Part shown: positions 1 to 64,000 of the stretch, piece by piece | Numbering within the stretch: position 1 is the first letter of the stretch | How the letters are laid out: each line of letters begins with the position of its first letter | Source of the DNA: Escherichia phage fDHCT2 | DNA: 64,000 nucleotides | Direction: 5' to 3' (one strand) | Sequence record: OR427838.1 | Notes under the pieces: generated by a model | What the model saw: only the letters and a program-made list of their open reading frames with translations | The model's database searches: none | What the model was told of the DNA's origin: nothing | Translations under genes and position numbers: made by a program

Positions 1-9
1 GGCCCATAA

Positions 10-858
10 TTAGTAAACGTAATCGTATATAATACCAGCTTCTAAAGCGGTGCGATGAATAATTCGACCATTACGAGATTCTTGTACATCAACCTCTGGA
101 TAGTCGGTAATCATTTTTTGAAGTGTGTATCGGTGCAAATAATACGGGCTATCTGGGTTATCGGTTTTCCAGTCTTTGCCTTCAAGAGTCATTTTCTGAA
201 TTTCATCCATGACCCACCAACCGCACCGGATATAAGCTGAATTGCGTACTGGCAATGGGTGAACGTAAGGTAATTCGCCATCTGGAACAGGTGCGACTTT
301 AGCCGTGACTGTTACATTACCGGTTTTTGTGACAGTCGCCGGGTCATAATCAGTCGCCGAAACCACAACAGAAACTTCAATAACCTGTGAACCTTCGGCG
401 CTTGTGTCGATTGCTAGAGTATCCGTGGTGCCAACTACAGGAGAACCGTCTTTCTTCCAAGAATAGGCAAAAGTAGCGCCAGCAGGCGCGCCGACTACAT
501 CCGCTTTAAAAGAAGCTGGAGTGCCTTCAGGAACATTAATTGATTCTGGGGTTAATGTCACAGAAACACCAGACATAGTTTTATTCTGGATAGTTAAAGT
601 TGTTTCAGCTTCAGCTGTTTCTGGTTCGCCGTCCGCTGGTGTAGTTGTTGCAACCACTTTAATAGTCTTGCTGCCTGCTGGACCAACAGCAACATAATCC
701 ATTGCAGCAGTCACAGAAGATTGAGGAACGCCATCAACGGTCCAGACAAATGATTCAGTACCTTCAGCTGCAGCACCGGAACCGGTCGCAGTGAAATTGG
801 TTGTTGCTCCAATAACGGCCGTAGCCGCCAAAGGAGAAATATCTACGGTATAAGCCAT
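10..858 (-). CDS. hoc: Hoc-like outer capsid decoration protein (282 aa), Ig-like domains plus C-terminal capsid-binding region
   Basis: Complete ORF (stop at 10-12). Thr/Val/Ala-rich Ig-like repeats, then conserved C-terminal block (LPYVHPLP..CGWWVMDEIQKM..YYLHRYTLQKM) recalled from T4 Hoc; sits next to inh/uvsW as in T4. Confidence 0.8.
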   Translation of the reverse strand: MAYTVDISPLAATAVIGATTNFTATGSGAAAEGTESFVWTVDGVPQSSVTAAMDYVAVGPAGSKTIKVVATTTPADGEPETAEAETTLTIQNKTMSGVSVTLTPESINVPEGTPASFKADVVGAPAGATFAYSWKKDGSPVVGTTDTLAIDTSAEGSQVIEVSVVVSATDYDPATVTKTGNVTVTAKVAPVPDGELPYVHPLPVRNSAYIRCGWWVMDEIQKMTLEGKDWKTDNPDSPYYLHRYTLQKMITDYPEVDVQESRNGRIIHRTALEAGIIYDYVY

Positions 859-867
859 AATAAACCC

Positions 868-1539
868 TTATTTTAAAGTGACAAAAGATGAGTTACGAGT
901 TTCTCGTACTAGAACAGACCCATTACGATTGATGTAATAAATCAAGCTGAATAGTGTTTGGTGTGCGGTAGGATGTTGGAAACTGGTTGGACGTTCTTTC
1001 CAATCCGGAGTCTCAGAAATCCATTGGTAAATCCACCAAGGAACGGTGCAATAACCCGGGTTCTTACCGATAAGCAAAAGATTAGGACTGAAGTTTTCAG
1101 GTAAAGAGAATACAGGTTTTTCCGATTCGATAACCTTGGTTACAGCCTCTTTGAATTTCTCTTCGACAAACGGGACATCCTCTTCAATAATCTCTACCTT
1201 AGGAAGTTCGGCTACCTCTATTACTTCAACAACTGCCTCAGGAGCATCGAACAAAAGGGTGGCTTCTTCTTTAGCTGGTTCTACACCTTCGATAAAGTCA
1301 TTACCGCCGGTGAGTTCGTTATCAGCATCAATCAAATCAGAAATAGACAAACCTTCGGTTTCTGGAAGTGGTTCGTCAGCCAAGGCTTTAAGGCCTTCAG
1401 AGATATCGATAATCAAATTATCAAACGAACGGGTTTTCTTAAGTTTTAAACCGAACTGTTCGCCGTATTCGATTAACTTAGCTTTAGCTTCTTTTTTATC
1501 TTTGAGTGCACGAAGCTCTTCAATATATTGAGTATCCAT
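868..1539 (-). CDS. inh: Inh-like protein (inhibitor of prohead protease), 223 aa
   Basis: Size and position between hoc and uvsW match T4 inh; acidic central region; minus-strand late promoter upstream. Confidence 0.65.
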   Translation of the reverse strand: MDTQYIEELRALKDKKEAKAKLIEYGEQFGLKLKKTRSFDNLIIDISEGLKALADEPLPETEGLSISDLIDADNELTGGNDFIEGVEPAKEEATLLFDAPEAVVEVIEVAELPKVEIIEEDVPFVEEKFKEAVTKVIESEKPVFSLPENFSPNLLLIGKNPGYCTVPWWIYQWISETPDWKERPTSFQHPTAHQTLFSLIYYINRNGSVLVRETRNSSFVTLK

Positions 1540-1558
1540 AATTAGTCTCTTGTTGGTG

Positions 1559-1566
1559 TATAAATA
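1559..1566 (+). promoter_or_regulatory. Late promoter TATAAATA for uvsW
   Basis: Exact TATAAATA about 29 nt upstream of the uvsW ATG. Confidence 0.7.
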
Positions 1567-1572
1567 TAACTA

Positions 1573-1580
1573 TATTTATA
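1573..1580 (-). promoter_or_regulatory. Late promoter (TATAAATA on minus strand) for inh/hoc
   Basis: tatttata on plus strand = TATAAATA on minus, about 34 nt upstream of inh start; divergent with the uvsW late promoter. Confidence 0.6.
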
Positions 1581-1594
1581 ACTGAGAATTACTT

Positions 1595-3091
1595 ATGCAA
1601 ATTCAAGTACATTTTGATAATTTTAGTCATGTCCGTATCGAGTGTGATGAATCCACATTCTACGAACTTAGAGACTATTTTAGCTTTGAAGCTGATGGAT
1701 ATAAATTCAACCCTAAATTTCGTTATGGGCAATGGGATGGACGTATTCGTCTTCTAGATTATAACCGTAAACTGCCTTATGGACTTGTCCCTCAAATTAA
1801 AAAGTTCGCCGAACAATTTGAATACTCTCTGTGGATTGACCCACGTATTCTTGAACAGGAAGATATTTCTCGTGAAGATTTTGACTCATGGGTATCTTCT
1901 CAAGAAATTTATTCAGGGTCTACCAAGATTGAGCCTCATTGGTATCAGAATGAAGCCGTATACAACGGCCTGACAAAACGTCGTGCAATTCTGAATTTAC
2001 CTACATCCGCAGGTAAATCATTAATCCAGGCGCTCCTGAGTCGATATTACGTTGAGAACTATGAAGGTAAAATTCTTATCTTAGTTCCTACTACTGCCCT
2101 TGTCGACCAGATGATTAATGACTTCATCGATTATCGATTGTTCCCTAAAGCAGCAATGCTTGGTATTCGTTCAGGTACTGCTCGTGATTCTGATGCAATG
2201 ATTTACGTTTCAACTTATCAAACTGCTATCAAGCAACCTAAAGAATGGTTTGCTCAGTTTGGTATGTTTATGAATGACGAATGCCATTTGGCTACAGGTA
2301 AATCTATTTCTACTATCATCGAAGGCCTAACCAACTGTATGTTTAAATTCGGTTTGTCTGGTTCTTTAAAAGATGGTAAAGCTAATTTAATGCAATATAT
2401 GGGTTTGTTTGGTGATGTGTTTAAGCCAGTATCCACTTCACAGTTAATGGAAGAAGGACAGGTTACTGACCTTAAAATCAACAGTATTTTCCTTCGTTAT
2501 CCGGATGAATTCACTGTTAAGATGAAAGGTAAAGATTACCAATCAGAAATCAAGGTCATTACTAAGGCTACTCGTCGTAATAAATGGGTTGCTAATTTAG
2601 CTGTTAAACTCGCTAAGAAAGAAGAGAACGTATTCCTGATGTTTAAAAACATCGAACACGGAAAAACTCTTTTTGAAATGGTTAAAGAGCAACATAAAGA
2701 AGTTTATTACGTATCAGGTGAAGTTAATACCGAAACGCGTAATGCTCTGAAAGTAATGGCGGAAAATGGTAAGGGTATTATTGTTGTTGCAAGTTATGGT
2801 GTTTTCTCTACTGGTATTTCCGTTAAGAACCTTCACCACGTTGTATTTGCTCATCCAGTAAAATCTAAAATCATTGTACTCCAGACAATTGGTCGTGTAC
2901 TCCGTAAACATGCCTCTAAATCAACAGCACAGGTGTGGGATATCATCGACGACATGGGTGTTAAGCCTAAATCAGCTACGGCTAAAAAGAAATATGTTCA
3001 TTTGAACTACGCCCTCAAACACGCTTTAGAACGTATTCAACGTTATGCTGATGAGAAATTTAATTACGTAATGAAACAGGTGGATTTATGA
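1595..3091 (+). CDS. uvsW: UvsW DNA/RNA helicase (SF2)
   Basis: 498 aa; Walker A LPTSAGKS, DExH-like NDECH, strong recalled similarity to T4 UvsW along whole length. Confidence 0.95.
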   Translation: MQIQVHFDNFSHVRIECDESTFYELRDYFSFEADGYKFNPKFRYGQWDGRIRLLDYNRKLPYGLVPQIKKFAEQFEYSLWIDPRILEQEDISREDFDSWVSSQEIYSGSTKIEPHWYQNEAVYNGLTKRRAILNLPTSAGKSLIQALLSRYYVENYEGKILILVPTTALVDQMINDFIDYRLFPKAAMLGIRSGTARDSDAMIYVSTYQTAIKQPKEWFAQFGMFMNDECHLATGKSISTIIEGLTNCMFKFGLSGSLKDGKANLMQYMGLFGDVFKPVSTSQLMEEGQVTDLKINSIFLRYPDEFTVKMKGKDYQSEIKVITKATRRNKWVANLAVKLAKKEENVFLMFKNIEHGKTLFEMVKEQHKEVYYVSGEVNTETRNALKVMAENGKGIIVVASYGVFSTGISVKNLHHVVFAHPVKSKIIVLQTIGRVLRKHASKSTAQVWDIIDDMGVKPKSATAKKKYVHLNYALKHALERIQRYADEKFNYVMKQVDL

Positions 3092-3315
3092 AAACCTTTA
3101 AAGAAGTTATTCAAGAAGCATCTATTGAAAGCTTCATGGCTAAAATTGGTTCTTGTCAGACTATGGACGGTCTGAAGGAATTGGAAAAGTATTACAAAAC
3201 TCGTAGTAAGGAAGCCGAACTTCGTGATTCGGATGATATTAGCGTGCGTGATGCATTGGCTGGTAAGAGAGCTGAATTGGAGTCGATGGACGACGAGGAA
3301 GAGGAAGATTTCTAA
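3088..3315 (+). CDS. uvsW.1: UvsW.1 small acidic protein (75 aa)
   Basis: ATGA overlap with uvsW stop; acidic C-terminus (DDEEEEDF); T4 has a 76-aa uvsW.1 here. Confidence 0.8.
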   Translation: MKTFKEVIQEASIESFMAKIGSCQTMDGLKELEKYYKTRSKEAELRDSDDISVRDALAGKRAELESMDDEEEEDF

Positions 3316-3323
3316 ACAAAAAA

Positions 3324-3345
3324 GGCCCAACCTTTCGGAAGGGCC
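3324..3345 (-). terminator. Stem-loop with T-run on minus strand (intrinsic terminator, possibly bidirectional)
   Basis: ggcccaacctttcggaagggcc imperfect hairpin; minus strand followed by TTTTTTG; lies between convergent uvsW.1 and the minus-strand small ORFs. Confidence 0.5.
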
Positions 3346-3374
3346 AATAACCATAAATGGCTATACACACTAGA

Positions 3375-3542
3375 CTAAAGTAGTAATTGGGTTTCGTTCA
3401 GCTGTTCTTCAGTGTTTTCCGTAACAGGCAGGCTTTGAACGTAATTATAACATGAGCCCGGATGAACCGGACCTTTTTCTGTTTCAACAACCAATGCAGC
3501 ATCGATTGGAGTTTTACAGACAACGCAAATCTTATCTGACAT
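3375..3542 (-). CDS. Small Cys-containing protein (55 aa), uvsY.-2-like
   Basis: ORF below the 60-aa track cutoff, read by hand: MSDKICVVCKTPIDAALVVETEKGPVHPGSCYNY..; ATG at 3540-3542, stop 3375-3377; T4 has small ORFs at this position. Confidence 0.45.
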   Translation of the reverse strand: MSDKICVVCKTPIDAALVVETEKGPVHPGSCYNYVQSLPVTENTEEQLNETQLLL

Positions 3543-3570
3543 GATTGTCTCCTTAGTTTAACTTACATAT

Positions 3571-3669
3571 CTATTTATTACTTGATAAAGCAGTATTAAT
3601 GAATTCTTGAAGAAGTTTCATTTTATCGGCATCTACTTTAATGGGTTTGGTATTTTTAGTACGTCTCAT
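3571..3669 (-). CDS. Small basic ORF (32 aa), uvsY.-1-like
   Basis: MRRTKNTKPIKVDADKMKLLQEFINTALSSNK; ATG immediately follows the uvsY stop (TAAATG), AGGT/GAGG upstream. Confidence 0.3.
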   Translation of the reverse strand: MRRTKNTKPIKVDADKMKLLQEFINTALSSNK

Positions 3670-4104
3670 TTATTTACCTGCCTCAAATTGTCTCATCTCA
3701 TGCATGGTCTTAAGGTTAAAACCACGCGCCTTAATAGCATCAAGTGCTGAACTACAAAAGTCCTGTAATAAAGCCCAATACTGAATTGATGTGTCGATTT
3801 TAATTACACTAGAATCCGCAGCCATAACGGTCTTTAATTCAGACTTCTCATACTGGTCCATACAAACCTCATCACCAGGCTCTCCACGTCCCGTGTAGAA
3901 ATCTAATCGCTTCTTAAGTGAGGTCTTTTTCTGGATTTCTAATCTCATTATTTCTTTCTTACAATTCGTATACAGCCTTAGCCATTTGCTGTGCAGCAAA
4001 ACGTTGTTCTGTACTTCATATTGTAAACGAGTTCCATCAATCTTTAAATCCTCGTCTAATGCGTCCTGAAATGATTCTAATTTATATTCAATCTCTTTAC
4101 TCAT
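3670..4104 (-). CDS. uvsY: UvsY recombination mediator
   Basis: Start taken at internal Met (MSKEIEYK..) with AGGAAA SD; strong similarity to T4 UvsY incl. C-terminal ..DAIKARGF..EAGK. Confidence 0.9.
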   Translation of the reverse strand: MSKEIEYKLESFQDALDEDLKIDGTRLQYEVQNNVLLHSKWLRLYTNCKKEIMRLEIQKKTSLKKRLDFYTGRGEPGDEVCMDQYEKSELKTVMAADSSVIKIDTSIQYWALLQDFCSSALDAIKARGFNLKTMHEMRQFEAGK

Positions 4105-4135
4105 CGCATGTTTCCTGTGTAATAACCATAGGACC

Positions 4136-4162
4136 ATTATACACTATTCATTTGAACAGCAA
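4136..4162 (-). promoter_or_regulatory. Putative MotA-dependent middle promoter for uvsY
   Basis: Minus strand reads ..aaTTGCTGttca..(about 20 nt)..TATAAT..: MotA-box-like TGCT motif near -30 plus -10 TATAAT, about 35 nt upstream of the uvsY ATG. Confidence 0.4.
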
Positions 4163-4552
4163 TTAACCACTCTGTGAGAGCTGGATTCTAATTTGCTCTA
4201 ATGTATCCGGGTCATCAACTATACTAAACTGAACCGTCACTATAATCGAGTTATCATCATACACAGGTGTCACACCTACAGCCAGGGTAGAAATTCTGGG
4301 TTCGAAGTTCCGCACAGCGGAAACTATATTACGCTTAATGGTATCCGTGATTAGTGGAGTAATATTTTCAAACAATTGGTTACTGATGTCACAACCAAAT
4401 TCAGGCATAAAAGGGCGTGAACCTTTGCGAGTAGTAATAATGCCTAACAAACTATTTTTTACTGCACGAGCGCCTGTGGCTTTAGCGACGTCTCTATTCC
4501 AAGACGTCCTCATTTCAGGGTCTAAATCTGAATACATTTTATTGATATTCAT
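4163..4552 (-). CDS. 25: Baseplate wedge protein gp25
   Basis: 129 aa; near-identical blocks to T4 gp25 (LLGIITTRKGSRPF.PEFGCD, VRNFEPRI). Confidence 0.9.
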   Translation of the reverse strand: MNINKMYSDLDPEMRTSWNRDVAKATGARAVKNSLLGIITTRKGSRPFMPEFGCDISNQLFENITPLITDTIKRNIVSAVRNFEPRISTLAVGVTPVYDDNSIIVTVQFSIVDDPDTLEQIRIQLSQSG

Positions 4553-5175
4553 TACATCACCTTAAAGAACTCTTTAAGTCCCTCAATAACGTGGACGGTA
4601 TGTTCACCACATTCACAAGAAATAGGTATAGCCAAAATAGGCTTAGGGGCGACTAGGGCATCATAAACTTCTTTTATGTCTTTTTCTGTTATCGCAGAAT
4701 AAAGGTCATCAAGTTCCGCATCACTTAAATCGGAAAGAAAAAGCTTTTCGCCTGCAGAAGTTAAAATATAATCGATACACCCTGCGACCATCATAGCTCT
4801 ATTTTTATCTTCAAAGAGTTTAGGATATCTGAAAACAATTTTAAAGTTGCCAAAGTCTTTAATAACATCAGGCTCTTTACCTAATGTTGCGCGAGTTAGT
4901 GTCATAGGGACAACCTGTGAGCGACCACAACTACAAACCCACTCACGTTCTATATTCACTTCAGCTAATGAATGGGCCCACAGGTTTATCACCAGGAGCT
5001 CAGATTCCTGCTTGTTTAAATCACGAGCATCTGTGCAATTCGAAATGAGTTCATTGATAAAGGACTCTATTCTGCCTTCTAATTTAGCTTGGAGCAAGTC
5101 CTTATACTCTCTGAGGGTAAATGCTCTGCATTTTATGGTTTTGTTTTTAATTTTTACGTCAAAAGTATAATTCAT
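4552..5175 (-). CDS. 26: Baseplate hub subunit gp26
   Basis: 207 aa; position between 25 and 51, size as T4 gp26; late promoter and SD upstream. Confidence 0.8.
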   Translation of the reverse strand: MNYTFDVKIKNKTIKCRAFTLREYKDLLQAKLEGRIESFINELISNCTDARDLNKQESELLVINLWAHSLAEVNIEREWVCSCGRSQVVPMTLTRATLGKEPDVIKDFGNFKIVFRYPKLFEDKNRAMMVAGCIDYILTSAGEKLFLSDLSDAELDDLYSAITEKDIKEVYDALVAPKPILAIPISCECGEHTVHVIEGLKEFFKVM

Positions 5176-5193
5176 TGTCTTCTCCTTTAAGCT

Positions 5194-5201
5194 TATTTAT
5201 A
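5194..5201 (-). promoter_or_regulatory. Late promoter (minus) for 26-25
   Basis: Palindromic TATTTATAAATA: minus-strand TATAAATA about 19 nt upstream of the gp26 ATG. Confidence 0.6.
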
Positions 5202-5205
5202 AATA
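5198..5205 (+). promoter_or_regulatory. Late promoter (plus) for 51-27-28-29-48-54
   Basis: TATAAATA about 21 nt upstream of gp51 ATG, followed by SD AAGAGGA. Confidence 0.65.
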
Positions 5206-5225
5206 CATCAATAAGAGGACACCCT

Positions 5226-5978
5226 ATGGCTAATATAGTACGTTGTGAAATGCCTGATGGAGTCCACCGATTTAAACCTTTTACAGTAGCTGATTATCGT
5301 GATTTTATTTTGATTCGAAATGACATGAATAATAAATCACCTGAAGAGCAAAAACAAATTTTAGATGAGTTACTGGAAGAATACTTCGGTGAATATCCTA
5401 TGTCATGGCGCCCGTATATGTTCATTGAACTTTACACGTCATCACTCGGCAAGACAAAAATTCCTATCCGATACACTTGTAGTAAGTGTGAAAAGGATAG
5501 ACAAGTCTTATTCAATTTGAAACAGGCCAAGTTAGATAACCCTACAATTGAAGTGGCAGGCTTGAAGCTAACATTCAAATTTCCGGAAATAGAATATCAC
5601 GATAAATCTGAATTGATTTTGAACACCCTCCAAACCGTAGAAGATGAAAATGGAAAATATAATTGGACTGACCTTTCTGAAGAAGACCAATTAGCCGTAA
5701 TAGATGCTATAGACTTGTCCACTTTAGAGGATATAGTCAAACAAACAAGCCCTATTCATTTCGAACTCAAATATGGATGCTGTAATCGTAGAACAATTAC
5801 GTATACCGATATTTTAGAGGTGTTTAAGCTTATAGTCAATCCGGATGAGATATTTTTATTTTACCAAATAAACCATTTATTGGTAAAGAACAATTATTCA
5901 TTAGAAAGCATTATGCAGATGATTCCAATCGAACGCGGCATTGCTTTGTCTTTGGTTGAAAAGGACCTTAAGAAATGA
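5226..5978 (+). CDS. 51: Baseplate hub assembly protein gp51
   Basis: Start at internal ATG 5226 (SD AAGAGGAC, downstream of late promoter); 250 aa, position as T4 gene 51. Confidence 0.8.
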
Positions 5979-7144
5979 GTTCAAAAACTATGCAGCGTGA
6001 AGGCTTTCCTAATATTAGTATACGCCTTTACGAAGATTATGACGCCTGGTTAGAGCATCGTTTTGTTGAACTAGGCGCGACATTTACTACTCTAACAATG
6101 CGAGACGGGCTTTACGGTAGTAATGAAGGATTGCTCCAGTTTTATGATGCAAAAAACCTTCATACTAAAATGGATGGTGAGCAGATTATCCAAGTTTCTG
6201 TTAAGAATGCCAACTCGGAACGTACCCAATCAAGAATTTACGGAAGTAAACACTTTGCAGTAGGGGTGGATTCTAAGGGCGACAATATCATAACAATACA
6301 ACTCGCCCCTATCCACTTTTTAGAAAATCTTAAATTCGGACGTATGTTCTTCCCTAGTGTTCAAGAAACATTAACAGAAATGATTGGTGTTATTTACCAA
6401 GACCGTCCGTTACTTGCTCCTCCTTTGAACGGAATAAACGTTTACGTTCCTAATGTTCCTTGGTGTGATTCAATGGACCGTTATATGGAATTTGTACGAG
6501 AAGTAGGTATGGCTGTTGAATCTGATAAATTTGTATTTGTCTGGGAAGATATAGATGGTATTTCTATTATGGACTACGAATTTATGGTTAATCAAGAGCC
6601 AATTAATTTTGTGGTAGGTGAGCCTCGTTTAATAGGCCAATATGTTCAAGATATGGATACTCCTATCGCATTTGATTTTGAATGGTTAACTAAAGCCAAC
6701 CAGCATTCCAGAAAGCCATATGAAAACGCTACTATATACGCCCACTCTTTCTTAGACAAAAACGCCACACGAATTACTTTTGGCGATGGGCAAAACAGTA
6801 TATTGGTTTCTCGCTCTGGTGGATATTCTGATTATACCTACCGAAACGGATTTGAAGAAGCCGATAGATTAGTTACTATGGCCCAATACGACGGCTACGC
6901 GCATTGTAAGGTATACGGTAACTTTGAACTAACTCCAGGCGATAAGATTAATTTCTATGACCCTAAAAACCAATTCCAATACGATTTTTATGTAGACGAA
7001 GTTATTCATGAAGTGAGTAACAATACATCAATTACAAACCTTTATATGTTTACTAATGGTAAGCCTATTAAGATTGAAGAACCACCGAAGGTTAAAAATG
7101 AACTTAAAACTGATACTCCCGATCAAGAAAATAACGCTGGGTGA
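5975..7144 (+). CDS. 27: Baseplate hub subunit gp27
   Basis: 389 aa (T4 gp27 391 aa); ATGA overlap with gene 51 stop. Confidence 0.9.
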
Positions 7145-7625
7145 CAAAGAGATTTCCATTCCTAAATTGGGTCTTAAACACCAGAAATTGGTTAAAGATG
7201 AAAAGGACCCTTACAAGGCTCTTCACATATTAATGAATTCCATTTATAAAGATTTATCCGCGGCAGAGACTGATTTTGCCGCTCTTCACCTTTTAGAATT
7301 CAATGGAAGATTAAAAAGTAAAGTAACCAAAGACGGGTTTACTTATAACTTAAATGACCTTTATATCTGCCAACGACTTGAATTCCAATTCCAAGGTAAA
7401 ACATTTAAATTTAAATCACATGAACCATTTCAAACATTTGGACCTGTTGATAGTGTATTACAGTCCCTTTACCTTGGTGATGATGTACCAGATTTTCTGG
7501 ATATGCCTGCCTTTGTTGCTACATGGGCCGACGATATAACTTCTACTATAGCTATCCCTGGTCCTAATGGTCCTATCAAAGGATTGCTTAAAATCATGGA
7601 TATCTTAAATGAAGAACGAATCTAA
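7098..7625 (+). CDS. 28: Baseplate hub distal subunit gp28
   Basis: Internal ATG 7098 with GAAGG SD gives 175 aa (T4 gp28 177 aa); overlaps gp27 3' end by 47 nt. Confidence 0.75.
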
Positions 7626-9345
7626 TCAGAATAGTTTTCGTCGCAATAAACTGATTGAAGAAATGGCTCCTCAGCGTCGTGCTGAGGCGCTAGCCCAAAC
7701 TCAGAACGACGAATTAGGAAATATATCAGATGTTTTATCCGATTCCCAGGCGGCGTCTGAATTGCTCTCTGAAGTGGTTGAGACAAAGTCCAATCAGATT
7801 ATTAGTTCTGTAGACCGAGTAGATAAAAGCGTCCAAGATGTTGTTGCTGGGACAGAATTAACGGCTGAAGCTATATCAGAACAAACTCAACAATCTAAAG
7901 CTCTTTCGGATGCACTAAACGAAAAGATTAATAAGCTTTCTAATATGTTAGAGGCTAAATTTTCTGGTATTTCTATTCCACCGGAAGGGAGTTCATTAAA
8001 GGTTATTGAAGACTCTATTCCGGAAGAACCTAAGGCCGAAACTCCTAAAGTTCCTGCTGTTGTTGAAGATATTCTTCCGCCCGAAGATAATAAACCTGAC
8101 GCTGAATTTATGCCCGAGCCTCCTAAAAATTCAGATGAAGGTAAAGAAGGTGATAAGACTTCTCTTTCTGATAAAATTGAAGCCCTTACTAAAATAACTG
8201 AAAAGGGATTTAAAGCTTCTATAGGCGTCGCTGATAGAATTTCAGGCATGCTTTTTAAGTATACCATTACCGCTGCCGCTGAAGCTGCTAAACTCGCCGC
8301 AGGTTTAGTCCTTTTAATATTTGGTATAGATGCCATTCGTGTGTACTTCCAATATTTCATGGACCAATTTGAGTCAGGGTGGAAAGAATTTAATGATAAG
8401 TTTAAAGAGTGGGGCCCGTTACTTGAAGGATTAATGACATGGGCCAAGAATGCCGAAGCTATGTTTAGTGAAGGGAACTGGTTAGGTCTGGCTGAAGCCA
8501 TTATTCGTGGTATGGTTAATCTTACTAAAAATATGGCCCAGCTTTTAATGCTCGGTATTTCTAAGTTGATTTCTGCTATTTTAAGTAAAATACCTGGTAT
8601 GGGTGAGATGGCTGAAAACGTAGAGGCTTCCGCTTTAATGTCGTATCAACAAAATACAGGGGCCACTTTGGATGATGAAGACCAAACTAAAGTAGCCAAG
8701 TACCATGATAGGCGTTCTGCCGAGGCTTTAGAAACGGCCGAGAAAATGAATAAGAAGTATAAGGATAAACCCGAGCTTATAAACCGAGCAGAGAAATACG
8801 GTAATCTTACTAAAGAACAAGCTGACCAATTACGTGCAGGTGGAATTGACACAAGCTTCCGTGACCTCCCTGAAGAAGAACGATTAGAGTATTTCAAGAA
8901 GCGTGATAAAGCCCAAGCCGATATTATTCGTTTGACTCAAACTGCTGATAATATAATGAAGCCTGATTCTAAAGATATCGAAAATGCTAAAGCATTTAAA
9001 GCTGATATCGAGAAACAATTGGCCGACCCTATTATGGCTAAAGGCGGAGCACCGAAGGACCTTAATATCCAGCAATTACTTGATAAGATGAATAAATCTT
9101 TAGAGAAATTTAATGAAGCCGAAAAGCCTAAACCTGCTTCTGTAGCGGAATCTCCTGAAAATACCCAGGTTAAAAAGGTGGATGAGCAAATGAGAGCAAA
9201 GGAAAATGCTAAATATAGTCAGCAAGCTCCAACTCAAATAAATCAGCAAACGAATATCAAGAAAACGAGTAAGACTAGTTATAATTTACCTCCGCAGTCT
9301 TCTACTCCTGCTCCTGGTATGCGTCAAGCTACTAAAGTTAATTAG
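7609..9345 (+). CDS. 29: Baseplate hub/tail length determining protein gp29
   Basis: 578 aa; long low-complexity helical protein at the T4 gene 29 position. Confidence 0.85.
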   Translation: MKNESNQNSFRRNKLIEEMAPQRRAEALAQTQNDELGNISDVLSDSQAASELLSEVVETKSNQIISSVDRVDKSVQDVVAGTELTAEAISEQTQQSKALSDALNEKINKLSNMLEAKFSGISIPPEGSSLKVIEDSIPEEPKAETPKVPAVVEDILPPEDNKPDAEFMPEPPKNSDEGKEGDKTSLSDKIEALTKITEKGFKASIGVADRISGMLFKYTITAAAEAAKLAAGLVLLIFGIDAIRVYFQYFMDQFESGWKEFNDKFKEWGPLLEGLMTWAKNAEAMFSEGNWLGLAEAIIRGMVNLTKNMAQLLMLGISKLISAILSKIPGMGEMAENVEASALMSYQQNTGATLDDEDQTKVAKYHDRRSAEALETAEKMNKKYKDKPELINRAEKYGNLTKEQADQLRAGGIDTSFRDLPEEERLEYFKKRDKAQADIIRLTQTADNIMKPDSKDIENAKAFKADIEKQLADPIMAKGGAPKDLNIQQLLDKMNKSLEKFNEAEKPKPASVAESPENTQVKKVDEQMRAKENAKYSQQAPTQINQQTNIKKTSKTSYNLPPQSSTPAPGMRQATKVN

Positions 9346-9353
9346 GATTAATA

Positions 9354-10442
9354 ATGAAAGCAAAAGAACTTGACTTTGATGTAGCCTCCTTGTTTAAAGG
9401 AGGCTCAAAGACCTCCGCCGGCCAGTCTAAAGCTAAACCGGCCCAAACTACAGTAATGGCCCAATACCCGGCAGAAAGGGCCTCTGGCAATGATACCTCC
9501 ACAGATATGGTGTTAAGCGATTTATATAAAAATGGATTACTTTTTACGGCATATAATTTTAGCTCTCGTGTATCACCTGATTTGCGTAATGACCGATCAA
9601 GTCAAATGTCTAAAAAGTTTTCAAAAGCTGCTAGTAAGCTTACCGGCAATACCGGAGGATTCAGCGCGGTTAAAAACTTGTTCAGTAATAACTCTAAGGG
9701 AGTTAAATTTGACAACCAAGCTTTGGCAAATATTTTACTCCCACGTTCTAAATCTGACGTAGATTCGGTGTCGCATAAATTTAATGATGTCGGTGAATCA
9801 TTAATTACTAAAGGTGGTGGTACTGCTACAGGTATTTTAAGTAACATTGCAAGTACTGCTGTATTTGGTGCATTGGAATCTGTAACTAACGGGGTAATGG
9901 CTGATTCAGGTGAACAGATATACACTACCGCCCGTAGTATGTATGCAGGGCCGGATAACCGTACTAAGGTATTTACCTGGGAAATGACCCCACGAAACGC
10001 CCAAGACCTTATCCAGATTATTAAAATATATGAAATCTTCAACTATTATTCTTATGGCGAAACAGGTAATTCGGCTTTCGCAGGTGAATTAAAAGAGAAG
10101 ATTGATACTTGGTATCGTTCTACGTTTAAAAAAGAAGCTATTGACAAGTTTGATGGTAAGCTATTAGGGGAAAGTATTACAAGCTTCCTTTCTAATGTTA
10201 TTGTGGTAAGTAACCCGACCATTTGGTATATCCGAAACTTTGGCGATAGCAGTTCATATGATGGTCGTGAAGATATTTTTGGTCCATGCCAAATCCAGAG
10301 TATCCGTTTTGATAAAACTCCGGACGGCCATTTTAACGGATTGGCTATTGCTCCTAACTTACCATCTACGTTTAGTTTAGAAGTTACTTTCCGTGAAATC
10401 ATTACTTTGAACCGTGGCTCACTTTATACGGAAGGATTCTAA
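9354..10442 (+). CDS. 48: Baseplate tail-tube junction protein gp48
   Basis: 362 aa (T4 gp48 364 aa), syntenic. Confidence 0.85.
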   Translation: MKAKELDFDVASLFKGGSKTSAGQSKAKPAQTTVMAQYPAERASGNDTSTDMVLSDLYKNGLLFTAYNFSSRVSPDLRNDRSSQMSKKFSKAASKLTGNTGGFSAVKNLFSNNSKGVKFDNQALANILLPRSKSDVDSVSHKFNDVGESLITKGGGTATGILSNIASTAVFGALESVTNGVMADSGEQIYTTARSMYAGPDNRTKVFTWEMTPRNAQDLIQIIKIYEIFNYYSYGETGNSAFAGELKEKIDTWYRSTFKKEAIDKFDGKLLGESITSFLSNVIVVSNPTIWYIRNFGDSSSYDGREDIFGPCQIQSIRFDKTPDGHFNGLAIAPNLPSTFSLEVTFREIITLNRGSLYTEGF

Positions 10443-11371
10443 TGTATACTTTACAAGAATTTCAGAACCAGGCAATTAATATTGACCTACAGAGGAATAA
10501 CCTGTTTAGTGTAGTATTTGCTACGGTTCCTTCTTCTAAATCCCAAGCGCTCCTCGACCAGTTCGGTGGAGCTTTATTTAACAATATCCCATTGAATAGC
10601 GATTTGTTTGGTATTACACAAGGAGAGTTGACCCAAGGTGTTACGACATTAGTGACAGCGGGCACTCAGAAGTTGATTCGTAAGTCAGGCATAAGTAAAT
10701 ATCTGATTGGAGCTATGTCATCCAGGGTTGTGCAGAGCTTACTAGGAGAGTTTGAAGTAGGTACATATCTGATGGATTTTTTCAATATGGCCTATCCTAC
10801 GGCAGGTCTTTTAGTCCACGCCGTTAAAATCCCGGATAATACTTTGAACTATGAAATGGATTTGAACCACAACTCGCCTAACATCAAAATTACCGGAAGA
10901 GAATATTCTCCATTGGTATTAAGCTTCCGTATGGATTCTGAAGCTGCTAACTACCGTGCTTTTAATGATTGGGTCAACAGTGTTCAAGACCCTATTACAC
11001 AATTAAGAGCATTACCGGAGGATGTTGAAGCTGACATTCAAGTCAACCTTCATTCTCGTAATGGATTACCCCATACAGTAGTAATGCTTAACGGGTGCGT
11101 TCCTGTGGGTGTTTCATCGCCGGAATTATCTTATGATGGCGATAACCAGATTGCTTCGTTTGATGTTACATTTGCTTATAGAAGTGTTCAGACAGGTTCA
11201 GTTGGTAAACAAGCCGCTTATGAGTGGTTGGAAGATAAGATTATTAAAGGCGTGGCGGGTATAAGTGAGAGCAATTCGCTGAGTTCTTCAGTGGCCAAAT
11301 TAAGTAGACTTTCAGGAGCTTCTAGTGGATTAACAGGATTGGTTAATAGTAGAATATCGAGGTTGCTATAG
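10442..11371 (+). CDS. 54: Baseplate tail-tube initiator gp54
   Basis: 309 aa, syntenic with T4 gene 54; ATGT overlap with gene 48 stop. Confidence 0.85.
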   Translation: MYTLQEFQNQAINIDLQRNNLFSVVFATVPSSKSQALLDQFGGALFNNIPLNSDLFGITQGELTQGVTTLVTAGTQKLIRKSGISKYLIGAMSSRVVQSLLGEFEVGTYLMDFFNMAYPTAGLLVHAVKIPDNTLNYEMDLNHNSPNIKITGREYSPLVLSFRMDSEAANYRAFNDWVNSVQDPITQLRALPEDVEADIQVNLHSRNGLPHTVVMLNGCVPVGVSSPELSYDGDNQIASFDVTFAYRSVQTGSVGKQAAYEWLEDKIIKGVAGISESNSLSSSVAKLSRLSGASSGLTGLVNSRISRLL

Positions 11372-11375
11372 CAAA

Positions 11376-11399
11376 AAAGGAGAGCGTACGCTCTCCTTT
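11376..11399. terminator. Bidirectional intrinsic terminator (perfect 24-nt palindrome)
   Basis: aaaggagagcgtacgctctccttt between convergent gene 54 (+) and the minus-strand alt-side operon; A-run upstream and T-run downstream on both strands. Confidence 0.7.
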
Positions 11400-11405
11400 A
11401 GGGGT

Positions 11406-11696
11406 TTACTTACGGAACGAAATGAAACCTGCTGCAGTCATTAATGGCTGCTTTTTAACAAAGACTGTAATAGAAATAGGAGCTTCAGATTCGAGTTGTC
11501 CTGTCACTACACCGTTAAAAATGTTTTCGGTTTGTTCTGGATAAGAAAAATTCTCAACAGGTCGGATATCAAACTGTTTGTCTTCACCAAAAACTCGACG
11601 TAATTCATTACCTACGGCACTGTCAAACTCTTCGGAAGCAGGGATAACGTTTTCAACTACCAGTTCTTGACCATTAAAACGGAATGCAGATTTCAT
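11406..11696 (-). CDS. Hypothetical protein (96 aa)
   Basis: ORF with early promoter and SD GAGGAGAACATT upstream; terminator downstream. Confidence 0.55.
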   Translation of the reverse strand: MKSAFRFNGQELVVENVIPASEEFDSAVGNELRRVFGEDKQFDIRPVENFSYPEQTENIFNGVVTGQLESEAPISITVFVKKQPLMTAAGFISFRK

Positions 11697-11724
11697 AATG
11701 TTCTCCTCATGTTTGTGTAAGGTA

Positions 11725-11754
11725 ATAGTACCACATCCTTGTGGTGTTGTAAAC
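11725..11754 (-). promoter_or_regulatory. T4-type early promoter (minus strand)
   Basis: Minus strand: GTTTAC-18 bp-TACTAT; spacer contains inverted repeat ccaca/tgtgg. Confidence 0.5.
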
Positions 11755-13877
11755 TACATTTTGAATTTATTTGATAAAGAAGAGATATCCAAAGACGCTG
11801 CAAGGATTTCCATAGCTTCGTTGCTTTCAGAAACGGATTCATTAACCAAGAATTGTCTAAATCCATCCATCAGGCGAACTTCACCAGTTTCCATCAAATG
11901 GTCACCATCGTAAACAGATTCGCTGAGCTCTGAAAGAGGTGTTACGGTAGCTTCCATAAGGTATTTGTGAGATACTCTATCATTCATGGCAAAAGCCGCT
12001 ACTTTATCAACCTTCAACAATAATCCGCGCGGAAGGATAATTTCTGCTTCTTCGGCATATTCTGTAAGGTCACCAGGAGCGATAACTTTAACTGCTTCAG
12101 CACCTCGAATAACCATACCAATTTCAGCAATTCTATCCGCAGGACCTTCAGGTGCAATTGGATTACCGAACTCGTCTTCTTCCCATTCTACCTCTTCGTC
12201 ATCGACTTCACCCACATCAGATGAACTACCGCTAGCCAATTTAAACAACTCATCAGCGGAGGATAAAGAACCTTCGCCGCCAACAAAAACGGCTTGGTTG
12301 TCGAGGGCCATATAATTTTTACCAAATTCACCAAAGATGTTAGGCTTTAATGAGGCTGACACAAAGTTCTTAAAGTAAAATGTTTTGTTATCGATATTAT
12401 GGCGCAGAATTTTGTATGGCAAATCCTGACCACGATACAAAATAGTACCCTTAGGAAGTTTAATACCCTTAGTAAATGCTGAGTCTAAATCCTTAATCAA
12501 TTTAATAGCCGTTGTATTGTTTTCGGATTCAGGTTTACCTAAAAGGAATAAGTTCATAGGAGCATATTCAGCCGCGCAATATTCAATAATAGCATTGCTT
12601 TCGTCTTTGGTTAGGTCCTTAGGTTTAATGAGCTCGCCTGAATAAGCATATGCATCACTAATAGAATCGTTAACCAGTTTATAAACGGCTTCCATAGCGA
12701 AAGCAATTCGAGAGGCCTTTTCTGAAGGGGAACCCTTAAAACGGGTACTCAGGTTATTAACAATTTTCTTAATAATATCCAGACTATTGGTTGTATTGAT
12801 TTGCGAAAGACCACTTAAAAGTCTATCGACTTCTGTATTAAAAAATGCCATATTATTAGAGTAAATTTCAAACCCTTGTTTATCTCTATTAGCATAATTT
12901 AGTTTAAATTTACTATCAGTCATTAAAGCGTGTGTGAGAGCAATAGTGTATCTAAAGTTGGCAAGGTCCTCGCTCTTAGATTTAAACTGAGAAGCCTGGC
13001 GCATTTTAGTAATAGCACCTTTTTTAAAGTTCTGGCTAATCTGTTCAATACCTTCATTCTCAGGGCCTTCAGCCGTGTGAACCGGTACAGAAGCTTCAAA
13101 CTCGTTATAAACCTGCAATTCTTTAGGGGACAAAGTTTCAGGCTCAGCAGTAGAATACTGCGCGGCTGCTGCCATACGACGGGAAATCTTAGTACGGGTA
13201 ATGACAGACTTATCAGTACGTTTCTCTTCAACTTGTGCAATAGATGCCGCTACTGCTTCGACCTTACTTACGGCCTGGCCGGTTTTCTTAGAAACATACA
13301 CTTCGCCAACTTTAGACTCAACTTTAGTATAAAGATCGGCATTAATTTCAGGCATACCCTTGATATCTTCAATATTAGCACCACGACGTACTAAAAGAAC
13401 GTAGGTATGTTTTCCGCTGAATTGGAACATGTCGTCAACAACTTTAAACTTACCACCGGTACGAGCCATAGCCAAACGAGCTAATACGCGCTGAACGGTA
13501 GGGCCTTTACCTTTCATTTTCTTAGTAGGGAAACGGAATAAAACCGCGTCCATTTTAAGTTTGTTTATTTGTTCATATATGGTATCGAAAATGGTGTTCA
13601 GTGTACCGAGTGGATCGGTACCCAAACCGCCCTTGAGTTCTGCCGGAGCGCCTTTAGCAGATAAACTCATTAAGATAACATGGACGTACTTATCGCCCGC
13701 CTTAACCATCTTAATAGCGTCGCCTTCAGACGCATAAGATACCATACGTGCTACTAAATTGTCATTACCAGGAGCATGTACCGCAAAAATCTGCGGTACG
13801 CCTGAGCCAGGTTTAAGATTTGTTACTGGGTAATTTTTTTTATCGCTTTTATCAAAAACTTCGTTTAAATTTTCCAT
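11754..13877 (-). CDS. Alt-like ADP-ribosyltransferase paralog (707 aa), predicted capsid-packaged
   Basis: N-terminal about 230 aa nearly identical to the two upstream copies; C-terminal ART-like motifs YRGQ, SAS, EAEIILPRG; unique central and extreme C-terminal regions. Confidence 0.75.
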   Translation of the reverse strand: MENLNEVFDKSDKKNYPVTNLKPGSGVPQIFAVHAPGNDNLVARMVSYASEGDAIKMVKAGDKYVHVILMSLSAKGAPAELKGGLGTDPLGTLNTIFDTIYEQINKLKMDAVLFRFPTKKMKGKGPTVQRVLARLAMARTGGKFKVVDDMFQFSGKHTYVLLVRRGANIEDIKGMPEINADLYTKVESKVGEVYVSKKTGQAVSKVEAVAASIAQVEEKRTDKSVITRTKISRRMAAAAQYSTAEPETLSPKELQVYNEFEASVPVHTAEGPENEGIEQISQNFKKGAITKMRQASQFKSKSEDLANFRYTIALTHALMTDSKFKLNYANRDKQGFEIYSNNMAFFNTEVDRLLSGLSQINTTNSLDIIKKIVNNLSTRFKGSPSEKASRIAFAMEAVYKLVNDSISDAYAYSGELIKPKDLTKDESNAIIEYCAAEYAPMNLFLLGKPESENNTTAIKLIKDLDSAFTKGIKLPKGTILYRGQDLPYKILRHNIDNKTFYFKNFVSASLKPNIFGEFGKNYMALDNQAVFVGGEGSLSSADELFKLASGSSSDVGEVDDEEVEWEEDEFGNPIAPEGPADRIAEIGMVIRGAEAVKVIAPGDLTEYAEEAEIILPRGLLLKVDKVAAFAMNDRVSHKYLMEATVTPLSELSESVYDGDHLMETGEVRLMDGFRQFLVNESVSESNEAMEILAASLDISSLSNKFKM

Positions 13878-13880
13878 TAT

Positions 13881-15929
13881 TTACCCTTGGGTGAATTTTT
13901 CTGGGGTTTCGTCAAAATTAATACATGAAGCTAAAATAGGCATTATATCCACCTTGGTCGATTTGACGAATGAATCAAAAGACACAGGGTTGTCGGTCTC
14001 TGTTTCTACGCCTTGGTAAACAACCAATTCGCCGGTTTCCATCAATGCATCACCATCGTAGATAACCGCATTTTCTGCTAGTTGGTCTGTGGTCTGGATA
14101 TCAGCTTCCAATAATTTGGTGTTGTAGTTTCCTTTATATGAGGCATCTGTAATTTTAGTAATCTTAACAGTAGTTCCACGTGGAAGAATAACCTCTTGTT
14201 CTGTTGGAGAACCTGACAATTCACCAGGCACAATTACGTTAATAGAGTCTGCACCGGAAATTTTCCAGCCGACGTTCATCATTGTATTTTCGGAACTCGT
14301 CAGCATACTTGGAAGAACAATTTCATTATCGCCTTGGAAAGATGTCCCAACGCGATAGTCCTGATGAACTGCGGCCATTGCGACGTTTGATACCCAGCCA
14401 CCAAAGATAATCGGCTTAAGGGACGTTGATACATAGTTCCTGAAATAAAACAATTTTGAGTGTTTGATTTTATCAAAAGTGTTAACATTTAAATATTGAC
14501 CACGCCAAAGTGTAATATCAGGTGGCAATTTATGGCCAATTTCAAATGCCGCGTCCATATCATTAATTACTTCAATTACACGCTGACTATCAATGAATTC
14601 TGCATCCTCTTCATAATAATTACCCAACAAATAATTATTAACATCGGTATAATATTGGCCGCAATAAGAAGAAATAGCCTCACGCTGCTCATACTCAAAT
14701 CGATTATCGCTATAACTGGCTGTAAAATGCATAACACTTTCTGACGCTTCATTAGCAAAGTCGGTAACAGCAGCACTTATACGTTGAGCATACTCTTGTT
14801 CCCAAAGCTCTGCTGCATAAGTGGCTGCATCCAGGTTAGGAGGAGCCTCATTCATTTTTCTTTCGATAAATGCAGCTTTGCGAAGGTTAAGAACCTCTGC
14901 ACATGATTCGGCAAAAATCTGCATCTGCTTCATACTGCCGACAGGAGCACGTTTAAGTTCACGATGCATACGGTTAAAAATTGGGTCAGAGTCTTCGACC
15001 CGAATTTCTTCTTTCCAAACACCGTTTGCTCGCATAGCCATATCTGCCGCGCGCATACGCTCCATAGTATTCGTTTCAGAAGGTTGAATAAAAATTTCTA
15101 GTTCTTCATAATCATCGATAAGTTCCGCTGTTGCTGGGGCACTAAATTTTGATGCCTCTGCATCAATCTCATTCCAACCTTCCGGAACTTCATCTCGAGG
15201 AGAATACTGGGCTGCGGCTACAGCACGCCTAGAAATCTTGGTAGTGGTAATAACAGCCTTATCCGTACGTTTTTCTTCGACTGCCGCTATACTAGCAGAT
15301 AGTGCTTCTATTTTGGTTACTGATTGGCCTGTTTTCTTGGATACATAAACCTCACCAACTTTAGACTCAACCTTAGTGTAAAGGTCTGCATCAATTTCAG
15401 GCATACCTTTTATGTCCTCAATATTAGCTTGTTTACGAACCAGTAAAACGTATGTATGTTTGCCTGTAAATTGATACATATCATCGACAACTTTAAACTT
15501 GCCGCCAGTACGAGCCATCGCCAATCGTGCCAATACACGTTGAACAGTAGGACCCTTACCTTTCATTTTCTTGGTAGGGAACCGGAAAAGAACTGCATCC
15601 ATTTTAAGTTTGTTTACTTGTTCGTATACAGTATCAAAAATGGTATTCAGCGTACCAAGTGGGTCAGAACCTAACCCGCCTTTCAGCTCGGCTGGGGTAC
15701 CCTTAGCAGACAAACTCATCAAAATAACATGAACATATTTGTCGCCAGGCTTAACCATTTTAATAGCGTCTCCTTGAGACGCATAAGATACCATACGAGC
15801 CACCAGATTATCATTACCTGGTGCTTGGATAGAGAAAATCTGTGGAACACTGGAACCCGGTTTAAGATTTGTTACTGGATAGTTTTTAGCGGAATCACTA
15901 TCAAAAACCTCGTTTAAATTTTCCATCAT
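13881..15929 (-). CDS. Alt-like ADP-ribosyltransferase paralog (682 aa)
   Basis: Shares N-terminus with neighbours; motifs WRGQ, STS, EQEVILPRG; C-terminal tail ..PEKFTQG shared with alt. Confidence 0.8.
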   Translation of the reverse strand: MMENLNEVFDSDSAKNYPVTNLKPGSSVPQIFSIQAPGNDNLVARMVSYASQGDAIKMVKPGDKYVHVILMSLSAKGTPAELKGGLGSDPLGTLNTIFDTVYEQVNKLKMDAVLFRFPTKKMKGKGPTVQRVLARLAMARTGGKFKVVDDMYQFTGKHTYVLLVRKQANIEDIKGMPEIDADLYTKVESKVGEVYVSKKTGQSVTKIEALSASIAAVEEKRTDKAVITTTKISRRAVAAAQYSPRDEVPEGWNEIDAEASKFSAPATAELIDDYEELEIFIQPSETNTMERMRAADMAMRANGVWKEEIRVEDSDPIFNRMHRELKRAPVGSMKQMQIFAESCAEVLNLRKAAFIERKMNEAPPNLDAATYAAELWEQEYAQRISAAVTDFANEASESVMHFTASYSDNRFEYEQREAISSYCGQYYTDVNNYLLGNYYEEDAEFIDSQRVIEVINDMDAAFEIGHKLPPDITLWRGQYLNVNTFDKIKHSKLFYFRNYVSTSLKPIIFGGWVSNVAMAAVHQDYRVGTSFQGDNEIVLPSMLTSSENTMMNVGWKISGADSINVIVPGELSGSPTEQEVILPRGTTVKITKITDASYKGNYNTKLLEADIQTTDQLAENAVIYDGDALMETGELVVYQGVETETDNPVSFDSFVKSTKVDIMPILASCINFDETPEKFTQG

Positions 15930-18014
15930 TTACCCTTGGATGAATTTTTCTGGGATGTCATAGAGGTCTATGCATGAAGCCAAAAGAGGCAATACATCAA
16001 ACCGTGTAGATTTAACAAATGAATCAAAAGATACAGGGCTTTCGGAAGTATCGAAGTCATCTTGATATACGACCAACTCGCCGGTTTCCATTAGTACGTC
16101 ACCATCATATACCACAGATTCTTGAAGCTCATCTGTTGTCATAACTTCAGCTTGGATGAGTTTTGTATTACTAGATGTTGTTCCATCATTATTAGAAGAA
16201 TCTGTTATTTTATTAACTTTGACCATTAATCCACGCGGTAGAATAACTTCGGCTTCAGTTGCTATTCCGAGATTTCCTGGATATACGACATTAACTTTAT
16301 GAGCCCCATCAATAGCCCATCCTATTTGAACTTTAACATAATCAGGATTTTCTTTATATGCTCTTATTTCATTAGGATTAATAGTTATTCCTTCTTCATT
16401 TTTATCGACTGTCAATTCATTGCGAACTTCCGGTTCTAAAAGACCAATACCTGCGTGGGTAACACCAAAACGTCCAAAAATGATAGGAGTTAAAGAAGTA
16501 GATACAAAATTTCTGAAATAGAACACTTTATTTTTAACTAGTGCTTCGTATATAGGAGCAGTCATACTCTGAGCACGATAAACTGTGATGCCCTCTGGTA
16601 TACGGTCGCCATTTTCAAAAGCAGAATCCAAATTATTAACCGCGGATTCGATATCTTTTTCGCTCATAACCTCATAGTTCTGAGGATTATAACGTCCTAA
16701 AAGAAGATTATTTATGTCTGTATATCCTGAACCACAATATTCTCTGATGCCGCGCTTTTGTGATGGGGTATATTTAGAGCCCTCACGAGCAATAGTAATA
16801 TCGACCATAATACCGCCACCCACACCAGCAAAACTATATACACGTTTTTTAATGAACTTGGTCTTGGCGGCTTTCCACTTCGCATCGGTCAATTCATTCC
16901 AGAGGTCGTCAGGTTGGCCTTTACGAGTTTTGTTATGCCAGGCCAGCCATTCACCTTTGTATTCTTCGAAAACGGTATTAATAGCAGAGGCATATTTTTC
17001 TAGAGCTTTAACAGATGTCAAAGGTTCGTTTTTGATGGCCGTAAGAATTTTATCTTTAATTTTCTCTTGGATTTCACCTATACCGTGAAGAGGAAACATT
17101 TTATAATCGTAATGCAATTCTTCAGCCGTGCCTTCAGCCACTATATTAGCAACCTTATTTTTAGCCGCAGGAGAATTGTTATTAGTAACCATTTCCTGAG
17201 CCTCAGGGATTAATGGAACTGTTGCAGGTTTATTAAAATCTGCTGCAGTAGCTTCATATTTCTTAAACAATTCACTTTCATTACGATAAGATTCCAATGA
17301 TTGGCTTGCTGCAATGGCGCGCCTAGAAATCTTAGTCTTGGTTATAACCATTTTATCAGTGCGACGTTCTTCAACCTTAGCAATACTGCTGGCAATAGCA
17401 GTTTCTTTAGTAACCTGCACACCTTCTTTTTTGGAAATATAAACTTCACCGACATCAGAATCTACCTTAGTATACAATTCAGCATTAATTCCAGGCATAC
17501 CTTTGATATCTTCGATATCAGCTTGTTTACGAACTACTAAGATGTAAGTATGTTTACCGGTAAATTGGTACATAGCCGGAACCACTTTAAAACGTCCACC
17601 GGTTTTCTGTGCTACCAAACGTTGGATAATCCGTTGGACAATAGGTCCTTGTCCTTTCATTTTCTTGGTAGGAAAACGGAACATCACGGCATCCATACGA
17701 AGCTTTTTAACTTGGTCATAAACCACATCAAAAATAGTATTAATCGCATCTACAGGAGTAGGGCCAAGGCCACCTTTAAGTTCGGCTGGAGTACCTTTAG
17801 CCGATAAGCTCATTAAAATTACATGAGCATATTTATCGCCTAATTTAACTTGTTTGATTGCGTCGCCTTCAGAAGCATAAGAAACCATACGTGCTACTAA
17901 TTGGGACTCTACGCCACCAATCTTCCAAATCTGCGGTACTTTAAGTTTAGGGTTCAAGTTTACTGTAGGCAGTGTGCCTTCGGACTCAAACACTTCATTT
18001 AATTGTTCGGTCAT
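15930..18014 (-). CDS. alt: Alt ADP-ribosyltransferase (closest to T4 Alt), 694 aa
   Basis: Full-length similarity to recalled T4 Alt (SQSLESYR.., SKYTPSQKRGIREYCGSGYTDINN, YRAQ, FVSTSL, EAEVILPRGLMVKVNKITD, ..KFIQG). Confidence 0.85.
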   Translation of the reverse strand: MTEQLNEVFESEGTLPTVNLNPKLKVPQIWKIGGVESQLVARMVSYASEGDAIKQVKLGDKYAHVILMSLSAKGTPAELKGGLGPTPVDAINTIFDVVYDQVKKLRMDAVMFRFPTKKMKGQGPIVQRIIQRLVAQKTGGRFKVVPAMYQFTGKHTYILVVRKQADIEDIKGMPGINAELYTKVDSDVGEVYISKKEGVQVTKETAIASSIAKVEERRTDKMVITKTKISRRAIAASQSLESYRNESELFKKYEATAADFNKPATVPLIPEAQEMVTNNNSPAAKNKVANIVAEGTAEELHYDYKMFPLHGIGEIQEKIKDKILTAIKNEPLTSVKALEKYASAINTVFEEYKGEWLAWHNKTRKGQPDDLWNELTDAKWKAAKTKFIKKRVYSFAGVGGGIMVDITIAREGSKYTPSQKRGIREYCGSGYTDINNLLLGRYNPQNYEVMSEKDIESAVNNLDSAFENGDRIPEGITVYRAQSMTAPIYEALVKNKVFYFRNFVSTSLTPIIFGRFGVTHAGIGLLEPEVRNELTVDKNEEGITINPNEIRAYKENPDYVKVQIGWAIDGAHKVNVVYPGNLGIATEAEVILPRGLMVKVNKITDSSNNDGTTSSNTKLIQAEVMTTDELQESVVYDGDVLMETGELVVYQDDFDTSESPVSFDSFVKSTRFDVLPLLASCIDLYDIPEKFIQG

Positions 18015-18049
18015 AATAATTCCTCTTTAATAACCTTATTTATGCCAGA

Positions 18050-18067
18050 AAAGGCCCGAAGGCCTTT
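18050..18067 (-). terminator. UUCG-tetraloop terminator upstream of alt
   Basis: aaaggcccgaaggccttt; minus-strand RNA hairpin followed by UUUUCUGG; then SD AAAGAGGAA for alt. Confidence 0.6.
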
Positions 18068-18068
18068 A

Positions 18069-18251
18069 TTAAAGTACTAACAACGTACGGTACACTTCAA
18101 ATTTAGGACCCTTTTCATAGCGGTCGAAATTATCTTTAAAATCGGCGAACGCGATTTCATTTTCAAATTCAAGGACAATTTGGGACACTGTGGTGGAGAC
18201 ATCGCCACCTTCTTTATATCCAATAACCACGGTTTCTAAATAAGCTTTCAT
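18069..18251 (-). CDS. Hypothetical small protein (about 60 aa)
   Basis: ORF between ligase and alt; first codon of the long ORF appears to be TTG; start placed at ATG one nt after the ligase stop (alternative ATG at 18287). Confidence 0.4.
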   Translation of the reverse strand: MKAYLETVVIGYKEGGDVSTTVSQIVLEFENEIAFADFKDNFDRYEKGPKFEVYRTLLVL

Positions 18252-18252
18252 A

Positions 18253-19758
18253 TTATAGTCCAGTTTGAGACCAATCGCCAAATACATCTTCAAATGTATC
18301 AGCTTCTGTTTTATCGAAACGCCAACCTTTAATAATTGGAAGGAAAATACCTACAGTATCAGTACGTCCTTTAGAATGAACCCAACCATTACATTCGCAG
18401 TCAGCAATACGACCAATCAATTTACCTTCACGGGCTTGTTTCATAAGAAGTTCACGGTCTAAATCAGGACGGTCTTCTAATGGAATCAATACCTTTTTAC
18501 CTGATTTATCTTTCTTATGGGTGGTATCTTTAAAGCCTGAGCCACAGTCACTTGTAATTCGACGACAACGTGATACCAATTCGACACCGCCAAGTTTGTT
18601 AGGGTCCTTCGAGTGTTCATAATAACCCACTACTTCTAAAGCGATATCGATTACTTCTTTGAACTTGATAAGATTCTTAGAACGGCGGTTTTCCCAGTAG
18701 GAGTCCATGTTCTTAAGGATAATGCCTTCCAGGCCCTGGTCGACATATTTCTTATAAACGACTTTAGCTTCGTCAAGATTATTAACCCATTGCGTTTCTA
18801 TAGGCTCGGCACGTGTAAAACCTTCAGCCATTTGTACTAATGCCGCTAAACGAACATCGTATTTTTGACCTTTAATTTTGCCTTCAGAATAAACTTCATC
18901 CAGTGGAACAAAGTCCCATGCCTGTAATACCATACCATCAGCTTCAGCTGGAGTAATAGTTCCTTGAAGAGCTTTATTAGCCAAACCATTTGAAGTAGAA
19001 CGGTCGGCGACTGTCTGGAATTCCTTGGCTTTACTTAATTCCGGAAGTTCTTCATCAAACATACTAAACAAATCATTAGATGCTTTCGGTTCAACCTTAG
19101 GCGTGTGGTAAACTAATTCGCCATCAATCATAACACCATTAGGATGGCGCTGACGAGCTTCTTCAGTCATTTTAATAAGTTCGGCTGCAAGCTTAGTAAG
19201 CCCTTGATATTCATTACCACCGCGAGTAAGGAATGTTACCCCATCGTTACGAACTTCAGCAAAACAACGGGCACCGTCAGCTTTTAATTGAGCGAACGCC
19301 GGCCATTTAATATTTTTCTTAATTAGAGCTTCGTCATAAGAACTAGCCAACATTTGAGGTTGTTCAGGAATTAAACCTTTCCAAACCTTGTTAGCAATAG
19401 AAATCGATGCACCACATTCAAGGTCGCGCATCATTACACGACGTAGTACCTCAGCGTCTGGACCCTTGGCATCGGCGATAATTTGGGCAAGTTCTTCAAT
19501 AGCAGCATTACCTGTAATCTTACGGGTTGCTAGTGTGAACTCAGCGAAATCAAGAAGGTCTTCAAGTGTAATCATACCAAAGGATTGAGACGTAAATCCA
19601 GGTTCTGGCCACTTTTTGATGCCGTAGTTCAAACGACGGGTATAAGCCATACGATATACACGTTTCAGAAGCTCATTATCCTTTTCACGGGCAATAATAG
19701 CTTCTTTAGCTTTAGTAGAATCAATAGAAGCAATTTCGTTTAAAATATCTAAAATCAT
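18253..19758 (-). CDS. 30: ATP-dependent DNA ligase (gp30)
   Basis: 501 aa; strong similarity to recalled T4 DNA ligase incl. adenylation motif FAQLKADGARCF and C-terminal ..ECNGW..DGRTD..FEDVFGD. Confidence 0.95.
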   Translation of the reverse strand: MILDILNEIASIDSTKAKEAIIAREKDNELLKRVYRMAYTRRLNYGIKKWPEPGFTSQSFGMITLEDLLDFAEFTLATRKITGNAAIEELAQIIADAKGPDAEVLRRVMMRDLECGASISIANKVWKGLIPEQPQMLASSYDEALIKKNIKWPAFAQLKADGARCFAEVRNDGVTFLTRGGNEYQGLTKLAAELIKMTEEARQRHPNGVMIDGELVYHTPKVEPKASNDLFSMFDEELPELSKAKEFQTVADRSTSNGLANKALQGTITPAEADGMVLQAWDFVPLDEVYSEGKIKGQKYDVRLAALVQMAEGFTRAEPIETQWVNNLDEAKVVYKKYVDQGLEGIILKNMDSYWENRRSKNLIKFKEVIDIALEVVGYYEHSKDPNKLGGVELVSRCRRITSDCGSGFKDTTHKKDKSGKKVLIPLEDRPDLDRELLMKQAREGKLIGRIADCECNGWVHSKGRTDTVGIFLPIIKGWRFDKTEADTFEDVFGDWSQTGL

Positions 19759-20018
19759 TTTACCGTCCTTACAGTTTGTGTACTTCTATTATAAGCTACT
19801 TCATCTAAAAGCTCATTTAAAGTTTTGTGATACGATATAATACGCTTATCTTTAATATCGTATTCAGTAACATACATAAATCCACGCCGAACACATTGGG
19901 TAAAGATATCTTCATCTTTGGCTTGGAAATATACAGGATTCAATCGAAGGAAATGTCTAACGTTTCCATAATCGTGGGATTTAGGCGTTCCATCAGTAAT
20001 AGTATGAACTACAAACAT
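19755..20018 (-). CDS. Hypothetical protein (about 86 aa)
   Basis: Start at internal ATG 20018 with GAGG SD, directly after stop of the upstream gene; longer ORF start would overlap by 59 nt. Confidence 0.5.
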   Translation of the reverse strand: MFVVHTITDGTPKSHDYGNVRHFLRLNPVYFQAKDEDIFTQCVRRGFMYVTEYDIKDKRIISYHKTLNELLDEVAYNRSTQTVRTVK

Positions 20019-20019
20019 A

Positions 20020-20658
20020 TTAACCTCGGGCAATCCATTCAACTGCTGCATTATTACGAAGGGATTCGATAGCTGCAATATCGTCCCATGAATTAACCTT
20101 TACGGCTAAATTAGGTTTAAAGTCGCGTTCACCACGGGCTAACCAATAAACTTGGATATCCATGAGAATATTAGATGCGGCATCACAGTGGTGAGCCAAA
20201 TCATCGACATAAAACTTAATGCGTTTGCCGTATGTATTTTTAGCTCTTATGAACAGGTCTTCTTTTGATTCTGAATGACCACACATCAGAATCTCCTTGA
20301 ATGCGCCAGGGAACAAAGCATTCAAATTGAATTGTCTATTCAGCAGGGCGTCAATTGAGTCGCCTAGCGCAGTCACGGCTACAAAATCGAAGTCTTTTTT
20401 GAGCTTGTTGATGTGTTTTAATGCGTCCATGTAAGGAGACAGATAACGAATAAAATCCGACTGATTATATTTCTCAATTAAACGTGCGCCTAATTCGTCG
20501 TCACAATTAAACAGTTCGCCTGGAGATAAGAAACGTTCGTCCTGAATCATATTCAAAATATGTTCTAAAGGCAAATTATATTTCTGTGCGAAATAAGGCA
20601 AGCCGGATTGCCAACTTAAACACACTCCATCGATATCTGTTAAGATAACTGGTTTCAT
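20020..20658 (-). CDS. HAD-superfamily hydrolase-like protein (212 aa)
   Basis: N-terminal motif I LTDIDGV (DxDx[TV]), later VAVTA and FYVDDLAHH aspartates typical of HAD phosphatases/nucleotidases. Confidence 0.6.
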   Translation of the reverse strand: MKPVILTDIDGVCLSWQSGLPYFAQKYNLPLEHILNMIQDERFLSPGELFNCDDELGARLIEKYNQSDFIRYLSPYMDALKHINKLKKDFDFVAVTALGDSIDALLNRQFNLNALFPGAFKEILMCGHSESKEDLFIRAKNTYGKRIKFYVDDLAHHCDAASNILMDIQVYWLARGERDFKPNLAVKVNSWDDIAAIESLRNNAAVEWIARG

Positions 20659-21113
20659 AATAAATCTCTCAATTTGTTTAGGATGTCGATAAACTCTTTT
20701 TCAGTTAGTATTGTATCACATTCTGTAAGGTGGCTTGCCATTGAATGCTTTAAAACCTTACCTTTAGTGGCTTGTAACGCATCGCGAAATCCTTTGTTTT
20801 GGAGCGCTGCTTCAAAATATGCATTTGTATACAACTCTTTCCATGCTGCAGAGTATCTTGAAAAGGGAATTCCAAGCCAGAAAAGCGTCCCACGGTCCGC
20901 AGCTCTTGCATAAGCTCTTCCACTTTGCTGGGCGGCCAATCCGGACATCCCAAATATACGTTTTTGTTGTTCAACATTTTTCACCTTACACCCTTGGAGG
21001 AATCCTTCGAGTCCACCAAATTGGATACCATCCATAACGAAAGGCCATTTAGCAAAGTTACTTAATGCGCATGATGGCCACGGGAAATTGCTTCTGATTT
21101 CTAACTCAGACAT
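20655..21113 (-). CDS. NADAR/YbiA-like domain protein (about 152 aa), putative ADP-ribose-processing enzyme
   Basis: ALSNFAKWPFVMDGIQFGGLEGFLQGCKV resembles the YbiA/NADAR core as recalled (approximate) (..FSNFA.WP..DG..-..E..Q..K.); start at Met50 of the long ORF, overlapping upstream stop by 8 nt. Confidence 0.5.
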   Translation of the reverse strand: MSELEIRSNFPWPSCALSNFAKWPFVMDGIQFGGLEGFLQGCKVKNVEQQKRIFGMSGLAAQQSGRAYARAADRGTLFWLGIPFSRYSAAWKELYTNAYFEAALQNKGFRDALQATKGKVLKHSMASHLTECDTILTEKEFIDILNKLRDLL

Positions 21114-21318
21114 CTTTGACACTGATAATCTTGGTTGCATACCACATGCCATGGTCTGGCAATCTTTCTTTAATTGACTGCCCGCGATATGTTTTTCGCA
21201 TAACAACAGTTTTAATAGCATCTTCATCGCAAGCATATGGCGGTGATAAATCAATAACACGATAAGTCACTTCAACCAGTTCCAAGCCAAACAACTTTTT
21301 AAATAATTTCTTAATCAT
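21106..21318 (-). CDS. Hypothetical protein (70 aa), paralog of 21328-21540
   Basis: MIKKLFKKLFGLELVEVTYRV..ISVKDV aligns with adjacent copy along its full length. Confidence 0.55.
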   Translation of the reverse strand: MIKKLFKKLFGLELVEVTYRVIDLSPPYACDEDAIKTVVMRKTYRGQSIKERLPDHGMWYATKIISVKDV

Positions 21319-21327
21319 GAAGATTCC

Positions 21328-21540
21328 TTAAATATCTTTGACACTGATAATCTCTACATCAGCCCAATGACCGTAACCAGGTAGACGGTCTTTAATAGAT
21401 AATCCACCGTCAGACTTCAGCATTTTAATTGTTTTAGTATACGGTTCATCTTGTGGATGCACAGGAGATAAATCAGTTACACGATAAGTCACTTCGACCA
21501 TTTCCGTACCTAATAATTTCTGAACCAGTTTCTTAAACAT
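21328..21540 (-). CDS. Hypothetical protein (70 aa), paralog of 21106-21318
   Basis: MFKKLVQKLLGTEMVEVTYRV..ISVKDI; tandem duplicate. Confidence 0.55.
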   Translation of the reverse strand: MFKKLVQKLLGTEMVEVTYRVTDLSPVHPQDEPYTKTIKMLKSDGGLSIKDRLPGYGHWADVEIISVKDI

Positions 21541-21541
21541 A

Positions 21542-21736
21542 TTATCCTCGCTTTAAACATTTGATTACGGACAGTTCACCACCCATACGAACGTCTTCAG
21601 TTCCATCGACCCATAAGACGGTGTAGGCTTCTTTAATAATAACATTACCTAATTTAAAAGCAGGTAGAACCTTGGAAATCATGCCAGGAATACCTACACC
21701 TTTTAATTGGACTGTTTGTGATAAGAATAGTTGCAT
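21542..21736 (-). CDS. Hypothetical protein (64 aa)
   Basis: ORF tightly packed between neighbours (1-nt spacing). Confidence 0.45.
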   Translation of the reverse strand: MQLFLSQTVQLKGVGIPGMISKVLPAFKLGNVIIKEAYTVLWVDGTEDVRMGGELSVIKCLKRG

Positions 21737-22023
21737 TAGAACCTCATCTGAAAGCCATGGGATTTAACATTACCACCATAGATGTCAGAGGTATTGACTT
21801 CACGGGCGACACTTGGGTCGATATTGATATCACGGTTGAGCTTAGTGATTGCCAGGGTATCACGACCATTAACAGTACGGAATTCTACTGGACATACAAC
21901 ATCGGCATAGGCCTTAATAGATTCACGAGTAGGTTGTTTGTCGGCAGGAACGTCTTTACCTGCTTTAGAGAAAACAACTTCACAGAAATTTTTACGAGTA
22001 TCAAAATAAGTGGTCATAAACAT
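21736..22023 (-). CDS. Hypothetical protein (about 95 aa)
   Basis: Start at ATG 22023 (MFMTTYFD..) with SD GAGGAAAATATT; longer ORF would translate through the upstream hairpin. Confidence 0.5.
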   Translation of the reverse strand: MFMTTYFDTRKNFCEVVFSKAGKDVPADKQPTRESIKAYADVVCPVEFRTVNGRDTLAITKLNRDINIDPSVAREVNTSDIYGGNVKSHGFQMRF

Positions 22024-22038
22024 AATATTTTCCTCAAT

Positions 22039-22054
22039 GGAGGCCGAAGCCTCC
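22039..22054 (-). promoter_or_regulatory. Intercistronic UUCG-tetraloop stem-loop immediately upstream of an SD
   Basis: ggaggccgaagcctcc (minus RNA GGAGGCUUCGGCCUCC) 2-3 nt upstream of AUUGAGGAAAAUAUUAUG; identical hairpin recurs at 61036-61051. Confidence 0.55.
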
Positions 22055-22064
22055 ATTTTTAAGA

Positions 22065-22430
22065 TTAGATATCGAATTCATTCAGAACTACATCAAAGAT
22101 TGCTTCCAGGTGTTCAGGTTTAGCTCGGTTGCTCAGGATGTGACGAATCCAGGTTTTAACCAGAAGCTTACGATTAGAACCGTTCCAGCAAGGATGGGTA
22201 CCTAAATCACGTTGACGGAAATCGTCATCTAAAGCGATTTTAAAAGTAGAACCTTCCATAGTGATTGAAACCGTAATACCATTTTCAAAGCGCATGTAAA
22301 CGTAGTTAGGAGTCATGCACTGTTCGATTTCACACACTGTACCGTTTTCGTGTTTCCACAGGCAAATAACTTCGGAAGAACCAGCGATACCGTTAGAAAC
22401 ATATTTACGTTCGAAGTTGATGTAGTTCAT
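22065..22430 (-). CDS. Hypothetical protein (about 121 aa)
   Basis: Start at ATG 22430 (MNYINFERK..) with SD GGAGAATAAA; 5' leader shared with the gene at 22505-22837. Confidence 0.55.
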   Translation of the reverse strand: MNYINFERKYVSNGIAGSSEVICLWKHENGTVCEIEQCMTPNYVYMRFENGITVSITMEGSTFKIALDDDFRQRDLGTHPCWNGSNRKLLVKTWIRHILSNRAKPEHLEAIFDVVLNEFDI

Positions 22431-22472
22431 TTTTATTCTCCAGTTTGTTTTCGTATTATTTGGTACAGGTCT

Positions 22473-22502
22473 ATAATAACACAACCTGTACCAAAGTAAA
22501 AC
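22473..22502 (-). promoter_or_regulatory. T4-type early promoter (minus)
   Basis: GTTTTAC-17 bp-TATTAT; -10 lies in the loop of inverted repeat ggtacaggt/acctgtacc; followed by conserved leader ..GGAGAATAAAATG. Confidence 0.5.
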
Positions 22503-22504
22503 AT

Positions 22505-22837
22505 TTATTTCACAACATTCCAATTTTTCATATCAAGTTTACCAACTTTTTTCATCCGGGCAATCAGACGTTCAGCGCGTGTACGGGCATTAACGTAATA
22601 GAATTCACCAATTTTGTTTTCTTCAATACGACCAGTAATTACAGTTTTCAGTTCATAAATCCAACCTGTAAAGAAGTTGTGAAGCTCGATGGTAAATGTG
22701 AAATCAGTACCCATACCTTCAATTGTTTCAACTTCGATGATATCACCTTCAACTGCAGTCAGGACCCACATGGTTTCTTGATATTCACCGTTGAAACATT
22801 TAGCTTTAACAGATGCATTCAGATTTACAGTTTTCAT
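22505..22837 (-). CDS. Hypothetical protein (110 aa)
   Basis: ORF with SD GGAGAATAAA and early promoter upstream. Confidence 0.55.
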   Translation of the reverse strand: MKTVNLNASVKAKCFNGEYQETMWVLTAVEGDIIEVETIEGMGTDFTFTIELHNFFTGWIYELKTVITGRIEENKIGEFYYVNARTRAERLIARMKKVGKLDMKNWNVVK

Positions 22838-22878
22838 TTTATTCTCCAGTTTGTTTTCGTATTATTTGGTACATGTCT

Positions 22879-22907
22879 ATAGTATCATGCCTACCGGAGA
22901 TGTACAC
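22879..22907 (-). promoter_or_regulatory. T4-type early promoter (minus)
   Basis: GTGTAC-17 bp-TACTAT upstream of the 22837 start; same 35-nt leader as the promoter at 22473-22502. Confidence 0.45.
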
Positions 22908-22934
22908 CTTTTTTTAAGATTTAGAAACAAAAAT

Positions 22935-22952
22935 GGGACTCCGAAGAGTCCC
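22935..22952 (-). terminator. UUCG-tetraloop intrinsic terminator
   Basis: gggactccgaagagtccc; on minus RNA followed by AUUUUUGUUUC; right after stop of the small ORF 22958-23119. Confidence 0.65.
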
Positions 22953-22957
22953 ATAAC

Positions 22958-23119
22958 TTATGCCTGAGGCTTACCAAAGCAAGCAGCATCTGCACGCAAT
23001 ACTGCACGAGCACGAGCTTGAAGCTTATCAACTACCTGATTGATACGCTTGTTGGACGCACGCTTGTAACCAGCGCGTTTAGAGGTACCGTCAACTACTT
23101 TAACTTCTTTCTTAGCCAT
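22958..23119 (-). CDS. Small basic protein (53 aa)
   Basis: ORF below the track cutoff, read by hand: MAKKEVKVVDGTSKRAGYKRASNKRINQVVDKLQARARAVLRADAACFGKPQA; followed by terminator. Confidence 0.4.
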   Translation of the reverse strand: MAKKEVKVVDGTSKRAGYKRASNKRINQVVDKLQARARAVLRADAACFGKPQA

Positions 23120-23382
23120 TTTTAAATCTCTTAAATTAGGATGTAGGACTTATTGGCGTTGCCTGCGCAAGCCCTCAAGGGGAACATAGGTTTCGGATAT
23201 TTAACGACAGGATAACCATAAACCTCGTCATCATACCGACCACGGCTTAGACAGATAACCTTTTTCTGACGCGTGATAGTACAAAATACATTCAAGAGGT
23301 ACACCGTAAAACTGTTGGGGTCTTAAAACTATAATGATTCGCAAATCATTAATCAAACAGTTCGACGGCTCCTCGATTTAAT

Positions 23383-23631
23383 TTACTTCAGGGTAATAAT
23401 AAAATGACGTACTGCTTTACGAGCTGCAGAAGCCAGAGGCTTAGCAAATTTCAGTTCATCTTTAGCTTCCAGTTCAGCAGCCAGAGTAGCCTGAGCTGGG
23501 TTCAGATGTTTGAAATAACGCAGGATTTCCAGTGCTTCGGCTTCAACATCAATAGATGCGCCGTAGTTTTCGTGACCGTTGTTCCAAGCGTTGCGTTGCA
23601 GTTCAAGAGCGTGATTCAGATGTTTGTTCAT
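23383..23631 (-). CDS. rIII: rIII lysis-inhibition accessory protein
   Basis: 82 aa, same length as T4 rIII and adjacent to gene 31 as in T4; sequence recalled as closely similar. Confidence 0.65.
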   Translation of the reverse strand: MNKHLNHALELQRNAWNNGHENYGASIDVEAEALEILRYFKHLNPAQATLAAELEAKDELKFAKPLASAARKAVRHFIITLK

Positions 23632-23777
23632 TTTAAATTCTCAATTCGAGATAAAGATTGGCGGACACGTTCTTCTGAATTTCACTTCCTTTCGGCAAGT
23701 CTCTCAGTTGTAGTCCACCGCTTAGGATTCTCCGGTTAACTAACTAGTCCGGCAGCCAATCCATATTATTATTTATA

Positions 23778-24101
23778 TCACTTATAAAGACACGGAATAG
23801 CTTTATAGTGACAGGTAACGAATTTTTGTTTAATTTCTTTAGGTTGTTTAATACCTAATGCAACCAACGGATGAGGCACGTTAGCAATCTTACCAACAGG
23901 AAGTGGAGTCAAATCACCTACTTCACAAAAATCTTCAGGGACATCAGGTCCTACAGAATAAATTTCACAAAGTTCAGGGATTTCACCTTGATGAAGTTTG
24001 CCAATAACGATACCAGATGCAGTAGTTTCTTCATCGCCAGCTTGTTTTGGTTCGGAAACGAGAATAACATATTCTCCGACCGCTTTAATAGGAAGTTCCA
24101 T
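23778..24101 (-). CDS. 31: Co-chaperonin gp31 (GroES-like)
   Basis: 107 aa; near-identical to recalled T4 gp31 ([50 protein letters not shown]). Confidence 0.92.
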
Positions 24102-24159
24102 ATTTAATCCATATTGTTTTGTTGATAGATTAATAATAACACGCTATTCTTAAAGCATA

Positions 24160-24459
24160 TTACAGGACAAGCAGAGTTTCGGTCTGAAGGCCGTTAATAG
24201 AAATCAGCTTATCGAAACGGAATGAGCGCCAATCATTAACCTTGGTATCAAATACTCTGATGTAATTAACAGGTTCTTTATTGGCTTCAGGCCCAGGGGC
24301 CTGGACTTCTTTATATGGAAGCAGGTCTAAGTCACGTGTACAAGTCATACGACGGGCACTACCATCAGCCTTTTCAAACAGAACTTCGTGAAAGCCTACA
24401 GACAAAATAGTCTTGACTTTTTCACGGAGACGAATTGTTTCTTGTTCGGTTAAAATCAT
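24160..24459 (-). CDS. Hypothetical protein (99 aa), 31.1-like
   Basis: Position downstream of gene 31 as T4 31.1. Confidence 0.5.
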   Translation of the reverse strand: MILTEQETIRLREKVKTILSVGFHEVLFEKADGSARRMTCTRDLDLLPYKEVQAPGPEANKEPVNYIRVFDTKVNDWRSFRFDKLISINGLQTETLLVL

Positions 24460-24461
24460 AA

Positions 24462-24695
24462 TTATTCCAGAATAGTTTTAATAGTGGTTGCATTACGCTC
24501 TTTTAGAGCTCTTAATAGGCTATGGCAATTTTCAAGAATAGGTACTGTTTTGTAATTCATGTTGGCATAAACCCAATCAGATTTATAGTACGATTTCCAA
24601 CGAGAGAAAAAGTACTTTTTGTATTCTACTGAATAGGCTACTAAGCTTTCACCTTTTGAATTCAGACCTGAAAACTTAACTAGACGAAATTTCAT
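24462..24695 (-). CDS. Hypothetical protein (77 aa)
   Basis: ORF, tight spacing with neighbours. Confidence 0.5.
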   Translation of the reverse strand: MKFRLVKFSGLNSKGESLVAYSVEYKKYFFSRWKSYYKSDWVYANMNYKTVPILENCHSLLRALKERNATTIKTILE

Positions 24696-25240
24696 TATTC
24701 ACCACAATAGTTTTGAATTGATTCCCAGTTCAGAGAACGGAGGCCAGTACGGTTATACTGGATAACCTCAATGCCTGATTCACGGAGGATATCGTCCCAC
24801 CCTTCAGGATTTCGGTCATAGAGTTCAGCATAAACCAGTGTTTTAATTCCGGACTGCGCAATAGACTTAGCACAATCTGCACATGGGGACAGTGTCACAT
24901 ACATCGTAGCACCGTCAATAGAACTTCCTGTACGAGCTGCGAACAGGATAGCATTCAGTTCGGCATGGATTTCATTTTTAGATGACCATGCAGCGTGAGC
25001 CATACGGTGTTCTTTAAGAAGAACAGATTTATGCGTCATCCGTGCCGGGTCATACACAACACGAGTCCAGTCCTGTTCCACAGCGTGGTCACAACAGTTA
25101 ACACCACCGGACGGTGAACCATTATAGCCTGTAGAGATAATGCGACCATTCTTTTCAATAACCGCGCCCACTTTCCATGAACAACATTTTGATTCTTGAG
25201 AAATCAGATATGCAATCTGAAGGTATGTGCTTGCTTTCAT
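24695..25240 (-). CDS. cd: dCMP deaminase
   Basis: 181 aa; zinc-binding deaminase motifs HAELNAI and SPCADCAK; syntenic with T4 cd. Confidence 0.9.
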   Translation of the reverse strand: MKASTYLQIAYLISQESKCCSWKVGAVIEKNGRIISTGYNGSPSGGVNCCDHAVEQDWTRVVYDPARMTHKSVLLKEHRMAHAAWSSKNEIHAELNAILFAARTGSSIDGATMYVTLSPCADCAKSIAQSGIKTLVYAELYDRNPEGWDDILRESGIEVIQYNRTGLRSLNWESIQNYCGE

Positions 25241-25578
25241 TACATCACCATGATATAGGCAGATTTAGCAGTTTCAACACGATATAATTCATGTCGCAAT
25301 TTCGTGATTGATTTTACACGTGAGGTTAATATACCATAACCATCTTTAAAGCGTTTTTTCTTATCAAAAAACACTACACCCGCTAATGAACTACCAATTT
25401 CAACTGGTAACATAGTCAGCAGCACACCATCATAATCAGCTGGGTTAATGCTTTTGAACAGGGTATCATTCATCAACAAAGATCGGATAAATTGTATAGC
25501 GCCATCAGAGAGACCGCGATGGTCTCCATCCTTATCTTCTTGTAATGCGGTGGTAATAGCTTCTACTAAACTAATCAT
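25240..25578 (-). CDS. Hypothetical protein (112 aa)
   Basis: ORF; ATGA overlap with cd start. Confidence 0.5.
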   Translation of the reverse strand: MISLVEAITTALQEDKDGDHRGLSDGAIQFIRSLLMNDTLFKSINPADYDGVLLTMLPVEIGSSLAGVVFFDKKKRFKDGYGILTSRVKSITKLRHELYRVETAKSAYIMVM

Positions 25579-25805
25579 TGATATACCCGCTGTGCTTCAA
25601 CCAAACCATCTGAACCTAGTTTTAACTGGGTAATCTGGTCGCCATCTTTAGGATTAACGATAACCAATACCGCACGTGGTGATTCCTGAATTACTCGCAG
25701 AGTTGCATCAGGAAAACGTACAGAAACCTTATTAATCAGGGCCTGAGCAAATTCTTTAACTTTAACTTGGAACTGCTCTACAGTAATAGGTTGTTCGCTC
25801 AGCAT
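25575..25805 (-). CDS. Hypothetical protein (76 aa)
   Basis: ORF with overlapping stop/start. Confidence 0.5.
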   Translation of the reverse strand: MLSEQPITVEQFQVKVKEFAQALINKVSVRFPDATLRVIQESPRAVLVIVNPKDGDQITQLKLGSDGLVEAQRVYQ

Positions 25806-26359
25806 TAGATGGTCTCCAACTTAAGTTGTTTGGTAGTGGTAGCTTGGGTAACGTCGCCTTTAACAATATAACACACTTGTTGGAACGACTTAGTCAAAAG
25901 CTCTTCAGCCTGACGATCGGCTTGTTCCTTTGTGTTATGGCGAGAATGAACTTCAATCTTACCATTTTTAACAATAAGCACTTTCCAATCGGCCGTAGCT
26001 TTTACTGGCTTAGGTTCCGGCTTTACAGCAATACTCGTAGTAGCCAGTGGACGTACTACTTCAATAAAGTATTCGAATTCATGGGCAAAGGCGCCTACTG
26101 AATTAAAAAGAACACTAGTTGCATCATCGGGATTACCTGTGATTTTGCTCAGGTCAACAAACATCAACTCATCGTATACACGAATTCGGCTTACACGTGG
26201 CTTCCCGTTATGGTAATCAATTTCAACTTCAAACGGGTTCATACCTACATACTTGGCAAAAGCTGTATTGAGGCCATAAGCACCGTTATTAGTGAATTTG
26301 TTTTTAGTGTATTCACCAACGAACTTATAAAACTTACGCTCTTCAAAGAACTGGCTCAT
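25805..26359 (-). CDS. Hypothetical protein (about 184 aa)
   Basis: Start at ATG 26359 (MSQFFEERKFYKF..) with SD GAGGAAATCGAA downstream of an early promoter. Confidence 0.55.
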   Translation of the reverse strand: MSQFFEERKFYKFVGEYTKNKFTNNGAYGLNTAFAKYVGMNPFEVEIDYHNGKPRVSRIRVYDELMFVDLSKITGNPDDATSVLFNSVGAFAHEFEYFIEVVRPLATTSIAVKPEPKPVKATADWKVLIVKNGKIEVHSRHNTKEQADRQAEELLTKSFQQVCYIVKGDVTQATTTKQLKLETI

Positions 26360-26389
26360 TTCGATTTCCTCATTTGTTTCGGTAGGACT

Positions 26390-26419
26390 ACTATACCACA
26401 GTCCTACCATGATGTAAAC
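26390..26419 (-). promoter_or_regulatory. T4-type early promoter (minus) with -10 in inverted-repeat loop
   Basis: GTTTAC-18 bp-TATAGT; 9-bp inverted repeat ggtaggact/agtcctacc flanks the -10. Confidence 0.5.
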
Positions 26420-26421
26420 AC

Positions 26422-26700
26422 TTAAATTGCTTCAACAACTACCGTTTGTTTCTGGAAGTCCATTTTGCATGAAATAGCCAAAATGTGATTATCAATTTTA
26501 AATGGAACAATTGCAAATGCTGCACCAGGCGTGAGTTGAACAGTGATTGCATCAACCGCATCCGGGAACATGATTTCCAGAATAGCAGACAAACGACCGT
26601 GCACTTTTAGTTCAGTCGACGTGTCGACGGTTTCGTATAGATAATCAGATACAATCTGACTAAAAACTACTTTAACAATTTCAGAATAAGTAGGGAACAT
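26422..26700 (-). CDS. Hypothetical protein (92 aa)
   Basis: ORF. Confidence 0.5.
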   Translation of the reverse strand: MFPTYSEIVKVVFSQIVSDYLYETVDTSTELKVHGRLSAILEIMFPDAVDAITVQLTPGAAFAIVPFKIDNHILAISCKMDFQKQTVVVEAI

Positions 26701-26707
26701 AATTACC

Positions 26708-26923
26708 TCAGTGTACTGTATGGACCTTCACGTTAACAATAAACCGGTCAATGACTTCAGTCAGAGGAACAAACTCAACATAGTACTCGCCTTTGTAACG
26801 TTCATTGAGGTCATTACGAAGGGCTGCTAGTGAGTTAATGAGGGTAGGAGACATATTATGACCTACCAGTTTCTGAAGCTCTTTATAAGCTTCTTCTTCA
26901 ACTTCGTGGTGTTTGTTATACAT
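26708..26923 (-). CDS. Hypothetical protein (about 71 aa)
   Basis: Start at internal ATG 26923 (MYNKHHEVEEE..), overlapping the upstream stop by 8 nt; GGAAG upstream. Confidence 0.45.
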   Translation of the reverse strand: MYNKHHEVEEEAYKELQKLVGHNMSPTLINSLAALRNDLNERYKGEYYVEFVPLTEVIDRFIVNVKVHTVH

Positions 26924-27112
26924 AATGTTCTTCCAAGAAGGCAAGGAGTTCTGGCGCTGATTTAAAAATACCACCATCGACCTTGTCTTCATCTTTATAG
27001 TCCATAACATCCAGGCCAATACGTCCATCAGTTAAAGGCCATACGCCGAAGAAAAAGCATTTACGTTTTTCAATTTCTTCGATTGTACGAAAAATCTTTT
27101 CGATATTATTCA

Positions 27113-27113
<1 letters not shown>
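26916..27113 (-). CDS. Hypothetical protein (65 aa)
   Basis: ORF; ATGA-type coupling with pseT stop. Confidence 0.5.
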
Positions 27114-28338
<1,225 letters not shown>

Positions 28339-28372
28339 AATAATTTCCTCAATTTTTATAATCCGTAGGAGC

Positions 28373-28402
28373 ATTATACTCTGCTCCCAAGAGTTTGTAA
28401 AC
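28373..28402 (-). promoter_or_regulatory. T4-type early promoter (minus) with -10 in inverted-repeat loop
   Basis: GTTTAC-18 bp-TATAAT; arms ggagca/tgctcc flank the -10. Confidence 0.5.
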
Positions 28403-28506
28403 TACTTTCCAAAAAGACCGTCAATACACATACTGAACGCAATCCCGAAGCAAAAGAATGCGATAGCTAATCTAACGGCATCCCAACCAAGACTACACTC
28501 AATCAT
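28402..28506 (-). CDS. Possible small hydrophobic peptide (34 aa)
   Basis: MIECSLGWDAVRLAIAFFCFGIAFSMCIDGLFGK; ATGA overlap with o-spanin stop; 3' end overlaps promoter, so uncertain. Confidence 0.25.
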   Translation of the reverse strand: MIECSLGWDAVRLAIAFFCFGIAFSMCIDGLFGK

Positions 28507-28793
28507 TTACACTTCCCCTCTTTTAGTCCAGAACGATAATAACATAACATAGATTTCTGGTCTTGTACATATCTTTTTACGTCGTTCAACCAAATACGAT
28601 GTTCTTGGGAATCTTCAAACGGCATTCCAACCCAAGCCTTACCATCGATTACCTTAACCTGCCACTTAACATTATGTTCGGCAATAGGTTGTGGCCATGA
28701 AGGGTGGAGTTGTTGTTTAGGCACTACAGGAACATCCTGGGCACACCCAACTAACAAGCCAATAGATAACATTACAGCAGTCAATTTAATCAT
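28503..28793 (-). CDS. Outer-membrane spanin (o-spanin lipoprotein), PseT.2-like
   Basis: Signal peptide with lipobox LLVG-C (MIKLTAVMLSIGLLVGC); directly downstream of the i-spanin with ATGA overlap. Confidence 0.7.
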   Translation of the reverse strand: MIKLTAVMLSIGLLVGCAQDVPVVPKQQLHPSWPQPIAEHNVKWQVKVIDGKAWVGMPFEDSQEHRIWLNDVKRYVQDQKSMLCYYRSGLKEGKCK

Positions 28794-29143
28794 TCTGTGA
28801 TGCTCCTGAAGTCTTTGGCAAAGGAATCGAAGGACTTGTTGATTTGTTTTTCGACCAATCCTGGCTTACTTGCCACCACGTGCGCCTTCTTCGAATCTTT
28901 ACGGAGCTTTTCATTTTCTACCTTAATTTTATCCATTCGGGCATTCATTTCAGTAGTACGGAATTCAATATCAGAGTATTGACCACGAAGGTCCTCTACA
29001 GCTTCAGCGTTCTGTTTGGCCGTTTGCTGGGTTGTTTTCAGTTCTTCAGTAAGGGTATCAATACGGCTTGATTGATACGAAATAAAACCGTAAGCACCTA
29101 CTGCAATGGCTCCAGCTAAAAGGTAAATACTTAATTTAGACAT
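28790..29143 (-). CDS. Inner-membrane spanin (i-spanin), PseT.3-like
   Basis: N-terminal TM helix (LSIYLLAGAIAVGAYGFISY) followed by coiled-coil periplasmic domain; adjacent lipoprotein partner. Confidence 0.7.
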   Translation of the reverse strand: MSKLSIYLLAGAIAVGAYGFISYQSSRIDTLTEELKTTQQTAKQNAEAVEDLRGQYSDIEFRTTEMNARMDKIKVENEKLRKDSKKAHVVASKPGLVEKQINKSFDSFAKDFRSITE

Positions 29144-29631
29144 TTGGTAATAATCTCGATGATGTCATCACGTGACAGGGAGTTAATAAGAACCGTTTTA
29201 GGATTTTCACACTGAATTTTATATGTTTCGAACATAAAACACAATTCTTCAGCGGTGTGGTAAGGACTTGAAATGCCGAGGCGATTAAACTTGTCGCTTA
29301 ATGGGTCGCAAATCAAATAGAAAGTGATGCCTGAGATTTTAACATTGGGTTGACTAATATTAATGAACACCTCGGCATCATACTTGGAAAGGTTGTTTTG
29401 GAGAAACTCGACCATAGAGTTGACAGCTTCGGGCATGGCTTCACGCTTTTCTTCTGCATAACGGGTAGAGTATTCTTTTTGCTTGATTTTCTTTTTAGCA
29501 TTTTTGGCTAAAGTAACACGAAGATCGGTCAGGTAACCTACTGCACGAGAACCTTTAAAAACTTGGATGCCATCAGTAGAGTCACCAAAAGCCTTAACAA
29601 CCATTTCATTAGTAATCATTTGCATATTCAT
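29131..29631 (-). CDS. alc: Alc-like protein (inhibitor of transcription from cytosine-containing DNA)
   Basis: 166 aa (T4 Alc 167 aa), syntenic between spanin pair and rnlA; early promoter and SD GAGGAGAAAACAAA upstream. Confidence 0.65.
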   Translation of the reverse strand: MNMQMITNEMVVKAFGDSTDGIQVFKGSRAVGYLTDLRVTLAKNAKKKIKQKEYSTRYAEEKREAMPEAVNSMVEFLQNNLSKYDAEVFINISQPNVKISGITFYLICDPLSDKFNRLGISSPYHTAEELCFMFETYKIQCENPKTVLINSLSRDDIIEIITKCLN

Positions 29632-29661
29632 TTTGTTTTCTCCTCATTAGTTGGTAAGTCT

Positions 29662-29690
29662 ATACTAACACATCATGAGGAGATGTAAAC
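29662..29690 (-). promoter_or_regulatory. T4-type early promoter (minus) for alc
   Basis: GTTTAC-17 bp-TAGTAT, overlapping the rnlA stop region. Confidence 0.5.
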
Positions 29691-30838
29691 TACTCTACCA
29701 CAATTTCTTTCAAATATTTTTCAGGGATTTGGGCTTTATGGTTTTTCAAGAACACAGAGTTAATCTGGTCTACAACCGTATCATAATTAATACCGCCTAC
29801 GTACGCCTGCATAAGAATAGAGAACAACCCTGGGAAGTCCTTAAGGATTAGCTGTCCAGTAACGGCGTAATCTTTACGGTCGCGGCCCTTGAGTTGGGAA
29901 TATGCTGCTTCTAACAAGGCCAATGATTGTTCTAGGTAATCTAAATGGATGCGTTCAAAGGCATCGATTTTCTCGATAGCAAACGAATCCGTACTGAACA
30001 GACCACGAAGGTCATCTGTTCCACCTGCAACTACAACTTCAAACAAACGTTCGTTATTGTTAATGGAATCTTTGGTGTGATGCAGGGCGCTGTACCATGC
30101 CGTTTTGAGTTTAAAGAACGTGCCATCTTTAAGTACAAAGATAAAGCCTTCAATACCCTCTTGTTTACGGATATTGTCAACAAAATCACCTTCAGCGAGT
30201 TCATAGCTTTTAACCAAATGCTTACGCAGGGCGCCATCTTTAAACAGTTCAGCGTAAGGGATATACTCACCCGTTTCGTTATTACGAACGTTCAGTAAGA
30301 TAAGGTTTGTTTCTTGGTAAGCCAGCACGATACGGTTGGTAGGTGCAACATATTCAAGGTTACAAGTATACCCAGCTTTGGTGATTTCTTCTAAACGTGC
30401 GGCAAAAGCCTCGTTCTCAGGGAGTCGAAGGAAACGTAAAGAATCGTGCACCATTGATGAATGGATAGAGCCTTTAGATTTAACAGAAAGATACTGTCGG
30501 TCCATGAATGTAGAAATCAGAGAACCGTCTTCCTTAGCCATTACGAGGTCAATATTTTCTGGTGACAAATCTAGACCGATAGTCATAGGGTTTTCGTCGA
30601 GGTTAAAGAACTTTTGCATAGGACGGGCAGCAATACGTACTGGACCGTTCTCGTCCATTTCAAACATAATGCCTCGGCACTCTAGTGCGCCGTCTTCCAA
30701 CCAATCACTGTATGATGCATAGTTATAACTAAAGATGCGATAGTTGACTCCTAGCGCACTCTGAAAGTCTTTAAAGAAGAACTTAGATTTAGTCGAGTTT
30801 TTAACCAGGGCCATCAAGTTATCATATAATTCAATCAT
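29690..30838 (-). CDS. rnlA: RNA ligase 1
   Basis: 382 aa; similarity to recalled T4 Rnl1 (YRIFSYNYASYSDW, ECRGIMFEMD, adenylation Lys in MAKEDGSL, EFVAPTNRIVLAYQE). Confidence 0.9.
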   Translation of the reverse strand: MIELYDNLMALVKNSTKSKFFFKDFQSALGVNYRIFSYNYASYSDWLEDGALECRGIMFEMDENGPVRIAARPMQKFFNLDENPMTIGLDLSPENIDLVMAKEDGSLISTFMDRQYLSVKSKGSIHSSMVHDSLRFLRLPENEAFAARLEEITKAGYTCNLEYVAPTNRIVLAYQETNLILLNVRNNETGEYIPYAELFKDGALRKHLVKSYELAEGDFVDNIRKQEGIEGFIFVLKDGTFFKLKTAWYSALHHTKDSINNNERLFEVVVAGGTDDLRGLFSTDSFAIEKIDAFERIHLDYLEQSLALLEAAYSQLKGRDRKDYAVTGQLILKDFPGLFSILMQAYVGGINYDTVVDQINSVFLKNHKAQIPEKYLKEIVVE

Positions 30839-31248
30839 TGCTTTATCCTATGTTGGGTATTCCAAGGTGGATTAAATTTCTTTATGAACATTGGCTCTTC
30901 AAGAGACATGGTCTCAACTGACATAGTTCCAAGTTCGTTAGTCATCGACAGATTAAAGCACTGCCGTGCATAGAACTCTACCTTTTTACCTGCCATTAAT
31001 GCTTCATGAATCAGAATGGACTTGGTCGAATCTGACGTTTGGTCCTTACGATTAATAGCGGTCCGGTAGTAGTTGATGCGCTTACGAAGATTTTTAGTCT
31101 TCCCGATGTAGACTAGTATATCATCAACCGCTATAGCATATATGACATTTTGTTTATTTGGTACTGTGAGTGGAGCAATGCTGGCGTCATCTTGGAGTTC
31201 TAGGGTGACGTACTTGATAAAGCTAAATTCATCTGCGATTTCTTTCAT
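30835..31248 (-). CDS. denA: Endonuclease II (GIY-YIG family)
   Basis: GIY-YIG motif VIYAIAVDDILVYIGKTKNLRKRINYY; start set at second Met (MKEIADEF.., 137 aa) as in T4 DenA; the longer ORF would translate an RNA hairpin. Confidence 0.8.
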   Translation of the reverse strand: MKEIADEFSFIKYVTLELQDDASIAPLTVPNKQNVIYAIAVDDILVYIGKTKNLRKRINYYRTAINRKDQTSDSTKSILIHEALMAGKKVEFYARQCFNLSMTNELGTMSVETMSLEEPMFIKKFNPPWNTQHRIKQ

Positions 31249-31256
31249 AGCAATAA

Positions 31257-31270
31257 GGGGCCGAAGCCCC
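31257..31270 (-). promoter_or_regulatory. Intercistronic UUCG-tetraloop hairpin between nrdB and denA
   Basis: ggggccgaagcccc (minus RNA GGGGCUUCGGCCCC), 5 nt after the nrdB stop and 8 nt before the denA ATG. Confidence 0.5.
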
Positions 31271-31275
31271 ATTCC

Positions 31276-32415
31276 TTAAAAATATTTCTTGTATGTCGCC
31301 ATTACTTTTTCATCGACATCATTATCAATTTGTGCTACAAGGTAAGAACTGATTTCCACTTCCTGAGGAGCCGCCTGTACAGCATCAGAGTTCAGGTATT
31401 CGCGAATCCAAGGATAAGGATGGCGGGTAGGAGCATCAGTAATAGGACATGGTAAGCCACATTGCTTCATACGAGAAACTGTCAGGTAATCTACAAAAGC
31501 ACCCATGTTCTGAGTATTTAATCCAGGGCAAGTACCATCTTTGAACAGGTGAGCTGCCCATTCTTTTTCTTGGCGGTTAACTTCCATGAAAATATCAACT
31601 GCTTCTTGTTCACACTCTTGAGCAATTTTAACCCATTCATCACCATCTGTACCAAGCTGGAGTTGACGGATAATGTACTGGGTGCCTTTAAGGTGAAGCT
31701 GTTCATCACGGGCAATGAACTTCATAATCTTAGCATTACCTTCCATGATTTCCATATTCTTATGGAAGTTAAAGGTACATGCGAAAGATACATAAAAACG
31801 AATAGCTTCCAATGCGTTGATTACATGGAGGCAGAGGTAAAGAGAACGCATTAGTTCGTATTTAGCCTGTTTTACGCCTTCGCTAAACTCGTGATATTCT
31901 TCTAAAGCATTTTGATATTTGCGAGTTTTCTCAATAACATCGTCATAATAACGACCAATGGATTCGGCCCGTTTCATGATAGCGTCATCTAACAGAATTT
32001 CATCAAATACCTTAGATGGGTCTGTATAGAGGTTACGCATGATATGGGTATATGAACGAGAGTGAATGGTTTCACTAAATGTCCATGTTGCCACCCAAGT
32101 ATCAAGGCTAGGGTCGGAAATCAAGGCTTGAAGAGCAGCAGAAGGAGCACGACCCTGGATACTATCCAGAAGTGATTGATACTTCAGGTTATTGGTAAAA
32201 ATATTTTGTTGGAATTGCGGAAGCTTATTAAACTGGGCTGCATCCATCATCAAGTTGACTTCTTCTGGACGCCAGAAAAAACTCAACTGCTTCTCACAAA
32301 GCTCTTCGAACACTTTATGACGTTGGATATCATATCGAGCAATACCCAAACCTGAACCAAAGAACATCGGTTCGGCTAAAACATCAACCGGAGTGGTATT
32401 AAAAACTGTAGACAT
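31276..32415 (-). CDS. nrdB: Ribonucleotide reductase small subunit (uninterrupted)
   Basis: 379 aa continuous ORF with di-iron/tyrosyl-radical type sequence; syntenic with T4 nrdB. Confidence 0.9.
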   Translation of the reverse strand: MSTVFNTTPVDVLAEPMFFGSGLGIARYDIQRHKVFEELCEKQLSFFWRPEEVNLMMDAAQFNKLPQFQQNIFTNNLKYQSLLDSIQGRAPSAALQALISDPSLDTWVATWTFSETIHSRSYTHIMRNLYTDPSKVFDEILLDDAIMKRAESIGRYYDDVIEKTRKYQNALEEYHEFSEGVKQAKYELMRSLYLCLHVINALEAIRFYVSFACTFNFHKNMEIMEGNAKIMKFIARDEQLHLKGTQYIIRQLQLGTDGDEWVKIAQECEQEAVDIFMEVNRQEKEWAAHLFKDGTCPGLNTQNMGAFVDYLTVSRMKQCGLPCPITDAPTRHPYPWIREYLNSDAVQAAPQEVEISSYLVAQIDNDVDEKVMATYKKYF

Positions 32416-32450
32416 GTTATTCTCATTTGTTATGGGTTTAAATTATTTTA

Positions 32451-33254
32451 TCACATATTATGTATAAGCACTTCAGTCTGGAATGACACACCTTTTGATA
32501 CTTTTTGATATCTAGTTTCAAAATATTCAATTTTGAAATTGTTAGAAAGGGCCCAATCTTTTAGAATGTTATTATCAATATCATCTGATAGATTATTAGT
32601 GATAATAAATTTAGACTTTGATCGTTTAATTTTATCTAATAATTCTAATTCATCCTTTTCTTCCCACCCCGAATATTTAAATTTAGTAGAAAGATATGGT
32701 GGATCGATAAATAAGTTCCTGTTTTCAAAATCTAAATCTCTGAATGATTTATTTGAAAAACTTAGCAGATGTTGTCGATTTTTAAAAGCGGCGAATTTAT
32801 CCTGTTGCGATTTATTAAAAGAAGTTCTAGAGTATTTAGCCCTATCCGCAAAAGAAGCTATATACTTATCATCTTTAGAAAATTTTAGCATTGAGCTGAA
32901 TGCAAATAAATGTAGAACATACAAATACAACCCGTTTTTGGTTTTATCGTATTCCTTTGCCAGAGAGTAAAACGGTTTAGGGTCCACATCATTTAAACCG
33001 AAATCATCAATAATTTGGACAACGTCATTCATTGTTGAAGTTTTCATCGCGTTGTACATATTGATGACATGATAATTAATATCATTACACTCAACTCGCC
33101 GCCCACAATTCATAGAAAATCCAAGCCCACCACAAAAGGCATCTAAAACTATGGAGTCATCAAACCCCGTCACGAATTTATTAATAAAATCCATATATTT
33201 GTATTTTGAACCCGGGTAGGTTATCGCTGAATAATATTTCATCATATTTGCCAT
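32451..33254 (-). CDS. dam: Dam-like DNA N6-adenine methyltransferase
   Basis: 267 aa; motif I LDAFCGGLG, motif IV DPPY, Dam-family blocks YPGSKY and FNKSQ; recalled similarity to T4/E. coli Dam; AT-rich gene. Confidence 0.85.
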   Translation of the reverse strand: MANMMKYYSAITYPGSKYKYMDFINKFVTGFDDSIVLDAFCGGLGFSMNCGRRVECNDINYHVINMYNAMKTSTMNDVVQIIDDFGLNDVDPKPFYSLAKEYDKTKNGLYLYVLHLFAFSSMLKFSKDDKYIASFADRAKYSRTSFNKSQQDKFAAFKNRQHLLSFSNKSFRDLDFENRNLFIDPPYLSTKFKYSGWEEKDELELLDKIKRSKSKFIITNNLSDDIDNNILKDWALSNNFKIEYFETRYQKVSKGVSFQTEVLIHNM

Positions 33255-33297
33255 TTTGTTAGTGACTCATCCATGAGTCAATTATAATCAGATTTTA

Positions 33298-35553
33298 TTA
33301 AAGCTTACAAGCTGCACAATCGTCGGCTTTAGGAGTTTCGATTTCATAATCGTCAGTACCAGAGCCATCACGGGTATTATGATAATAAAGGTTCTTACCA
33401 CCAAAGTACCAGAAATATAACAGGTCATCAAGCATTACCGACATAGGAACTTTTCCTTTCTCATAATTCTGAGGGTCGTAATACGTATTCGCTGATGCTG
33501 ATTGGCAAACCCATTTCAACATAATTGCTACTTGGGTAAGATAAGGTTTATTACCTTTCTTAGCGAGGCTCCAAGCATAATCATAGAGGCCTTGGTTATG
33601 TTCTACATTAGGAACTACCTGACGGAAGTTACCTTCTTTAGATTCTTTAATACTTACCGGACCACGCGGAGGTTCGATACCGTTGGTAGAGTTGGAAACC
33701 TGGCTGCTTGACTCGCATGGCATAAGTGCTGATAATGTGCTATTACGGATGCCATGTTTAACCAAGTCTTCCCGCAACGACGACCAGTCACAAACATAGT
33801 TTGGGGCTGCGATTTGGTCAATCTTTTTACTGTACCAGTCGATAGGAAGCTCGCCTCGAGACCATTTAGTGTCTGAATAATACTCGCAAGGTCCTTTTTC
33901 TTCGGCCAGCTTGATTGATGCTCGGATAAGTCCATACTGTAATCTCTCAAACAGTTCATGAGTTAAATCGTTTGCGTCTTCATAAGAAGCAAAGTTGCTT
34001 GCCAGCCATGCTGCGTAGTTAGTAACACCGACACCCAGGTTACGACGTTTCTTAGCCTTCAAAGCTTCAGGAACAGGATAGCTTTGATAATCTAATAGGT
34101 TATCAAGTGCACGTACCTGTACTTCAGCGAGTTCGTTGATTTTGTCTTGGTCTTGCCAATCAAAGTTATCCAACACGAATGCAGACAGCGTACACAACCC
34201 GATTTCAGCGTCCGGACTATTCACATCGGTAGTTGGGATAGCAATTTCACAGCATAGGTTACTTTGGCGAATAGGAGCCTTTTCACGAATAAATGGTGTG
34301 AAGTTATTAGTGTTATCAACGAACTGAGGATAAATTCGTGCAGTGCCTGAACGTTCAGTCATGAACAATTCAAAGAGGTCACGTGCTTTAATACGTTTCT
34401 TACGAATACTAGAGTCTTTTTCAGCCGCTTCATACAATTCACGGAAACGTTCTTGGTCTTCAAAATAAGAATAATAAAGCTCACCACCCATTTCATGAGG
34501 ACTGAACAGCGTGATGTAATCATTTTTACCGAAACGTTCCATCATAAGGTCGTTCAACTGGATTCCGTAGTCCATATGGCGAATACGGTTCTCATCGACC
34601 CCTTTGTTGTTTTTCAGAACGAGCAGATTTTCAACTTCCAAATGCCAAATAGGATAATAAGCAGTAGCAGCGCCGCCACGGATTCCACCTTGTGAACATG
34701 ATTTAACAGCAGTCTGGAAATGTTTCCAGAATGGAATAACGCCTGTATGTTTGACTTCACCCATGCCAATACGAGAACCTTCAGCACGAATCATACCAAC
34801 GTTGATACCAATACCTGCACGTTTAGAAATGTATTCAATTATTGAGTTAGCAGTTTTGTTAATAGATTTCAGTGAGTCGCCTGCTTCAATAACCACACAA
34901 GAACTAAATTGACGGGTTGGTGTACGTGCCCCAGCCATAATAGGAGTTGGTAATGAAACCTGACGGGTACTTACAGCATCATAAAAACGAATAATATGGG
35001 CTAAACGGTTCCCTGGCTCGTCTTGGTGTAAGGCCATGCCAATACACATGATAGCGAACTGAGGGGTTTCGTAGATTTTACCGGTTGTTTTATCTTTAAC
35101 CAGATATTTCTCTTTAAGCTGCATCGCCCCAGCATAAGTCAATTCGAAATCGCGTTCATGCTTAATATGAGATTCTAAGAAAGTAATTTCTTCTGCAGAG
35201 TAACGAGATAACAACTCAGGGTCATATTTACCTTCGTTAACACAATAGGAAATATGGTCAATAAAACTACGCGGTTCAAACTGGCCATAAACTTCTTTAC
35301 GCAGGGCAAACATCAATTGCTTTGCAGCAACATACTGATAATCAGGTTCTTCAACCGAAATAAGGTTAGCTGCTACCTTAACAGTCAGATTCTGGATATC
35401 TTTGGTAGTCATACCATCACGAAGGTGGGTTTTGATTTCTTCGTATAATTCATATGGGTCGATTTGGGTTCCTTCACAGCCCCAAGTCAGAACTTTAATA
35501 ATTTTTTGTGCGTCAAAATCTTGGGATACACCACTACTCTTTTGTACTTGCAT
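33298..35553 (-). CDS. nrdA: Ribonucleotide reductase large subunit
   Basis: 751 aa; active-site motifs incl. NLCCEIA and C-terminal Cys pair; syntenic with T4 nrdA. Confidence 0.95.
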   Translation of the reverse strand: MQVQKSSGVSQDFDAQKIIKVLTWGCEGTQIDPYELYEEIKTHLRDGMTTKDIQNLTVKVAANLISVEEPDYQYVAAKQLMFALRKEVYGQFEPRSFIDHISYCVNEGKYDPELLSRYSAEEITFLESHIKHERDFELTYAGAMQLKEKYLVKDKTTGKIYETPQFAIMCIGMALHQDEPGNRLAHIIRFYDAVSTRQVSLPTPIMAGARTPTRQFSSCVVIEAGDSLKSINKTANSIIEYISKRAGIGINVGMIRAEGSRIGMGEVKHTGVIPFWKHFQTAVKSCSQGGIRGGAATAYYPIWHLEVENLLVLKNNKGVDENRIRHMDYGIQLNDLMMERFGKNDYITLFSPHEMGGELYYSYFEDQERFRELYEAAEKDSSIRKKRIKARDLFELFMTERSGTARIYPQFVDNTNNFTPFIREKAPIRQSNLCCEIAIPTTDVNSPDAEIGLCTLSAFVLDNFDWQDQDKINELAEVQVRALDNLLDYQSYPVPEALKAKKRRNLGVGVTNYAAWLASNFASYEDANDLTHELFERLQYGLIRASIKLAEEKGPCEYYSDTKWSRGELPIDWYSKKIDQIAAPNYVCDWSSLREDLVKHGIRNSTLSALMPCESSSQVSNSTNGIEPPRGPVSIKESKEGNFRQVVPNVEHNQGLYDYAWSLAKKGNKPYLTQVAIMLKWVCQSASANTYYDPQNYEKGKVPMSVMLDDLLYFWYFGGKNLYYHNTRDGSGTDDYEIETPKADDCAACKL

Positions 35554-35584
35554 AATTTCCTCAATATGTTAGGTTCTACATCTA

Positions 35585-35608
35585 TAATAACATAGAACCT
35601 GTTAAGCA
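35585..35608 (-). promoter_or_regulatory. Putative MotA-dependent middle promoter for nrdA
   Basis: Minus strand ..cATGCTTAAca-13 nt-TATTAT: MotA-box-like TGCTTA near -30 plus -10; -10 is flanked by inverted repeat ggttcta/tagaacc. Confidence 0.4.
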
Positions 35609-35974
35609 TGGACTGATATTTATAGGTCTTCTAATGAGAACGTATCTTTGAAAAGTTTGTTAACAACCAGGGCTATCACATCCCCATGACAGTCCTTAGG
35701 TTTACAGGTACACGCTATTCGCATACCTCTAAGGGTTTCAAGGTGTTCTCTTTTAATTTCACCTGATTTTATTTTAGCAATAAAGTATTCTTTAAAGTTC
35801 TTGATGTTTTCCTCACGAGTCCCATCTTTAAATGGATTACCCCACATAGTTCCACGTTGGATGTTTACATCAAAATCTTCTTTATACTTGTTAACAACTC
35901 TACAGACTCTCATTATAGCACCAAATTCAGTCCGACCATAATAACCAAAAACAGAGTACAGATTATTTGAATTT

Positions 35975-37658
<1,684 letters not shown>

Positions 37659-37668
37659 TATATTTTCC

Positions 37669-37908
37669 TCACGCTTTCTTAGCGATTTTCCAGTCAGCTT
37701 TAAATTGGTCAACATCAGAATGGTGAATCCAGAAACCGGATGAGCTACCATCTTCATAAAGAGGACATCCATCACACTCATCTTTCCACCCCATCGCGCA
37801 TAAAGCTTGTTCAGCTTTTTCCAGAGCTTCCGGGTTATTACCTTGGATTGTGAAGTACCATTTGCCTTTAACTTCAGAATCGTTGATTGATTCACGTTGT
37901 AATTTCAT
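37669..37908 (-). CDS. Hypothetical Cys-containing protein (about 79 aa)
   Basis: Start at ATG 37908 (MKLQRESIND..) with SD AAGGAGAATAAA; the upstream in-frame ATG encodes the SD itself. Confidence 0.5.
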   Translation of the reverse strand: MKLQRESINDSEVKGKWYFTIQGNNPEALEKAEQALCAMGWKDECDGCPLYEDGSSSGFWIHHSDVDQFKADWKIAKKA

Positions 37909-37933
37909 TTTATTCTCCTTAGTTGACAAGGCT

Positions 37934-37963
37934 ATAGTATCACTACCATAGCCTGATGTAAAC
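37934..37963 (-). promoter_or_regulatory. T4-type early promoter (minus)
   Basis: GTTTAC-18 bp-TACTAT; inverted repeat aggctat/atagcct around the -10. Confidence 0.5.
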
Positions 37964-38191
37964 TTATTTTTGAATTAAGCCCATATAAAATTTAGCGTCT
38001 TCCGGGTGCATACCGTCACAATACTCATCAGCCATAAAGCGGGTAAGGTCTTCAAGAGGACCTTGGACTTCAATTTGCATACTACAGAATTGAGTATCTT
38101 TAATATGGGTCATAACTAAAGAAGGATAACGATTACGGATAACTTCGTAAGTGTATTCAAAATCAACGATATCAATATTAACCTTAGCCAT
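37964..38191 (-). CDS. Hypothetical protein (about 75 aa)
   Basis: Start at ATG 38191 ([13 protein letters not shown]..) with SD GAGGAAAATAAA. Confidence 0.5.
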
Positions 38192-38223
38192 TTTATTTTC
38201 CTCACTCATTAGTTGATAGATCT

Positions 38224-38252
38224 ATAGTATCACGTTTAAAGGCGTTATAAAC
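38224..38252 (-). promoter_or_regulatory. T4-type early promoter (minus)
   Basis: GTTTAT-17 bp-TACTAT followed by leader ..CAACTAATGAGTGAGGAAAATAAAATG. Confidence 0.5.
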
Positions 38253-38514
38253 ATTTATTTTGAATTTTATCAAGCCACTTACCAAGTTTAATCATTTCTT
38301 TAGTAGCTTTTTCCATACTTCTGAATTTAACCAGTAAAGGTTGTGCATCAACACCCATAACTAAAGTGGTTACAAGACTATGTTCACCTACAAGCCATAA
38401 TGAATAAGTTTGGATATCGAGCCCGTAATTTCGGTCTTTATGAACTCGTACGCCCATAACTTCAAACTGTTCGCTGGCTTTTTCTACGGCATCCAGGAAA
38501 TCATCTTTAGTCAT
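38245..38514 (-). CDS. Hypothetical protein (about 89 aa)
   Basis: Start at ATG 38514 (MTKDDFLD..), adjacent to the upstream stop. Confidence 0.5.
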   Translation of the reverse strand: MTKDDFLDAVEKASEQFEVMGVRVHKDRNYGLDIQTYSLWLVGEHSLVTTLVMGVDAQPLLVKFRSMEKATKEMIKLGKWLDKIQNKCL

Positions 38515-38515
38515 G

Positions 38516-38878
38516 TTAAATTCCAAAGGTAGCTTTAATCAAGGCAACAACTTCCGCCGCATTTTTATGATTGACTTGTACATGAATGGTTTGGGTATCT
38601 ATTACAGGGGTATCATCTACTTCTATGAAGTGTTTGAATTCCCATTCAGCGAGTTCAAAATATTCATCAGCATTATCTAGGCTATCTAAGATAGTACCGT
38701 CTTTCATTTCAACTTTTTCAACAAAATAATCACCGTCGATATAACACATATCCAGGACTTTAAAGGAACCACCGTGTTGTTCCATCAGTTTGACCATACG
38801 TGAGTTATCGTCAGGACTACCCTCAATGAATTTTCTTTTAGAAGAAGGGTCTAATGCGTAAGTTTTACCAGTTTCCAT
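38516..38878 (-). CDS. Hypothetical acidic protein (120 aa)
   Basis: ORF with SD GAGGAAATAAAA and early promoter upstream. Confidence 0.55.
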   Translation of the reverse strand: METGKTYALDPSSKRKFIEGSPDDNSRMVKLMEQHGGSFKVLDMCYIDGDYFVEKVEMKDGTILDSLDNADEYFELAEWEFKHFIEVDDTPVIDTQTIHVQVNHKNAAEVVALIKATFGI

Positions 38879-38907
38879 TTTTATTTCCTCATGTAGTTGA
38901 TAAGTCT

Positions 38908-38936
38908 ATAGTATCATGTTTAAAGGCATTGTAAAC
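38908..38936 (-). promoter_or_regulatory. T4-type early promoter (minus)
   Basis: GTTTAC-17 bp-TACTAT. Confidence 0.5.
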
Positions 38937-38988
38937 CATTAAATGCCAAAAAGGGAAGACCGAAGTCTTCCCATTATAAATCAATAAC

Positions 38989-39894
38989 TTATAGACCAGC
39001 TAACAAATCGTCCAGACCGTCGTCATCAGAAGGACTTACTGACGGCTCAGGAGTAGTGGAACGAGCAGGTGTAGACGGTTTGGAATCATACGCATCAAGG
39101 TCTGCACTGAATGCGTCCAGGTCATCACCAATCTTATCAGCGGCTGCAGAAGCTTTAGCGGCAGCACCACCAAGAGCAGCTGTACCAACAACTTTCTTAA
39201 ACTTGGCTTCGTTAGTTTCGAATGATTTGAAATCGAGCAGTTTAGAAAGGTCGTGCATTTCTTCCATCAATTTAGCTTGGTAAGCTTCGTCATTGATGTT
39301 AGGAATTTCAGACTGACCCATGAATTTGGAATCGTCGTAGTTTTTGAAGTCGCCAACTTTCTTAGATTTCAGTACGAAGTTCGCACCATCAAATGGACAT
39401 GTTACGTCAACCGGCACTTCACCAATATCAGTATCAACTTCAACCATCTGGTTGATTTTATCCATAATTTTCTGACCGAAACGGAATTTAAACACTTTAC
39501 CTTCGTTAGCAGGCACTGCACTATCCTTAATAACAAGGATGTTAGCCCAGAAGGAAGTTTTACGTTTCATCAGTTTGTATTCGGCATTATTAGTATTATA
39601 CGTATCGTTCTGGTTCATGTATTTACATACAGGACATGAATCGAAATCACCGTGTGTAGACGTACAGTTTTCAATGTACCATTGACCATTTTTCTTGAAG
39701 CCGTGGTTAACGAGCTTAATGAATGGAGATGGATTTTCTTCGTTTTTCGAAGGTAGGAAACGAATTACCGCAGTACCAACACCGTTGTCATCTTTCAATT
39801 TCCATTCAGCTTTATCATCGGAAGAGAAAGAAGAACCACCTTTCATTGCAGACAGTTGAGCAGCCAGTTGAGCAGGGTCACGACGTTTAAACAT
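38989..39894 (-). CDS. 32: Single-stranded DNA-binding protein gp32
   Basis: 301 aa; extensive similarity to recalled T4 gp32 ([32 protein letters not shown], acidic C-terminus ..DDLL). Confidence 0.95.
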
Positions 39895-39983
39895 ATTATT
39901 TACCTTAGCAGATTTATCAGTTGTATTTTATTGACAGTTTTTAACAGATTGAGTTAGTATATTAACACAGTTGATTTGAAGCA

Positions 39984-40637
39984 TTAAAACTTGCAAGATT
40001 TGATAGTTTCAATGAACAATTTACGAGCTTCTAAATTATCGATTATAAGAATTTTCTTATAAGCATTTAATTTAGTCGAATACTTAGACCACACTAAATC
40101 GTTGGTCTGTTCATCATGTTTATTTATTATATCCATAAATGAATCAAGCAAAATAAACGTTTCGAACGAAATAACATTCGATTGAAGGAGCTTAAAAATA
40201 TAGCTCGAGTTAACTTTTTTATTATACTCAAAAATTTCAGAAAGCGCTTGAACTTCCACTTTCTTACTAAAATAATAAATGTTTTTGATATCATCCTCAA
40301 AAACTTGTTTTATTCTTTTAAGTCTACCGATATATTCTCGGTAAAAGACTAAGGCGTCAGCATCACTGATGTCGCCAATCCATGCGTCTTGGTTAGCCAC
40401 CAAGTTACTCATGAAGATAAGAGCAAGCTCTTTCAAAGTGTATTTATCACTCAATTTCTCGAAGAAATATTTGTCACGACGTTTTTGGTAAGCCGTATCA
40501 GAGATTCGCATGACCCAGTTATATTTTATAACGTCGTATTTGGCGTTGAAGTGATGTTTGAGCATTAAGTATAGTGAATATACGCTCTTACCATTCACCA
40601 TACGATTATTGTTTGGTGGCATGCGAATCTTAATCAT
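39984..40637 (-). CDS. 59: Helicase loader gp59
   Basis: 217 aa; near-identical blocks to T4 gp59 (KYDVIKYNW.MR.SD.AYQKRRDKYFF, LVANQDAWIGDISDADALVFYREYIGRLK). Confidence 0.92.
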   Translation of the reverse strand: MIKIRMPPNNNRMVNGKSVYSLYLMLKHHFNAKYDVIKYNWVMRISDTAYQKRRDKYFFEKLSDKYTLKELALIFMSNLVANQDAWIGDISDADALVFYREYIGRLKRIKQVFEDDIKNIYYFSKKVEVQALSEIFEYNKKVNSSYIFKLLQSNVISFETFILLDSFMDIINKHDEQTNDLVWSKYSTKLNAYKKILIIDNLEARKLFIETIKSCKF

Positions 40638-40936
40638 AACAAGAAATCCAAGGTATTAGTTTTTTGCGTTCGTGCCATTGAAGGACGAAGCAAGTTATCA
40701 TCAATGGCTTCGTTCATAATTTTATCAATAATTCCTGCAGGCAAATAACGAGCAAAGTTACCTTCAGGGATGCTGTTCTCTTCCAACCATGCGGTAGCCG
40801 CTTCGAGGTAACTACAACCTTCAGCCTCAACAAAGGCCTCAATATCAAGGCCATTCTGTTGTTTATTTACCAATACATGGACAGGTTCAGAAGCGGTATT
40901 AACCGCTCCATCAAAATCATTCAAAGATTGTGTCAT
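40634..40936 (-). CDS. 33: Late transcription co-activator gp33
   Basis: 100 aa; C-terminal clamp-binding type tail ..LDFLL; syntenic. Confidence 0.8.
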   Translation of the reverse strand: MTQSLNDFDGAVNTASEPVHVLVNKQQNGLDIEAFVEAEGCSYLEAATAWLEENSIPEGNFARYLPAGIIDKIMNEAIDDNLLRPSMARTQKTNTLDFLL

Positions 40937-41186
40937 ACAGTTCTACCACTTCAGTTTTTTCGTCTTCGAAACGTTCACGAGTGCCTTTATGATACAGTGA
41001 GAACAGCTGGTTAAACATTTTACCGTCGACACCAAGTTCAGTCTTAGCACGGTCTTTGATATCTTTAATTTCATCGCCATAGGCTTCCATTTTTAATTTA
41101 GTATCGGAAGCAGACTTAATCAGTTGTGCCAATGTGTTACCATGTTCTTCTTGATTGAATTCAACTTTCACTTTTTCTTTAGCCAT
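40917..41186 (-). CDS. dsbA: dsDNA-binding protein DsbA
   Basis: About 89 aa from first ATG (MAKEKVKV..; long ORF begins with GTG); SD AAGGTG; syntenic. Confidence 0.7.
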   Translation of the reverse strand: MAKEKVKVEFNQEEHGNTLAQLIKSASDTKLKMEAYGDEIKDIKDRAKTELGVDGKMFNQLFSLYHKGTRERFEDEKTEVVELYDTIFE

Positions 41187-41196
41187 TATATTCACC

Positions 41197-42144
41197 TTAA
41201 TAAAAATCAGCTACCGTAGCAGTTAGTTTAGACAAACCAGATTTAACGAAATAAGGATAGACTTTAGATTTCGAAGGTTTGTTATACGTATTATATCTTT
41301 CGGTAATTAAAGCAACAATATCATCTGGAATAAAGTCCATATCAATTAAGATTTGGTTTTCACAGAAACGTTCATATTGTTCCTCAGTAAGAAGTGTTTT
41401 AATTATATCATGGTCATAATAATTCAGAGCAATCGCTTCAAGTTCCTTGGCACGGGTGCTAGGAGTACGTTCGCCTTCAACCATTGTCAACCAGTAGTCA
41501 CCACGAACTTTAATACTTGCAACGTTATCCTTGCGGTCACCTTTAATAACCTTAGTCACACAATCAAGCAGAGCATCACCAGATTTTGTTTTGACGAATT
41601 TTTTCTGCATTGGAGACCATTGTTTTACACCAGGGAATTTATGAAGTTGGGTAAAGTCGCCATCAGAAGAACCAATCATAACAGGATGGCCTAAAGCCGT
41701 AAGGATGCGAGTCAATACAGCAATATGGTCATCGGCCTCTATTGTATCGATATTCATAACAATATAAGGCATGTTTTGTTCCAGTTCATCCACAATAATA
41801 TGCATTGCAGTGAATAAGCCTTCCCAATCAAATGGTGATTCGTCACGAGCCTTAGCACGGTTTTTCTTATAATAAGAAGAATAACGACGACGCCAATAAC
41901 CCGATTTAGAGTTATCAACACAAATGATTAGTTGGTTGTAACCTTGTTTACGGAAGTCTTTAATATTTTTCTTAATTGAATTCAAGACGAGGTGTCGAAG
42001 CATTGCTGTAGTTACTTTAGGAAATCCAGCGTTTTCACCAAATTCTTGGAAGGCCGCCGCCATAATGATTTGGCTGAAATCTAGGAGTAAAAATCCATCT
42101 TTTTGTTGGTCTTCTTCAGGAAGTAAAAAATCTAAATCGTTCAT
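41197..42144 (-). CDS. rnh: RNase H / 5'-3' flap exonuclease
   Basis: Start at ATG 42144 (MNDLDFLL.., SD GAGG); strong similarity to recalled T4 RNase H (CVDNSKSGYWRR, IEADDHIAVL, SSDGDFTQLHK). Confidence 0.9.
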   Translation of the reverse strand: MNDLDFLLPEEDQQKDGFLLLDFSQIIMAAAFQEFGENAGFPKVTTAMLRHLVLNSIKKNIKDFRKQGYNQLIICVDNSKSGYWRRRYSSYYKKNRAKARDESPFDWEGLFTAMHIIVDELEQNMPYIVMNIDTIEADDHIAVLTRILTALGHPVMIGSSDGDFTQLHKFPGVKQWSPMQKKFVKTKSGDALLDCVTKVIKGDRKDNVASIKVRGDYWLTMVEGERTPSTRAKELEAIALNYYDHDIIKTLLTEEQYERFCENQILIDMDFIPDDIVALITERYNTYNKPSKSKVYPYFVKSGLSKLTATVADFY

Positions 42145-42175
42145 ATGAACCTCTGTCCAAGTAGTTGAGAGGTTC

Positions 42176-42204
42176 ATTATATCATGACCCTAGAAGAAGT
42201 AAAC
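42176..42204 (-). promoter_or_regulatory. T4-type early promoter (minus) for rnh
   Basis: GTTTAC-17 bp-TATAAT; -10 overlaps the first in-frame ATG of the long ORF, so transcripts start downstream of it. Confidence 0.5.
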
Positions 42205-42211
42205 ACTTTGC

Positions 42212-42219
42212 TATAAATA
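42212..42219 (+). promoter_or_regulatory. Late promoter TATAAATA for gene 34
   Basis: TATAAATA about 32 nt upstream of the gene 34 ATG with SD AAAGGAAA. Confidence 0.7.
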
Positions 42220-42251
42220 GTTCTATACCCTGAAAACGAAAAGGAAATAAA

Positions 42252-45200
42252 ATGGCCGATATTTTAAAACCTGCATTCCGTGCTACATCCGGACTCGATG
42301 CTGCGGGCGAGAAAGTTATCAATGTTGCCAAAGCCGATTACAATGTATTAGATGATGGCGTCAACGTTGAATTCTTTATAGATGAGAACACCATCCAGGC
42401 GTACGACGAGACGCGCGGATATAAGAAAGGGTTTGCAGTAATCCATGACCAACGTATCTGGGTTGCTCAACGTGATATCGCTGCACCAGCCGGAACTTTT
42501 GTGCCTGGTTATTGGACCGCTACCCGTACTGACCCTAAATGGATTACCGTAGCGTCTCCTACACGCCAGCTGGCTTCCGGTGAATATATTGCGGTGGATT
42601 CTGCTGCTAGCTTTACTACATTTACCCTGCCTCCGAACCCTACTGACGGTGATACAATCGTAATCAAGGATATTGGTGGTCGTGTAGGTTATAATGAAAT
42701 TAAGCTCCAGTCTAGTTCTGCTCCAGGCGGCGGTAATCAGAAAATTGTTCGTTTTGGTAATCAGTTCACTGAGACCTTAATTACGAAGCCTTTTTCTTAT
42801 AATATGATTATCTTTGCCAACCGTTTATGGCATTTCTGGGAAGCAGCTAATGAAGAACGTGGTATTCGTGTAGAACCGAACACCGCTCAGTTCCAATCAC
42901 AAGCGGGTGATAACGTTTTGCGCCGTTATACTTCAGGTGCAGTAATTAAGTTTACTCTTCCTAAGTATGCGAACCAAGGCGATATGATTAAAACCGTTGA
43001 TATTGATGGTTTAGGAAGTAAGTTCCATTTAATCGTTGAAACGTTTGATGCTTCATCTTCATTAGGTAAGCTCGGCCAACATAGCATGGAATTCCGTACT
43101 TCCGGTGATGGATTCTTTGTTTATAACTCTACTGAAAAATTATGGTATGTTTGGGACGGTGATCGTCAAACTCGTTTACGCGTAATTCGTGACGATGTTG
43201 AACTCTTGGCTAACGAAAGCGTTATTGTTTTTGGCCCTAATAATACAACACCGCAGACGATTAATATCACTTTACCTACAGGCGTAGCCCAGGGTGATGT
43301 AGTTAAGATTGCTCTGAACTATCTCCGTAAAGCTCAGACGGTAAATATTAAGGCCGCTGTAGGAGATAAAATAGCTTCTTCGGTTCAATTGCTCCAGTTC
43401 CCTAAACGTTCTGAATATCCGCCAGATACTGAATGGGTATTGAATGATGTATTGACCTTCAATGGTAACTTAAGTTATACTCCGGTTATTGAACTGAGTT
43501 ATATTGAAGACTCCACTACAGGTGGCAAATATTGGGTTGTTGCTCAGAACGTTCCTACTGTAGAACGTGTAGATTCTAAAGATGATTTAACCCGTGCTCG
43601 TCTTGGTGTTATTGCTCTGGCGTCTCAGACCCAAGCAAACGTCGACCATGAAAATAATCCTGAAAAAGAACTGGCTATCACCCCACAGACTTTAGCCAAT
43701 CGTGTAGCTACCGAATCACGTCGTGGTATTGCTCGTATTGCTACTACTGCTCAGGTAAACCAGAACACAACTTTCGCGTTCCAGGACGATTTGATTATTT
43801 CTCCTAAGAAATTAAACGAACGTACTGCAACCGAAACTCGTCGTGGTGTTGCTGAAATTGCTACGCAAGTTGAAACTGATGCCGGTGTTGATGATACAAC
43901 CATTATCACTCCTAAGAAGCTACAGACGCGCCAGGGAACTGAAAGCCTGTCTGGTATAGTAAAATATGTATCTACCACAGGAACCACTCCTGCGGACTCC
44001 AGAGCAACTGTAGGTACTAACGTTTATAATAAGAATACAACTACTTTAGTTATTTCTCCTAAAGCTTTAGACCAGTATAAAGCCGACCAAAATAACCAAG
44101 GTGCTGTATATCTTGCTACGCAAGCCGAAGTTAATGCGGGTGCTACTAACCCAGGTTTTAGTAACTCGGTTGTCACACCTGAAACATTAGGTGCTCGTCG
44201 TTCTACTGATACTAATCATGGTTTAATTGAAATTGCTACGCAAGCAGAGACTGATACTGGAACTGATTATACTCGTGCGGTAACGCCTAAGACGTTAAAT
44301 GACAGGAATGCTACTCAAACACTTACTGGTATTGCTCGTATTGGTACTCAAGTAGAATTTGATGCAGGTGTATTAGATAATGTTATTTCAACTCCGTTGA
44401 AAGTTAAAACAAGATTTAATGATACTGCTAGAACTTCTGTCTCAGCAGCCAGTGGTTTGATTGAATCAGGAACCTTATGGAACCATTATACACTAGATAT
44501 CCGTGAAGCAAGTAATACTCAACGTGGTACAGCTCGTTTGGCGACCCAAACTGAAGTTAATACTGGTACCGATGATAAAACAATCATCACTCCGCTTAAG
44601 CTTCAAGCTAAAAAGGCTACCGAAAACGCTGAAGGTATTATCCAACTCGCTACTCAGGCCGAAGTTATTGCGGGTACGATAAGTAATAAAGCGTTTAGTC
44701 CCAAGCATTACAAATATGTCGTCCAACAGGAAAAATCCTGGGAAGCTACTTCTGCTCGTAGAGGATATGTTAAATTAACCACAGGTACCGCCACTTGGGA
44801 AGGCGATGATACTAATGGCTCTGTTGCTAACCTGGCTAAATTTGAAGACGATGGTTTTGCTATTTCACCACTTCAGATGAACACCGCATTAACTCACTAT
44901 CTTCCTATTAAAGGTAAGGCTTTTGACTCCGATAAATTGGACAACCTGGATAGCTCTCAGTTCGTCAGGAGAGATATCGACCAAATAGTTGAAGGAACAT
45001 TAACCCTTCGTAAAAACATCAGAGTGGATGGCCAGTTGGCTACAGGCGGTACCGGTGAATTTGGTGGTTCTTTAGCAGCTAATAGTACATTTACCCTCCG
45101 TAATACAGGAACGGCTACTCGTATAATATTTGAAAAAGGTCCTCAAACAGGAACTAACCCTGTTCAATCTATGAGTATTCGCGTATGGGGTAACCAGTAC

Positions 45201-46151
45201 GGCGGTGGTTCTGATACATCCCGTTCTACGGTATTTGAAGTCGGCGATGAAACATCTAATCACTTTTATTCTCAACGCAATAAAGATGGTAATATAGCAT
45301 TTAGCATTAATGGTACTGTAATGCCAATAAATGTTAATGCTTCAGGCTTGATGAATGTGAACGGCGTTGCAACATTTGGTCGTTCAGTGACTGCACAGGG
45401 CGAATTTATAACCTATAGTGCAAACGCATTTAGAGCTATTAGTGGACAGTACGGGTTCTTTATTCGTAATGATAACTCGAACATCTATTTCATGCTTACA
45501 AATGCAAATGACCAGACTGGTGGCTTTAACGGATTAAGACCATTAGCTATTAGTAATACATCTGGCCAAGTAACGATTGGTGAAAGCTTAATCATTGCCA
45601 AAGGTGCTACTATAAATTTGGGTGGTTTAACAGTTAACTCGAGAATTCGTTCGCAAGGTACTAAACCCGCTGACCTTTATTCGAGAAAACCAAATGCTGA
45701 TAACACCGGGTTTTGGTCTGTTGACGTTAATGATTCAGCCACATATAATCAGTTCCCTGGTTATTTTGAAATGGTCGAAAAAGTTAACGAAGTAACAGGA
45801 TTGCCTTACTTAGAACGTGGTGCAGAGATTAAATCCCCTGGCACATTGACCCAGTTTGGTAATACCCTGAATTCGTTATACCAAGATTGGATTACTTATC
45901 CTGCTAATGCCAACGCACGTACTACTCGTTGGACCCGTACATGGCAGCAAAGTAAAAATGCATGGTCGGGTTTTGTTCAGGTGTTTGATGGCGGTAACCC
46001 TCCTCAACCTTCTGATATCGGCGCCCTTCCGGCGGATAACGCTTCGATGAGTAACTTGACCATTCGTGATTGGTTACGTATTGGTAACGTTCGTATAGTT
46101 CCTGACCCGGTAACTCGTTCTGTTAAATTCGAATGGATTGATACACCATAA
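42252..46151 (+). CDS. 34: Long tail fibre proximal subunit gp34
   Basis: 1299 aa; repetitive shaft motifs (..RRG.A.IAT..) and position/size as T4 gp34. Confidence 0.95.
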   Translation: MADILKPAFRATSGLDAAGEKVINVAKADYNVLDDGVNVEFFIDENTIQAYDETRGYKKGFAVIHDQRIWVAQRDIAAPAGTFVPGYWTATRTDPKWITVASPTRQLASGEYIAVDSAASFTTFTLPPNPTDGDTIVIKDIGGRVGYNEIKLQSSSAPGGGNQKIVRFGNQFTETLITKPFSYNMIIFANRLWHFWEAANEERGIRVEPNTAQFQSQAGDNVLRRYTSGAVIKFTLPKYANQGDMIKTVDIDGLGSKFHLIVETFDASSSLGKLGQHSMEFRTSGDGFFVYNSTEKLWYVWDGDRQTRLRVIRDDVELLANESVIVFGPNNTTPQTINITLPTGVAQGDVVKIALNYLRKAQTVNIKAAVGDKIASSVQLLQFPKRSEYPPDTEWVLNDVLTFNGNLSYTPVIELSYIEDSTTGGKYWVVAQNVPTVERVDSKDDLTRARLGVIALASQTQANVDHENNPEKELAITPQTLANRVATESRRGIARIATTAQVNQNTTFAFQDDLIISPKKLNERTATETRRGVAEIATQVETDAGVDDTTIITPKKLQTRQGTESLSGIVKYVSTTGTTPADSRATVGTNVYNKNTTTLVISPKALDQYKADQNNQGAVYLATQAEVNAGATNPGFSNSVVTPETLGARRSTDTNHGLIEIATQAETDTGTDYTRAVTPKTLNDRNATQTLTGIARIGTQVEFDAGVLDNVISTPLKVKTRFNDTARTSVSAASGLIESGTLWNHYTLDIREASNTQRGTARLATQTEVNTGTDDKTIITPLKLQAKKATENAEGIIQLATQAEVIAGTISNKAFSPKHYKYVVQQEKSWEATSARRGYVKLTTGTATWEGDDTNGSVANLAKFEDDGFAISPLQMNTALTHYLPIKGKAFDSDKLDNLDSSQFVRRDIDQIVEGTLTLRKNIRVDGQLATGGTGEFGGSLAANSTFTLRNTGTATRIIFEKGPQTGTNPVQSMSIRVWGNQYGGGSDTSRSTVFEVGDETSNHFYSQRNKDGNIAFSINGTVMPINVNASGLMNVNGVATFGRSVTAQGEFITYSANAFRAISGQYGFFIRNDNSNIYFMLTNANDQTGGFNGLRPLAISNTSGQVTIGESLIIAKGATINLGGLTVNSRIRSQGTKPADLYSRKPNADNTGFWSVDVNDSATYNQFPGYFEMVEKVNEVTGLPYLERGAEIKSPGTLTQFGNTLNSLYQDWITYPANANARTTRWTRTWQQSKNAWSGFVQVFDGGNPPQPSDIGALPADNASMSNLTIRDWLRIGNVRIVPDPVTRSVKFEWIDTP

Positions 46152-46159
46152 GAGGTAAT

Positions 46160-47284
46160 ATGGAAAGATTTATGGCTGAATTTGGACAAGATTACGTTCA
46201 AATTCCTGTACTATCTGAAAATAATGCCGTTAGTTATAAACTTAGTATAGCAGGGAGCTGTACTAAGTCTACTAAAAAGGCTTATATCAAATTTCAAGAT
46301 GAGGACTTCGGTCCTCAGAATTTCCAATCTGGCCTAAATTTGGTTGAAATAGACCCAACAAATAACACAATAGTAACTACAAAATCATACGCATTTACCA
46401 AAGACCATGATGTTATTTCCCAAGCGTTTATAACTTATATTTCATCTATACCCGCTGGTAGAATTGTTTGCTTTATTTCTTCTGGTAAATTAAACGCCTC
46501 ACAGATATTAATTGATTGGTTTAGAGCTTCCGGTTCTACAGCATTTCCGGATAAATGGCTTATTGATAAAGTGGATACTTCTTATTCAGCTTTTTACGTT
46601 TCAGGAAGAAATGCTATTGTAATGGAACATGTGCTTTATAACGACGGCGCTTTGGTAGAAGACGTTTCTACTCCATTAGAAGTCGTTTATGACAATTTTA
46701 ATGATGTAGGAGGAACTGGGTTCCCTGTTAGAGTCATTGAAGATGAAAACACTTACTATAGTGGAGCTACTCAAGAAATTAAAAGGTTTCCTACCAATTC
46801 CGCTATAACTCCTTGTGCCGGTTATAATATGGCCCCTGGAGATTTCTTTTATCTTAAATTCCAAATGACCTATGACCAGGCTTTAAAAGATTTAGGGACG
46901 ACCCAGATGTCCATACGATTTTTTAATGGCCAAGAAATGCTTCAATCCACTGATATCAATATTCCTGTAGGAGCAGGCTCTCCACCGGCAGGCGCATGGA
47001 TGACTTTTGAGCGCGTAATAGAAGTTCCGCCAAATGCCAATGGTTTTACATTATATTGTAGAAAAACTGTCTCAGGCGGAGTAGGAGGTGTTAGGAATGT
47101 TATGTTTGGTGAAATAGCTAGACCTGAAGATACCCCTAAATCCGCTGAAATCGGTGTTAATGGTATTCGTATGAGCTATGGTACCGAAACCCGTTCAATG
47201 GGTAATGTTATTGCACAATTGAATGACAAATCATCTGGTAACGCAGGTAAAGTATTTGTTCAAGAATTTAAAGAAAAATATTAA
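46160..47284 (+). CDS. 35: Long tail fibre hinge protein gp35
   Basis: 374 aa, syntenic between 34 and 36. Confidence 0.85.
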   Translation: MERFMAEFGQDYVQIPVLSENNAVSYKLSIAGSCTKSTKKAYIKFQDEDFGPQNFQSGLNLVEIDPTNNTIVTTKSYAFTKDHDVISQAFITYISSIPAGRIVCFISSGKLNASQILIDWFRASGSTAFPDKWLIDKVDTSYSAFYVSGRNAIVMEHVLYNDGALVEDVSTPLEVVYDNFNDVGGTGFPVRVIEDENTYYSGATQEIKRFPTNSAITPCAGYNMAPGDFFYLKFQMTYDQALKDLGTTQMSIRFFNGQEMLQSTDINIPVGAGSPPAGAWMTFERVIEVPPNANGFTLYCRKTVSGGVGGVRNVMFGEIARPEDTPKSAEIGVNGIRMSYGTETRSMGNVIAQLNDKSSGNAGKVFVQEFKEKY

Positions 47285-47305
47285 GGGACCGTAAGGTCCC
47301 TTTTT
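47285..47305 (+). terminator. Intrinsic terminator after gene 35
   Basis: gggaccgtaaggtccc (GNRA loop) followed by TTTTT. Confidence 0.7.
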
Positions 47306-47307
47306 GC

Positions 47308-47315
47308 TATAAATA
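47308..47315 (+). promoter_or_regulatory. Late promoter TATAAATA for genes 36-37-38
   Basis: TATAAATA about 25 nt upstream of gene 36 ATG, SD AAAGAGGAA. Confidence 0.7.
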
Positions 47316-47340
47316 CGTTATCTAATAAAGAGGAATAACT

Positions 47341-47988
47341 ATGGCTGATTTAAAATTAGGCTCAACCGCCGGAGGTTCCGTTATATGGCACCAAGGCAAC
47401 TTTCCGCTGACGCCGGTATCAAATGATATTTTATATAAAACCTACAAAATCTATACCGAATTTAATAAGCCCCAAGCTACAGATAACGACTTTGTTTCTA
47501 AGGCAGCCGGAGGTACATATAAAGGTACTGTTAATTTTGAAAAAGGTATAACTTTTAACGACTCTGCCGGGTATGCTATTAAATTGGGTGCCAGAGAAGG
47601 CGGGCAACCTTTTACCGCTTCATTTAAGATTAAAGGGTCTTTTGGCCTTGAAACTGAAACGGGGACCCCATTTGTAATCTTCAACCCGAGCACTACAGTA
47701 GGAGCTAACCGTCTTACAGTAATGGGTGATATCCTTGGTCGTCAAATTAAAGACGAATCAGGTCGAGTGTTTTCTCCAGGGAATGCTCCGACAAAAGCCC
47801 AGGTAGGATTAAGTGATGTGGATAACGCAAAACAGGTCCAAATAAATAATAGTAACATACAATCTATGGCTGGCGTTCTTTCAGCCCCGAATTTCATATC
47901 TAGGAGCCCAGGTACATTGAACGAACACGTTCCTCGTATTGACCAGGTTGTTCTTAGAGGTACATCTGAAGATTTTGGATATTATTAA
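47341..47988 (+). CDS. 36: Long tail fibre distal connector gp36
   Basis: 215 aa (T4 gp36 221 aa), syntenic. Confidence 0.85.
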
Positions 47989-47996
47989 GAGGCATT

Positions 47997-50900
47997 ATGG
48001 CTACTTTAAAATCGATACAATTTAAAAGAAGTAAAACACCAGGAGCCAAGCCTACTGCAGCTCAGTTAGATGAAGGCGAACTGGCTATTAACTTGCGTGA
48101 CCGCACTATTTTTACCAAGTCAGACCAAGGACAGATTATTGATTTAGGTTTTGCTAAAGGTGGTACTGTCGACGGCGATGTGACTATTAATGGAACTTTA
48201 CGCATTAACGGTCCATTAAACAATTTTGGAAACTTTTCTACAAGCGGGTCGATTACAGCGGGCACTAGTATTTCGGGCCAAACTTTTAGAGCGTTGCAAG
48301 GCTCGTTTTATGCAAGGGCACCAAACGACGCATCGAATGCCCATTTATGGCTTGAAAATGCCGATGGTGTTGAACGGGGTGTTATATATGCTCGGCCTCA
48401 AACTACAACCGCTGGTGAAATACGTCTTAGAGTTAGACAAGGAACCGGAAGCACTATTAATAGTGAATTCTATTTCCGTTCTATAAACGGCGGTGAATTT
48501 CAAGCCAACCGTATTTTAGCATCAGATTCGTTAGTAACTAAACGCATTGCAGCTGATACAGTTATCCACGGTGGCAAAGCCTTTGGTGTATATGATACGG
48601 ATTCATTAGTTAATTATGTATATCCAGGCACCGGCGAAACAAATGGTGTAAACTATCTTCGTAAAGTTCGTGCTAAATCCGGCGGCACTATGTGGCATGA
48701 ACTTTGCACTGCCCAACTAGGCCAAGCCGATGAAATGTCTTGGTGGACAGGTAATACCCCACAGTCAAAACAGTATGGTATTCGTAACGATGGCCGAATG
48801 GCTGGCCGTAATAGCCTTGCATTAGGTACATTCACTACAGATTTCCCGTCTAGCGATTATGGTAACGTCGGTGTAATGGGTGATAAGTATCTTGTTCTCG
48901 GTGACACTGTAACTGGTCTGAAATATATTAAACAATATGTTTATGATTTAGTTGGTGGGGGTTATTCAGTTGCTTCTATTACTCCTGATAGTTTCCGTAG
49001 TACTCGTAAAGGTTTATTTGGACGTTCAGAAGACCAAGGCGCTACATGGATTATGCCAGGCACGAATGCTGCATTTTTATCAGCCCAAACTCAGGCTGAC
49101 GGGAATACAGCTGGTGATGGTCAGACACATATTGGTTATAACTCTGGTGGAAAAATGTCACACTATTTCCGCGGTAGAGGTCAAACCAATATTAACACCC
49201 AAGAAGGTATGGAACTTAACCCAGGTATTCTTAAACTAGTAACCGGTGCAAATAATGTAATGTTTTATGCTGATGGTGGTATTACATCCACTAAGCAGCT
49301 TTCAATTTATAATGGTGTTTATCTTGCAGCTAATAACTCAACCGCAGGTTTGACTTTTTCGGCAACTACCACTATTGATGGCACCAAACAAATTCTTTGG
49401 GAAGGTGGTACTCGAGCAGGCCAGAATAAGAGTTATGTAACTGTTAAAGCATGGGGTAATTCATTTAACGCCACTGGCGATAAATATCGTGAAACTGTAT
49501 TTGAAGTTAGTGACGGACAAGGATACCATTTTTATTCTCAACGTGGTGCGCCTACAGGTGACGAAACTATCGGCCCTGTATTAATGCAAGTTTCAGGTTC
49601 TTTAAATGCAAGAGGAACATTAAACGCCGGTGCCAATCTTTATGTGGGAGGATTGAGTACACATGAAGGTGCTGTGACCATGAATAATGGGCTTAATTTA
49701 ACTGGTGGGGCTTCAATTAACGGACAAGTTAAAATGGGTGGTACCGCTGATGCATTAAGAATTTGGAATGCCGAATATGGTATGATTTTCCGACGTTCGG
49801 AATCCGGTTCTTCTTCTTCATTCCATCTTATTCCTACCCTCCAGAATGCTGGCGAAAACGGTGGAATAAGTGACCTTCGCCCGCTTTCCATTAATTTGGC
49901 TAATGGCACGGTTCTAATGGGTAATAAAAGTGCTGGGTATGGTCCACTTTTCACAGTCGACAACGTAAGTAAATTTGTTCGGACCGACTGTAGACTGCGC
50001 GTTAATATGGATTCCGATGCCATTGTAATAAATGCTTCATCCCAGGCGTCATCTAACTTTATCCAGGGACGTAAAGCAGATGTTACAAAATGGTATCTCG
50101 GTATTGGCGACGGCGGCAACGTTGTTCGTTTACATAACTATACCTACTCCCACGGTATTGCATTAAACTCTGACACTGTTGATATAACCAAGGCACTTAA
50201 AATTGGTTCCGATGTTCGTATTGGTCCTGACGGTAATATTACAGGCAGCACTGCATTAGAAAACTTTAAAAACCTGAACACAACGTTAGACCGTAAAGTT
50301 AACACAGGCGGGTGGTCGGGTGGTGCTACTACAGGTTGGTATAAATTTGCTACTGTAGAAATGCCACAATCGACAGGTACAGCATCCTTTAAAATATCAG
50401 GTGGGTCTGGGTTTAATTTTAAAAGTTATGGTCAGGCTTCAATAGCCGAAATAGTCCTTAGAACCGGCAATAATAACCCTAAAGGCCTTAATGCTACGCT
50501 GTGGAATAGAACTTATGAAGCCATTTCCCAGATTGCTTCGGTTAATACAAGCGAAGATATCTATGATATTTACGTTTACATTGGTGGGTATTCTAATTCT
50601 TTGGTGGTAGAATATACCTGCAGCAGCAATAGTAAAGTAACCGTAGTGGGTATTAATAGCGGTGTCCAGCCTTTGGTAGAAACATTACCTGAAGGTCATG
50701 TTGTAGGTAAATCTGTAAGAATGCTGAACAACCTTGACGGAATGTTTGCTGCCGGCGAATCAGATATTGTTACACGTGGTGAATACGTCGCTAATAACAA
50801 AAAAGGTATGCGTATTAAATCTAGTGGTAATGATATAGATTCTAATGCCGCTTTAATTAGAAACGATGGCGGAAGTTTTTATATTTTATTTACGGATAAA

Positions 50901-51899
50901 AATACCGCAGAAAACCCAAATGCAACCGATGGTGATTGGAATGGCTTAAGACCTTTCTCTATCAACATAGCTGATGGCCGCGTTGGTATGAACCATGGGT
51001 TAAATATTACTGGCGGTGGTCTGAACGTGGCAGGTGGCCTTAATGTTACCAGTGGTAATACTAGTTTAGGTAATATCTCATCTCGTGTGGTTGCAGGTTG
51101 GCGCGGTGCCTCTGGTTGGGGTGATAACTCAGACGCAATGAAATCTAAAATCACCTTTATGGCAGACCACGGTGATTTATCTAATTCAGGTAGTTATTAT
51201 CCTATTGTCGGTGCATACAGTAACTATGGTTCGGCGGGTTATCGTCAAACCTTTGAATTTGGTTGGGTCGGTTCCGGTACCACCGCTGGATGGCGTGACG
51301 GTATTATTCGTATACGTGGCGACAATGCCAACGGCCAACAGGCAAGATGGCGCTTTACAATGGACGGTCTTTTAGATTGCCCTGGTAAAGTACAGATGCC
51401 ACAAACAAGTGCCTTTGGCGTCAACACAACTAACTCACTCGGTGGAAGTAGTATAACATTTGGCGATAGTGATACCGGTATTAAGCAAAACGGTGATGGT
51501 TTACTTGATGTTTATGCGAACAGTGTACAAGTATTCCGTTTCCAAAACGGCGATTTGTACTCGTATAAAAATATAAATGCTCCTAACGTTTATATTCGCT
51601 CTGATATTCGTTTGAAATCTAACTTCAAACCAATTGAAAACGCTCTCGAAAAGGTTGAACAGCTTGATGGTTTAATCTATGATAAAGCTGATTATATTGG
51701 TGGTGAGGTTGTTCACACTGAAGCAGGTGTTATTGCACAGAGCCTGGAAAAAGTATTACCTGAAGCTATTCGTGAAGTTGAAGATATCAAAGGTAATAAA
51801 GTTCTGACCGTTTCGACTCAGGCCCAAGTGGCGCTGTTACTTGAAGCGGTTAAAACCCTGTCGGCTAAAGTAAAAGAACTTGAAGCTAAATTAAATTAA
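47997..51899 (+). CDS. 37: Long tail fibre distal subunit gp37 with C-terminal intramolecular-chaperone-like domain
   Basis: N-terminus [33 protein letters not shown] as recalled T4 gp37; 1300 aa; C-terminal about 100 aa (..[39 protein letters not shown]..coiled coil) resembles endosialidase-type chaperone domains. Confidence 0.9.
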
Positions 51900-51909
51900 A
51901 TTAAGAAAA

Positions 51910-51923
51910 GGGCCTTCGGGCCC
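51910..51923 (+). promoter_or_regulatory. UUCG-tetraloop hairpin between genes 37 and 38 (no U-tract)
   Basis: gggccttcgggccc, 11 nt after gp37 stop; followed by SD AAGGA of gene 38 rather than a T-run. Confidence 0.5.
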
Positions 51924-51935
51924 TAAGGATTTATT

Positions 51936-52724
51936 ATGGCAATCGTAGGATTACCCGGTTGGGTCGGCCAATCTGCAGTTGACGAAACAGGTCAACGTTG
52001 GATGGATGCAGCAATGCGTGATGTTCGTGTAGCTGTTCCAGGTTGGATGGGTTCGATGGCTAACCAATCAAAAGAAATTTACTTATCTATAGGGGCTAAT
52101 CATAACTATGATAGGAATACCCTTATAAACTGGATGAGAGCCCAAGGCAGTGCGCCTGTAGTTATCACAATTACCGGCAACATAGTATCAAATAGCCGCG
52201 GAAACCCGTGTCTGGAATTCCCTAGCAACTTACCTAATGCATATATTCAACTTACTATTAATAGCGGTGTAACTGTTTATGGGCGAGGAGGTAACGGTTC
52301 TACTAATGGTTCTGCAGGCCAAGCAGGCGGTACAGCAATCCATAACGCTGCCGGAACCAAATTGCGTATTCGAAACAATGGTGCTATCGCTGGCGGTGGT
52401 GGTGGCGGTGGTGCTGTATCGTTACAGAACAGCTATCCAACTAACGGTACCTGTGGTGGTGGCGGTGGTAGACCATTCGGCGTCGGTGGGAAAATAGGGT
52501 CTGATGCCATATTGTCCGGTGCAAACGCATCTCTAACTGCCGCCGGTTCAGGTGGTACCACGGTCCAATACGGTGCAGGTAACGGCGGTAATGTTGGTGC
52601 TGGCGGTGGACGAGGATGGGGCAAAAACGTTTATACCTCTGCAGGTGGTTCTGCTGGAGCTGCCGTTACAGGCAATGCTCCTTCTTGGCAGAACGTAGGA
52701 ACCATCTACGGAAGCCGTGTTTAA
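51936..52724 (+). CDS. 38: Tail fibre tip adhesin gp38 (T2/S16-type, glycine-rich motifs)
   Basis: 262 aa; conserved N-terminus MAIVGLPGW.G.SAV.ETGQRWM; poly-Gly runs (GGGGGGGA, GGGGGRPFG) characteristic of T2-type gp38 adhesins. Confidence 0.85.
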   Translation: MAIVGLPGWVGQSAVDETGQRWMDAAMRDVRVAVPGWMGSMANQSKEIYLSIGANHNYDRNTLINWMRAQGSAPVVITITGNIVSNSRGNPCLEFPSNLPNAYIQLTINSGVTVYGRGGNGSTNGSAGQAGGTAIHNAAGTKLRIRNNGAIAGGGGGGGAVSLQNSYPTNGTCGGGGGRPFGVGGKIGSDAILSGANASLTAAGSGGTTVQYGAGNGGNVGAGGGRGWGKNVYTSAGGSAGAAVTGNAPSWQNVGTIYGSRV

Positions 52725-52735
52725 TACTTCTGTAT

Positions 52736-52743
52736 TATAAATA
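52736..52743 (+). promoter_or_regulatory. Late promoter TATAAATA for holin t
   Basis: TATAAATA about 18 nt upstream of t ATG, SD AAAGGAGAAAAG. Confidence 0.7.
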
Positions 52744-52761
52744 TCTTTAAAGGAGAAAAGT

Positions 52762-53415
52762 ATGGAACCAAAAGTAGGATTTTCATTATCAGACCTACTT
52801 TTTGGACTTCTTGATAGAATTTTTAAAGATACTTCTTCCGGGAAAGTAGTTTTTTCCCGGGTCCTAGTCGTAATATTATTGTTCTTTATGGCACTGGTTT
52901 GGTATAAAGGCGAGTATATTCTAAACTTTTACAAAGAGACAACTTATGCCTCTTATACTGAAATGATTAGACAAGACCAGGACAATAGATTTAAAATTGC
53001 GGCTATCGAGCAGCTCCGAATAGTGCATTCTTCTTCAGGCGCGGACTTCACAGCAATATATTCTTTTAGACCGACCAACATGAATTATTTTGTGGATATG
53101 GTTGCTTACGAGGGTAAATTACCGGAAACGGTAGACGCAAAAAATACGGGAGGGTTTCCGATTGACAAAACGTCAGTAGAGTATATGGCGGGAGTTAACG
53201 GGAATTACTTTGAATCAAGTACCGAAACTGTATTCCTTCCTACAAAGAAGAAAACACAATTCACGTATATGTTTTCATGCCCGTTTTTTAATTTGGATAA
53301 CGTCTACGCCGGCTCGATATCGTTGTACTGGTATGATATCAAACCGGATTTAGGATTTCCTAGACTTTCGTCTATGTGTGGTCAAGCCGGGAGGACATTA
53401 GGTCGAACACGTTAG
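52762..53415 (+). CDS. t: Holin T
   Basis: 217 aa; single N-terminal TM (VVILLFFMALVWY) and large periplasmic domain; strong similarity to recalled T4 gpt (FRPTNMNYFVDMVAYEGKLP, SCPFFNLDNVYAG). Confidence 0.9.
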   Translation: MEPKVGFSLSDLLFGLLDRIFKDTSSGKVVFSRVLVVILLFFMALVWYKGEYILNFYKETTYASYTEMIRQDQDNRFKIAAIEQLRIVHSSSGADFTAIYSFRPTNMNYFVDMVAYEGKLPETVDAKNTGGFPIDKTSVEYMAGVNGNYFESSTETVFLPTKKKTQFTYMFSCPFFNLDNVYAGSISLYWYDIKPDLGFPRLSSMCGQAGRTLGRTR

Positions 53416-53687
53416 AAATTGGAGGTATACATCATTAAATAACGGTGTATATCTTCATATCCTTCATTAAATTGCTCTATAAGAGTATCACGTTCATCTT
53501 CAGTTAAAGACTTAAATAATTTGTTATAAGACAAACCATTAAGTTCCTTTCCATGTTCATTACGAATACCTAATTCATTCAAAAAGGCAATAAACTCATC
53601 ACGACGTTGCATGATGTCTTCACAATCCGTTTTAATCAAAATGGAAACAATAGTAGCAATTTCGGAAACGATTTCAATTTTAGTCAT
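53412..53687 (-). CDS. asiA: Anti-sigma70 factor AsiA
   Basis: 91 aa; similarity to recalled T4 AsiA (IVSILIK, FIAFLNE.G, LIEQFNEG..YRYL.MYT). Confidence 0.85.
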   Translation of the reverse strand: MTKIEIVSEIATIVSILIKTDCEDIMQRRDEFIAFLNELGIRNEHGKELNGLSYNKLFKSLTEDERDTLIEQFNEGYEDIHRYLMMYTSNF

Positions 53688-53728
53688 AATATTCTCTTCA
53701 ATTCAGTACGACATCATCTGATAGGGCT

Positions 53729-53757
53729 ATACTAACATATCCTTAGGGATTGTAAAC
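53729..53757 (-). promoter_or_regulatory. T4-type early promoter (minus) for asiA
   Basis: GTTTAC-17 bp-TAGTAT about 40 nt upstream of asiA ATG. Confidence 0.5.
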
Positions 53758-53901
53758 ATGTTCTTCGTTCTTTTTAACATATTCCTGATACATCTCTTCT
53801 ATTGGTTCCTGGAACTTAAAATCAGCTCCCAGGAATTCCTCAAAGCACTCCTGCTCACGTGTACGCATGCCTGTTACGGTATTCTCTAAGTTATGACTCA
53901 T
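53743..53901 (-). CDS. Hypothetical small acidic protein (52 aa)
   Basis: ORF below the track cutoff: MSHNLENTVTGMRTREQECFEEFLGADFKFQEPIEEMYQEYVKKNEEHVYNP; 3' end overlaps the asiA promoter. Confidence 0.35.
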   Translation of the reverse strand: MSHNLENTVTGMRTREQECFEEFLGADFKFQEPIEEMYQEYVKKNEEHVYNP

Positions 53902-54010
53902 AGCCTTTACCCTTATGTTTCTGCTTACGCTTGGACTCTTTAAAATTTTTCTTCTTATCTTTATGGACAGAAGCCTTATTGAAATCGTGCTTAGCTACCA
54001 GATTGTTCAT
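53891..54010 (-). CDS. Possible small Lys-rich ORF (39 aa), doubtful
   Basis: MNNLVAKHDFNKASVHKDKKKNFKESKRKQKHKGKGYES; overlaps ends of both flanking genes in another frame. Confidence 0.2.
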   Translation of the reverse strand: MNNLVAKHDFNKASVHKDKKKNFKESKRKQKHKGKGYES

Positions 54011-54275
54011 CACGTAATTTCCTTAATTGATATTCAAGAGAGCTAATAATTTCTTTATTAGTCGCAATATACATATCACGTAGGAACGGCTTCAACCCTT
54101 CCATATTCCCATGAATTGTCTTGGAACTAATATTCTTTATATATTCATGGTCTAATGCATCCCAAGCCGGTTGGTTGACATAAGTTCCCCAATTGTCTTC
54201 CACCGTGACATTCAGTCGTTTAACATGGTTAATATAGGCTTCGATTGCATCAATCTGGAGTTGTTTAAGATTCAT
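53991..54275 (-). CDS. Hypothetical protein (94 aa); positional candidate for an arn-like gene
   Basis: ORF between asiA and motA where T4 carries arn; no motif-level support. Confidence 0.5.
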   Translation of the reverse strand: MNLKQLQIDAIEAYINHVKRLNVTVEDNWGTYVNQPAWDALDHEYIKNISSKTIHGNMEGLKPFLRDMYIATNKEIISSLEYQLRKLRDEQSGS

Positions 54276-54763
54276 TAGTAAAGGTCCTCAGAGTAAAGTT
54301 CTTTTTCACTACCACCACGTTCAATACGAACCTGATTAGCATACGTTGCAATAATCATTGCTTCTTCGCGAGTCCAATAATTTGAGTATTGGTCGATAAA
54401 TCCTTGGTCATCACCGCAGACGTGCTCGGATACAAGTTTATCACTTACCTGGTCAAGCACTTCTGCCATATCTTTAGAATAATGACGAGCTCCTGGAATA
54501 ACCAATGTCCCACCGTCTTTTAACTTAAAACGGTTGGCCGCGCATACAATTCGACGTTGGTATTTTTCATTGTTGTTCCAATAGGCAATCTGCCAACAGA
54601 TTTCTGGGACTTCATTCAAAACATCCTCTTCTGTATATTCGGTGTAATCGCCATAGGCCTGTAATTTAGCTGCTAGACTTTCAGGCGTCTCGCGAGAAAG
54701 AGCTTTATCTAACAAGGCCATTCGGTCTTTGAAGGATAATTCTTTACCTTTTAATGGATTCAT
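54275..54763 (-). CDS. Hypothetical protein (about 162 aa)
   Basis: Start at ATG 54763 (MNPLKGKE..), ATGA overlap with upstream stop. Confidence 0.5.
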
Positions 54764-55089
54764 TTGAACCATCCTTTAACACGTTGCCAGAGGCTTTTCT
54801 GTTGGGCTTTATTAACACCAATTGAACGAATAACCGGCTGTGATTCCTGGTATTCTTTGTAGTCGGCTTTATAGACTTCATAAGCGGCTGGAACAAAGGT
54901 GCTGATTGCTGCCATAAAGTTCTTACGAATTCCCATAGAAGCTTCAGAACCGCCACGGATGATTAAGTATTTACCCGCTTTAATCTTAACAATAGTGCCG
55001 AGATAAGCGCCATGGTACCAAATATCCCAACCTTCTTGAGTAGGTTCTGCACAACGACGAAGTTCATTAACAATATTCAGCTTGTTCAT
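54760..55089 (-). CDS. Hypothetical protein (109 aa)
   Basis: ORF directly downstream of motA. Confidence 0.5.
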
Positions 55090-55107
55090 AATAATTTCCT
55101 CAGTCAG

Positions 55108-55740
55108 TTAAATTGCGTTGGTTACGGTTTTGATAACTTCAGATGATACGTTTTGGAAGTCGATATAAGTATTCTTACCACCGGTCTTAATCTTAACATC
55201 AAGGTTCAAGGAAGTAAACACTTGTTTTTCTTTATCAGTCATATTATAACCGAAGATACGCATCATTCCATCACGACGGACTTCGATTTGACGAATACCG
55301 TTGGTACGTTTAGCGAATCGAACTTCAAGATTGCTACGGTTTTCAGCGATTTCACGAATCTCTATACGGTCTTCTAACAAAGATTTAACTTCATCCGCCA
55401 ATACCACCATTTCAGGAGTAACACCACGTGAACTACGCGTTTTACGTTTTTCCAACATCTCTGGAGCATTTTCAGAAGCGAACAGGTCAGCAGCTTTTTG
55501 AACTAGGTCCATTGCTTCACCTGTAGCCACCAGACCATCACCAGATTTTTCGATAAATCCTTTCTTAATCAATACACCGATATTAGAGTTAACTACAGCA
55601 GCACTAAATTGCTCACTCAGGGCTTCACGGACTTCGCCTGAAGTGATGAAGTTATGCTTGATGATATGTACTAAGATTGAAGCCGTTTTTTCATTCAGGG
55701 CGTCTTCAGAAGCTTTGATGATATAAGTAATTTTAGACAT
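55108..55740 (-). CDS. motA: Middle transcription activator MotA
   Basis: Start at ATG 55740 (MSKITYIIKAS.., 210 aa); strong similarity to recalled T4 MotA (TYIIKAS.D.LNEKTA, AVVNSNIGVLIKKG..EKSGDGL, EKRTNGIR, MRIFGY). Confidence 0.9.
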   Translation of the reverse strand: MSKITYIIKASEDALNEKTASILVHIIKHNFITSGEVREALSEQFSAAVVNSNIGVLIKKGFIEKSGDGLVATGEAMDLVQKAADLFASENAPEMLEKRKTRSSRGVTPEMVVLADEVKSLLEDRIEIREIAENRSNLEVRFAKRTNGIRQIEVRRDGMMRIFGYNMTDKEKQVFTSLNLDVKIKTGGKNTYIDFQNVSSEVIKTVTNAI

Positions 55741-55774
55741 TTTAATCTCCGATAACCATTTATTTGATAGGTCT

Positions 55775-55803
55775 ATAGTATCATGTTTAAAGCAGAAGTA
55801 AAC
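55775..55803 (-). promoter_or_regulatory. T4-type early promoter (minus) for motA
   Basis: GTTTAC-17 bp-TACTAT, leader ..CAAATAAATGGTTATCGGAGATTAAAATG. Confidence 0.5.
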
Positions 55804-55827
55804 ACTTTTTTGCACTAAACCCAAAAA

Positions 55828-55845
55828 AGGAACCCGAAGGTTCCT
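55828..55845 (-). terminator. UUCG-tetraloop intrinsic terminator downstream of gene 52 operon
   Basis: aggaacccgaaggttcct; minus RNA hairpin followed by UUUUUUGG. Confidence 0.65.
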
Positions 55846-55949
55846 TACTTTTTAAAGTGGGCTGCTATTAAACCTATAGCTAAGCCTGTTGCCAGGCCTA
55901 GGATAACAGCAAAGATACAGAGTAACAAGAACTCGACTCCAAGGCTCAT
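55845..55949 (-). CDS. Small hydrophobic membrane peptide (34 aa)
   Basis: MSLGVEFLLLCIFAVILGLATGLAIGLIAAHFKK; ATGA overlap with gene 52 stop; terminator overlaps its stop. Confidence 0.35.
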   Translation of the reverse strand: MSLGVEFLLLCIFAVILGLATGLAIGLIAAHFKK

Positions 55950-57325
55950 AGAGCCTCCAAATCTTTAACATACTCAGTTACAACATCAGTGGTTTTCCAG
56001 TATTGATGCTCTTCTTTCTTGGCCTTGGCTTCCAAAGCCAGTTTCTTAGCTTCATCAGACGTGATATGGAAAATGTTCATTGCTACGAGTTTATCAGCAT
56101 ATTCGCCATAGACTTTATTGCCGGCCAATTCTTCGGTTAAAACCTTACGGGTCTTACCTTGGATAACCACTACACCATCAATAACATCTTTAATGAATGT
56201 AGCTTTAGCTAGGGCCAGTTTGAAAGCTTCTTCGGTTTCGATGATTTTACCATCAATACGTTTTTGTACAAAGGTCTTACGGACCTCAACGAAATCACGA
56301 ATCAGTTCAACTGCATCTTCGTAAACCTTAAGTTTACCTTTCTCATTAATGACAGTCAGGTTTTGTGAACGGCGTTCGATTAACCCGAAGTCCTTCATGA
56401 TTTTTTCATGCTTCTTGTTTTCTTCGGTAGGCAATTCATATTCTTTACGAATCTTAACCTTGAAGCCGAAACCGTTCTCGTCACAGTCATCGTCATACGT
56501 GATATACCCTTTGTCTTCCAGAGGGTCCAAGACCTTGGCCACATATGTTTCACGGTCGTATTTGTACGGGATTTCCGTGATATGCATTTGGGTTCGGGAT
56601 GTGAACTTATATGTTCCACGAATCTCATAACTTCCAGGTTCAATCTCAACAACATCACCACGGAATTCAGGATAAGCCACTTTAGGTTTGGTTACGCGTT
56701 TTTCCTGAAGAACTTGCAATACAGCTTTCTTAACAGAATCAAAACTATGAGGAAGAATATTAGTTGCATAACCAGTTGCAATACCGGAAACGCCATTAAG
56801 AAGAACAGTAGGAATAATAGGCAGATAAAAAGCCGGTGGCTTATGTTCGACATCCGCATGAACCGGAGCATATTCTGTGTCCTTATAAACTTTTGCAAAG
56901 TTACTTCCAATACGAGCAAAAATATAACGAGAGGCTGCCGCCTTTTGAACCAAACGAGAACCAAAGTTACCCTGGCCATCCAACAGTGGGAAGTTGTTGT
57001 TCCATGTGTTAGCCATCAAAGCCCCTGCTTCCTGAGCAGAACCTTCACCATGGTGATATCCAAGGTCGGCTACGCCACCAGCGATAGAAGCCAGTTTGTG
57101 GAATTTTTCTTTATTACCACGAGCCATATCAAGACAACGAGCAACTACAAAACGTTGTACAGGTTTAAAGCCGTCAATCATATTTGGAATGGCACGGTTT
57201 TCGACAGTATACATTGCATAAGCCAATGCTTCGTTGTCGATAATACTTTTTAAGTCGCGAGGAGTAAAAGTATCGTCGTAAACATCTAAAGCCTGTTTAA
57301 AAAGGGTATCAATTACATCAGCCAT
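55946..57325 (-). CDS. 52: DNA topoisomerase II medium subunit gp52
   Basis: 459 aa; GyrA/ParC-like breakage-reunion domain (..AIPNMIDGFKPVQRFV..); syntenic with T4 gene 52. Confidence 0.9.
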   Translation of the reverse strand: MADVIDTLFKQALDVYDDTFTPRDLKSIIDNEALAYAMYTVENRAIPNMIDGFKPVQRFVVARCLDMARGNKEKFHKLASIAGGVADLGYHHGEGSAQEAGALMANTWNNNFPLLDGQGNFGSRLVQKAAASRYIFARIGSNFAKVYKDTEYAPVHADVEHKPPAFYLPIIPTVLLNGVSGIATGYATNILPHSFDSVKKAVLQVLQEKRVTKPKVAYPEFRGDVVEIEPGSYEIRGTYKFTSRTQMHITEIPYKYDRETYVAKVLDPLEDKGYITYDDDCDENGFGFKVKIRKEYELPTEENKKHEKIMKDFGLIERRSQNLTVINEKGKLKVYEDAVELIRDFVEVRKTFVQKRIDGKIIETEEAFKLALAKATFIKDVIDGVVVIQGKTRKVLTEELAGNKVYGEYADKLVAMNIFHITSDEAKKLALEAKAKKEEHQYWKTTDVVTEYVKDLEAL

Positions 57326-57329
57326 AATT

Positions 57330-57470
57330 TTACCATACTAGTGAATGAATAGCCATAATAACATCGGAAATAAAAAGCACAACTTGGATAAGTCCGAACA
57401 TTACTCCATAATACAGCGCTACTAATAAAGCAGCAAGGGCTAACGAGTAGCCCAAGATTTTCTTAATCAT
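57330..57470 (-). CDS. Small hydrophobic membrane protein (about 46 aa)
   Basis: Start at ATG 57470: MIKKILGYSLALAALLVALYYGVMFGLIQVVLFISDVIMAIHSLVW; two predicted TM segments. Confidence 0.4.
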   Translation of the reverse strand: MIKKILGYSLALAALLVALYYGVMFGLIQVVLFISDVIMAIHSLVW

Positions 57471-57624
57471 TTTTAATCGTCTTAAGTAAACCGACGGAAG
57501 TAGAAAGAATCCAGCCAATAAACAGAAAACTTAAGAATAGCGTACCCGGGGTCCACACGCCTAAAAAGAAGCAAACCGAACAGACTATAGCCATAATAAG
57601 TTCAATAAAAACTAGGATAACCAT
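57463..57624 (-). CDS. Small hydrophobic membrane protein (53 aa)
   Basis: ORF below the track cutoff: MVILVFIELIMAIVCSVCFFLGVWTPGTLFLSFLFIGWILSTSVGLLKTIKND; SD GAGGAAAAT preceded by UUCG hairpin; stop overlaps next start. Confidence 0.4.
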   Translation of the reverse strand: MVILVFIELIMAIVCSVCFFLGVWTPGTLFLSFLFIGWILSTSVGLLKTIKND

Positions 57625-57637
57625 ATTTTCCTCATTA

Positions 57638-57651
57638 GCGTCCGAAGACGC
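57638..57651 (-). promoter_or_regulatory. Intercistronic UUCG-tetraloop hairpin immediately upstream of an SD
   Basis: gcgtccgaagacgc (minus RNA GCGUCUUCGGACGC) followed by UAAUGAGGAAAAUAUG. Confidence 0.5.
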
Positions 57652-57711
57652 CTTTAGTTTTAAGATTGTTACGATAGAACTGCATCACATGTTCGTTATG
57701 GAAATTACTCA

Positions 57712-58161
57712 TTAGTAAGCCTGCAGAACGAATTTGAAGTTATCAGCCAACATACGGTTCATTTCTTCCAGTGTCTGGAAGTCGGAACTATGATTGCGAG
57801 TGAAAGCCATTGCAATTTGACCCTTACCAAAACCTGTAGTCAGAGGTTTCATTTTAGAAGCTGGTACATAAAGAACTTCATACACAACACCATTCACTGC
57901 CATAGTACGAGCTGATTGGGAACGTTTCTTACGAATGTTAGCCACGATACCATCAAGACCTTGAGCAGAACGTTGATTACCGACATAAAAACGAGCAGCT
58001 ACGACACGAGAATCAGCGCCACCTTTAACAAAGAAGTAGAAGCCTGGCTGAGCAGAGATTTCTTTAGAAGGTTTACCATTTTGGTATTCACCATTCTTAA
58101 CATAAGCAACAGTGGTAGCACCAGCAGACAGAACGTTACGGCGAGTCATATAAGTATTCAT
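57712..58161 (-). CDS. ndd: Nucleoid disruption protein Ndd
   Basis: 149 aa; C-terminal block [44 protein letters not shown] matches recalled T4 Ndd. Confidence 0.85.
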
Positions 58162-58238
58162 ATCAATTTCCTCAGTAGATTAATGTTTTGTTATCCAGTC
58201 AACGAGAACCATTATAACACGATTCTCGAGGTTGTAAA

Positions 58239-58583
58239 CTATTTTTGTAGCTGTTCTAAAATAAATCCGCTCGTATAAAAGGAAGCATTATAAACCTTAT
58301 TCAGTGGGTGCAAAGCACGTCCGTATGTATCACGCAATTCTTTGATAACATTTTCATAGCTCACATAGTAAGCACTACGATAGTCCGGGTCCATGCTCAT
58401 ACGGAATTTGATGAACCGATAAAAGCCTGTTTCCGGATCTTGAACGAAAACGAAATCCGCGCTTGCCATAGTTTTTGGATTTACGCCTGGAATCATACTT
58501 TGATTGAATGATACCGTTGCCTCCTGAAGGCTGAGTTGTTTAAAGAACATAACTTTAGAGTTACCAAAAAATACTTTAGACAT
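58239..58583 (-). CDS. Hypothetical protein (about 114 aa)
   Basis: Start at ATG 58583 (MSKVFFGN..) with SD AAGGAAAATATC. Confidence 0.5.
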   Translation of the reverse strand: MSKVFFGNSKVMFFKQLSLQEATVSFNQSMIPGVNPKTMASADFVFVQDPETGFYRFIKFRMSMDPDYRSAYYVSYENVIKELRDTYGRALHPLNKVYNASFYTSGFILEQLQK

Positions 58584-58593
58584 GATATTTTCC

Positions 58594-58806
58594 TTATTCA
58601 GCGTCAACAGAAATAGCCATCAGTTCATCAACGGTAAGACATTGTACACTTGGCCCTACACAAAAGCGCTTAGTTGAATCATAGAGGTCTGTAGCATTTA
58701 CAGGCTGCAATTCAGTACCAACTTGCAAAGGAGAAATGCGAATCAATTGTTGCCCATTATGTAATACAAAGCTCTCACCAACTGCGACATCTTTAAAAAG
58801 TTTCAT
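58594..58806 (-). CDS. Hypothetical protein (about 70 aa)
   Basis: Start at ATG 58806 (MKLFKDV..) with SD GAGGAAAATATT; the long ORF begins with TTG. Confidence 0.45.
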   Translation of the reverse strand: MKLFKDVAVGESFVLHNGQQLIRISPLQVGTELQPVNATDLYDSTKRFCVGPSVQCLTVDELMAISVDAE

Positions 58807-58816
58807 AATATTTTCC

Positions 58817-58927
58817 TCAGAAGTTAAAGAATACACGTACATGGTCAATCATAAAAACTATTGGGAAAATGCTCAATACTACTAACAACACAAACATGTT
58901 CCAAATTGCTTTAAGTAAGTTTTTCAT
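58817..58927 (-). CDS. Small hydrophobic peptide (36 aa)
   Basis: MKNLLKAIWNMFVLLVVLSIFPIVFMIDHVRVFFNF; SD GGAGATGATT downstream of an early promoter. Confidence 0.3.
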   Translation of the reverse strand: MKNLLKAIWNMFVLLVVLSIFPIVFMIDHVRVFFNF

Positions 58928-58953
58928 AATCATCTCCATTAGTTGATAGGTCT

Positions 58954-58982
58954 ATAATATCATGTCTAATGGAGATGTAAAC
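58954..58982 (-). promoter_or_regulatory. T4-type early promoter (minus)
   Basis: GTTTAC-17 bp-TATTAT; leader ..CAACTAATGGAGATGATTATG. Confidence 0.5.
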
Positions 58983-59072
58983 TGATTTATGCCAATTTCC
59001 ACAACAATAAACTAAAACATACACAAATCACCGGGATACAGGTCAACCAAATAAGGCACCACATTTTGCTGC

Positions 59073-59333
59073 TCAAAACACCACCTCTTTAATTTCCATA
59101 AACCCATCATTCAGTGCATGGCGGAGTTCATAATGGATATCTATACCATCGACATTATCTAATTTACCGTCGATAAGTTTTTGTAAATCTTTTTTTGACG
59201 CTATCAAAGGACGAAGAAATCTACAATTAGAAAGGGATAATTCCGTAATAACATCTTCACCTGAGGCATCGTACATTGCGGCAACAACTTTACCTGTAAC
59301 TTTGTGTTTAGCGTAATATAATTTGATATTCAC
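59073..59333 (-). CDS. Hypothetical protein (86 aa), paralog of 59330-59593
   Basis: MNIKLYYAKHKVTGKVVAA.. aligns with adjacent MKFKFYYIKHKVTGEFIAF..; ATGA overlap. Confidence 0.55.
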   Translation of the reverse strand: MNIKLYYAKHKVTGKVVAAMYDASGEDVITELSLSNCRFLRPLIASKKDLQKLIDGKLDNVDGIDIHYELRHALNDGFMEIKEVVF

Positions 59334-59593
59334 AATTCCACCTCAATGATTTCAAGTTGATTTTCTTTGATAGCTTTCTTGATACAATTATTCACAATAT
59401 TATCCCAAGAATCGTTTAGCTCGCCCTTCGCCATACGTTGAAGATGCTCTTTTGTGGACAAATAAGGCTGGTCTGAATCCCATCTAGATAAGAACAATGA
59501 AGTAAAAGTATCACCTTGGTTATTGGATGAAGTTGTAAATGCAATAAACTCCCCAGTAACTTTATGCTTAATATAATAAAATTTAAATTTCAT
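59330..59593 (-). CDS. Hypothetical protein (87 aa), paralog of 59073-59333
   Basis: SD GGAGAAACAAA, early promoter upstream; tandem duplicate. Confidence 0.55.
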   Translation of the reverse strand: MKFKFYYIKHKVTGEFIAFTTSSNNQGDTFTSLFLSRWDSDQPYLSTKEHLQRMAKGELNDSWDNIVNNCIKKAIKENQLEIIEVEL

Positions 59594-59628
59594 TTTGTTT
59601 CTCCAGTTTGGTAACTCAGTATGGAATC

Positions 59629-59658
59629 ATTATACATAGACTCCATACTGATGTACAC
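59629..59658 (-). promoter_or_regulatory. T4-type early promoter (minus) with -10 inside a 10-bp inverted repeat
   Basis: GTGTAC-18 bp-TATAAT; arms tcagtatgga (59616-59625) and tccatactga (59642-59651) flank the -10. Confidence 0.5.
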
Positions 59659-59668
59659 TACTTTTTAA

Positions 59669-59928
59669 TTAATTGTGCATTTGTTCTTTAACTTCTTTAT
59701 ATGCACCAACTGCATTCACGACCCCAGTAAAATCTGCTGTTCCGCGATAGAGATAGAAAGCAATTTCAGTCAGGTGATAGACTTCAAATTCTGAAAGATA
59801 AACGATAACGTCATAATATGCAACTTGACCCTGGACTTCGTTGAATGCTACATCAAAAATTTCATGGGTCGGAAAATTGATGCTTGAATAAGAATTTGTT
59901 TGATGTTTTGAGTAGTAACTTGTTCCAT
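59669..59928 (-). pseudogene. Frameshift-interrupted ORF (26 codons from ATG 59928, then about 65 further open codons in the -1 frame)
   Basis: ATG 59928 with SD GAGGA opens MEQVTTQNIKQILIQASIFRPMKFLM-stop; the -1 frame continues open (..HEIFDVAFNEVQGQVAYYDVIVYLSEFEVYHLTEIAFYLYRGTADFTGVVNAVGAYKEVKEQMHN) to a stop near 59669 without its own start codon. Confidence 0.3.
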
Positions 59929-59975
59929 GATAATGTCCTCATTTGTTGGTGTAAGGACATTATTACATGGTTGGT

Positions 59976-60569
59976 TCAGCTTGTAAACCGGTGATAGGGA
60001 AATTTTTCTTCTGAACAAGAACGGAGGTACCAACCATCCCCTTGTGACTTCTGCACAAAACCAGACTCAGGAACGAAAGCCCCAGGTCCAGCAAGGAATT
60101 TTGGTTTAAATCTATAGCCTTTGAGAGTCTCTTTTACATCGAACATAATCATAAGGTCAGCAAGCTTGTGTTGCATAAAAGGACCAAGATTGACCCCGTA
60201 ACCATGCGGATAATCACCCTGGTGACCAGTATGCACGGATATCCATTTGGAACCAGACTGATGAGTCTTGACTTCAATTCTTACGCCTTCCTTCGAAACT
60301 ACATCAAATGCAAAGGAATAAGGATTATCGTAATCTTCATCGCCACCACATAAAAAACCGGAGGTCCATTTAGCAATAGCTTGTTCAGCCATTGTAGCCA
60401 CCATACATCTTTGCATGACTTGCTCACGGTCCTGACCAGGGTCTTTACGCAATGAATACCTGGCAGTGTCTACAATCTTTTGCAGGGATTCGGGTGTTAA
60501 GTCTTCCTTTGTATAAAGAAAGGAGGGCATCTTTTTCAGATGCTCCCATGTTTTACTCTTCTGAATCAT
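59976..60569 (-). CDS. Hypothetical protein (197 aa); positional candidate for endonuclease IV (denB)
   Basis: ORF with SD GAGGTAAAAG; lies between ndd-side genes and rIIB where T4 carries denB; no motif-level confirmation. Confidence 0.5.
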   Translation of the reverse strand: MIQKSKTWEHLKKMPSFLYTKEDLTPESLQKIVDTARYSLRKDPGQDREQVMQRCMVATMAEQAIAKWTSGFLCGGDEDYDNPYSFAFDVVSKEGVRIEVKTHQSGSKWISVHTGHQGDYPHGYGVNLGPFMQHKLADLMIMFDVKETLKGYRFKPKFLAGPGAFVPESGFVQKSQGDGWYLRSCSEEKFPYHRFTS

Positions 60570-60822
60570 CTTTTACCTCATCGATACCGACGATTCCCCG
60601 GATATGAAGCTCGCCATAGTACAAACGGTCATTATCATCAAATGTATCAGAATCCGGGTCAGGGAATTCCCCAACAACTACTTCATCACATTCCAACCAG
60701 CCATAGTGAACATCACCTTCATGCTTGATGAGCTTACCGCAGTAAACTATTCCTGCATAATGGTGACCCCGGAGATTTGAAACTTTGATGCCACGGTCTG
60801 ACACATTGAAATGCTTAATCAT
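60553..60822 (-). CDS. Hypothetical acidic protein (89 aa)
   Basis: ORF with SD GGTGAATAAATT. Confidence 0.5.
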   Translation of the reverse strand: MIKHFNVSDRGIKVSNLRGHHYAGIVYCGKLIKHEGDVHYGWLECDEVVVGEFPDPDSDTFDDNDRLYYGELHIRGIVGIDEVKDDSEE

Positions 60823-60825
60823 AAT

Positions 60826-61023
60826 TTATTCACCAAAATAAGAGATACGAGTTGCCAGTACATGAGCATAAGCGCCCATCGCATCCAACTGGGCAATCAG
60901 TAACCCTTGTTGACGGATATCAAGAGTTTCAAAAACACCACCTTTAATAAACTCTTCAAGAGCATTAATTTTCAGGACCAGTTGGTCGTATTCTTCAATT
61001 ACACGTGCTTGGAAACCTAACAT
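60826..61023 (-). CDS. Hypothetical protein (65 aa)
   Basis: ORF immediately downstream of rIIB, preceded by UUCG hairpin and SD GAGGAA. Confidence 0.5.
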   Translation of the reverse strand: MLGFQARVIEEYDQLVLKINALEEFIKGGVFETLDIRQQGLLIAQLDAMGAYAHVLATRISYFGE

Positions 61024-61035
61024 AATTCCTCATTA

Positions 61036-61051
61036 GGAGGCCGAAGCCTCC
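61036..61051 (-). promoter_or_regulatory. Intercistronic UUCG-tetraloop stem-loop immediately upstream of an SD (identical to 22039-22054)
   Basis: ggaggccgaagcctcc followed on minus RNA by UAAUGAGGAAUUAUG; between rIIB stop and next gene. Confidence 0.55.
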
Positions 61052-61061
61052 GTTTATTGAT

Positions 61062-62030
61062 TTAGTATTTGTATTCGTTTGCGAACTGTTCAGTGACGTC
61101 TTCTAGAACTTCATAATAACATACACGCATTTTAGCATCACCGTAATCGACCGGAATACTAACAACATCACGTGGGTTAACTTTACACGAAACTACTTTA
61201 CAGCTTGAGTTACCAAAATGCCTGATATAGCTACGAGAGCAAACATGCAGACCTGTTGAACAAGTTACTTCGTCGTCATCATTTACACGCGAACGAGGCA
61301 TTTTAACTGGCTTACCTGGCGAGTTATCAAACGTGCCGGTACGGCAGTCGGTGTAATCGGAGTTAACTACCTTCCACGTAATAAAGTGGCCATCTTCAGT
61401 GATTTTGATATCGTTTGCAACCAGGAAGTCGAACAGACGCTGTACAGCTTTTTCGCTTGGGTTTTCTAACAGATTCTCAAGGAACGGCAGGTAGAATTCG
61501 AAGTCTTCACCATTTTCCATTGAGGTGATAATACGGTCAATCAACCCTGAACGCAATTCGATACCTTGATAAACCAGACGTCCACCTTCAATACGAACGT
61601 TACCTTTAACGAAAGCCTTAACAGCTTCTTTAATGGAAATCAGTTTAATCGCATCATCGAAACGAGATTCTTTAAGAGCCTGTACGATGGCATCAAAATG
61701 TTTGTTCTTATTAGTGGTATTCCATACTGTACGACCTTCAGTGATGGATACGAATTTAGAACTCGCATTCCAAATAATTTCAGGACGAGAACCACCAATA
61801 GTAGCTTCAACAGGAACTACACGAGGCTCGTTAGGAACTGTTACTTTGATATTTCCGGTAATAACCACTTGCGAACGTTTAGCTTCTTCAGCATTTTTCA
61901 GGACTTTACGAATGGTATCAACCGAAACACCATACCAGTCAGCTAGTTCTTGCTGGGTATAATTACCAGATTTATAGAGGGAAACTACTTTCTCTTGTTC
62001 AGATTTAGCCAGGCACTTAATATTGTACAT
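61062..62030 (-). CDS. rIIB: rIIB lysis-inhibition/membrane-associated protein
   Basis: 322 aa; strong similarity to recalled T4 rIIB (MYNIKCL, GNYTQQELADW.GVSVDTIR.VLKNAEEAKR, FEFY.PFLENLLENPS.KAV.RLFDFLVANDI). Confidence 0.9.
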   Translation of the reverse strand: MYNIKCLAKSEQEKVVSLYKSGNYTQQELADWYGVSVDTIRKVLKNAEEAKRSQVVITGNIKVTVPNEPRVVPVEATIGGSRPEIIWNASSKFVSITEGRTVWNTTNKNKHFDAIVQALKESRFDDAIKLISIKEAVKAFVKGNVRIEGGRLVYQGIELRSGLIDRIITSMENGEDFEFYLPFLENLLENPSEKAVQRLFDFLVANDIKITEDGHFITWKVVNSDYTDCRTGTFDNSPGKPVKMPRSRVNDDDEVTCSTGLHVCSRSYIRHFGNSSCKVVSCKVNPRDVVSIPVDYGDAKMRVCYYEVLEDVTEQFANEYKY

Positions 62031-62044
62031 AATATTTCCTTAGA

Positions 62045-64000
62045 TTAAGCCGCTTCCACGGCTTTCATGAATTTAACGATTTGAGCTACAGAAGCCTCGG
62101 TAATGGATGTTCCACGACGATACATGTAGTCCGAAACTAAATGGTAATCAGATTCAAACTGTACAGTCATTTTATCATTGTTACTTGAAGCATTATTGGT
62201 TAGCGTATTGAACGTCGTGTTACAGATTTTCTTGATAACGGAAAGCTTATCATCAGTGATATAACCATGGAAATTCATATAACGGAATATATCATAGAAA
62301 TTACTCAGACGAGTATATGCTTCAGACACCGGCTTGTCACTGAAATACTTAGTCATGAAACCAAGCTCAGGGAACTTAGCAATGATTTCAAGGTAATACC
62401 TTGCACGGGTATTACTACCAATGTAGTCATCAATATCTACCGCATCCAATGCTTCGGCATAAGCTTCTAATGTAGCTTCCATCAGGCATTCACATTGGCC
62501 TAACTTTTTAATCTTTTTGGCAATCTGAGGGCGAATGATATGGAATTCGGTAGCACCAATCAAATTAGCCATACGACACATGGTAGTGGTGTTGATGTCA
62601 AAGATACCATAAGCTTCATCCATTCCCATGATATCAGAACGACTACCAAACAATACGTACCCTGTAATTTCTTCTGCTTCGGCCGCAGTTAAGTACAGGG
62701 TTTCATTAGCCCAACGCCCGTCTTTAATGAACCAACGATAAGCACTTGGTGTTTTAGGACGAGGTTCGGATGAACGAACAGTAACCGGAATCCACGGCTT
62801 AACAATTTTATTCAGTTCAGAGACTTTATAAAAATGAATTGTGTCACCTTTAAAAAGTTCTTTAACCTTTTCGAGTTGTTGCATTTGCAGCATTGAATTC
62901 GGGTCGACAAAAATAAGGTCAGTTCCGTATTTAGGAACATTGTTCTCTTTAACAATTTTCTTAGCCGAAGCACTGCTGTCCATTGCCAGAGCCCAAAGTC
63001 CTCGAACTAGCGGTACGCGACCCTTTTCATCATCATAAACAACATGGATTTCTTTCTTATTAATGCCTAATAAACCACTAAGTCCTGCCACCGAAGAAGT
63101 ATTACCACTCGGCTTAATTCGTTTCAAACGTGGGTCTGAAACGATTTCATAAACAACGCCCAAATTAAGAAGGTCGTTTTGAAGTGTATATTTTTGATAC
63201 AGTTTTTCAAAGGTTAATTTTTCTGTAGTAAACAGGCTAGTTCCACCTTTTTTGGTAAGATAGTCACGAGCACTGTAACCAAGGTTAGAAAGGTCACGAT
63301 AAACATGGCGTGGATTATCAGATTCAACCCATTCCTTCGTATCATTTTTAAAGACCACCGCATCCAGTGCTTCGATACGGGTTGCGATATTTTCCATCGT
63401 ACGTTTATCAAGAGACAGCACTTCACGAGACGGAGCAATATCCAGTGAACCCATAGGGAACTTAATATAAACTACATCATGGCGAGTACGCATCCATGTG
63501 CCTTTATTATAAGCAGAATCCAATGGATAGACAATACCACCATAAACTGCATAAAGTCCTGAACGTTCGAAGTTGCCATAATTTGTAGTGGTTACAGGAT
63601 AGTAATCGTCAAATTCAGGGAAATAATCAACTTCAACACCGTCTACATCGCCAAGACCAATGAAAGGCCTCATGATATAACGAACTTCAGTTTCAAACTT
63701 ACGGAAATCCTCTTCGTCAACAGGAACTGTGATTTCGATACCCGTTTTATCACCAGGCTGCATAGGTTCTACGAAAGTAGGTTTAATCTGCGGTCCATCA
63801 CCGTCCATATACGCTACATATCCACGAACTTCGCCATTGTGCCATGAGGTGATATTAAACGTTTCGGTATAACTGAACGGAGATTTTGAACCAAGGCCAA
63901 AACCACCGATGAAATCGTTAGAAGCGGTTTTGGACGACGCGAAATAAGAGTTATACAAACCTGTTTCGTTTTCATCACCACGAATTTGGAAATCACTCAT
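62045..64000 (-). CDS. rIIA: rIIA protein, C-terminal 651 aa (5' end beyond window)
   Basis: Long minus-strand ORF open to the window edge, adjacent to rIIB as in T4; N-terminus not in window. Confidence 0.85.
   Translation of the reverse strand: MSDFQIRGDENETGLYNSYFASSKTASNDFIGGFGLGSKSPFSYTETFNITSWHNGEVRGYVAYMDGDGPQIKPTFVEPMQPGDKTGIEITVPVDEEDFRKFETEVRYIMRPFIGLGDVDGVEVDYFPEFDDYYPVTTTNYGNFERSGLYAVYGGIVYPLDSAYNKGTWMRTRHDVVYIKFPMGSLDIAPSREVLSLDKRTMENIATRIEALDAVVFKNDTKEWVESDNPRHVYRDLSNLGYSARDYLTKKGGTSLFTTEKLTFEKLYQKYTLQNDLLNLGVVYEIVSDPRLKRIKPSGNTSSVAGLSGLLGINKKEIHVVYDDEKGRVPLVRGLWALAMDSSASAKKIVKENNVPKYGTDLIFVDPNSMLQMQQLEKVKELFKGDTIHFYKVSELNKIVKPWIPVTVRSSEPRPKTPSAYRWFIKDGRWANETLYLTAAEAEEITGYVLFGSRSDIMGMDEAYGIFDINTTTMCRMANLIGATEFHIIRPQIAKKIKKLGQCECLMEATLEAYAEALDAVDIDDYIGSNTRARYYLEIIAKFPELGFMTKYFSDKPVSEAYTRLSNFYDIFRYMNFHGYITDDKLSVIKKICNTTFNTLTNNASSNNDKMTVQFESDYHLVSDYMYRRGTSITEASVAQIVKFMKAVEAA

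Follow-up and report, generated by a model that had tools for sequence, protein, structure and literature searches.

Genes 26 and 51 stand at the heads of two divergent baseplate operons, and the spacer between them measures 50 bp (5176-5225 of the 64,000-nt stretch of DNA analysed, hereafter the window). How does so short a spacer serve both directions, and can the two directions be served at once on the same DNA? A sequence-only reading had proposed that one palindrome supplies overlapping late promoters, driving 26-25 leftward and 51-54 rightward, and that the two operons either share one late initiation complex or compete for it.

The genes on either side can be named with confidence. The window comes from a Dhakavirus (a JS98/Bp7-like T4-type phage), and the region from 4400 to 6100 is 97-98% identical in DNA to Dhakavirus genomes (Bp7, IME08, QL01, JS98-like and others). 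According to the IME08 annotation, the local order is hoc, inh, uvsW, uvsY.-2, uvsY, 25 and 26 on one side of the spacer, and 51, 27, 28, 29, 48 and 54 on the other; the genes annotated as 26 and 51 in Dhakavirus genomes share the same 97-98% DNA identity with the flanking ORFs of the window. Gene 26 (4552-5175, minus strand), which encodes the 207-aa hub assembly protein, matches PF12322 (T4_baseplate) over its full length (2.8e-52), as well as phrog_150 and annotated homologues. Its stop codon is overlapped by gene 25 (4163-4552, minus), which encodes a baseplate wedge subunit identified by PF04965 (GPW_gp25) and the IME08 annotation. On the other side, gene 51 (5226-5978, plus strand) encodes the 250-aa hub assembly catalyst and also matches PF12322 over its full length (1.2e-56) and phrog_150. 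Genes 27, 28, 29, 48 and 54 (5975-11371, plus) were assigned from their ORFs and the IME08 annotation and are tightly packed after gene 51; gp27 carries the Pfam domains PF09097 and PF09096. The proteins gp26 and gp51 are paralogues: both match PF12322 and phrog_150 over their full lengths, and BLASTP aligns them collinearly at 21% identity (E 2e-5).

The limits of the spacer depend on the start codons. The ORF list begins gene 51 at a TTG (5175), but its true start is the ATG at 5226, as shown by a conserved Shine-Dalgarno sequence, by the ATG itself and by the JS98 RefSeq annotation, in which the same 50-bp spacer separates genes 26 and 51. In the GenBank record of IME08, by comparison, gene 26 is extended to a non-canonical ATA inside the palindrome (IME08 sequence 5774-5797) and gene 51 is begun at a TTG that overlaps gene 26, so that the two CDSs run into each other over the promoter. 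Both the JS98 RefSeq annotation and the conserved Shine-Dalgarno/ATG pairs mark this overlap as an annotation artefact. One use of the present analysis is therefore that it fixes the true starts of gene 51 (ATG 5226) and gene 26 (5175), which some database records carry across the promoter. No promoter features are annotated at the 26/51 site in the records of T4 (NC_000866, AF158101, KJ477684), JS98 or IME08.

Read directly from the plus strand of the window, positions 5190-5209 are agctTATTTATAAATAcatc. Within them lies the 12-nt palindrome TATTTATAAATA (5194-5205, both strands), and the whole spacer with its bordering start codons reads CAT tgtcttCTCCTTtaagct TATTTATAAATA catcaatAAGAGGAcaccct ATG on the plus strand. 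The palindrome is made of two late-promoter octamers TATAAATA, one directed towards gene 51 (P51; 5198-5205, plus strand) and one towards gene 26 (P26; 5194-5201, minus strand). The two share 4 bp (TATA, 5198-5201), so that elements of the -10 type overlap on opposite strands. Both octamers are exact matches, as the sequence-only reading had claimed, and the span that it gave (5190-5206) contains the palindrome.

The surroundings of each octamer are those of a T4-type late promoter, in which the octamer occupies positions -13 to -6 (PMC1524935). On both strands the octamer stands at this distance from a suitable start, with no -35 element, in non-coding DNA shortly upstream of a late gene on the same strand: the P51 octamer is 20 nt ahead of the ATG at 5226, and the P26 octamer is 18 nt ahead of the start codon at 5175. 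By the -13 to -6 rule, the late transcript of 51-27-28-29-48-54 is predicted to start at 5211 (A), with a leader of 15 nt, and that of 26-25 at 5188 (A on the minus strand), with a leader of 13 nt; an initiating purine thus lies 6 nt past the octamer on both sides. Each leader would contain a Shine-Dalgarno sequence, AAGGAG for gene 26 (5182-5187, minus; a CTCC-type block kept in all spacers) and AAGAGGA for gene 51 (5213-5219, plus; an AGGAG/AGAGG block kept in all spacers). No match to a sigma-70-like promoter was found within the 26/51 spacer. Compared with the canonical T4 late promoter P23, the two candidates have the same octamer position, the same lack of a -35 element, an A at the start and a short leader (PMC7892883; PMC2988020). 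They differ in that P23 is unidirectional, whereas the two promoters of the window have 4 bp in common, and the clamps serving them would have to be opposite in polarity. We conclude that the palindrome very probably represents two gp55-dependent T4-type late promoters, placed back to back with a 4-bp overlap and orthologous to P26 and P51 of T4.

A short A/T-rich palindrome could in principle arise by chance in A/T-rich intergenic DNA, and two observations are in line with this: intergenic G+C is 34% in the window, and the octamer is not more abundant there than in shuffled sequence. Nine perfect octamers were seen in the 64,000-nt window, vs 6.8 ± 2.7 in shuffles, and one-mismatch octamers were slightly depleted (121 seen vs 148 ± 13 expected). 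With these figures, octamer enrichment over the whole window was dropped as a test; the placement of octamers is informative, their total count is not. All nine perfect octamers are in non-coding DNA, which makes up 4,048 nt (6.3%) of the window and for which a composition-matched model predicts 0.93, whereas the 59,952 nt of coding DNA contain none, vs 6.1 expected (P about 0.002). Moreover, seven of the nine are followed, 18-33 nt further on, by a start codon in the same orientation (chance, 0.235; maximum in 200 simulations, 2). The absence of perfect octamers from genes, together with the mild depletion of one-mismatch variants, suggests that spurious late promoters are selected against in coding DNA. 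For the 12-mer itself, the expectation is 0.03 per window and 2e-5 in the 26/51 spacer. Chance is thus a vanishingly improbable explanation, opposed by these expectations and refuted by the conservation of the 12-mer, which is invariant across at least 14 genera.

The identical 12-mer is present between genes 26 and 51 of T4 (6451-6462 of the retrieved T4 sequence). There, too, the spacer is 50 bp long, the same genes flank it in the same orientation, and Shine-Dalgarno sequences stand on both sides; the two phages differ in the bases that flank the palindrome and in the arm towards gene 26, which is 21 nt in T4 vs 18 nt here, and their gp26 proteins are about 50% identical. The comparison with the T4 26/51 intergenic region that the sequence-only reading had suggested as a check thus yields the same palindrome at the orthologous site. 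The late promoters at T4 26/51 were reportedly mapped, and described as overlapping and as driving divergent transcription of the baseplate cluster, by Scarlato, Storlazzi, Gargano and Cascino (Virology 1989, 171:475), and read-through into 25 and uvsY is said to have been reported by Gruidl et al. (Virology 1991). In the partial collection of full-text literature that we searched, no account was found of the palindrome or of late-transcript mapping at T4 26/51. The 26/51 palindrome is an element already known from T4 and conserved here, not a discovery.

To establish how widely the element is conserved, we compared 26/51 spacers from Dhakavirus, T4 and 12 further phage genera. The palindrome was found in 13 of these 14 genera first compared. 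Among the Tevenvirinae it occurs in Dhakavirus, Tequatrovirus, Gaprivervirus, Kanagawavirus, Jiaodavirus, Karamvirus, Roskildevirus, Mosigvirus and Moonvirus, and among the Twarogvirinae (Acinetobacter phages) in Hadassahvirus, Acajnonavirus and Lazarusvirus. It is also present in Providencia phage PSTCR6, in Proteus Bragavirus and, without exception, in the 41 IMG/VR loci encoding a gp26 relative. Across the 56 sampled carrier loci (31 distinct spacers, about 14 genera) all 12 bases are identical; since the 31 distinct spacers were aligned on the palindrome, the 12 columns are invariant by construction among carriers, and what counts as evidence is the presence of the 12-mer at every divergent 26/51 junction sampled, the Krischvirus and Tulanevirus variants excepted. 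Conservation falls off sharply on both sides: the four bases either side of the palindrome carry only 0.08-0.45 bits in the 31 distinct spacers, and the length of the arm that leads to the start codon varies, being 16-34 nt for gene 26 and 16-24 nt for gene 51 (ATG). The next conserved positions are the A six bases past each octamer and, after it, the two Shine-Dalgarno blocks. Of the 31 distinct spacers, 94% have an A at the predicted +1 for gene 51 and 90% at that for gene 26.

This pattern bears on whether both octamers are in use. The left-hand TATT of the palindrome is required only by the minus-strand octamer, and the right-hand AATA only by the plus-strand octamer. Both are invariant, which shows purifying selection acting on the two promoters alike. 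It could still be argued that one octamer works and the other is a by-product of the motif, since TATAAATA starts with the palindromic TATA and partial reverse matches will arise easily. Such a by-product would, however, need four more specific bases, and both outer tetramers are invariant in the 31 distinct spacers while the neighbouring bases are unconstrained. In addition, a conserved +1 A, a Shine-Dalgarno sequence and a late gene are present on the gene 26 side and again on the gene 51 side, and neither gene has another consensus octamer upstream. We regard a single working octamer as very improbable. That both promoters are used is supported by the clean phylogenetic footprint, in which 12 invariant bases are set between free flanks and a conserved A marks each predicted start. 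A textbook T4 element is thereby seen to have been preserved without change in a Dhakavirus and in much of the Straboviridae. Together, the motif, its placement, its conservation and its identity with T4 support the earlier proposal that 26-25 and 51-54 would be driven by overlapping divergent late promoters.

Perfect dyad symmetry is typical of operators, and the palindrome might mainly be the site of a dimeric protein, for example an A/T-binding protein like DsbA, that regulates both operons, with the match to the late consensus being secondary. T4 DsbA binds, weakly, to A/T-rich sites that overlap two late promoters (PMC2988020), and the window contains a dsbA-like gene. The shape of the conserved block speaks against an operator: it is exactly two consensus octamers, with no meaningful extension of the dyad symmetry past the 12-mer, and a conserved A stands at the canonical +1 distance on both sides. 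DsbA is, furthermore, non-essential and of low affinity (PMC2988020), and in Krischvirus and Tulanevirus the symmetry is altered while late-promoter-like elements are still present on both strands. Thus, an operator is a highly doubtful reading of the palindrome. A cruciform or other DNA structure was rejected as well, the spacer folding no better than shuffles (z -0.42).

The exceptions show how far the arrangement can vary. In Krischvirus (RB49-like kvi; kvi sequence 1131-1200), the 26/51 junction contains TATTTAGT-ATTT-TATAAATA; here ACTAAATA on the minus strand is adjacent to TATAAATA on the plus strand, the two being 4 bp apart, without overlap. At the same junction Aeromonas Tulanevirus ZHF (sequence 1244-1291) carries TATTTAAATA, a palindrome of 10 nt with greater overlap, whose TAAATA cores overlap by 2. 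In Pseudotevenvirus (RB16, Miller) and Slopekvirus (KP15-like) the genes are arranged as 54-51-26-25 on one strand, with a hairpin before gene 51 and no divergent promoter. As these exceptions show, overlap of the octamers is usual, not obligatory. The geometries of Krischvirus and Tulanevirus are also natural experiments on the importance of the exact spacing. As a separate observation, the divergent and tandem arrangements of genes 26 and 51 differ by an inversion with its breakpoint at the promoter. Because gp26 and gp51 are paralogous, we considered whether the palindrome is the scar of an inverted duplication. The tandem order 51-26-25 fits a tandem duplication followed by inversion equally well, however, and the similarity of the flanks is accounted for by the Shine-Dalgarno sequences and A-rich leaders.

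Given two late promoters, how would they work side by side? In the cryo-EM structure of the T4 late open complex, the DNA is melted between -12 and +2, and the non-template single strand is read by gp55, which flips the bases at -12, -9 and -8; gp33 contacts the upstream duplex and gp45 encircles the DNA (PMC7892883). The gp45 clamp is at the upstream end and adds 13 bp to the footprint. Its orientation depends on which strand bears the nick or 3' end, and determines the direction in which transcription is activated (PMC2988020). In late infection, host RNA polymerase with gp55 and gp33, tethered to the gp45 sliding clamp, would open the DNA at TATAAATA. On the plus strand, transcription would begin at about 5211 and proceed through 51-27-28-29-48-54; on the minus strand, it would begin at about 5188 and proceed through 26-25, probably continuing towards uvsY. 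The predicted bubbles, 5199-5212 for P51 and 5187-5200 for P26, would overlap, with the -12 adenines in neighbouring base pairs (plus strand, 5199; minus strand, 5200), and the upstream duplex of each promoter would be the bubble of the other.

From this sharing of melted DNA we infer that only one polymerase could be accommodated per DNA copy at a time; the two open complexes should be mutually exclusive on one DNA molecule. By the polarity rule, a right-facing clamp would activate P51 only and a left-facing clamp P26 only. Since clamp orientation fixes direction, we infer that each direction would be served by clamps of opposite polarity. The earlier suggestion, that one late initiation complex is either competed for or shared by the two operons, can accordingly be divided: competition agrees with the overlap of the predicted bubbles, whereas a shared complex is unlikely, because clamp polarity would commit it to one direction only. 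With regard to the proteins involved, a homologue of gene 33, the late-transcription co-activator, is encoded in the window (40634-40936, minus; phrog_254 'late promoter transcriptional regulator', 1.4e-28). The window does not extend to genes 55 and 45, which belong to the core gene set of T4-like phages. The gene 33 homologue overlaps the end of the dsbA-like gene (phrog_639) by 20 nt (40634-41186, minus), and a review of T4 late transcription describes the dsbA-33 overlap as conserved (PMC2988020).

The extent of the overlap is itself constant. A TA duplication, TATTTATATAAATA, would keep both octamers intact, and no TA-duplicated or spaced variant was seen in the 56 loci, despite frequent indels in the flanks. 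One explanation is that the exact 4-bp overlap has been selected as a clamp-polarity switch, in which only the promoter faced by the clamp fires and the open complexes exclude each other. Such a switch would fit the invariant geometry and the lack of duplicated or spaced variants; nonetheless, we consider it decidedly unlikely. Were it true, each replicated copy would fire either 26-25 or 51-54, according to the strand of the nick or primer end at which the clamp was loaded, and the output of the hub-assembly paralogues would follow fork direction and stay balanced over the pool of DNA copies.

Alternatively, the two promoters might cooperate, such that opening or occupancy in one direction stimulates the other and the geometry was selected for reciprocal stimulation. 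Precedent comes from bacteria, where bidirectional promoters with symmetric, overlapping -10 elements are widespread; their divergent starts are 7-25 bp apart, 18 bp being the commonest spacing and 23 bp also being favoured (Warman et al., bioRxiv 10.1101/2020.01.31.928960). These sigma-70 promoters show reciprocal stimulation and not competition (bioRxiv 10.1101/2020.01.31.928960), the predicted start spacing in the window (5211-5188, 23 bp) coincides with one favoured Warman spacing and lies inside the 7-25 bp definition, and the exact overlap is kept in the 56 loci even though a TA duplication would spare both octamers. In the sigma-70 case, however, stimulation needs a contact of R451 with position -18 at the 18-bp spacing (bioRxiv 10.1101/2020.01.31.928960), whereas gp55 is a minimal sigma for which no such contact is described (PMC7892883), and both bubbles at 26/51 would need the same base pairs. 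Cooperation therefore appears rather unlikely. In both systems, -10-type elements on opposite strands coincide by means of a partly self-complementary motif; they differ in that the Warman type uses sigma-70 and R451-mediated reciprocal stimulation, whereas the motif and context in the window indicate gp55 and activation by a clamp. As the sigma factor and the activation mechanism differ, we do not class the palindrome as a Warman-type promoter; the likeness is one of geometry only.

The window contains a second divergent late-gene junction, between inh (868-1539, minus; phrog_1051) and uvsW (1595-3091, plus; PF21241 and helicase domains). The sequence-only reading had noted a pair of octamers at 1559-1580 in this spacer and had called them two separate octamers. 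The pair is indeed present, with a copy of TATAAATA for uvsW at 1559-1566 on the plus strand (predicted start about 1572) and another for inh (and hoc) at 1573-1580 on the minus strand (predicted start about 1567); their separateness, in contrast, does not hold. Read from left to right, this 55-bp spacer has the plus-strand octamer first and the minus-strand octamer second, so that the two face each other across a 6-bp gap. The predicted starts consequently cross, and the first six or so bases of the two transcripts would be complementary; the predicted bubbles overlap nearly completely, more than at 26/51. The arrangement TATAAATA-N6-TATTTAT(A/T) is kept in three lineages (Dhakavirus, T4-type phages and a third lineage), in which the N6 varies (TAACTA, TAGTTA, TAGATA, TGTATG) and the 6-bp spacing is fixed.

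Like the 26/51 pair, the inh/uvsW pair of the window and of T4 comprises two consensus octamers on opposite strands of one short spacer between divergent late genes. Unlike it, the octamers are facing, with complementary 5' ends of about 6 nt, whereas those at 26/51 are back to back, with starts 23 bp apart. Thus, both divergent late-gene junctions in the window appear, from their sequences, to be physically overlapping promoter pairs, in two geometries. Side by side, the 26/51 pair and the facing inh/uvsW pair offer two natural templates for the clamp-polarity rule of T4.

Downstream of P51, a one-mismatch scan found no further consensus late octamer on the plus strand from 5226 to 11371, and the genes there abut or overlap; both findings fit a single late unit, 51-54. 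A perfect hairpin with a 10-bp stem, AAAGGAGAGC-GTAC-GCTCTCCTTT (11376-11399), separates the end of gene 54 (11371) from a convergent ORF on the minus strand (11406-11696). The hairpin has a T run on the minus strand only and is probably a terminator that closes both the 51-54 unit and the converging unit.

Several other octamers in the window were noted. Gene 31 (23778-24101, phrog_931) is followed, directly after its stop codon, by a perfect late octamer (23770-23777, minus), and rIII (23383-23631, minus, phrog_1457) begins about 130 nt downstream of this octamer. The placement predicts late transcription of rIII with a leader of unusual length. The longest ORF of that stretch, on the plus strand (23404-23739), was rejected as spurious, the real gene being rIII on the minus strand. 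Another perfect octamer, at 35617-35624 (minus), precedes by 63 nt a minus-strand ORF of 751 aa (33298-35553); this would be an unexpected place for a late promoter if that ORF is an early nucleotide-metabolism gene. Finally, three successive ORFs of 707, 682 and 694 aa are arranged head to tail on the minus strand at 11754-18044. A late octamer variant at position -13, CATAAATA, is found at 18037-18044, 22 nt upstream of the first of these ORFs of about 690 aa, and the three may be a late-expressed array of paralogues.

Follow-up and report, generated by a model that had tools for sequence, protein, structure and literature searches.

Alt proteins of T-even phages

Alt of phage T4 is an arginine-specific mono-ADP-ribosyltransferase that resides in the prohead core and is injected together with the DNA. 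The protein is cleaved at ITE-6 and LTE-619, with removal of 63 C-terminal residues (PMC5694885). About 40 copies of this prohead-core protein are present, and a small N-terminal peptide is lost (PMC9958956). Alt homologues have also been found by mass spectrometry in virions of other Tevenvirinae (PMC6563131; PMC5384007), and tandem alt paralogues were already remarked upon in 2006 (PMC1524935).

A tandem array of three alt genes in phage fDHCT2

The window analyzed here (64,000 nucleotides of Escherichia phage fDHCT2, OR427838.1) belongs to a Dhakavirus and shares 97% DNA identity with phages C6 and QL01, including a three-gene alt array. The GenBank records of both phages already annotate three Alt-like genes. 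The array is thus real but not new, and what is added here is its anatomy (chassis, cleavage motifs, and cassette). Three alt-like open reading frames of 694, 682, and 707 aa abut on the minus strand, exactly where a preliminary description of this DNA had placed three consecutive genes of these lengths:

15930..18014, minus strand: proximal alt gene P694 (694 aa), open reading frame in the position of JS98 altA, with a T2-Alt-type cassette
13881..15929, minus strand: middle alt gene M682 (682 aa), open reading frame, extra copy
11754..13877, minus strand: distal alt gene D707 (707 aa), open reading frame of the JS98 altB type

The intergenic gaps are 0 and 3 nt, and M682 is 681 aa long in the annotation of its relatives, where the second ATG is used. 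All three products match PF03496 (ADPrib_exo_Tox) above the Pfam gathering score (E-values of 7.6e-36 for P694, 2e-21 for M682, and 4e-17 for D707) and, from end to end, PHROG 802 (‘Alt-like’). Only the proximal copy had been thought to align completely with T4 Alt. In fact all three align end to end (48% identity for P694, 36% for M682, and 34% for D707), but a clear central similarity is indeed restricted to P694. All three belong to the T4 Alt family and have its full length.

The array lies between gp54 and the DNA ligase gene, as alt does in T4, and the gene order is that of T4 (gp29-gp48-gp54 / alt.-3 / alt / alt.1 / gp30). The surrounding features are:

11376-11399: terminator-like hairpin of the alt.-3 homologue
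11406..11696, minus strand: alt.-3 homologue (96 aa), downstream of the array
11725-11753: early-type promoter-like site of the alt.-3 homologue
18021-18027, minus strand: Shine-Dalgarno sequence AAGAGGA, as read from the sequence
18037..18067, minus strand: putative upstream control region, hairpin AAAGGCCTTCGGGCCTTT (18050-18067) followed by CATAAATA (18037-18044)
18069..18251, minus strand: alt.1 homologue (60 aa, ATG at 18251), between the DNA ligase gene and the array
18253-19758: DNA ligase gene, beyond the alt.1 homologue

At the homologous place, T4 carries an identical hairpin, followed by the late-promoter box TATAAATA; no other TATAAATA occurs near the array. The first base of the promoter-like box CATAAATA does not agree with the T4 consensus, which we counted against the explanation preferred below. 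AAGGG precedes the ATG of both downstream alt genes, which abut on the preceding gene.

Domain organization and catalytic residues

The three proteins can be divided into the following parts, all encoded on the minus strand:

17319..18014, minus strand: N-terminal domain of P694 (aa 1-232), with the L-N-E motif at aa 5-7
15225-15929, minus strand: N-terminal domain of M682, equivalent of P694 aa 1-232
13176-13877, minus strand: N-terminal domain of D707, equivalent of P694 aa 1-232
16119..17318, minus strand: effector cassette of P694 (aa 233-632; linker, all-helical centre, and ART domain, to LQE-632)
14073-15224, minus strand: effector cassette of M682, ending at LAE-619
11919-13175, minus strand: effector cassette of D707, ending at LSE-653
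15933..16118, minus strand: predicted C-terminal propeptide of P694 (62 aa, starting SVVYDGDVLMETGE), aligned with the T4 Alt tail
13884-14072, minus strand: predicted C-terminal propeptide of M682 (63 aa), equivalent of the P694 tail
11757-11918, minus strand: predicted C-terminal propeptide of D707 (54 aa), equivalent of the P694 tail

The N-terminal domain has an alpha/beta fold (modelled with a pLDDT of about 80-93), has PF26846 ‘Tevenvirinae_ADPRT’ as its Pfam counterpart (an assignment precomputed for near-identical homologues), and is N-terminal without exception in the 71 representative clusters found. The centres of D707 and P694 are modelled with a similar all-helical layout of 7-8 helices. 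After the L-x-E site, the C-terminal propeptide starts with the invariant YDGDxLMETGE. The N-domain (~235 aa) and the C-propeptide (about 54-63 aa) form a chassis, both parts of which track the phage lineage.

The R / S-T-S / E-x-E signature of ADP-ribosyltransferases, as put forward in the preliminary description, is complete in each copy, with no catalytic residue lost: YRAQ480, STS505, and EAE587-589 in P694; WRGQ476, STS501, and EQE577-579 in M682; YRGQ482, SAS507, and EAE610-612 in D707. In an alignment of the three copies with T4 Alt, R, S-x-S, and E-x-E are unvarying. Even D707, the most divergent copy, is modelled by AlphaFold2 as an ART fold (pLDDT 80), and this model matches Vis, C3, Certhrax, CDTa, and VIP2 (Foldseek E-values from 3e-7 to 1e-4; target TM 0.6-0.69). 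These data support all three as genuine Alt-family R-S-ExE ADP-ribosyltransferases with predicted activity. We should note two peculiarities of D707, both counted against the preferred explanation: S-A-S replaces S-T-S, and an acidic insertion of 25 aa, modelled with low confidence, lies in its ART domain.

Similarity among the three copies

The N-terminal ~232 aa, earlier called almost identical, share 88% identity between M682 and D707 and only 67-70% between P694 and either of them. They are followed by a hypervariable central zone of ~165-175 aa (roughly aa 243-410) with 10-18% identity between copies. The centres had been described as unrelated over about 250 aa, which overstates the length of the zone and holds for D707 only: no sequence or profile similarity to the P694 and M682 centres was found for its centre (z about 0-1; hhalign probability 28% over 27 columns). 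The P694 and M682 centres are distant homologues, judging from their direct Smith-Waterman comparison (z = 5), their common BLAST relatives, and their similarity to T4 Alt (z = 32 for P694 and 12 for M682). The ART domains are only 34-36% identical between copies and therefore do not form a conserved constant part. A central ‘substrate module’ preceding a constant catalytic domain was considered and rejected, as the ART domain is swapped too.

The 3′ strings previously reported as near-identical are present verbatim at 13874 and 15923 and agree at 30 of 33 positions, but the resemblance is strong over about 30 nt only (69% identity over the wider 338 nt). These 30 nt encode the end of the C-propeptide (PEKF-x-QG), the stop, the Shine-Dalgarno-like AAGGG, and the start of the next alt gene. 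Conservation of these elements is a more mundane reading than the substrate for domain shuffling that had been proposed.

Predicted processing and packaging

The motifs that align with the T4 cleavage sites are LNE-6/7 at the N-terminus and LQE-632 (P694), LAE-619 (M682), and LSE-653 (D707) at the C-terminal side. The best explanation of the array, which we consider likely, is that it encodes three functional Alt paralogues with a shared four-part plan, which are packaged, trimmed, and injected and have distinct targets. The plan starts with a short predicted N-terminal propeptide, up to and including L-N-E, and continues with an alpha/beta N-domain (~225 aa) that is specific to the lineage. 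Then come an effector cassette comprising an all-helical centre (~170 aa) and the R-S-ExE ART domain, and a predicted C-propeptide of 54-63 aa after the L-x-E site. The three genes may be co-transcribed from one late promoter-like site and translationally coupled. Packaging of their products would rely on the conserved end parts, and trimming by the prohead protease would leave mature proteins of about 68-71 kDa. Once delivered to the cell, the three enzymes would ADP-ribosylate host proteins, with targets that differ from copy to copy. For the individual copies, packaging, injection, and differing substrates are suggested by the conserved N- and C-terminal protease motifs.

It is also conceivable, though unlikely, that M682 and D707 are active but unpackaged and act late inside the producing cell, like ModA and ModB, given that the only Alt proteins with demonstrated packaging are T4 Alt itself and, in a few phages, single homologues. 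However, every copy retains the full N-domain, both L-x-E sites, and the YDGDxLMETGE propeptide, a combination that would be pointless in any protein other than a head component cut by the prohead protease. Furthermore, the N-domain and the C-propeptide are inherited with the phage lineage even as the cassettes move, which is what a need to fit the phage's own head-assembly machinery would predict for these end parts.

Exchange of effector cassettes

Pairwise comparisons reveal opposite patterns within and between genera. P694 and JS98 AltA are nearly identical at the ends (N-domain 97%, C-propeptide 98%) and differ in between (centre 33%, ART domain 61%), and the same holds for T4 versus T2 Alt (N-domain 99%, centre 29%, ART domain 61%, C-propeptide 94%). 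Conversely, P694 and T2 Alt are most similar in the cassette (N-domain 44%, centre 65%, ART domain 94%, C-propeptide 52%), as are M682 and the second Alt of Gaprivervirus P896 (N-domain 41%, centre 84%, ART domain 76%, C-propeptide 61%). The N-domain of the proximal copy is 94-98% identical across dhakaviruses, even beside cassettes of only 33% identity, and the M682 N-domain shares 88-94% identity with those of dhakavirus AltB proteins. The D707 cassette is 97-100% identical across dhakaviruses; D707 shares 46% (centre), 61% (ART domain), and 67% (C-propeptide) with the second Alt of T2, and ~400 further T-even records, mainly of Escherichia, Shigella, and Yersinia phages, match its cassette at ~49% identity and 96-97% coverage.

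In the four pairs compared at the nucleotide level (P694 with JS98 altA, T4 with T2 alt, P694 with T2 alt, and M682 with P896), identity breaks at gene nt ~700-780 and ~1800-1850; between T4 and T2 alt it drops abruptly from 95-100% to 33-83% before rising again to 87-98%. Sharp nucleotide breakpoints thus delimit a cassette, made up of the central domain and the ART domain, that is exchanged between alleles and between genera. The modular exchange anticipated in the preliminary description is borne out by these breakpoints and the cross-genus identities, but the unit is the centre plus the ART domain, sometimes each separately. The end parts behave like a chassis inherited with the phage lineage. 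The cassette types are probably ancient and far diverged, and recombine among alleles, paralogues, and the genera Tequatrovirus, Dhakavirus, and Gaprivervirus.

Alternatively, the copies could have diverged rapidly in place after duplication under diversifying selection, with no swap of pre-existing cassettes. The models of D707 and P694 share the helical layout of the centre, and the full-length D707 model superimposes on the sequence-dissimilar SP18 624-aa type (TM 0.74/0.83); such likenesses would fit one ancestral domain that strongly diverged. In addition, the N-domains of the three copies are clear paralogues. We nevertheless regard this as quite unlikely, in view of the abrupt identity steps (e.g., T4 versus T2 alt), the contrasts between cassette and N-domain (94% for the ART domain against 44% for P694 and T2; 84% for the centre against 41% for M682 and P896), and the purifying rather than diversifying selection on every cassette type.

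Conservation of the extra copies

All three genes are intact and under purifying selection, with dN/dS values of 0.03-0.18 for both N-domains and cassettes. The number of copies varies among dhakaviruses: JS98, IME281, and dhaeg contain two and miss the middle gene, while WG01 and ABTNLS3 have three, the third being of a different 631-aa type that is proximally placed. Besides alt, T2 encodes a second full-length Alt-like gene with a cassette of the AltB type, so a tandem pair of A-type and B-type genes is common to Tequatrovirus and Dhakavirus. T4 alt.-1 and alt.-2 correspond, at 95-96% identity, to residues 1-116 of this second T2 Alt, and ~1.7 kb of T2 is missing from T4. They are the stump of a deleted second alt copy, and a tandem alt pair is the usual state in T-even phages. 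That T4 has a single alt copy was also counted against the preferred explanation.

We consider it highly unlikely that P694 is the only working Alt and that the other two copies are redundant and decaying like alt.-1/alt.-2. Such decay has a precedent in T4, where the second copy shrank to two small open reading frames and alt is non-essential (PMC9026906), and the distal copy of one relative, vB_EcoM_005, has lost ExE-ILPRG through a 33-aa in-frame deletion, so that this phage, at least, can do without it. In fDHCT2, however, all three reading frames and catalytic triads are complete, each copy shows the low dN/dS given above, and the D707 cassette is conserved at 97-100% in dhakaviruses, occurs in a full-length gene in T2, and has ~400 T-even matches. 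An assembly or duplication artefact, suggested only by the repetitive nature of the locus, is ruled out for practical purposes by the low overall identity between copies (only 40-50%, with distinct centres) and by the recurrence of the identical array and boundaries in the independently deposited records of C6, QL01, MX01, AnYang, UGJNEcP3, and KIT01.

Comparison with known systems

The closest structural matches to the catalytic domain are the toxins C3, Vis, Certhrax, CDTa, and VIP2, which share the R-S-E motif set and PF03496 with the array. Sequence identity is only 13-18%, these toxins do not contain the phage N-domain, helical centre, or propeptide, and their delivery relies on secretion or binary-toxin translocation rather than on a capsid.

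Polymorphic toxins and MuF-effector fusions (PMC3482391, PMC9503650) likewise combine a conserved delivery part with interchangeable, recombining enzymatic effectors. Their variable effector is C-terminal, whereas in the alt array the effector sits between two conserved parts. Unlike in polymorphic toxins, nearly all cassette alternatives found are ARTs of one family, and the array has neither immunity genes nor orphan cassettes but only full-length tandem paralogues. The alt N-domain is not MuF, and the likeness is one of working principle, not of family membership.

T4 Alt (Alt/VIP2 family, R-S-E clade) resembles the copies of the array in overall length, four-part plan, R / S-x-S / E-x-E, and the N- and C-terminal protease-site motifs, and its gene in genomic slot, upstream hairpin, and late-promoter position. 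T4 has one copy versus three in fDHCT2, a deletion having left only the first 116 codons of the second, and the closest fDHCT2 copy, P694, is only 48% identical, with a cassette much nearer to T2 Alt (ART domain 94%) than to T4 Alt (ART domain 59%). The T2 pair has genus-specific N-domains, with 42-44% identity between genera and 67-68% between both T2 copies. The Dhakavirus JS98 encodes two alt genes at the same locus: altB is the counterpart of D707 (97-99% in the cassette), while altA carries a different cassette allele inside 97-98% identical ends. The dhakaviruses QL01, MX01, C6, AnYang, and KIT01 have annotated triple Alt arrays at the same locus.

Organization of the alt locus

The minus strand of the Escherichia phage fDHCT2 window carries three tandem alt genes. 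Their products are referred to here as P694, M682 and D707 (proximal, middle and distal copy, named after their length). The array and its flanking genes are the following:

15930-18014, minus strand: P694, ORF of 694 aa
13881-15929, minus strand: M682, ORF of 682 aa
11754-13877, minus strand: D707, ORF of 707 aa
11406-11696: alt.-3, flank of the array
18069-18251: alt.1, flank of the array
18253-19758: DNA ligase gene gp30, flank of the array

The inter-ORF spacers are 0 and 3 nt. The flanking genes also include gp29, gp48 and gp54, which are encoded on the plus strand. The slot occupied by the array, from gp29-48-54/alt.-3 to alt.1/DNA ligase gp30, is ordered as in the alt region of T4. An NCBIfam scan of the three Alt proteins, alt.-3 and alt.1 matched no family. 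Two ATG codons in a row (15924-15929) directly follow the TAA of P694, the second being the M682 start as annotated in relatives (681 aa).

Over 6.9 kb, the region shows 97% identity to the Escherichia phages C6 and QL01 and 94-96% to MX01 and AnYang, all members of the genus Dhakavirus. Their records already annotate three genes as ‘Alt-like RNA polymerase ADP-ribosyltransferase,’ while two alt genes (altA and altB) are present in JS98, JS10, IME08, IME281, and dhaeg. The triple array is therefore real and known to the databases, and the assembly duplication that the preliminary description had raised as an alternative is rejected. The novelty that it assigned to the array was likewise too high, given these annotations and the tandem alt paralogues of RB49, 44RR, and T4 that were noted in 2006 (PMC1524935).

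Upstream of P694 we found, in order, the alt.1 stop codon, a hairpin AAAGGCCTTCGGGCCTTT, the octamer CATAAATA (18037-18044, minus strand), a Shine-Dalgarno sequence and the ATG. The T4 counterpart has the same hairpin followed by the late-promoter box TATAAATA; CATAAATA, which lies at the homologous position, differs from this box by one mismatch. On the minus strand around the array, the exact T4 box was not found, nor was any late box other than CATAAATA, which we infer to be a candidate late promoter of the array. The abutting genes suggest a single late transcript with translational coupling of the three copies. Between the D707 stop codon and alt.-3, an early-type promoter-like site (11725-11753, minus strand; TTTACA, 17 nt, TACTAT, and an upstream TG) suggests separate expression of alt.-3 and the array. 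Downstream of alt.-3 is a terminator-like hairpin.

Catalytic domain and predicted fold

The ADP-ribosyltransferase (ART) assignment made in the preliminary description holds for all three genes. The Pfam family PF03496 (ADPrib_exo_Tox) matches the three copies with 62.7, 77.0, and 123.7 bits (gathering threshold 23.4), and PHROG 802 (‘Alt-like’) spans each protein from the first residue to the last. All three contain the R / S-x-S / E-x-E set of the arginine-specific R-S-E clade: R480, S505, and E587/E589 in P694 (YRAQ/STS/EAE), R476, S501, and E577/E579 in M682 (WRGQ/STS/EQE), and R482, S507, and E610/E612 in D707 (YRGQ/SAS/EAE), the last with S-A-S instead of S-T-S. The columns of T4 R478, Q480, S503, S505, E574, and E576 are invariant in an alignment of the window copies with T4 Alt and both Alt proteins of the two-copy dhakavirus JS98 (AltA and AltB).

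Structure prediction agrees with this assignment. For D707, which diverges most and is of the AltB type, AlphaFold2 gave a model with a mean pLDDT of 80 and a pTM of 0.72. Foldseek aligns the part of it from residue ~424 to 645 with Vis toxin, C3 exoenzymes, Certhrax, CDTa, and VIP2 (E 3e-7 to 1e-4, target-normalized TM 0.6-0.69). A sequence search of the PDB brought up no solved Alt structure, just weak matches (E ~1e-3) to two enzymes of binary toxins, BECa and CdtA. By family and motif, and for D707 also by predicted fold, P694, M682, and D707 are thus all Alt-family ADP-ribosyltransferases, with predicted activity. [quoted passage not shown] The ART domain of D707 also contains an acidic insertion, VGEVDDEEVEWEEDEFG (aa 552-577; window 12147-12224), between the S-x-S and ExE strands, with a pLDDT below 50 and missing in P694 and M682.

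Conserved ends and diverse centers

For the domain-wise identities, 38 Alt proteins encoded in the window and at 15 related loci were aligned with MAFFT.

Sequence identity among the three window copies, by domain
N-terminal domain (~232 aa): M682/D707 88%; P694 vs either 67-70%
Central zone (aa ~243-410): 10-18%
ART domain (up to ExE-ILPRG): 34-36%
Tail (past ILPRG): 31-59%

The N-terminal domains are 42-44% identical to that of T4 Alt (z 78-92), and the PHROG 802 coverage starts at position 1. The corresponding Pfam family PF26846 (Tevenvirinae_ADPRT, ~230 aa) is precomputed on homologues that are 95-99% identical to the window proteins.

T4 Alt is a prohead-core protein of ~40 copies that is trimmed by the gp21 protease, and both its incorporation in the prohead core and its injection with the DNA are established (PMC9958956, PMC9026906). 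Its cuts were mapped by mass spectrometry in 2017 at ITE-6 and LTE-619, the latter removing 63 C-terminal residues (PMC5694885). In the window proteins L-N-E is kept at residues 5-7 or 4-6, and an L-x-E occurs at the T4-aligned C-terminal position (LQE-632 in P694, LAE-619 in M682, LSE-653 in D707), immediately followed by an invariant YDGDxLMETGE. The predicted mature forms of P694, M682, and D707 span aa 8-632, 8-619, and 7-653, with V8, V8, and V7 as their N-termini, and have masses of 69.5, 68.3, and 71.2 kDa, respectively. By analogy with T4, the conserved ends would be packaging and processing parts, and cleavage of the window copies by gp21 is predicted. Single Alt homologues have been detected by mass spectrometry in virions of other Tevenvirinae (PMC6563131, PMC5384007).

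The preliminary description had also pointed to near-identical 3′ ends of two copies. This is correct for 30 of 33 positions in the strings at 13874 and 15923, but past these ~30 nt the identity is 69%. The strings are the ends of the predicted C-terminal propeptide; they encode PEKF-x-QG and the stop codon, a Shine-Dalgarno-like AAGGG and the conserved start of the following alt gene.

The models of D707 and P694 show an alpha/beta N-domain, then linker helices and an all-helical center with eight and seven helices, respectively. The centers had been described as unrelated, which does not hold for P694 and M682: a direct Smith-Waterman comparison gives z = 5, comparison with T4 Alt gives z 32 (P694) and 12 (M682), and both centers share BLAST relatives among 116 database homologues. 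On sequence, these two are distant homologues. For D707 the claim is unproven. Its center has no sequence similarity to those of P694 and M682 in Smith-Waterman comparisons (z 0-1), and a profile-profile hhalign of the D707 type against the T4/P694/M682 type yields a probability of 28% over 27 columns, so that homology cannot be demonstrated by sequence. Yet the full-length D707 model superimposes on the BFVD model of the 624-aa Alt of Shigella phage SP18 (TM 0.74/0.83, 697 columns). The center of the 624-aa protein of Gaprivervirus phage P896 is 99% identical to that of SP18 and 13% to that of D707. A helical architecture common to Alt centers is therefore likely, as judged from the models.

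Segment-wise mosaicism and cassette exchange

In the following, the N-domain (~235 aa) and the C-terminal propeptide are called the chassis, and the helical center with the ART domain the cassette. The two parts give discordant identities, both inside a genus and from one genus to another.

Segment-wise identities between Alt proteins (N-domain; center; ART domain; C-propeptide)
P694 vs JS98 AltA: 97%; 33%; 61%; 98%
T4 Alt vs T2 Alt: 99%; 29%; 61%; 94%
P694 vs T2 Alt: 44%; 65%; 94%; 52%
M682 vs second Alt of P896: 41%; 84%; 76%; 61%
D707 vs second Alt of T2: 43%; 46%; 61%; 67%

Compared with the AltB N-domains of dhakaviruses, that of M682 shows 88-94% identity. A T4-like cassette (center 60%, ART 78% identity to T4) occurs in one database homologue, the ADP-ribosylase of Escherichia phage Bp7 (684 aa; named as in its source), whose N-domain is just 41% identical to that of T4.

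At the nucleotide level, identity breaks at ~nt 700-780 and ~nt 1800-1850 of the gene. Along alt, T4 and T2 share 95-100% before the first break, 33-83% between the two and 87-98% after the second; for P694 and JS98 altA the corresponding values are 84-98%, 38-76%, and 87-96%. These breakpoints and the discordant segments bear out the modular recombination that had been proposed for the locus. Between P694 and T2, the ART-coding part is 82-98% identical and the center 60-80%; center and ART can therefore have separate histories as well.

The dN/dS values of 0.03-0.18 in the N-domains and cassettes of every copy indicate purifying selection. Pseudogenization of the alt copies is rejected on these values, and so is decay as the source of their diversity. 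Runaway diversification in place is rejected on the breakpoints, the discordance between chassis and cassette and the purifying selection, which together lead us to explain the diversity as exchange among old cassette types. A full-text literature search found no paper on alt cassette exchange or on three-copy arrays, an absence that is no proof, and yielded just reviews of Alt besides the 2006 note on paralogues and the 2017 cleavage mapping; we consider the segment-wise mosaic structure the main addition to what is known of the array.

Distribution of Alt types

The Alt N-domain occurs at 1816 places in 1201 phage records. When 1.84 billion representative proteins were scanned in full, just 71 clusters contained it, always N-terminally and, with few exceptions, in proteins 600-712 aa long. 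Depending on the cassette, 445-825 public phage records match those of the window. The P694 cassette matches ~320 records at ~82% identity; among the matches listed, these are T-even coliphage genomes of ~165-170 kb with a T2-like alt. The D707 (AltB) cassette type is found at ~49% identity in ~400 records, those listed being mainly T-even phages of Escherichia, Shigella, and Yersinia. Its position is separate from the first alt wherever both were mapped; in T2, the only case followed over its whole length, it belongs to a second full-length gene adjoining alt (locus L016, 3239-5296).

The T4 genes alt.-1 and alt.-2 (locus L003, 5066-5451) are 95-96% identical to residues 1-116 of this second T2 gene, and ~1.7 kb of the T2 region is missing from T4. 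These remnants and the missing stretch argue for a single-alt state of T4 derived by deletion. Read from these comparisons, a tandem alt pair is the usual T-even state and T4 a deletion derivative.

Phages WG01 and ABTNLS3 have a different three-gene array. Its extra gene (locus L009, 8072-9967, in WG01; locus L011, 6072-7967, in ABTNLS3) encodes a 631-aa type, and SP18 and P896 (locus L015, 6001-7875) have a related gene of 624 aa. This fourth Alt type has its own center and its own ART domain (~37-42% identity to other types), and its C-terminal tail is different, shorter and devoid of YDGDxLMETGE. In Gaprivervirus and some dhakaviruses, the gene of this type is the proximal one.

Several single cases depart from the usual layout. 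The distal alt of vB_EcoM_005 (locus L014, 1855-3879) encodes a 674-aa AltB type that is 97-99% identical to D707 outside an in-frame deletion of 33 aa; the deletion takes out ExE-ILPRG, and the protein is probably catalytically dead though still full length. In Acinetobacter phages ZZ1 and Henu6 (BFVD matches) a ‘split RNA polymerase ADP-ribosylase’ is annotated, i.e., Alt as two genes. Four rare distant relatives, P0170 (1142 aa; metagenomic contig, locus L017, 552-3980), P0172, P0167, and P0168, contain the Alt N-domain and no Pfam ART match. Beyond its N-domain, P0170 has ~930 residues of unassigned sequence with the ART-like motif fragments LYRYQG and NASMKP, and the cargo of such proteins may be of another kind or degenerate.

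Proposed role and comparison with toxin systems

As an enzyme that a phage injects together with its DNA, Alt is the textbook case, and knowledge of it comes almost entirely from T4. The host proteins that T4 Alt modifies include the toxin MazF. Such targets are reportedly many (PMC5512222).

The best-supported reading of the array is that the three genes would be co-expressed and each copy packaged in the head, trimmed by the protease and injected as an arginine ADP-ribosyltransferase, on a phage-specific chassis common to the three copies and with different, horizontally exchanged effector cassettes; packaging and targets are predicted. We put forward a wider proposal only tentatively, and consider it rather doubtful: the N-domain and C-propeptide might be a general capsid-delivery chassis of T-even phages, and the cassettes a shared, swappable pool of injected effectors with differing host targets, possibly including defense proteins, so that the number of copies (a single one in T4, two each in T2 and JS98, three in the window) and the choice of cassette would tune takeover to the host strain. 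The four relatives without a Pfam-detectable ART are a hint of possible further kinds of cargo on this chassis.

The array is an already annotated locus, correctly read, and no new kind of system. What it illustrates is that most T-even relatives of T4 encode two Alt enzymes, and some encode three, which differ deeply but have a putative packaging chassis in common, with cassettes that cross genera. If the copies differ in their targets, the first seconds of host takeover would be more varied and strain-specific than in the T4 model. The junctions at ~aa 235-250 and at the L-x-E before YDGDxLMETGE would be natural sites for engineering cargo into T4-type capsids.

Polymorphic-toxin-like systems differ from the alt locus in their cognate immunity genes and silent orphan cassettes. 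Neither was found beside the array, which consists of full-length genes only, with alt.-3, alt.1, and the ligase gene as neighbors; we therefore compare the locus with polymorphic toxin systems and do not class it as one. The likeness lies in a conserved delivery part that is combined with alternative effector modules, with breakpoints found at their junctions.

Follow-up and report, generated by a model that had tools for sequence, protein, structure and literature searches.

In Escherichia phage fDHCT2 (OR427838.1), gene 30.3 is an intact orthologue of T4 adfN, and the gene that follows it, 30.2, is predicted to encode a HAD-superfamily phosphatase. Gene 30.3 is already known from T4, where its product is AdfN, a DNA ADP-ribosylglycohydrolase that is both required and sufficient to overcome DarTG1 (Nat Commun 2025;16:1598; Toxins 2024;16:208). 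The two genes lie next to each other in the window, by which we mean the whole 64,000-nucleotide stretch of fDHCT2 DNA that was analysed. We give a probability of roughly 87% to the account as a whole, namely that gp30.3 is AdfN, that gp30.2 is a HAD phosphatase with a nucleotide substrate as the best guess, that the two genes are neighbours by T-even gene order, and that no module joining them is shown.

The region is approximately 95% identical in nucleotide sequence to phages WG01, JS10 and JS98 and, judged by this sequence, the source of the window is a JS98/WG01-like (Dhakavirus-type) T-even phage. The genes of the region are transcribed on the minus strand and follow one another as 30.4-30.3-30.2-30.1-30 (ligase), and they are annotated likewise in the WG01/JS10/JS98-type relatives. 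A previous reading of the window, made from its sequence only, had pointed to two adjacent ORFs at 20655-21113 and 20020-20658; both are present on the minus strand, and neither is there by chance. The first, gene 30.3 (152 aa), matched PF08010 (Phage_30_3) with E=2e-65 (219 bits, cut-off 36; profile positions 2-138 of 138) and phrog_652 with E=2e-50, while the second, gene 30.2 (212 aa), matched phrog_420 with E=2.4e-70. The stop codon of 30.3 and the start codon of 30.2 share an ATGA sequence at 20655-20658 (ttattATGAaacc). This 4-nt overlap is common to T4 and the window; it is a signature of translational coupling and shows that the two genes are co-expressed.

Directly upstream of adfN, on the same strand, gene 30.4 occurs twice in tandem (21106-21318 and 21328-21540). 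Both copies matched phrog_2042, and they are 57% identical to one another, whereas T4 and JS10 have a single copy. Downstream of 30.2 come gene 30.1 (19755-20018, minus strand; Pfam match to DUF3045), which directly adjoins it, and, beyond 30.1, the DNA ligase gene 30 (18253-19758, minus strand; Pfam match); the 30.2-30.1-ligase order is the same in T4, JS10 and PM2. The three ADP-ribosyltransferases that had been noticed nearby are indeed Alt-type genes at 11754-18014 (PF03496, E=4e-17 to 8e-36), and gene 30.2 is 2 kb from the end of the nearest one. A promoter scan found no excess of sigma-70-like sites; there were fewer in the sequence (9) than in shuffled sequence (15.3), and we therefore claim no promoter. 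The internal ORF 30.3' that is annotated in T4 (here 20750-20977) was rejected as a real gene. A stop codon lies inside it in JS10 and JS98, several relatives are missing the start codon at the T4 position, and the ORF is absent from distant homologues.

A direct sequence search of the PDB returned no match for gp30.3 and weak matches only for gp30.2, so that profiles and structure prediction were needed for both proteins. The block ALSNFAKWPFVMDGIQFGGLEGFLQGCKV, from which gp30.3 had been taken for a NADAR/YbiA-like protein, corresponds to residues 16-44 of the 152. The NADAR profile itself, PF08719, gave no direct match to gp30.3 at E<=0.1. An indirect link was provided by two homologues of gp30.3 (P0142 and P0212), in which PF08010 and PF08719 occur together, and the gp30.3 family profile matched YbiA (E=0.016) over the SNFA...EGF.Q..K block. 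The AF2 model of gp30.3 had a pLDDT of 94, and its top three Foldseek matches in the PDB were all NADAR structures: YbiA (2b3w), the P. nicotianae NADAR (8bau) and the G. lovleyi NADAR (8bat). Beyond these three, the search of the PDB gave nothing above probability 0.02. Thus, the modelled fold of gp30.3 is the YbiA fold. E. coli YbiA and the DarG1/DarT1-associated NADAR of G. lovleyi matched it with Foldseek probabilities of 0.98-1.00 and TM-scores of 0.60-0.67.

The catalytic residues of AdfN could also be read from the sequence, all on the minus strand: Glu36 (GAA, 21006-21008) and Lys43 (AAG, 20985-20987), together with the last-strand histidine, His123 (CAT, 20745-20747), which directly follows strand 120-122 of the model. 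All three are invariant among 42 aligned sequences of the family. The C-terminal helix is intact as well, since the model places a helix at 138-151 and the alignment reaches the last residue of T4 AdfN. The NADAR/YbiA-like assignment of the 20655-21113 product was therefore upheld by the significant PF08010 match, by structural matches to NADAR proteins only and by the conserved E36, K43 and H123. The DarT1-associated NADARs and YbiA share the SNF...E..Q..K catalytic block with gp30.3; however, their identity to it is only 15-18%, and they have Asp or Glu where gp30.3 has His. DarG1 also carries an N-terminal extension, whereas gp30.3 has neither this extension nor a partner toxin gene.

The start of the NADAR-like gene had been considered ambiguous, with a long ORF from 21260 running over the upstream 70-aa gene. 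This ORF does exist in the window, where no stop interrupts the 51 codons that precede the ATG at 21111-21113 (minus strand), a codon that overlaps with the 3' end of gene 30.4 (ATGTCTGA). The open frame would allow a 201-aa protein that starts at GTG 21260 and has an extra N-terminal domain, and one paper gives the T4 gp30.3 construct as residues 1-208 (PMC11125620). In contrast, 13 of 14 relatives, among them T4, carry an in-frame stop codon four codons before the ATG, and the ATG with its MSELEIRSNF N-terminus is kept in T4, JS10 and 12 other relatives. The upstream stop TAA reads TCA in the window, and the long ORF is due to this single change. Furthermore, the extension would run in another frame across gene 30.4, a member of the conserved family phrog_2042; matches to Pfam and PHROG begin at the N-terminus defined by the ATG; and full-length homologues are mostly 145-160 aa long. 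The stop codon in the relatives led us to reject the 201-aa form, which has next to no chance of being the protein made, and the start of gene 30.3 is settled at ATG 21113.

The function of the T4 orthologue has been established by others. Substitutions E36A and K43A each inactivate T4 AdfN (Johannesman et al., Nat Commun 2025;16:1598). In purified form it takes ADP-ribose off DNA, and a frameshift in RB69 that removes 15 C-terminal residues inactivates the AdfN of that phage (Nat Commun 2025;16:1598). In vitro, T4 gp30.3 is active on guanine-ADPr and not on thymine-ADPr (PMC11125620). In published HIDEN-SEQ data, T4 transposon insertions in 30.3 were lost under DarTG1 (log2FC -7.25), and published transposon data show the gene to be neutral outside DarTG1. 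The suggestion that the NADAR gene acts as counter-defence against a DarT-type toxin has been shown by experiment for T4 AdfN. The window protein shares with T4 AdfN its length of 152 aa, E36, K43, H123, the C-terminal helix and a place between 30.4 and 30.2. Because the two proteins are 88% identical across all 152 residues (18 differ, with no indels), and because the catalytic residues and the C-terminus are intact, we infer that gp30.3 of the window has the anti-DarTG1 role of AdfN, the activity being transferred from T4.

It is possible to imagine gp30.3 instead as a housekeeping YbiA-type N-glycosidase that detoxifies riboflavin intermediates, or as an enzyme that undoes the protein ADP-ribosylation made by Alt/Mod of the same phage, with no part in counter-defence. 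YbiA is the best structural match, the Alt genes are nearby, and the only NCBIfam match of gp30.3 was a weak one to TIGR02464, riboflavin N-glycosidase (E=0.09). However, the residue of the last strand is His in phage gp30.3-type NADARs, Glu in YbiA and Asp in DarT1-linked NADARs (PMC11125620), so that His123 marks the window protein as a member of the phage subfamily. The phenotype of the T4 orthologue is, moreover, direct, strong and specific to DarTG1, the gene being otherwise neutral. We consider such a role extremely improbable. As an AdfN, gp30.3 would be a small single-domain NADAR hydrolase that breaks the N-glycosidic bond by which ADP-ribose is attached to guanine in DNA. The DarT1 toxin of the host would ADP-ribosylate replicating phage DNA, and AdfN would strip off the adducts, as it has been shown to do in T4, so that phage replication could go on in hosts that carry DarTG1.

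The neighbouring protein, gp30.2, had been called HAD-like on the basis of the motifs LTDIDGV, VAVTA and FYVDDLAHH, which occupy positions 6-12, 93-97 and 149-157 of its 212 residues. Four HAD motifs could be located on the minus strand: motif I, Asp8-Ile-Asp10 (20629-20637), with the putative nucleophile and general acid/base; motif II, Thr96 (20371-20373), kept in 90% or more of 43 homologues; motif III, Lys132 (20263-20265); and motif IV, Asp152-Asp153 (20200-20205), the putative Mg2+ ligands. No substitution of D8, D10, G11, K132, D152 or D153 occurs in the 43 close homologues. The same holds for D8, D10 and K132 in 49 remote homologues, where D153 is present in at least 90%. D8 aligned with the nucleophile position that is mutated in mouse cdN 2jao. 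The structural model (pLDDT 95) has a Rossmann-like HAD core and a four-helix cap, which is a C1-type helical cap. The HAD-like call was thus right for both the fold and the catalytic motifs.

Comparison with Pfam gave a divided result. The gp30.2 sequence itself fell below the threshold of every Pfam HAD family (NT5C, PF06941: 12.9 bits, cut-off 24.8, E=0.1), but 16 of the 49 remote homologues matched NT5C at E<=0.01, the best with E=4.4e-8. NCBIfam gave no match to gp30.2, a domain scan of its long homologues (P0300, P0352, P0246, P0291 and others) no informative partner domain, and a search of the literature nothing specific to gp30.2. Homologues were present in at least 1447 phage records, always next to the DNA ligase gene. 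Taken together, the sequence comparisons and the model point to a HAD-superfamily phosphatase nearest to the 5'(3')-deoxyribonucleotidases, with putative activity. The protein would act as a Mg2+-dependent phosphomonoesterase, in which Asp8 would form a phospho-aspartyl intermediate, Asp10 would serve as acid/base, the phosphate would be held by Thr96 and Lys132, and Mg2+ by Asp152 and Asp153.

A nucleoside monophosphate is the most likely substrate of gp30.2, because the four-helix cap most resembles those of the 5'(3')-deoxyribonucleotidases. The best PDB matches of a profile built from gp30.2 homologues were 3bwv (7e-4), Sdt1/SSM1 (0.002), mdN (0.002) and XMP phosphatase (0.008). W16 of gp30.2, which follows motif I, aligned with a Phe of cdN that presumably stacks on the base. 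On the other hand, gp30.2 is only 13-17% identical to the NT5C deoxyribonucleotidases (human and mouse cdN, mdN, and 3bwv of S. epidermidis), and other HAD subfamilies matched it structurally as well as these did. The structural matches single out no HAD subfamily, and a nucleotide substrate is therefore a best guess.

Another possibility is that gp30.2 is a 3'-phosphatase of DNA ends that works in end healing with the ligase encoded beside it, like the HAD phosphatase domain of polynucleotide kinase-phosphatase. T5 Dmp (deoxynucleoside-5'-monophosphatase) and the 3'-phosphatase domain of T4 PseT belong to the HAD superfamily, as does gp30.2, and share the DxDG motif I with it. Nevertheless, the profile comparison with T4 PseT aligned motif I only (probability 7.5%). 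The Pnkp-type phosphatases are without a four-helix cap, whereas the model of gp30.2 has one. The best sequence links of gp30.2 are to nucleotide monophosphatases, and PseT is already encoded by T-even phages. These observations make a DNA-end phosphatase unlikely. A specific kinship of gp30.2 to T4 PseT or T5 Dmp was rejected, as hhalign found similarity at the level of motifs only (probability 2-8%).

According to published data, T4 can do without 30.2, whose loss is neutral in M9 medium, and the gene had no phenotype under six HIDEN-SEQ conditions (RexAB, RnlAB, CBASS, DarTG1, DarTG2 and M9). That gp30.2 is a phosphatase of a new kind, acting in enzymatic counter-defence or in nucleotide sanitation, and hence a second, independent anti-defence enzyme beside adfN, is a speculative idea to which we give a small chance. 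Examples of such a role would be the destruction of a toxic or signalling nucleotide from a defence system that is absent in E. coli K-12, and the healing of damaged DNA ends for the ligase.

The sequence-only reading had combined the NADAR gene, the HAD gene and the three Alt ADP-ribosyltransferase genes into one ADP-ribosylation module, in which the HAD protein would process ADP-ribose or nucleotide products of the NADAR enzyme or of the phage transferases. All of these genes are on the same strand within 2-3 kb, 30.3 and 30.2 are joined by the ATGA overlap, and the AdfN authors left open whether another T-even factor is needed for full AdfN activity, which would give room for a helper (Nat Commun 2025;16:1598). 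However, in the T4 transposon data, which bear on the requirement for 30.2 only as regards T4, a single DarTG1 system and laboratory conditions, log2FC under DarTG1 was -0.12 for 30.2 and -0.01 for alt as compared to -7.25 for 30.3. Apart from 30.3, the upstream 30.4 alone reached significance there, and it was conditionally essential only weakly. Likewise, ectopic AdfN alone restores plaquing of RB69 (Nat Commun 2025;16:1598), although this phage has its own 30.2.

Comparison of 80 viral NADAR loci showed that the NADAR-HAD adjacency is kept only in T-even-like loci; in approximately 58 of the 80, no 30.2 homologue lies closer than 5 kb. The two genes are far apart in PM2, with 59 kb between the NADAR gene and the 30.2-30.1-ligase-alt block, and gene 30.2 travels with the ligase gene. 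Furthermore, Alt targets host proteins such as RNA polymerase rather than DNA, and the NADAR reaction yields free ADP-ribose, for which a phosphatase is not needed. With 30.2 and alt neutral under DarTG1 and the adjacency lost in most NADAR loci, the proposed single module did not hold, and we regard it as very unlikely. A functional tie of 30.3 or 30.2 to the Alt protein ADP-ribosyltransferases, at a distance of 2 kb, is not supported, and genes 30.3 and 30.2, two early accessory genes, are neighbours because of the conserved T-even gene order.

Sequence reading alone thus recovered a real counter-defence gene, adfN. The phage NADAR had been described by bioinformatics in 2023 and was characterised functionally in 2024-2025, and what is new here is therefore a further intact orthologue, from a JS98-like phage, with its start codon fixed at ATG 21113. 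Gene 30.3 can be annotated as adfN, where nearly all related GenBank records still say "hypothetical protein", and gp30.2 as a HAD-superfamily, NT5C-like phosphatase. The latter poses a modest question of its own, as a putative phage enzyme that is very widely conserved and whose active site is intact.

Over the 1.7 kb around the two genes studied here, the nucleotide sequence is approximately 95% identical to Escherichia phages WG01, JS10 and JS98, which belong to the Tevenvirinae (Dhakavirus). The minus strand carries the alt genes, alt.1, 30 (DNA ligase), 30.1, 30.2, 30.3 and 30.4, and later rIII, 31 and cd. This order is the same in T4 and JS10, and the ORFs at 20020-20658 (212 aa) and 20655-21113 (152 aa) are therefore genes 30.2 and 30.3, respectively. 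Both are real genes, and the sequence-only reading had correctly located them and every peptide block that it quoted. It had also correctly placed an ADP-ribosyltransferase array 2-3 kb away, as three Alt-type genes (PF03496) span 11754-18014. These full-length paralogues form a tandem array on the minus strand, at 11754-13877 (707 aa), 13881-15929 (682 aa) and 15930-18014 (694 aa), whereas JS10 has two copies (alta and altb) and T4 has one, along with the remnants alt.-1 and alt.-2. A strong terminator-like hairpin (22933-22954, minus strand; 9-bp stem with 5 GC pairs, followed by a T-run) lies 3' of a small gene at 22958-23119, and may mark the start of a transcription unit covering 30.4-30.3-30.2-30.1-30. 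A promoter scan returned sites that were rarer in the real than in shuffled sequence. Phage Ec2-ASingh (unannotated record, GenBank PQ561418.1), which may be a near-identical isolate, encodes a gp30.2 that is 100% identical to that of the window.

The start of gene 30.3 had been considered ambiguous, since a longer ORF of 201 aa begins at GTG 21260. Four codons upstream of the conserved 30.3 ATG, T4, JS10 and 11 further relatives carry an in-frame TAA (context attaTAAgtgtcaaagATG). A single difference in the window, TCA in place of TAA at 21123-21125 (minus strand), leaves the frame open into gene 30.4 and creates the misleading ORF. The extension overlaps gene 30.4, a conserved family (phrog_2042), in a different frame. 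Thus, the long ORF exists but is accidental, and the start of gene 30.3 is ATG 21113, which overlaps the 30.4 stop (ATGTCTGA) as it does in T4. T4 annotation also includes an internal gene, 30.3', whose equivalent here (20750-20977, minus strand, 75 aa) lies in the +1 frame within 30.3. This ORF is open in the window and most close relatives. In JS10 and JS98 a stop interrupts it, in several relatives the start codon at the T4 position is missing, and in distant homologues there is no such ORF; it is probably not a gene.

Gene 30.3 matched the Pfam family PF08010 (Phage_30_3; E=2e-65) and phrog_652 (E=2e-50), and its product is 88% identical to T4 gp30.3 across all 152 residues, gap-free. An AlphaFold2 model based on a 42-member family alignment (mean pLDDT 94) found as its sole credible PDB matches the three solved NADAR structures, namely E. 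coli YbiA (2b3w; E=2e-4, TM 0.67) and the Phytophthora (8bau) and Geobacter lovleyi (8bat) proteins; each remaining match had a probability of 0.02 or less. These results bear out the earlier NADAR assignment. The family profile also retrieved YbiA by sequence (E=0.016), across precisely the block that the sequence-only reading had likened to the NADAR core. A small number of family members match PF08719, the NADAR model, in addition to PF08010; the window protein itself did not reach PF08719 in the Pfam search. A direct PDB sequence search with gp30.3 and an NCBIfam search were both dead ends.

In vitro, T4 gp30.3 was shown to cleave ADP-ribose from guanine but not from thymine on DNA (PMC11125620). 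The methods of that study (Toxins 2024) describe the construct as "gp30.3; residues 1-208", which is irreconcilable with the T4 reference gene of 152 aa and its in-frame stop four codons 5' of the ATG. Johannesman et al. renamed the protein AdfN and found that T-even resistance to DarTG1 depends on it and that it suffices for this resistance, that purified AdfN strips ADP-ribose from DNA, that the E36A and K43A mutants are inactive, and that RB69 owes its sensitivity to DarTG1 to a frameshift by which the final 15 residues are lost (Nat Commun 2025;16:1598). In the gp30.3 family, E36, K43 and H123 are invariant down to 35% identity (42 members), and the C-terminal helix is complete in our model (138-151). 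Since gp30.3 of the window has every feature that the published papers require, we regard it as an AdfN orthologue and infer its activity.

The HAD assignment of gene 30.2 (phrog_420, E=2.4e-70) proved correct at the fold level, and gp30.2 is a genuine HAD enzyme. Among 43 homologues (39-86% identity), D8, D10, G11, K132, D152 and D153 do not vary and T96 hardly does; these residues constitute HAD motifs I-IV, and D8, D10 and K132 are still invariant among 49 remote homologues (21-41% identity). In the AlphaFold2 model (pLDDT 95), the core is Rossmann-like and an insertion of four helices (residues 16-65) past the first strand forms a C1-type cap. Foldseek gave 140 PDB matches at E<=0.001, the best 50 of which were HAD-fold proteins. 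This search singled out no subfamily, as dehalogenases, phosphoglycolate phosphatases and deoxyribonucleotidases scored about equally. By established HAD enzymology, an aspartate at position D+2 distinguishes phosphatases from dehalogenases, and the presence of D10 would thus indicate a phosphatase.

Sequence comparisons point to nucleotide phosphatases. The best relevant PDB sequence match was mouse cytosolic deoxyribonucleotidase; in this alignment, D8 falls on the nucleophile position and W16 on the Phe that follows motif I. A broad family profile best matched 3bwv, Sdt1/SSM1, mdN and XMP phosphatase (E=7e-4 to 8e-3). The NT5C profile was matched by 16 of the 49 remote homologues (best E=4.4e-8), with gp30.2 itself below threshold (E=0.1). 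We predict that gp30.2 is most likely a Mg2+-dependent nucleoside-monophosphate phosphatase, with odds that are about even. A literature search found nothing on gp30.2; a few GenBank records name homologues "putative phosphatase", "5' nucleotidase" or "HAD-superfamily hydrolase". T4 gp30.2 (278 aa; T4 locus L001, 7475-7740) has an extra C-terminal tail (approximately 66 residues, with abundant Pro, Asn, Tyr and Trp) that is missing from the 212-aa proteins of the window (3' end, 20020-20100) and JS10. Homologues range from 196 to 347 aa, so that this tail is an addition to the HAD core that varies within the family. A fusion-partner scan of the homologues and hhalign comparisons of the family with T4 PseT and T5 Dmp were dead ends.

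The sequence-only reading had further proposed that the NADAR, HAD and Alt proteins form one ADP-ribosylation module. Such a joint module is not supported, as biochemistry, comparative genomics, phage PM2 and T4 genetics argue against it. Alt targets host proteins, not DNA, and the NADAR reaction yields free ADP-ribose, so that a phosphatase is unneeded. Among 80 viral contigs with a gp30.3-type NADAR, a 30.2 homologue within 5 kb was found only in T-even-like contigs and was lacking in about 58; in several T-even-like contigs the two genes are set apart by ~1 kb of inserted genes. Pectobacterium phage PM2 (loci L083, 4992-5432, and L084, 4001-4648) has an intact 30.2-30.1-ligase-alt.1-alt block, with its gp30.3-type NADAR gene 59 kb off, adjoining the tRNA cluster. 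Thus, 30.2 has remained linked to the ligase gene, and the NADAR gene has moved independently within the Tevenvirinae. A caveat is the ATGA overlap between 30.3 and 30.2, which shows that the two are co-expressed; the AdfN authors also left open a possible unidentified helper factor (Nat Commun 2025;16:1598).

The genetic data, for one phage and one DarTG1 system under laboratory conditions, come from the independent T4 transposon screen HIDEN-SEQ (sheet "resampling_Control_vs_DarTG1"; bioRxiv 10.1101/2025.11.20.689424), in which 30.3 insertions were lost under DarTG1 (log2FC -7.25, adjusted p 0) and only 30.4 was also significantly depleted (log2FC -1.79, adjusted p 0.014). Genes 30.2 (log2FC -0.12) and alt (-0.01) were neutral, and 30.2 tolerated insertions at 72/72 sites and was also neutral in M9 versus LB. 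The depletion of 30.4 is plausibly a polar effect on adfN, or it may reflect a real contribution. While T4 and JS10 have a single 30.4, the window has two tandem copies directly upstream of adfN (21106-21318 and 21328-21540, minus strand; 70 aa each, both phrog_2042, 57% identical).

Of the earlier interpretation, the NADAR counter-defence role, already published for the T4 orthologue, and the HAD fold stand, and the joint module does not. The protein gp30.2, which has no known phenotype, is widespread in phages (at least 1447 records) and retains an intact active site. It belongs to the HAD superfamily, to which some records already assign it loosely, and gp30.3 is a member of a published, experimentally characterised family. 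Nothing in these two genes is new in kind.

Follow-up and report, generated by a model that had tools for sequence, protein, structure and literature searches.

A divergent Dam-like adenine methyltransferase gene inserted between nrdA and nrdB in Escherichia phage fDHCT2

The two ribonucleotide reductase genes of Escherichia phage fDHCT2 are separated by a gene for a putative adenine methyltransferase, and the question is whether this gene is a relocated dam, a separately acquired gene or an old resident of the gap, and whether it can still work there. We analysed a window of 64,000 nt of this JS98-like Dhakavirus (record OR427838.1), to which all positions refer. In the ORF map, the methylase ORF (32451-33254) lies, as the original prediction had it, between nrdA (large subunit, 33298-35553, 92-100% identical to JS98 nrdA) and nrdB (small subunit, 31276-32415), and all three genes are on the minus strand.

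The ORF encodes 267 aa and contains all the motifs quoted earlier for an adenine methyltransferase (LDAFCGGLG, DPPY, FNKSQ and YPGSKY). Precisely, YPGSKY corresponds to residues 13-18, FCGGLG to residues 40-45 (33120-33137, minus strand), FNKSQ to residues 146-150 and DPPY to residues 184-187 (32694-32705, minus strand), so that motif I (FxGxG) precedes the recognition domain and motif IV (DPPY) follows it, as in the alpha class. The match to Pfam PF02086 reaches 71.8 bits (E=9.8e-20; cut-off 22 bits) and covers the full domain, residues 13-249 being aligned to profile positions 1-251 of 253, and PHROG 56 "DNA methyltransferase" is matched with E=2e-28. The core residues G38 of FxGxG and D180 and P182 of DPPY are invariant in an alignment of 59 sequences, and the remaining DPPY residues are nearly invariant. 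By sequence, the top PDB match is T4 Dam (E=5e-29), collinear over T4 Dam residues 3-235. The AlphaFold2 model (predicted, pLDDT 90.7) has its best solved counterpart in the same protein, with Foldseek TM scores of 0.85-0.86 (0.85 to 1yf3), and scores of 0.72-0.76 to EcoDam and DpnM place it in the Dam fold. By identity and predicted fold, the ORF is an intact, divergent D12 methylase (N6-adenine, Dam-like, alpha-class).

JS98 has a gap of only 52 bp between nrdA and nrdB, as have all the other Dhakavirus records (about 50 at the Dhakavirus level, with the methylase in none). Since the sequence of this gap resumes exactly across both sides of the gene, we could delimit an 829-bp insert (32426-33254, minus strand) consisting of the methylase ORF and a 25-bp 3′ tail. 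This gene-order comparison bears out the earlier view that the gene is an insertion when set against its close relatives. A 7-bp direct repeat marks the two borders of the insert (TAACAAA at 33255-33261 and at 32426-32432); in relatives it corresponds to about 20 bp of the nrdB ribosome-binding region, present in duplicate. Junctions were compared among the window, JS98, CF-SP2, BGP, 236, NR1, L008-L010 and L029. The 3′ tail TAAAATAATTTAAACCC and, next to it, the nrdB ribosome-binding region ATAACAAATGAGAATAAC (together 32416-32450, minus strand) are conserved, being kept in 10 of the 10 other copies compared, in every carrier and every genus.

Within the insert, only the methylase has a family match; a 145-aa antisense ORF matches no family, and no HNH or GIY-YIG nuclease of the homing-endonuclease type was found in it. 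Likewise, the genes next to the methylase in the window, CF-SP2, NR1, L009 and L010 include no nuclease. Judged by gene content, the methylase is an orphan, the gene for a partner nuclease being absent. The gap itself is a known insertion hotspot, as had been proposed, and in T4 it is occupied by mobE (PMC2790892). What had been stated of T4 also proved accurate: its gap holds mobE and nrdB.1, and dam lies between genes 56 and 61. Codon 42 of nrdB in the window (32290-32292) is AAG, reportedly the form of phages without mobE and nicked by MobE (PMC2790892).

[quoted passage not shown] The carriers are CF-SP2 (Gelderlandvirus), PhiKpNIH-6 (Marfavirus), BGP, 236Ecol005PP and NR1 (Tequatrovirus), T4_ev240, and EP02SG and ECO07P2, these last two being listed without genus. 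In metagenomic contigs the gene is confined to the same site. A short empty gap is the majority state, since 607 of 954 records cover the JS98 junction. In a set of 1.84 billion representatives, the family makes up one 50%-identity cluster, and the relatives nearest to it reach about 35% identity at most; a word-indexed protein search with the methylase returned only four clusters, and an exhaustive HMMER search found nothing intermediate between the family and the rest of the D12 methylases. A scan of IMG/VR with the conserved nrdB start ATGTCTACAGTTTTTAA gave 15 loci, corresponding to five empty-gap Dhakaviruses plus chance matches, and no new carriers. The family is under purifying selection, with dN/dS of 0.07-0.18 (0.07 between the window and CF-SP2) and dS up to 2.4.

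The methylase gene is more AT-rich than its neighbours, as noticed before: its GC content is 31.1%, against 41.4% in nrdA, 40.6% in nrdB and 39.7% in the window, and the lowest-GC stretches of 804 bp across the whole 64 kb all overlap it. The second-lowest patch of the window (about 39550-40750) is merely genes 32 and 59. Flanking sequences and gene have different histories in several carriers. Between about 34960 and about 31600, CF-SP2 matches the window with 90-100% identity, and outside this tract the identity is 54-80%. In a metagenomic phage (L029) the flanks are about 80% identical to the window, the promoter-hairpin region is 98% identical to JS98 and the methylase is 92-95% identical to that of the window. 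BGP has a window-type methylase gene within Tequatrovirus flanks. Presence is patchy, at a single site and with co-converted flanks, and the mosaic tracts in CF-SP2 and the metagenomic phage suggest that the cassette spread by recombination through the conserved nrd flanks. On these comparisons of sequence, the methylase gene of the window is a horizontal acquisition.

One competing reading is that the gene already occupied the nrdA-nrdB gap in the ancestor of T4-like phages, was deleted through the direct repeats in most lineages and was retained in the window phage. The site is in fact identical in every genus, and recombination across the duplicated nrdB ribosome-binding region of the relatives would restore exactly the 52-bp gap of JS98. 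Moreover, the family consists of three subtypes whose mutual dS (1.2-2.4) is saturated and about matches that of the nrd flanks between genera, so family-wide gain and repeated loss cannot be told apart from these values. Nevertheless, the gap is short and empty in the majority of records and in all other Dhakavirus records, and gene tree and flanks disagree (a window-type gene is combined with Tequatrovirus flanks in BGP and L010; L029 and CF-SP2 are mosaic). The methylase copies of all carriers have 26-31% GC, under the GC content of every host genome, and 2 of the 12 GATC sites of the window are inside the insert, which is therefore not adapted to the GATC avoidance of this genome. The empty gaps of JS98, T2, ATK47, TH40 and Roth04 contain no cassette-type remnant (the TTTAAACC tail). 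We consider retention from an ancestor improbable.

Taken as a whole, the reading we consider highly probable is that of an intact orphan D12 methylase on an 829-bp single-gene cassette moving by recombination in the nrd flanks. On its upstream side the cassette would have the nrdB promoter and hairpin, where nrdA ends, and on its downstream side the ribosome-binding site of nrdB. It has no mobility gene of its own and represents a single-site family in T4-like phages. Co-infecting phages would exchange it through homologous recombination, with nrdA presumably as the upstream and nrdB as the downstream conserved flank; breaks made by homing endonucleases of the neighbourhood may stimulate the exchange, and the flanking direct repeats could recombine, with loss of the cassette. 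Its predicted product would most likely methylate adenines of the phage DNA in GATC or some similar short sequence, which might protect the DNA from some host nucleases. On this reading, the locus is a base-resolved case of T4-like phages trading single accessory genes via conserved metabolic-gene flanks. The nrdA-nrdB gap has at least two alternative occupants, mobE and the methylase. Current understanding is not overturned by these findings.

The target site was considered through the recognition hairpin. In EcoDam, the beta-hairpin residues reading GATC are Y119, N120, L122, R124 and P134, and the Arg at the position where the window protein has K reads the G:C pair (PMC4417163). In the alignment made here, the methylase positions equivalent to Y119, N120 and L122 are F119, S120 and M122 (M or L), the same F/S/M as in T4 Dam. 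At the position of EcoDam R124 (T4 Dam R116) there is K in the window type and R in the Tequatrovirus and Klebsiella types, and at that of EcoDam P134 (T4 Dam P126) the cassette methylases have S or A. The T4 Dam equivalents are presumably F111, S112, M114, R116 and P126, a numbering based on the alignment and on Horton et al. 2005. The loop of the hairpin has a 6-residue insertion relative to both T4 Dam and EcoDam. Because the hairpin differs from those of both enzymes, GATC specificity is uncertain, and it is less sure than the original prediction assumed. GATC is nearly absent from the window, with an observed/expected ratio of 0.06 (~16-fold depletion), and a GATC methylase would find few substrates there.

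Initiation of translation was also considered. The in-frame ATGs of the methylase are at 33254, 33245 and 33242, and by homology the start is likely the third (MKYY..., 263 aa). None of the three is preceded by a Shine-Dalgarno sequence, as had been stated, but this does not characterise the gene in general, since GAGG, GGAG or GAGA precedes it in nine homologous copies. Aligning the 5′ junctions reveals a degenerate translation-initiation region in the window, CTAACAAAATGGCAAATATGATG (33240-33262, minus strand), where relatives have the Shine-Dalgarno sequences CAAATGAGGAGTAATATG and CAAATGAGAATGCTATG. Owing to this loss, expression of the methylase in fDHCT2 is probably weak. Initiation can still take place from A/U-rich leaders.

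From here one could regard the gene as a decaying passenger, co-converted with the nrd flanks, with almost no GATC targets, deprived of its ribosome-binding site and effectively silent. The loss of the Shine-Dalgarno sequence in the window lineage only, the scarcity of GATC and K where EcoDam reads the G:C pair with Arg would all fit. We give this little chance, because the ORF has stayed intact over 263-267 codons of AT-rich sequence, dN/dS against CF-SP2 is as low as 0.07, K is likewise present in every "type 1" copy with a good Shine-Dalgarno sequence, and A/U-rich leaders could still support initiation.

Upstream of the methylase there is now the predicted nrdB promoter region (33281-33306, minus strand). 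As read from the sequence, a MotA-box-like AAGCTTTA (33299-33306) overlaps the nrdA stop codon; downstream, 12 nt separate it from the -10 element TATAAT (33281-33286), which is invariant in 11 spacer variants. The best sigma-70-like match of the region is TTGTAA-18-TATAAT (33310..33281). An nrdB promoter at the nrdA stop agrees with the published arrangement (PMC2790892). Transcription of the methylase would start from this predicted promoter and, since the cassette lies between the promoter and the ribosome-binding site of nrdB, the gene most likely opens the nrdB message as its first cistron and is also carried on nrdA read-through.

Directly after the predicted -10, 8 nt upstream of the first methylase ATG, there is a perfect inverted repeat, TGACTCAT-GG-ATGAGTCA (33263-33280, minus strand; CC on the plus strand), one base off the position given previously (about 33264-33281). 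As RNA it would fold into a 7-bp stem with a UGGA loop (-8 kcal/mol, z = -2.2). Perfect 8+8 repeats with loops of 0-6 nt are not rare by chance (23 in the window versus about 11 in shuffles), hence the reality of this one rests on conservation and covariation and not on statistics. The repeat is identical in the 52-bp gap of JS98, where the methylase is absent, and across 11 variants from several genera compensatory changes affect 4 of 6 pairs; among 500 shuffles, none reached the covariation score or the paired fraction, and 1 had as many pairs with changes on both sides. By these comparisons, the hairpin is an ancestral element of the nrdA-nrdB spacer, in the nrdB promoter region and outside the cassette. 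The original prediction was right about a perfect repeat, but its assignment to the methylase as an operator or hairpin did not hold; the corrected reading assigns the repeat, as a conserved feature, to the nrdB promoter region, and its hairpin may have an undescribed function in regulation or processing in the T4-like nrd operon.

A methylase operator or RNA switch, or a cassette belonging to a restriction-modification or homing-endonuclease unit, is very unlikely: the repeat does lie 8 nt from the first ATG and homing endonuclease genes are common nearby in relatives, but the repeat occurs and covaries without the methylase, the insert has no second gene and no nuclease adjoins the methylase in the five sequences named above. 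Two other candidates in this region were rejected. An upstream ORF from the ATG in the hairpin loop (10 codons, its TGA overlapping the second methylase ATG), possibly coupled to the methylase, was judged weak, as it has no Shine-Dalgarno sequence, lies inside the stem-loop and is not conserved (early stop in T2). A terminator-like match inside the methylase ORF (33153-33168) is at chance level (1 found versus 0.6 expected).

With T4 Dam (M.EcoT4Dam; PDB 1q0s, 1yf3, 1yfj, 1yfl), the window protein shares the N-terminal Y-x-G-x-K loop, FxGxG, a central beta-hairpin module and a C-terminal DPPY, and both are orphan methylases of T4-like phages. It differs in identity (about 31% with T4 Dam and 33% with canonical Dam from Dhakavirus MX01), in locus (nrdA-nrdB and not 56-61), in having K or R at R116, S or A for P126 and six extra hairpin residues, and in its score for the Dam subfamily. 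In fact, against a cut-off of 114.85 bits for NCBIfam TIGR00571, the window protein scores 67.6, P0002 93.1 and P0003 87.4 bits, all below it, while T4 Dam and MX01 Dam reach 239.5 and 200.8; with the EcoDam equivalog model NF008152, it scores 22.8 bits versus a cut-off of 441. By position and identity (31-33%) it does not qualify as an ortholog of T4 dam, and tblastn found no second Dam-like gene in the 64-kb window, the canonical 56-61 locus lying outside it. On sequence grounds, the methylase represents a separate paralogous lineage and not a canonical dam that moved. Between "relocated" and "separately acquired", which had been left side by side, the identity and the TIGR00571 score speak against the first, and the insert relative to JS98 for the second. 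That the gene is a canonical T4-type dam translocated from 56-61 is scarcely credible given these values and the tblastn matches in two places in BGP, the second possibly a canonical dam, even if T4 Dam is the closest solved structure and JS98 has no dam at that locus.

The score below the Dam subfamily threshold, together with the altered and lengthened recognition hairpin, makes a target other than GATC possible. More tentatively, and with some doubt, such a family target may be combined with the role of a portable anti-restriction module competing with mobE for the nrdA-nrdB gap; if a non-GATC target is true, a GATC-purged phage would have gained protection for a different site. A methylase subfamily of such uncertain specificity is relevant to phage therapy and methylome work.

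The GATC methylases EcoDam and DpnM resemble the window protein in fold and catalytic DPPY, but are only 15-17% identical to it, and the window gene is phage-borne, with no known regulatory role. T4 mobE shares with the cassette the gap, the reliance on the nrd transcription unit, a patchy occurrence in T-even phages and inheritance with the nrd flanks; however, its own HNH nuclease nicks nrdB and drives inheritance (PMC2790892), whereas the methylase cassette is nuclease-free and passive or hitch-hiking. In addition, the T4 nrdB promoter is inside mobE, while the cassette is downstream of its nrdB promoter. Phage morons, genes of T4-like hyperplastic regions and orphan anti-restriction methylases are similar in consisting of one AT-rich gene between conserved genes, horizontally exchanged and likely protective. 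The cassette differs from them in having no promoter or terminator of its own, probably borrowing the nrdB promoter, and in its strictly single site. Most relatives being without it, the cassette is dispensable.

We found nothing specific in the literature on this cassette, on Dhakavirus methylases or on GATC avoidance in JS98-like phages, and no mention of phage fDHCT2 in papers. The exact methylase protein was not found in the assembly index; in a cluster listing, an identical protein is UniRef100_A0AB38Z2D4 (phage fDHCT2). The gene is of an ordinary phage accessory type, and its annotation in public databases pre-existed this analysis. Automated pipelines label the cassette methylase "Dam" or leave it as hypothetical.

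The gene between nrdA and nrdB is a real, intact, horizontally acquired and divergent Dam-like orphan methylase, carried on a site-restricted single-gene cassette. The window comes from a T4-like phage (genus Dhakavirus), and its segment 31000-35800 is ~96% identical to JS98, JS10, dhaeg and CLB_P2. Here the order of the genes on the minus strand is td, a DUF4326 gene, nrdA (33298-35553), the methylase ORF (32451-33254), nrdB (31276-32415), denA, rnlA and alc. All the motifs on which the original prediction of an adenine methyltransferase was founded were found, and the product matched Pfam PF02086 (D12-class N6-adenine DNA methyltransferases) over the whole domain with 71.8 bits (cut-off 22), as well as PHROG 56, "DNA methyltransferase". 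The best solved structure by sequence was T4 Dam (E=5e-29, ~31% identity), and the AlphaFold2 model of the window protein (pLDDT 90.7) gave TM values of 0.85-0.86 on T4 Dam and of 0.72-0.76 on EcoDam and DpnM. The gene is also, as predicted, more AT-rich than its neighbours, its GC content being 31.1% against 41.4% in nrdA, 40.6% in nrdB and 39.7% in the window; the 804-bp stretches with minimum GC in all 64 kb are those overlapping it.

The DUF4326 gene between td and nrdA (35620-36039, minus strand; 139 aa, Pfam E=2e-21) shares 65 nt with the 3' end of td and is annotated as "nrdA.1" in JS98. The td-nrdA slot is variable among relatives, with GIY-YIG endonucleases or small ORFs in CF-SP2 and in the metagenomic contigs L008 and L009.

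The junctions were defined by comparison with JS98, in which the gap from the nrdA stop to the nrdB start is 52 bp long (TAATAAATCTGATTATAATTGACTCATGGATGAGTCACTAACAAATGAGAATAACATG). The window copy of this gap is broken after CACTAACAAA by 829 bp (32426-33254) and then continues with TGAGAATAACATG, hence the JS98 sequence runs on exactly either side of the insert, as expected for the insertion that had been proposed. In the window a 7-bp TAACAAA is present at each insert end. The other carriers have a longer repeat, which corresponds to the nrdB ribosome-binding region (~20 bp, TAAyAAATGAGrAnTAAyATG), with one copy ahead of the methylase and one ahead of nrdB; given this duplication, we considered as the cassette the ORF plus its conserved 3' tail (TAAAATAATTTAAACC). 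The insert contained no further gene, a 145-aa antisense ORF being without any family match.

We considered as carriers the records of the phage collection with a homologue of at least 70% protein identity. They were only 8: CF-SP2 (Gelderlandvirus; 93% nucleotide and 95% amino-acid identity), vB_Eco_BGP (Tequatrovirus; 89% and 93%, respectively), 236Ecol005PP, EP02SG, T4_ev240, ECO07P2 and vB_Eco_NR1 (78%; 236Ecol005PP and NR1 are classed as Tequatrovirus) and PhiKpNIH-6 (Marfavirus; 71%). The nrdA-nrdB junction was found in ~950 records, in 607 of which the short empty configuration was in one piece; T4 and some others have instead mobE, a homing-endonuclease gene, in agreement with the description of this gap as a known insertion hotspot. 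The methylase lies between nrdA and nrdB in every carrier, including the metagenomic contigs L008, L009, L010, L029 and L030. When 1.84 billion cluster representatives were searched exhaustively with HMMER, the whole family was one 50%-identity cluster, beyond which the next matches had at most ~35% identity (E ~1e-21); the nearest named outside relative was a Pseudomonas phage methylase.

A relocated dam, as originally suggested, does not agree with the protein comparisons. The window protein shares 31% identity with T4 Dam and 33% with the Dam of the Dhakavirus MX01, and it scored 67.6 bits with NCBIfam TIGR00571 (Dam family, cut-off 114.85 bits), against 239.5 bits for T4 Dam and 200.8 for MX01 Dam; a Tequatrovirus-type relative (P0002) and a Klebsiella-type one (P0003) scored 93.1 and 87.4 bits, respectively. 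These values indicate that the nrdA-nrdB methylase is a separate, divergent D12-class lineage. In T4 the dam locus is between genes 56 and 61, where canonical dam is present in MX01 (L038) and absent in JS98 (L007, 12500-18500; 290-bp gap); it is thus itself polymorphic within Dhakavirus. In BGP, tblastn gave another match at a second place in the genome, possibly a canonical dam. A survey preprint lists methyltransferases for several other phage clusters, and not for the Dhakavirus cluster with dhaeg. UniRef contains a protein identical to that of the window, UniRef100_A0AB38Z2D4 ("site-specific DNA-methyltransferase (adenine-specific)", Escherichia phage fDHCT2), therefore the gene was already annotated, and this kind of element is well known; a literature search on the fDHCT2 methylase found no paper. 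The novelty is modest and threefold: an isolated family that scores under the Dam threshold, its strict confinement to a single hotspot, where it is an alternative occupant to mobE, and a specificity that may not be for GATC.

Pairwise dN/dS among 10 copies was 0.07-0.18, with dS from 0.03 to saturation, which implies long-term purifying selection on the protein. The GC content of all copies (26-31%) is under that of every host genome. CF-SP2 matches the window at 90-100% identity from ~34960 (mid-nrdA) to ~31600 (late nrdB) and at 54-80% outside. This Dhakavirus-like tract of ~3.3 kb (3249-7528 of the CF-SP2 locus, L002) covers the methylase together with two-thirds of nrdA (its 3' part) and most of nrdB, and the identity profile indicates that it moved, with its cassette, between a Salmonella phage and a Dhakavirus-like one. 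The transferred tract of L029 is short (~0.9 kb): its methylase shares 92-95% identity with the window and its promoter-hairpin segment 98% with JS98, against ~80% identity to the window in the nrd flanks. BGP and L010 have the window-type gene in Tequatrovirus flanks; 236Ecol005PP, NR1 and ev240 have another subtype. Such mosaic patterns are those that homologous recombination through conserved flanks would produce. The cassette tracts resemble the co-conversion tracts, up to ~2 kb, of mobE and other T4 homing endonucleases (PMC2790892). As the cassette is without a nuclease, endonuclease stimulation of its transfer, if any, would be in trans. Carriers often have homing-endonuclease insertions 1-3 kb from the cassette, splitting nrdA (236Ecol005PP), nrdB (BGP) or td (CF-SP2, L029); in L008 an endonuclease gene lies beside nrdA. 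In the window, nrdB codon 42 is AAG, the form reported for mobE-lacking phages nicked by MobE (PMC2790892), from which we predict that a mobE+ phage could replace the cassette.

An ancient presence of the cassette, followed by repeated loss, may have occurred in the family as a whole, though it seems the less probable history; the flanking repeats would permit precise deletion. For the lineage of the window acquisition appears the better reading than retention, because the other Dhakaviruses are all empty, the insert is compositionally foreign and two of the 12 GATC sites of the window are inside it.

The inverted repeat ahead of the methylase (TGACTCAT-GG-ATGAGTCA, 33263-33280) had been regarded as a possible operator or RNA hairpin of this gene. 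However, JS98 has it without any change in its empty 52-bp gap, and the 43 bp directly ahead of the methylase ATG recur with 100% identity in methylase-free Dhakavirus records, of which there are dozens. Methylase-free spacers were also compared from T2 (Tequatrovirus), ATK47 (Mosigvirus), TH40 and CJ20 (Gaprivervirus) and the Klebsiella phages Roth04 and Lion_ER11: in all of them TATAAT is followed within 1-3 nt by a stem-loop whose loop contains YGGA, with compensatory stem differences (GACTC/GAGTC, GGCTC/GAGCC, GCTCAT/ATGAGC, GACCA/TGGTT). In an alignment of 11 variants, a small sample assembled by hand, 4 of 6 pairs were changed on both sides, a count reached by one of 500 shuffles; none of the 500 reached the observed covariation score or paired fraction, the latter being 86% in the true register and 20-38% in slid ones. 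Given such a sample, we considered the covariation as supportive, not conclusive. The RNA fold of the element has -8 kcal/mol (z = -2.2); perfect 8+8 repeats are 23 in the window against ~11 in shuffles, and such a repeat alone is unremarkable. The hairpin right after TATAAT at the nrdA end is kept in at least 7 T4-like lineages, insert or not (window 33263-33306; locus L001, 2917-2968; loci L031-L036). An intrinsic terminator was rejected, there being no U-tract.

Directly upstream of the repeat, AAGCTTTA (33299-33306, minus strand), which overlaps the nrdA stop codon, is followed after 12 nt by TATAAT (33281-33286, minus strand), a layout that we take to be that of a T4 MotA-dependent middle promoter; the same stretch is the top sigma-70-like match of the region. 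Together with the hairpin, this layout marks the predicted nrdB middle-promoter region. The presence of the repeat in methylase-free phages, its compensatory stems and the adjoining promoter point to an ancestral element of the nrdB promoter region and not to a part of the cassette. The methylase, inserted downstream of it, presumably borrows the nrdB promoter. From the ATG in the loop of the hairpin a frame of 10 codons can be read (MDESLTKWQI, 33272-33240), and its TGA overlaps with the second ATG of the methylase (ATGA). In JS98 the loop ATG lies in the nrdB reading frame, and one metagenomic gene call (P0177) takes it as its start. The frame, without Shine-Dalgarno and not kept in T2, is probably meaningless.

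The lack of a Shine-Dalgarno sequence, claimed for the methylase, is true in the window (CAAAATGGCAAATATGATG) but not as a general property of the gene, since the relatives keep a purine tract: the upstream sequence is CAAATGAGGAGTAATATG in CF-SP2 and L010, CAAATGAGAAATAATATG in BGP, CAAATGAGAATGCTATG in L029, CGAGAAATAA(A/T)ATG in the Tequatrovirus subtype and TTTGGAG(T/A)TATTATG in the Klebsiella subtype. The window has lost this tract and gained two extra in-frame ATGs, the homologous start being probably the third ATG (33242); the absence is therefore a lineage-specific lesion, and it suggests weak translation of the methylase in fDHCT2.

EcoDam reads GATC by a beta-hairpin with Y119, N120, L122, R124 and P134, R124 being the main discriminator (PMC4417163). 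By alignment, the counterparts in T4 Dam are F111, S112, M114, R116 and P126, whereas the window protein has F119, S120, M122, K124 and S134, i.e. neither the Arg nor the Pro of these enzymes, and a loop six residues longer. In the Tequatrovirus and Klebsiella subtypes the discriminator position is Arg, and Ala stands in place of Pro. Judging from these residues, GATC or a related GAT-containing target is plausible for the window methylase, with about an even chance for GATC itself.

No other tetranucleotide of the window is nearly as depleted as GATC, which has 12 sites (7121, 9595, 13334, 13613, 25481, 25915, 29523, 32620, 32702, 38219, 43161 and 58436) against 194 expected by a Markov model or 229 by base composition (O/E 0.06), the other 4-nt palindromes having O/E 0.6-1.04. 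The same depletion was found in JS98 fragments, with values of ~0.3 in Tequatrovirus (T4-type) fragments and ~0.6-0.8 in PhiKpNIH-6; a literature search on GATC depletion in such phages found no paper. A GATC methylase would thus have only ~30 sites in the fDHCT2 genome, a scarcity that fits either a marginal benefit of the methylase or another target, the former being in line with how rare the cassette is and with the lost ribosome-binding site.
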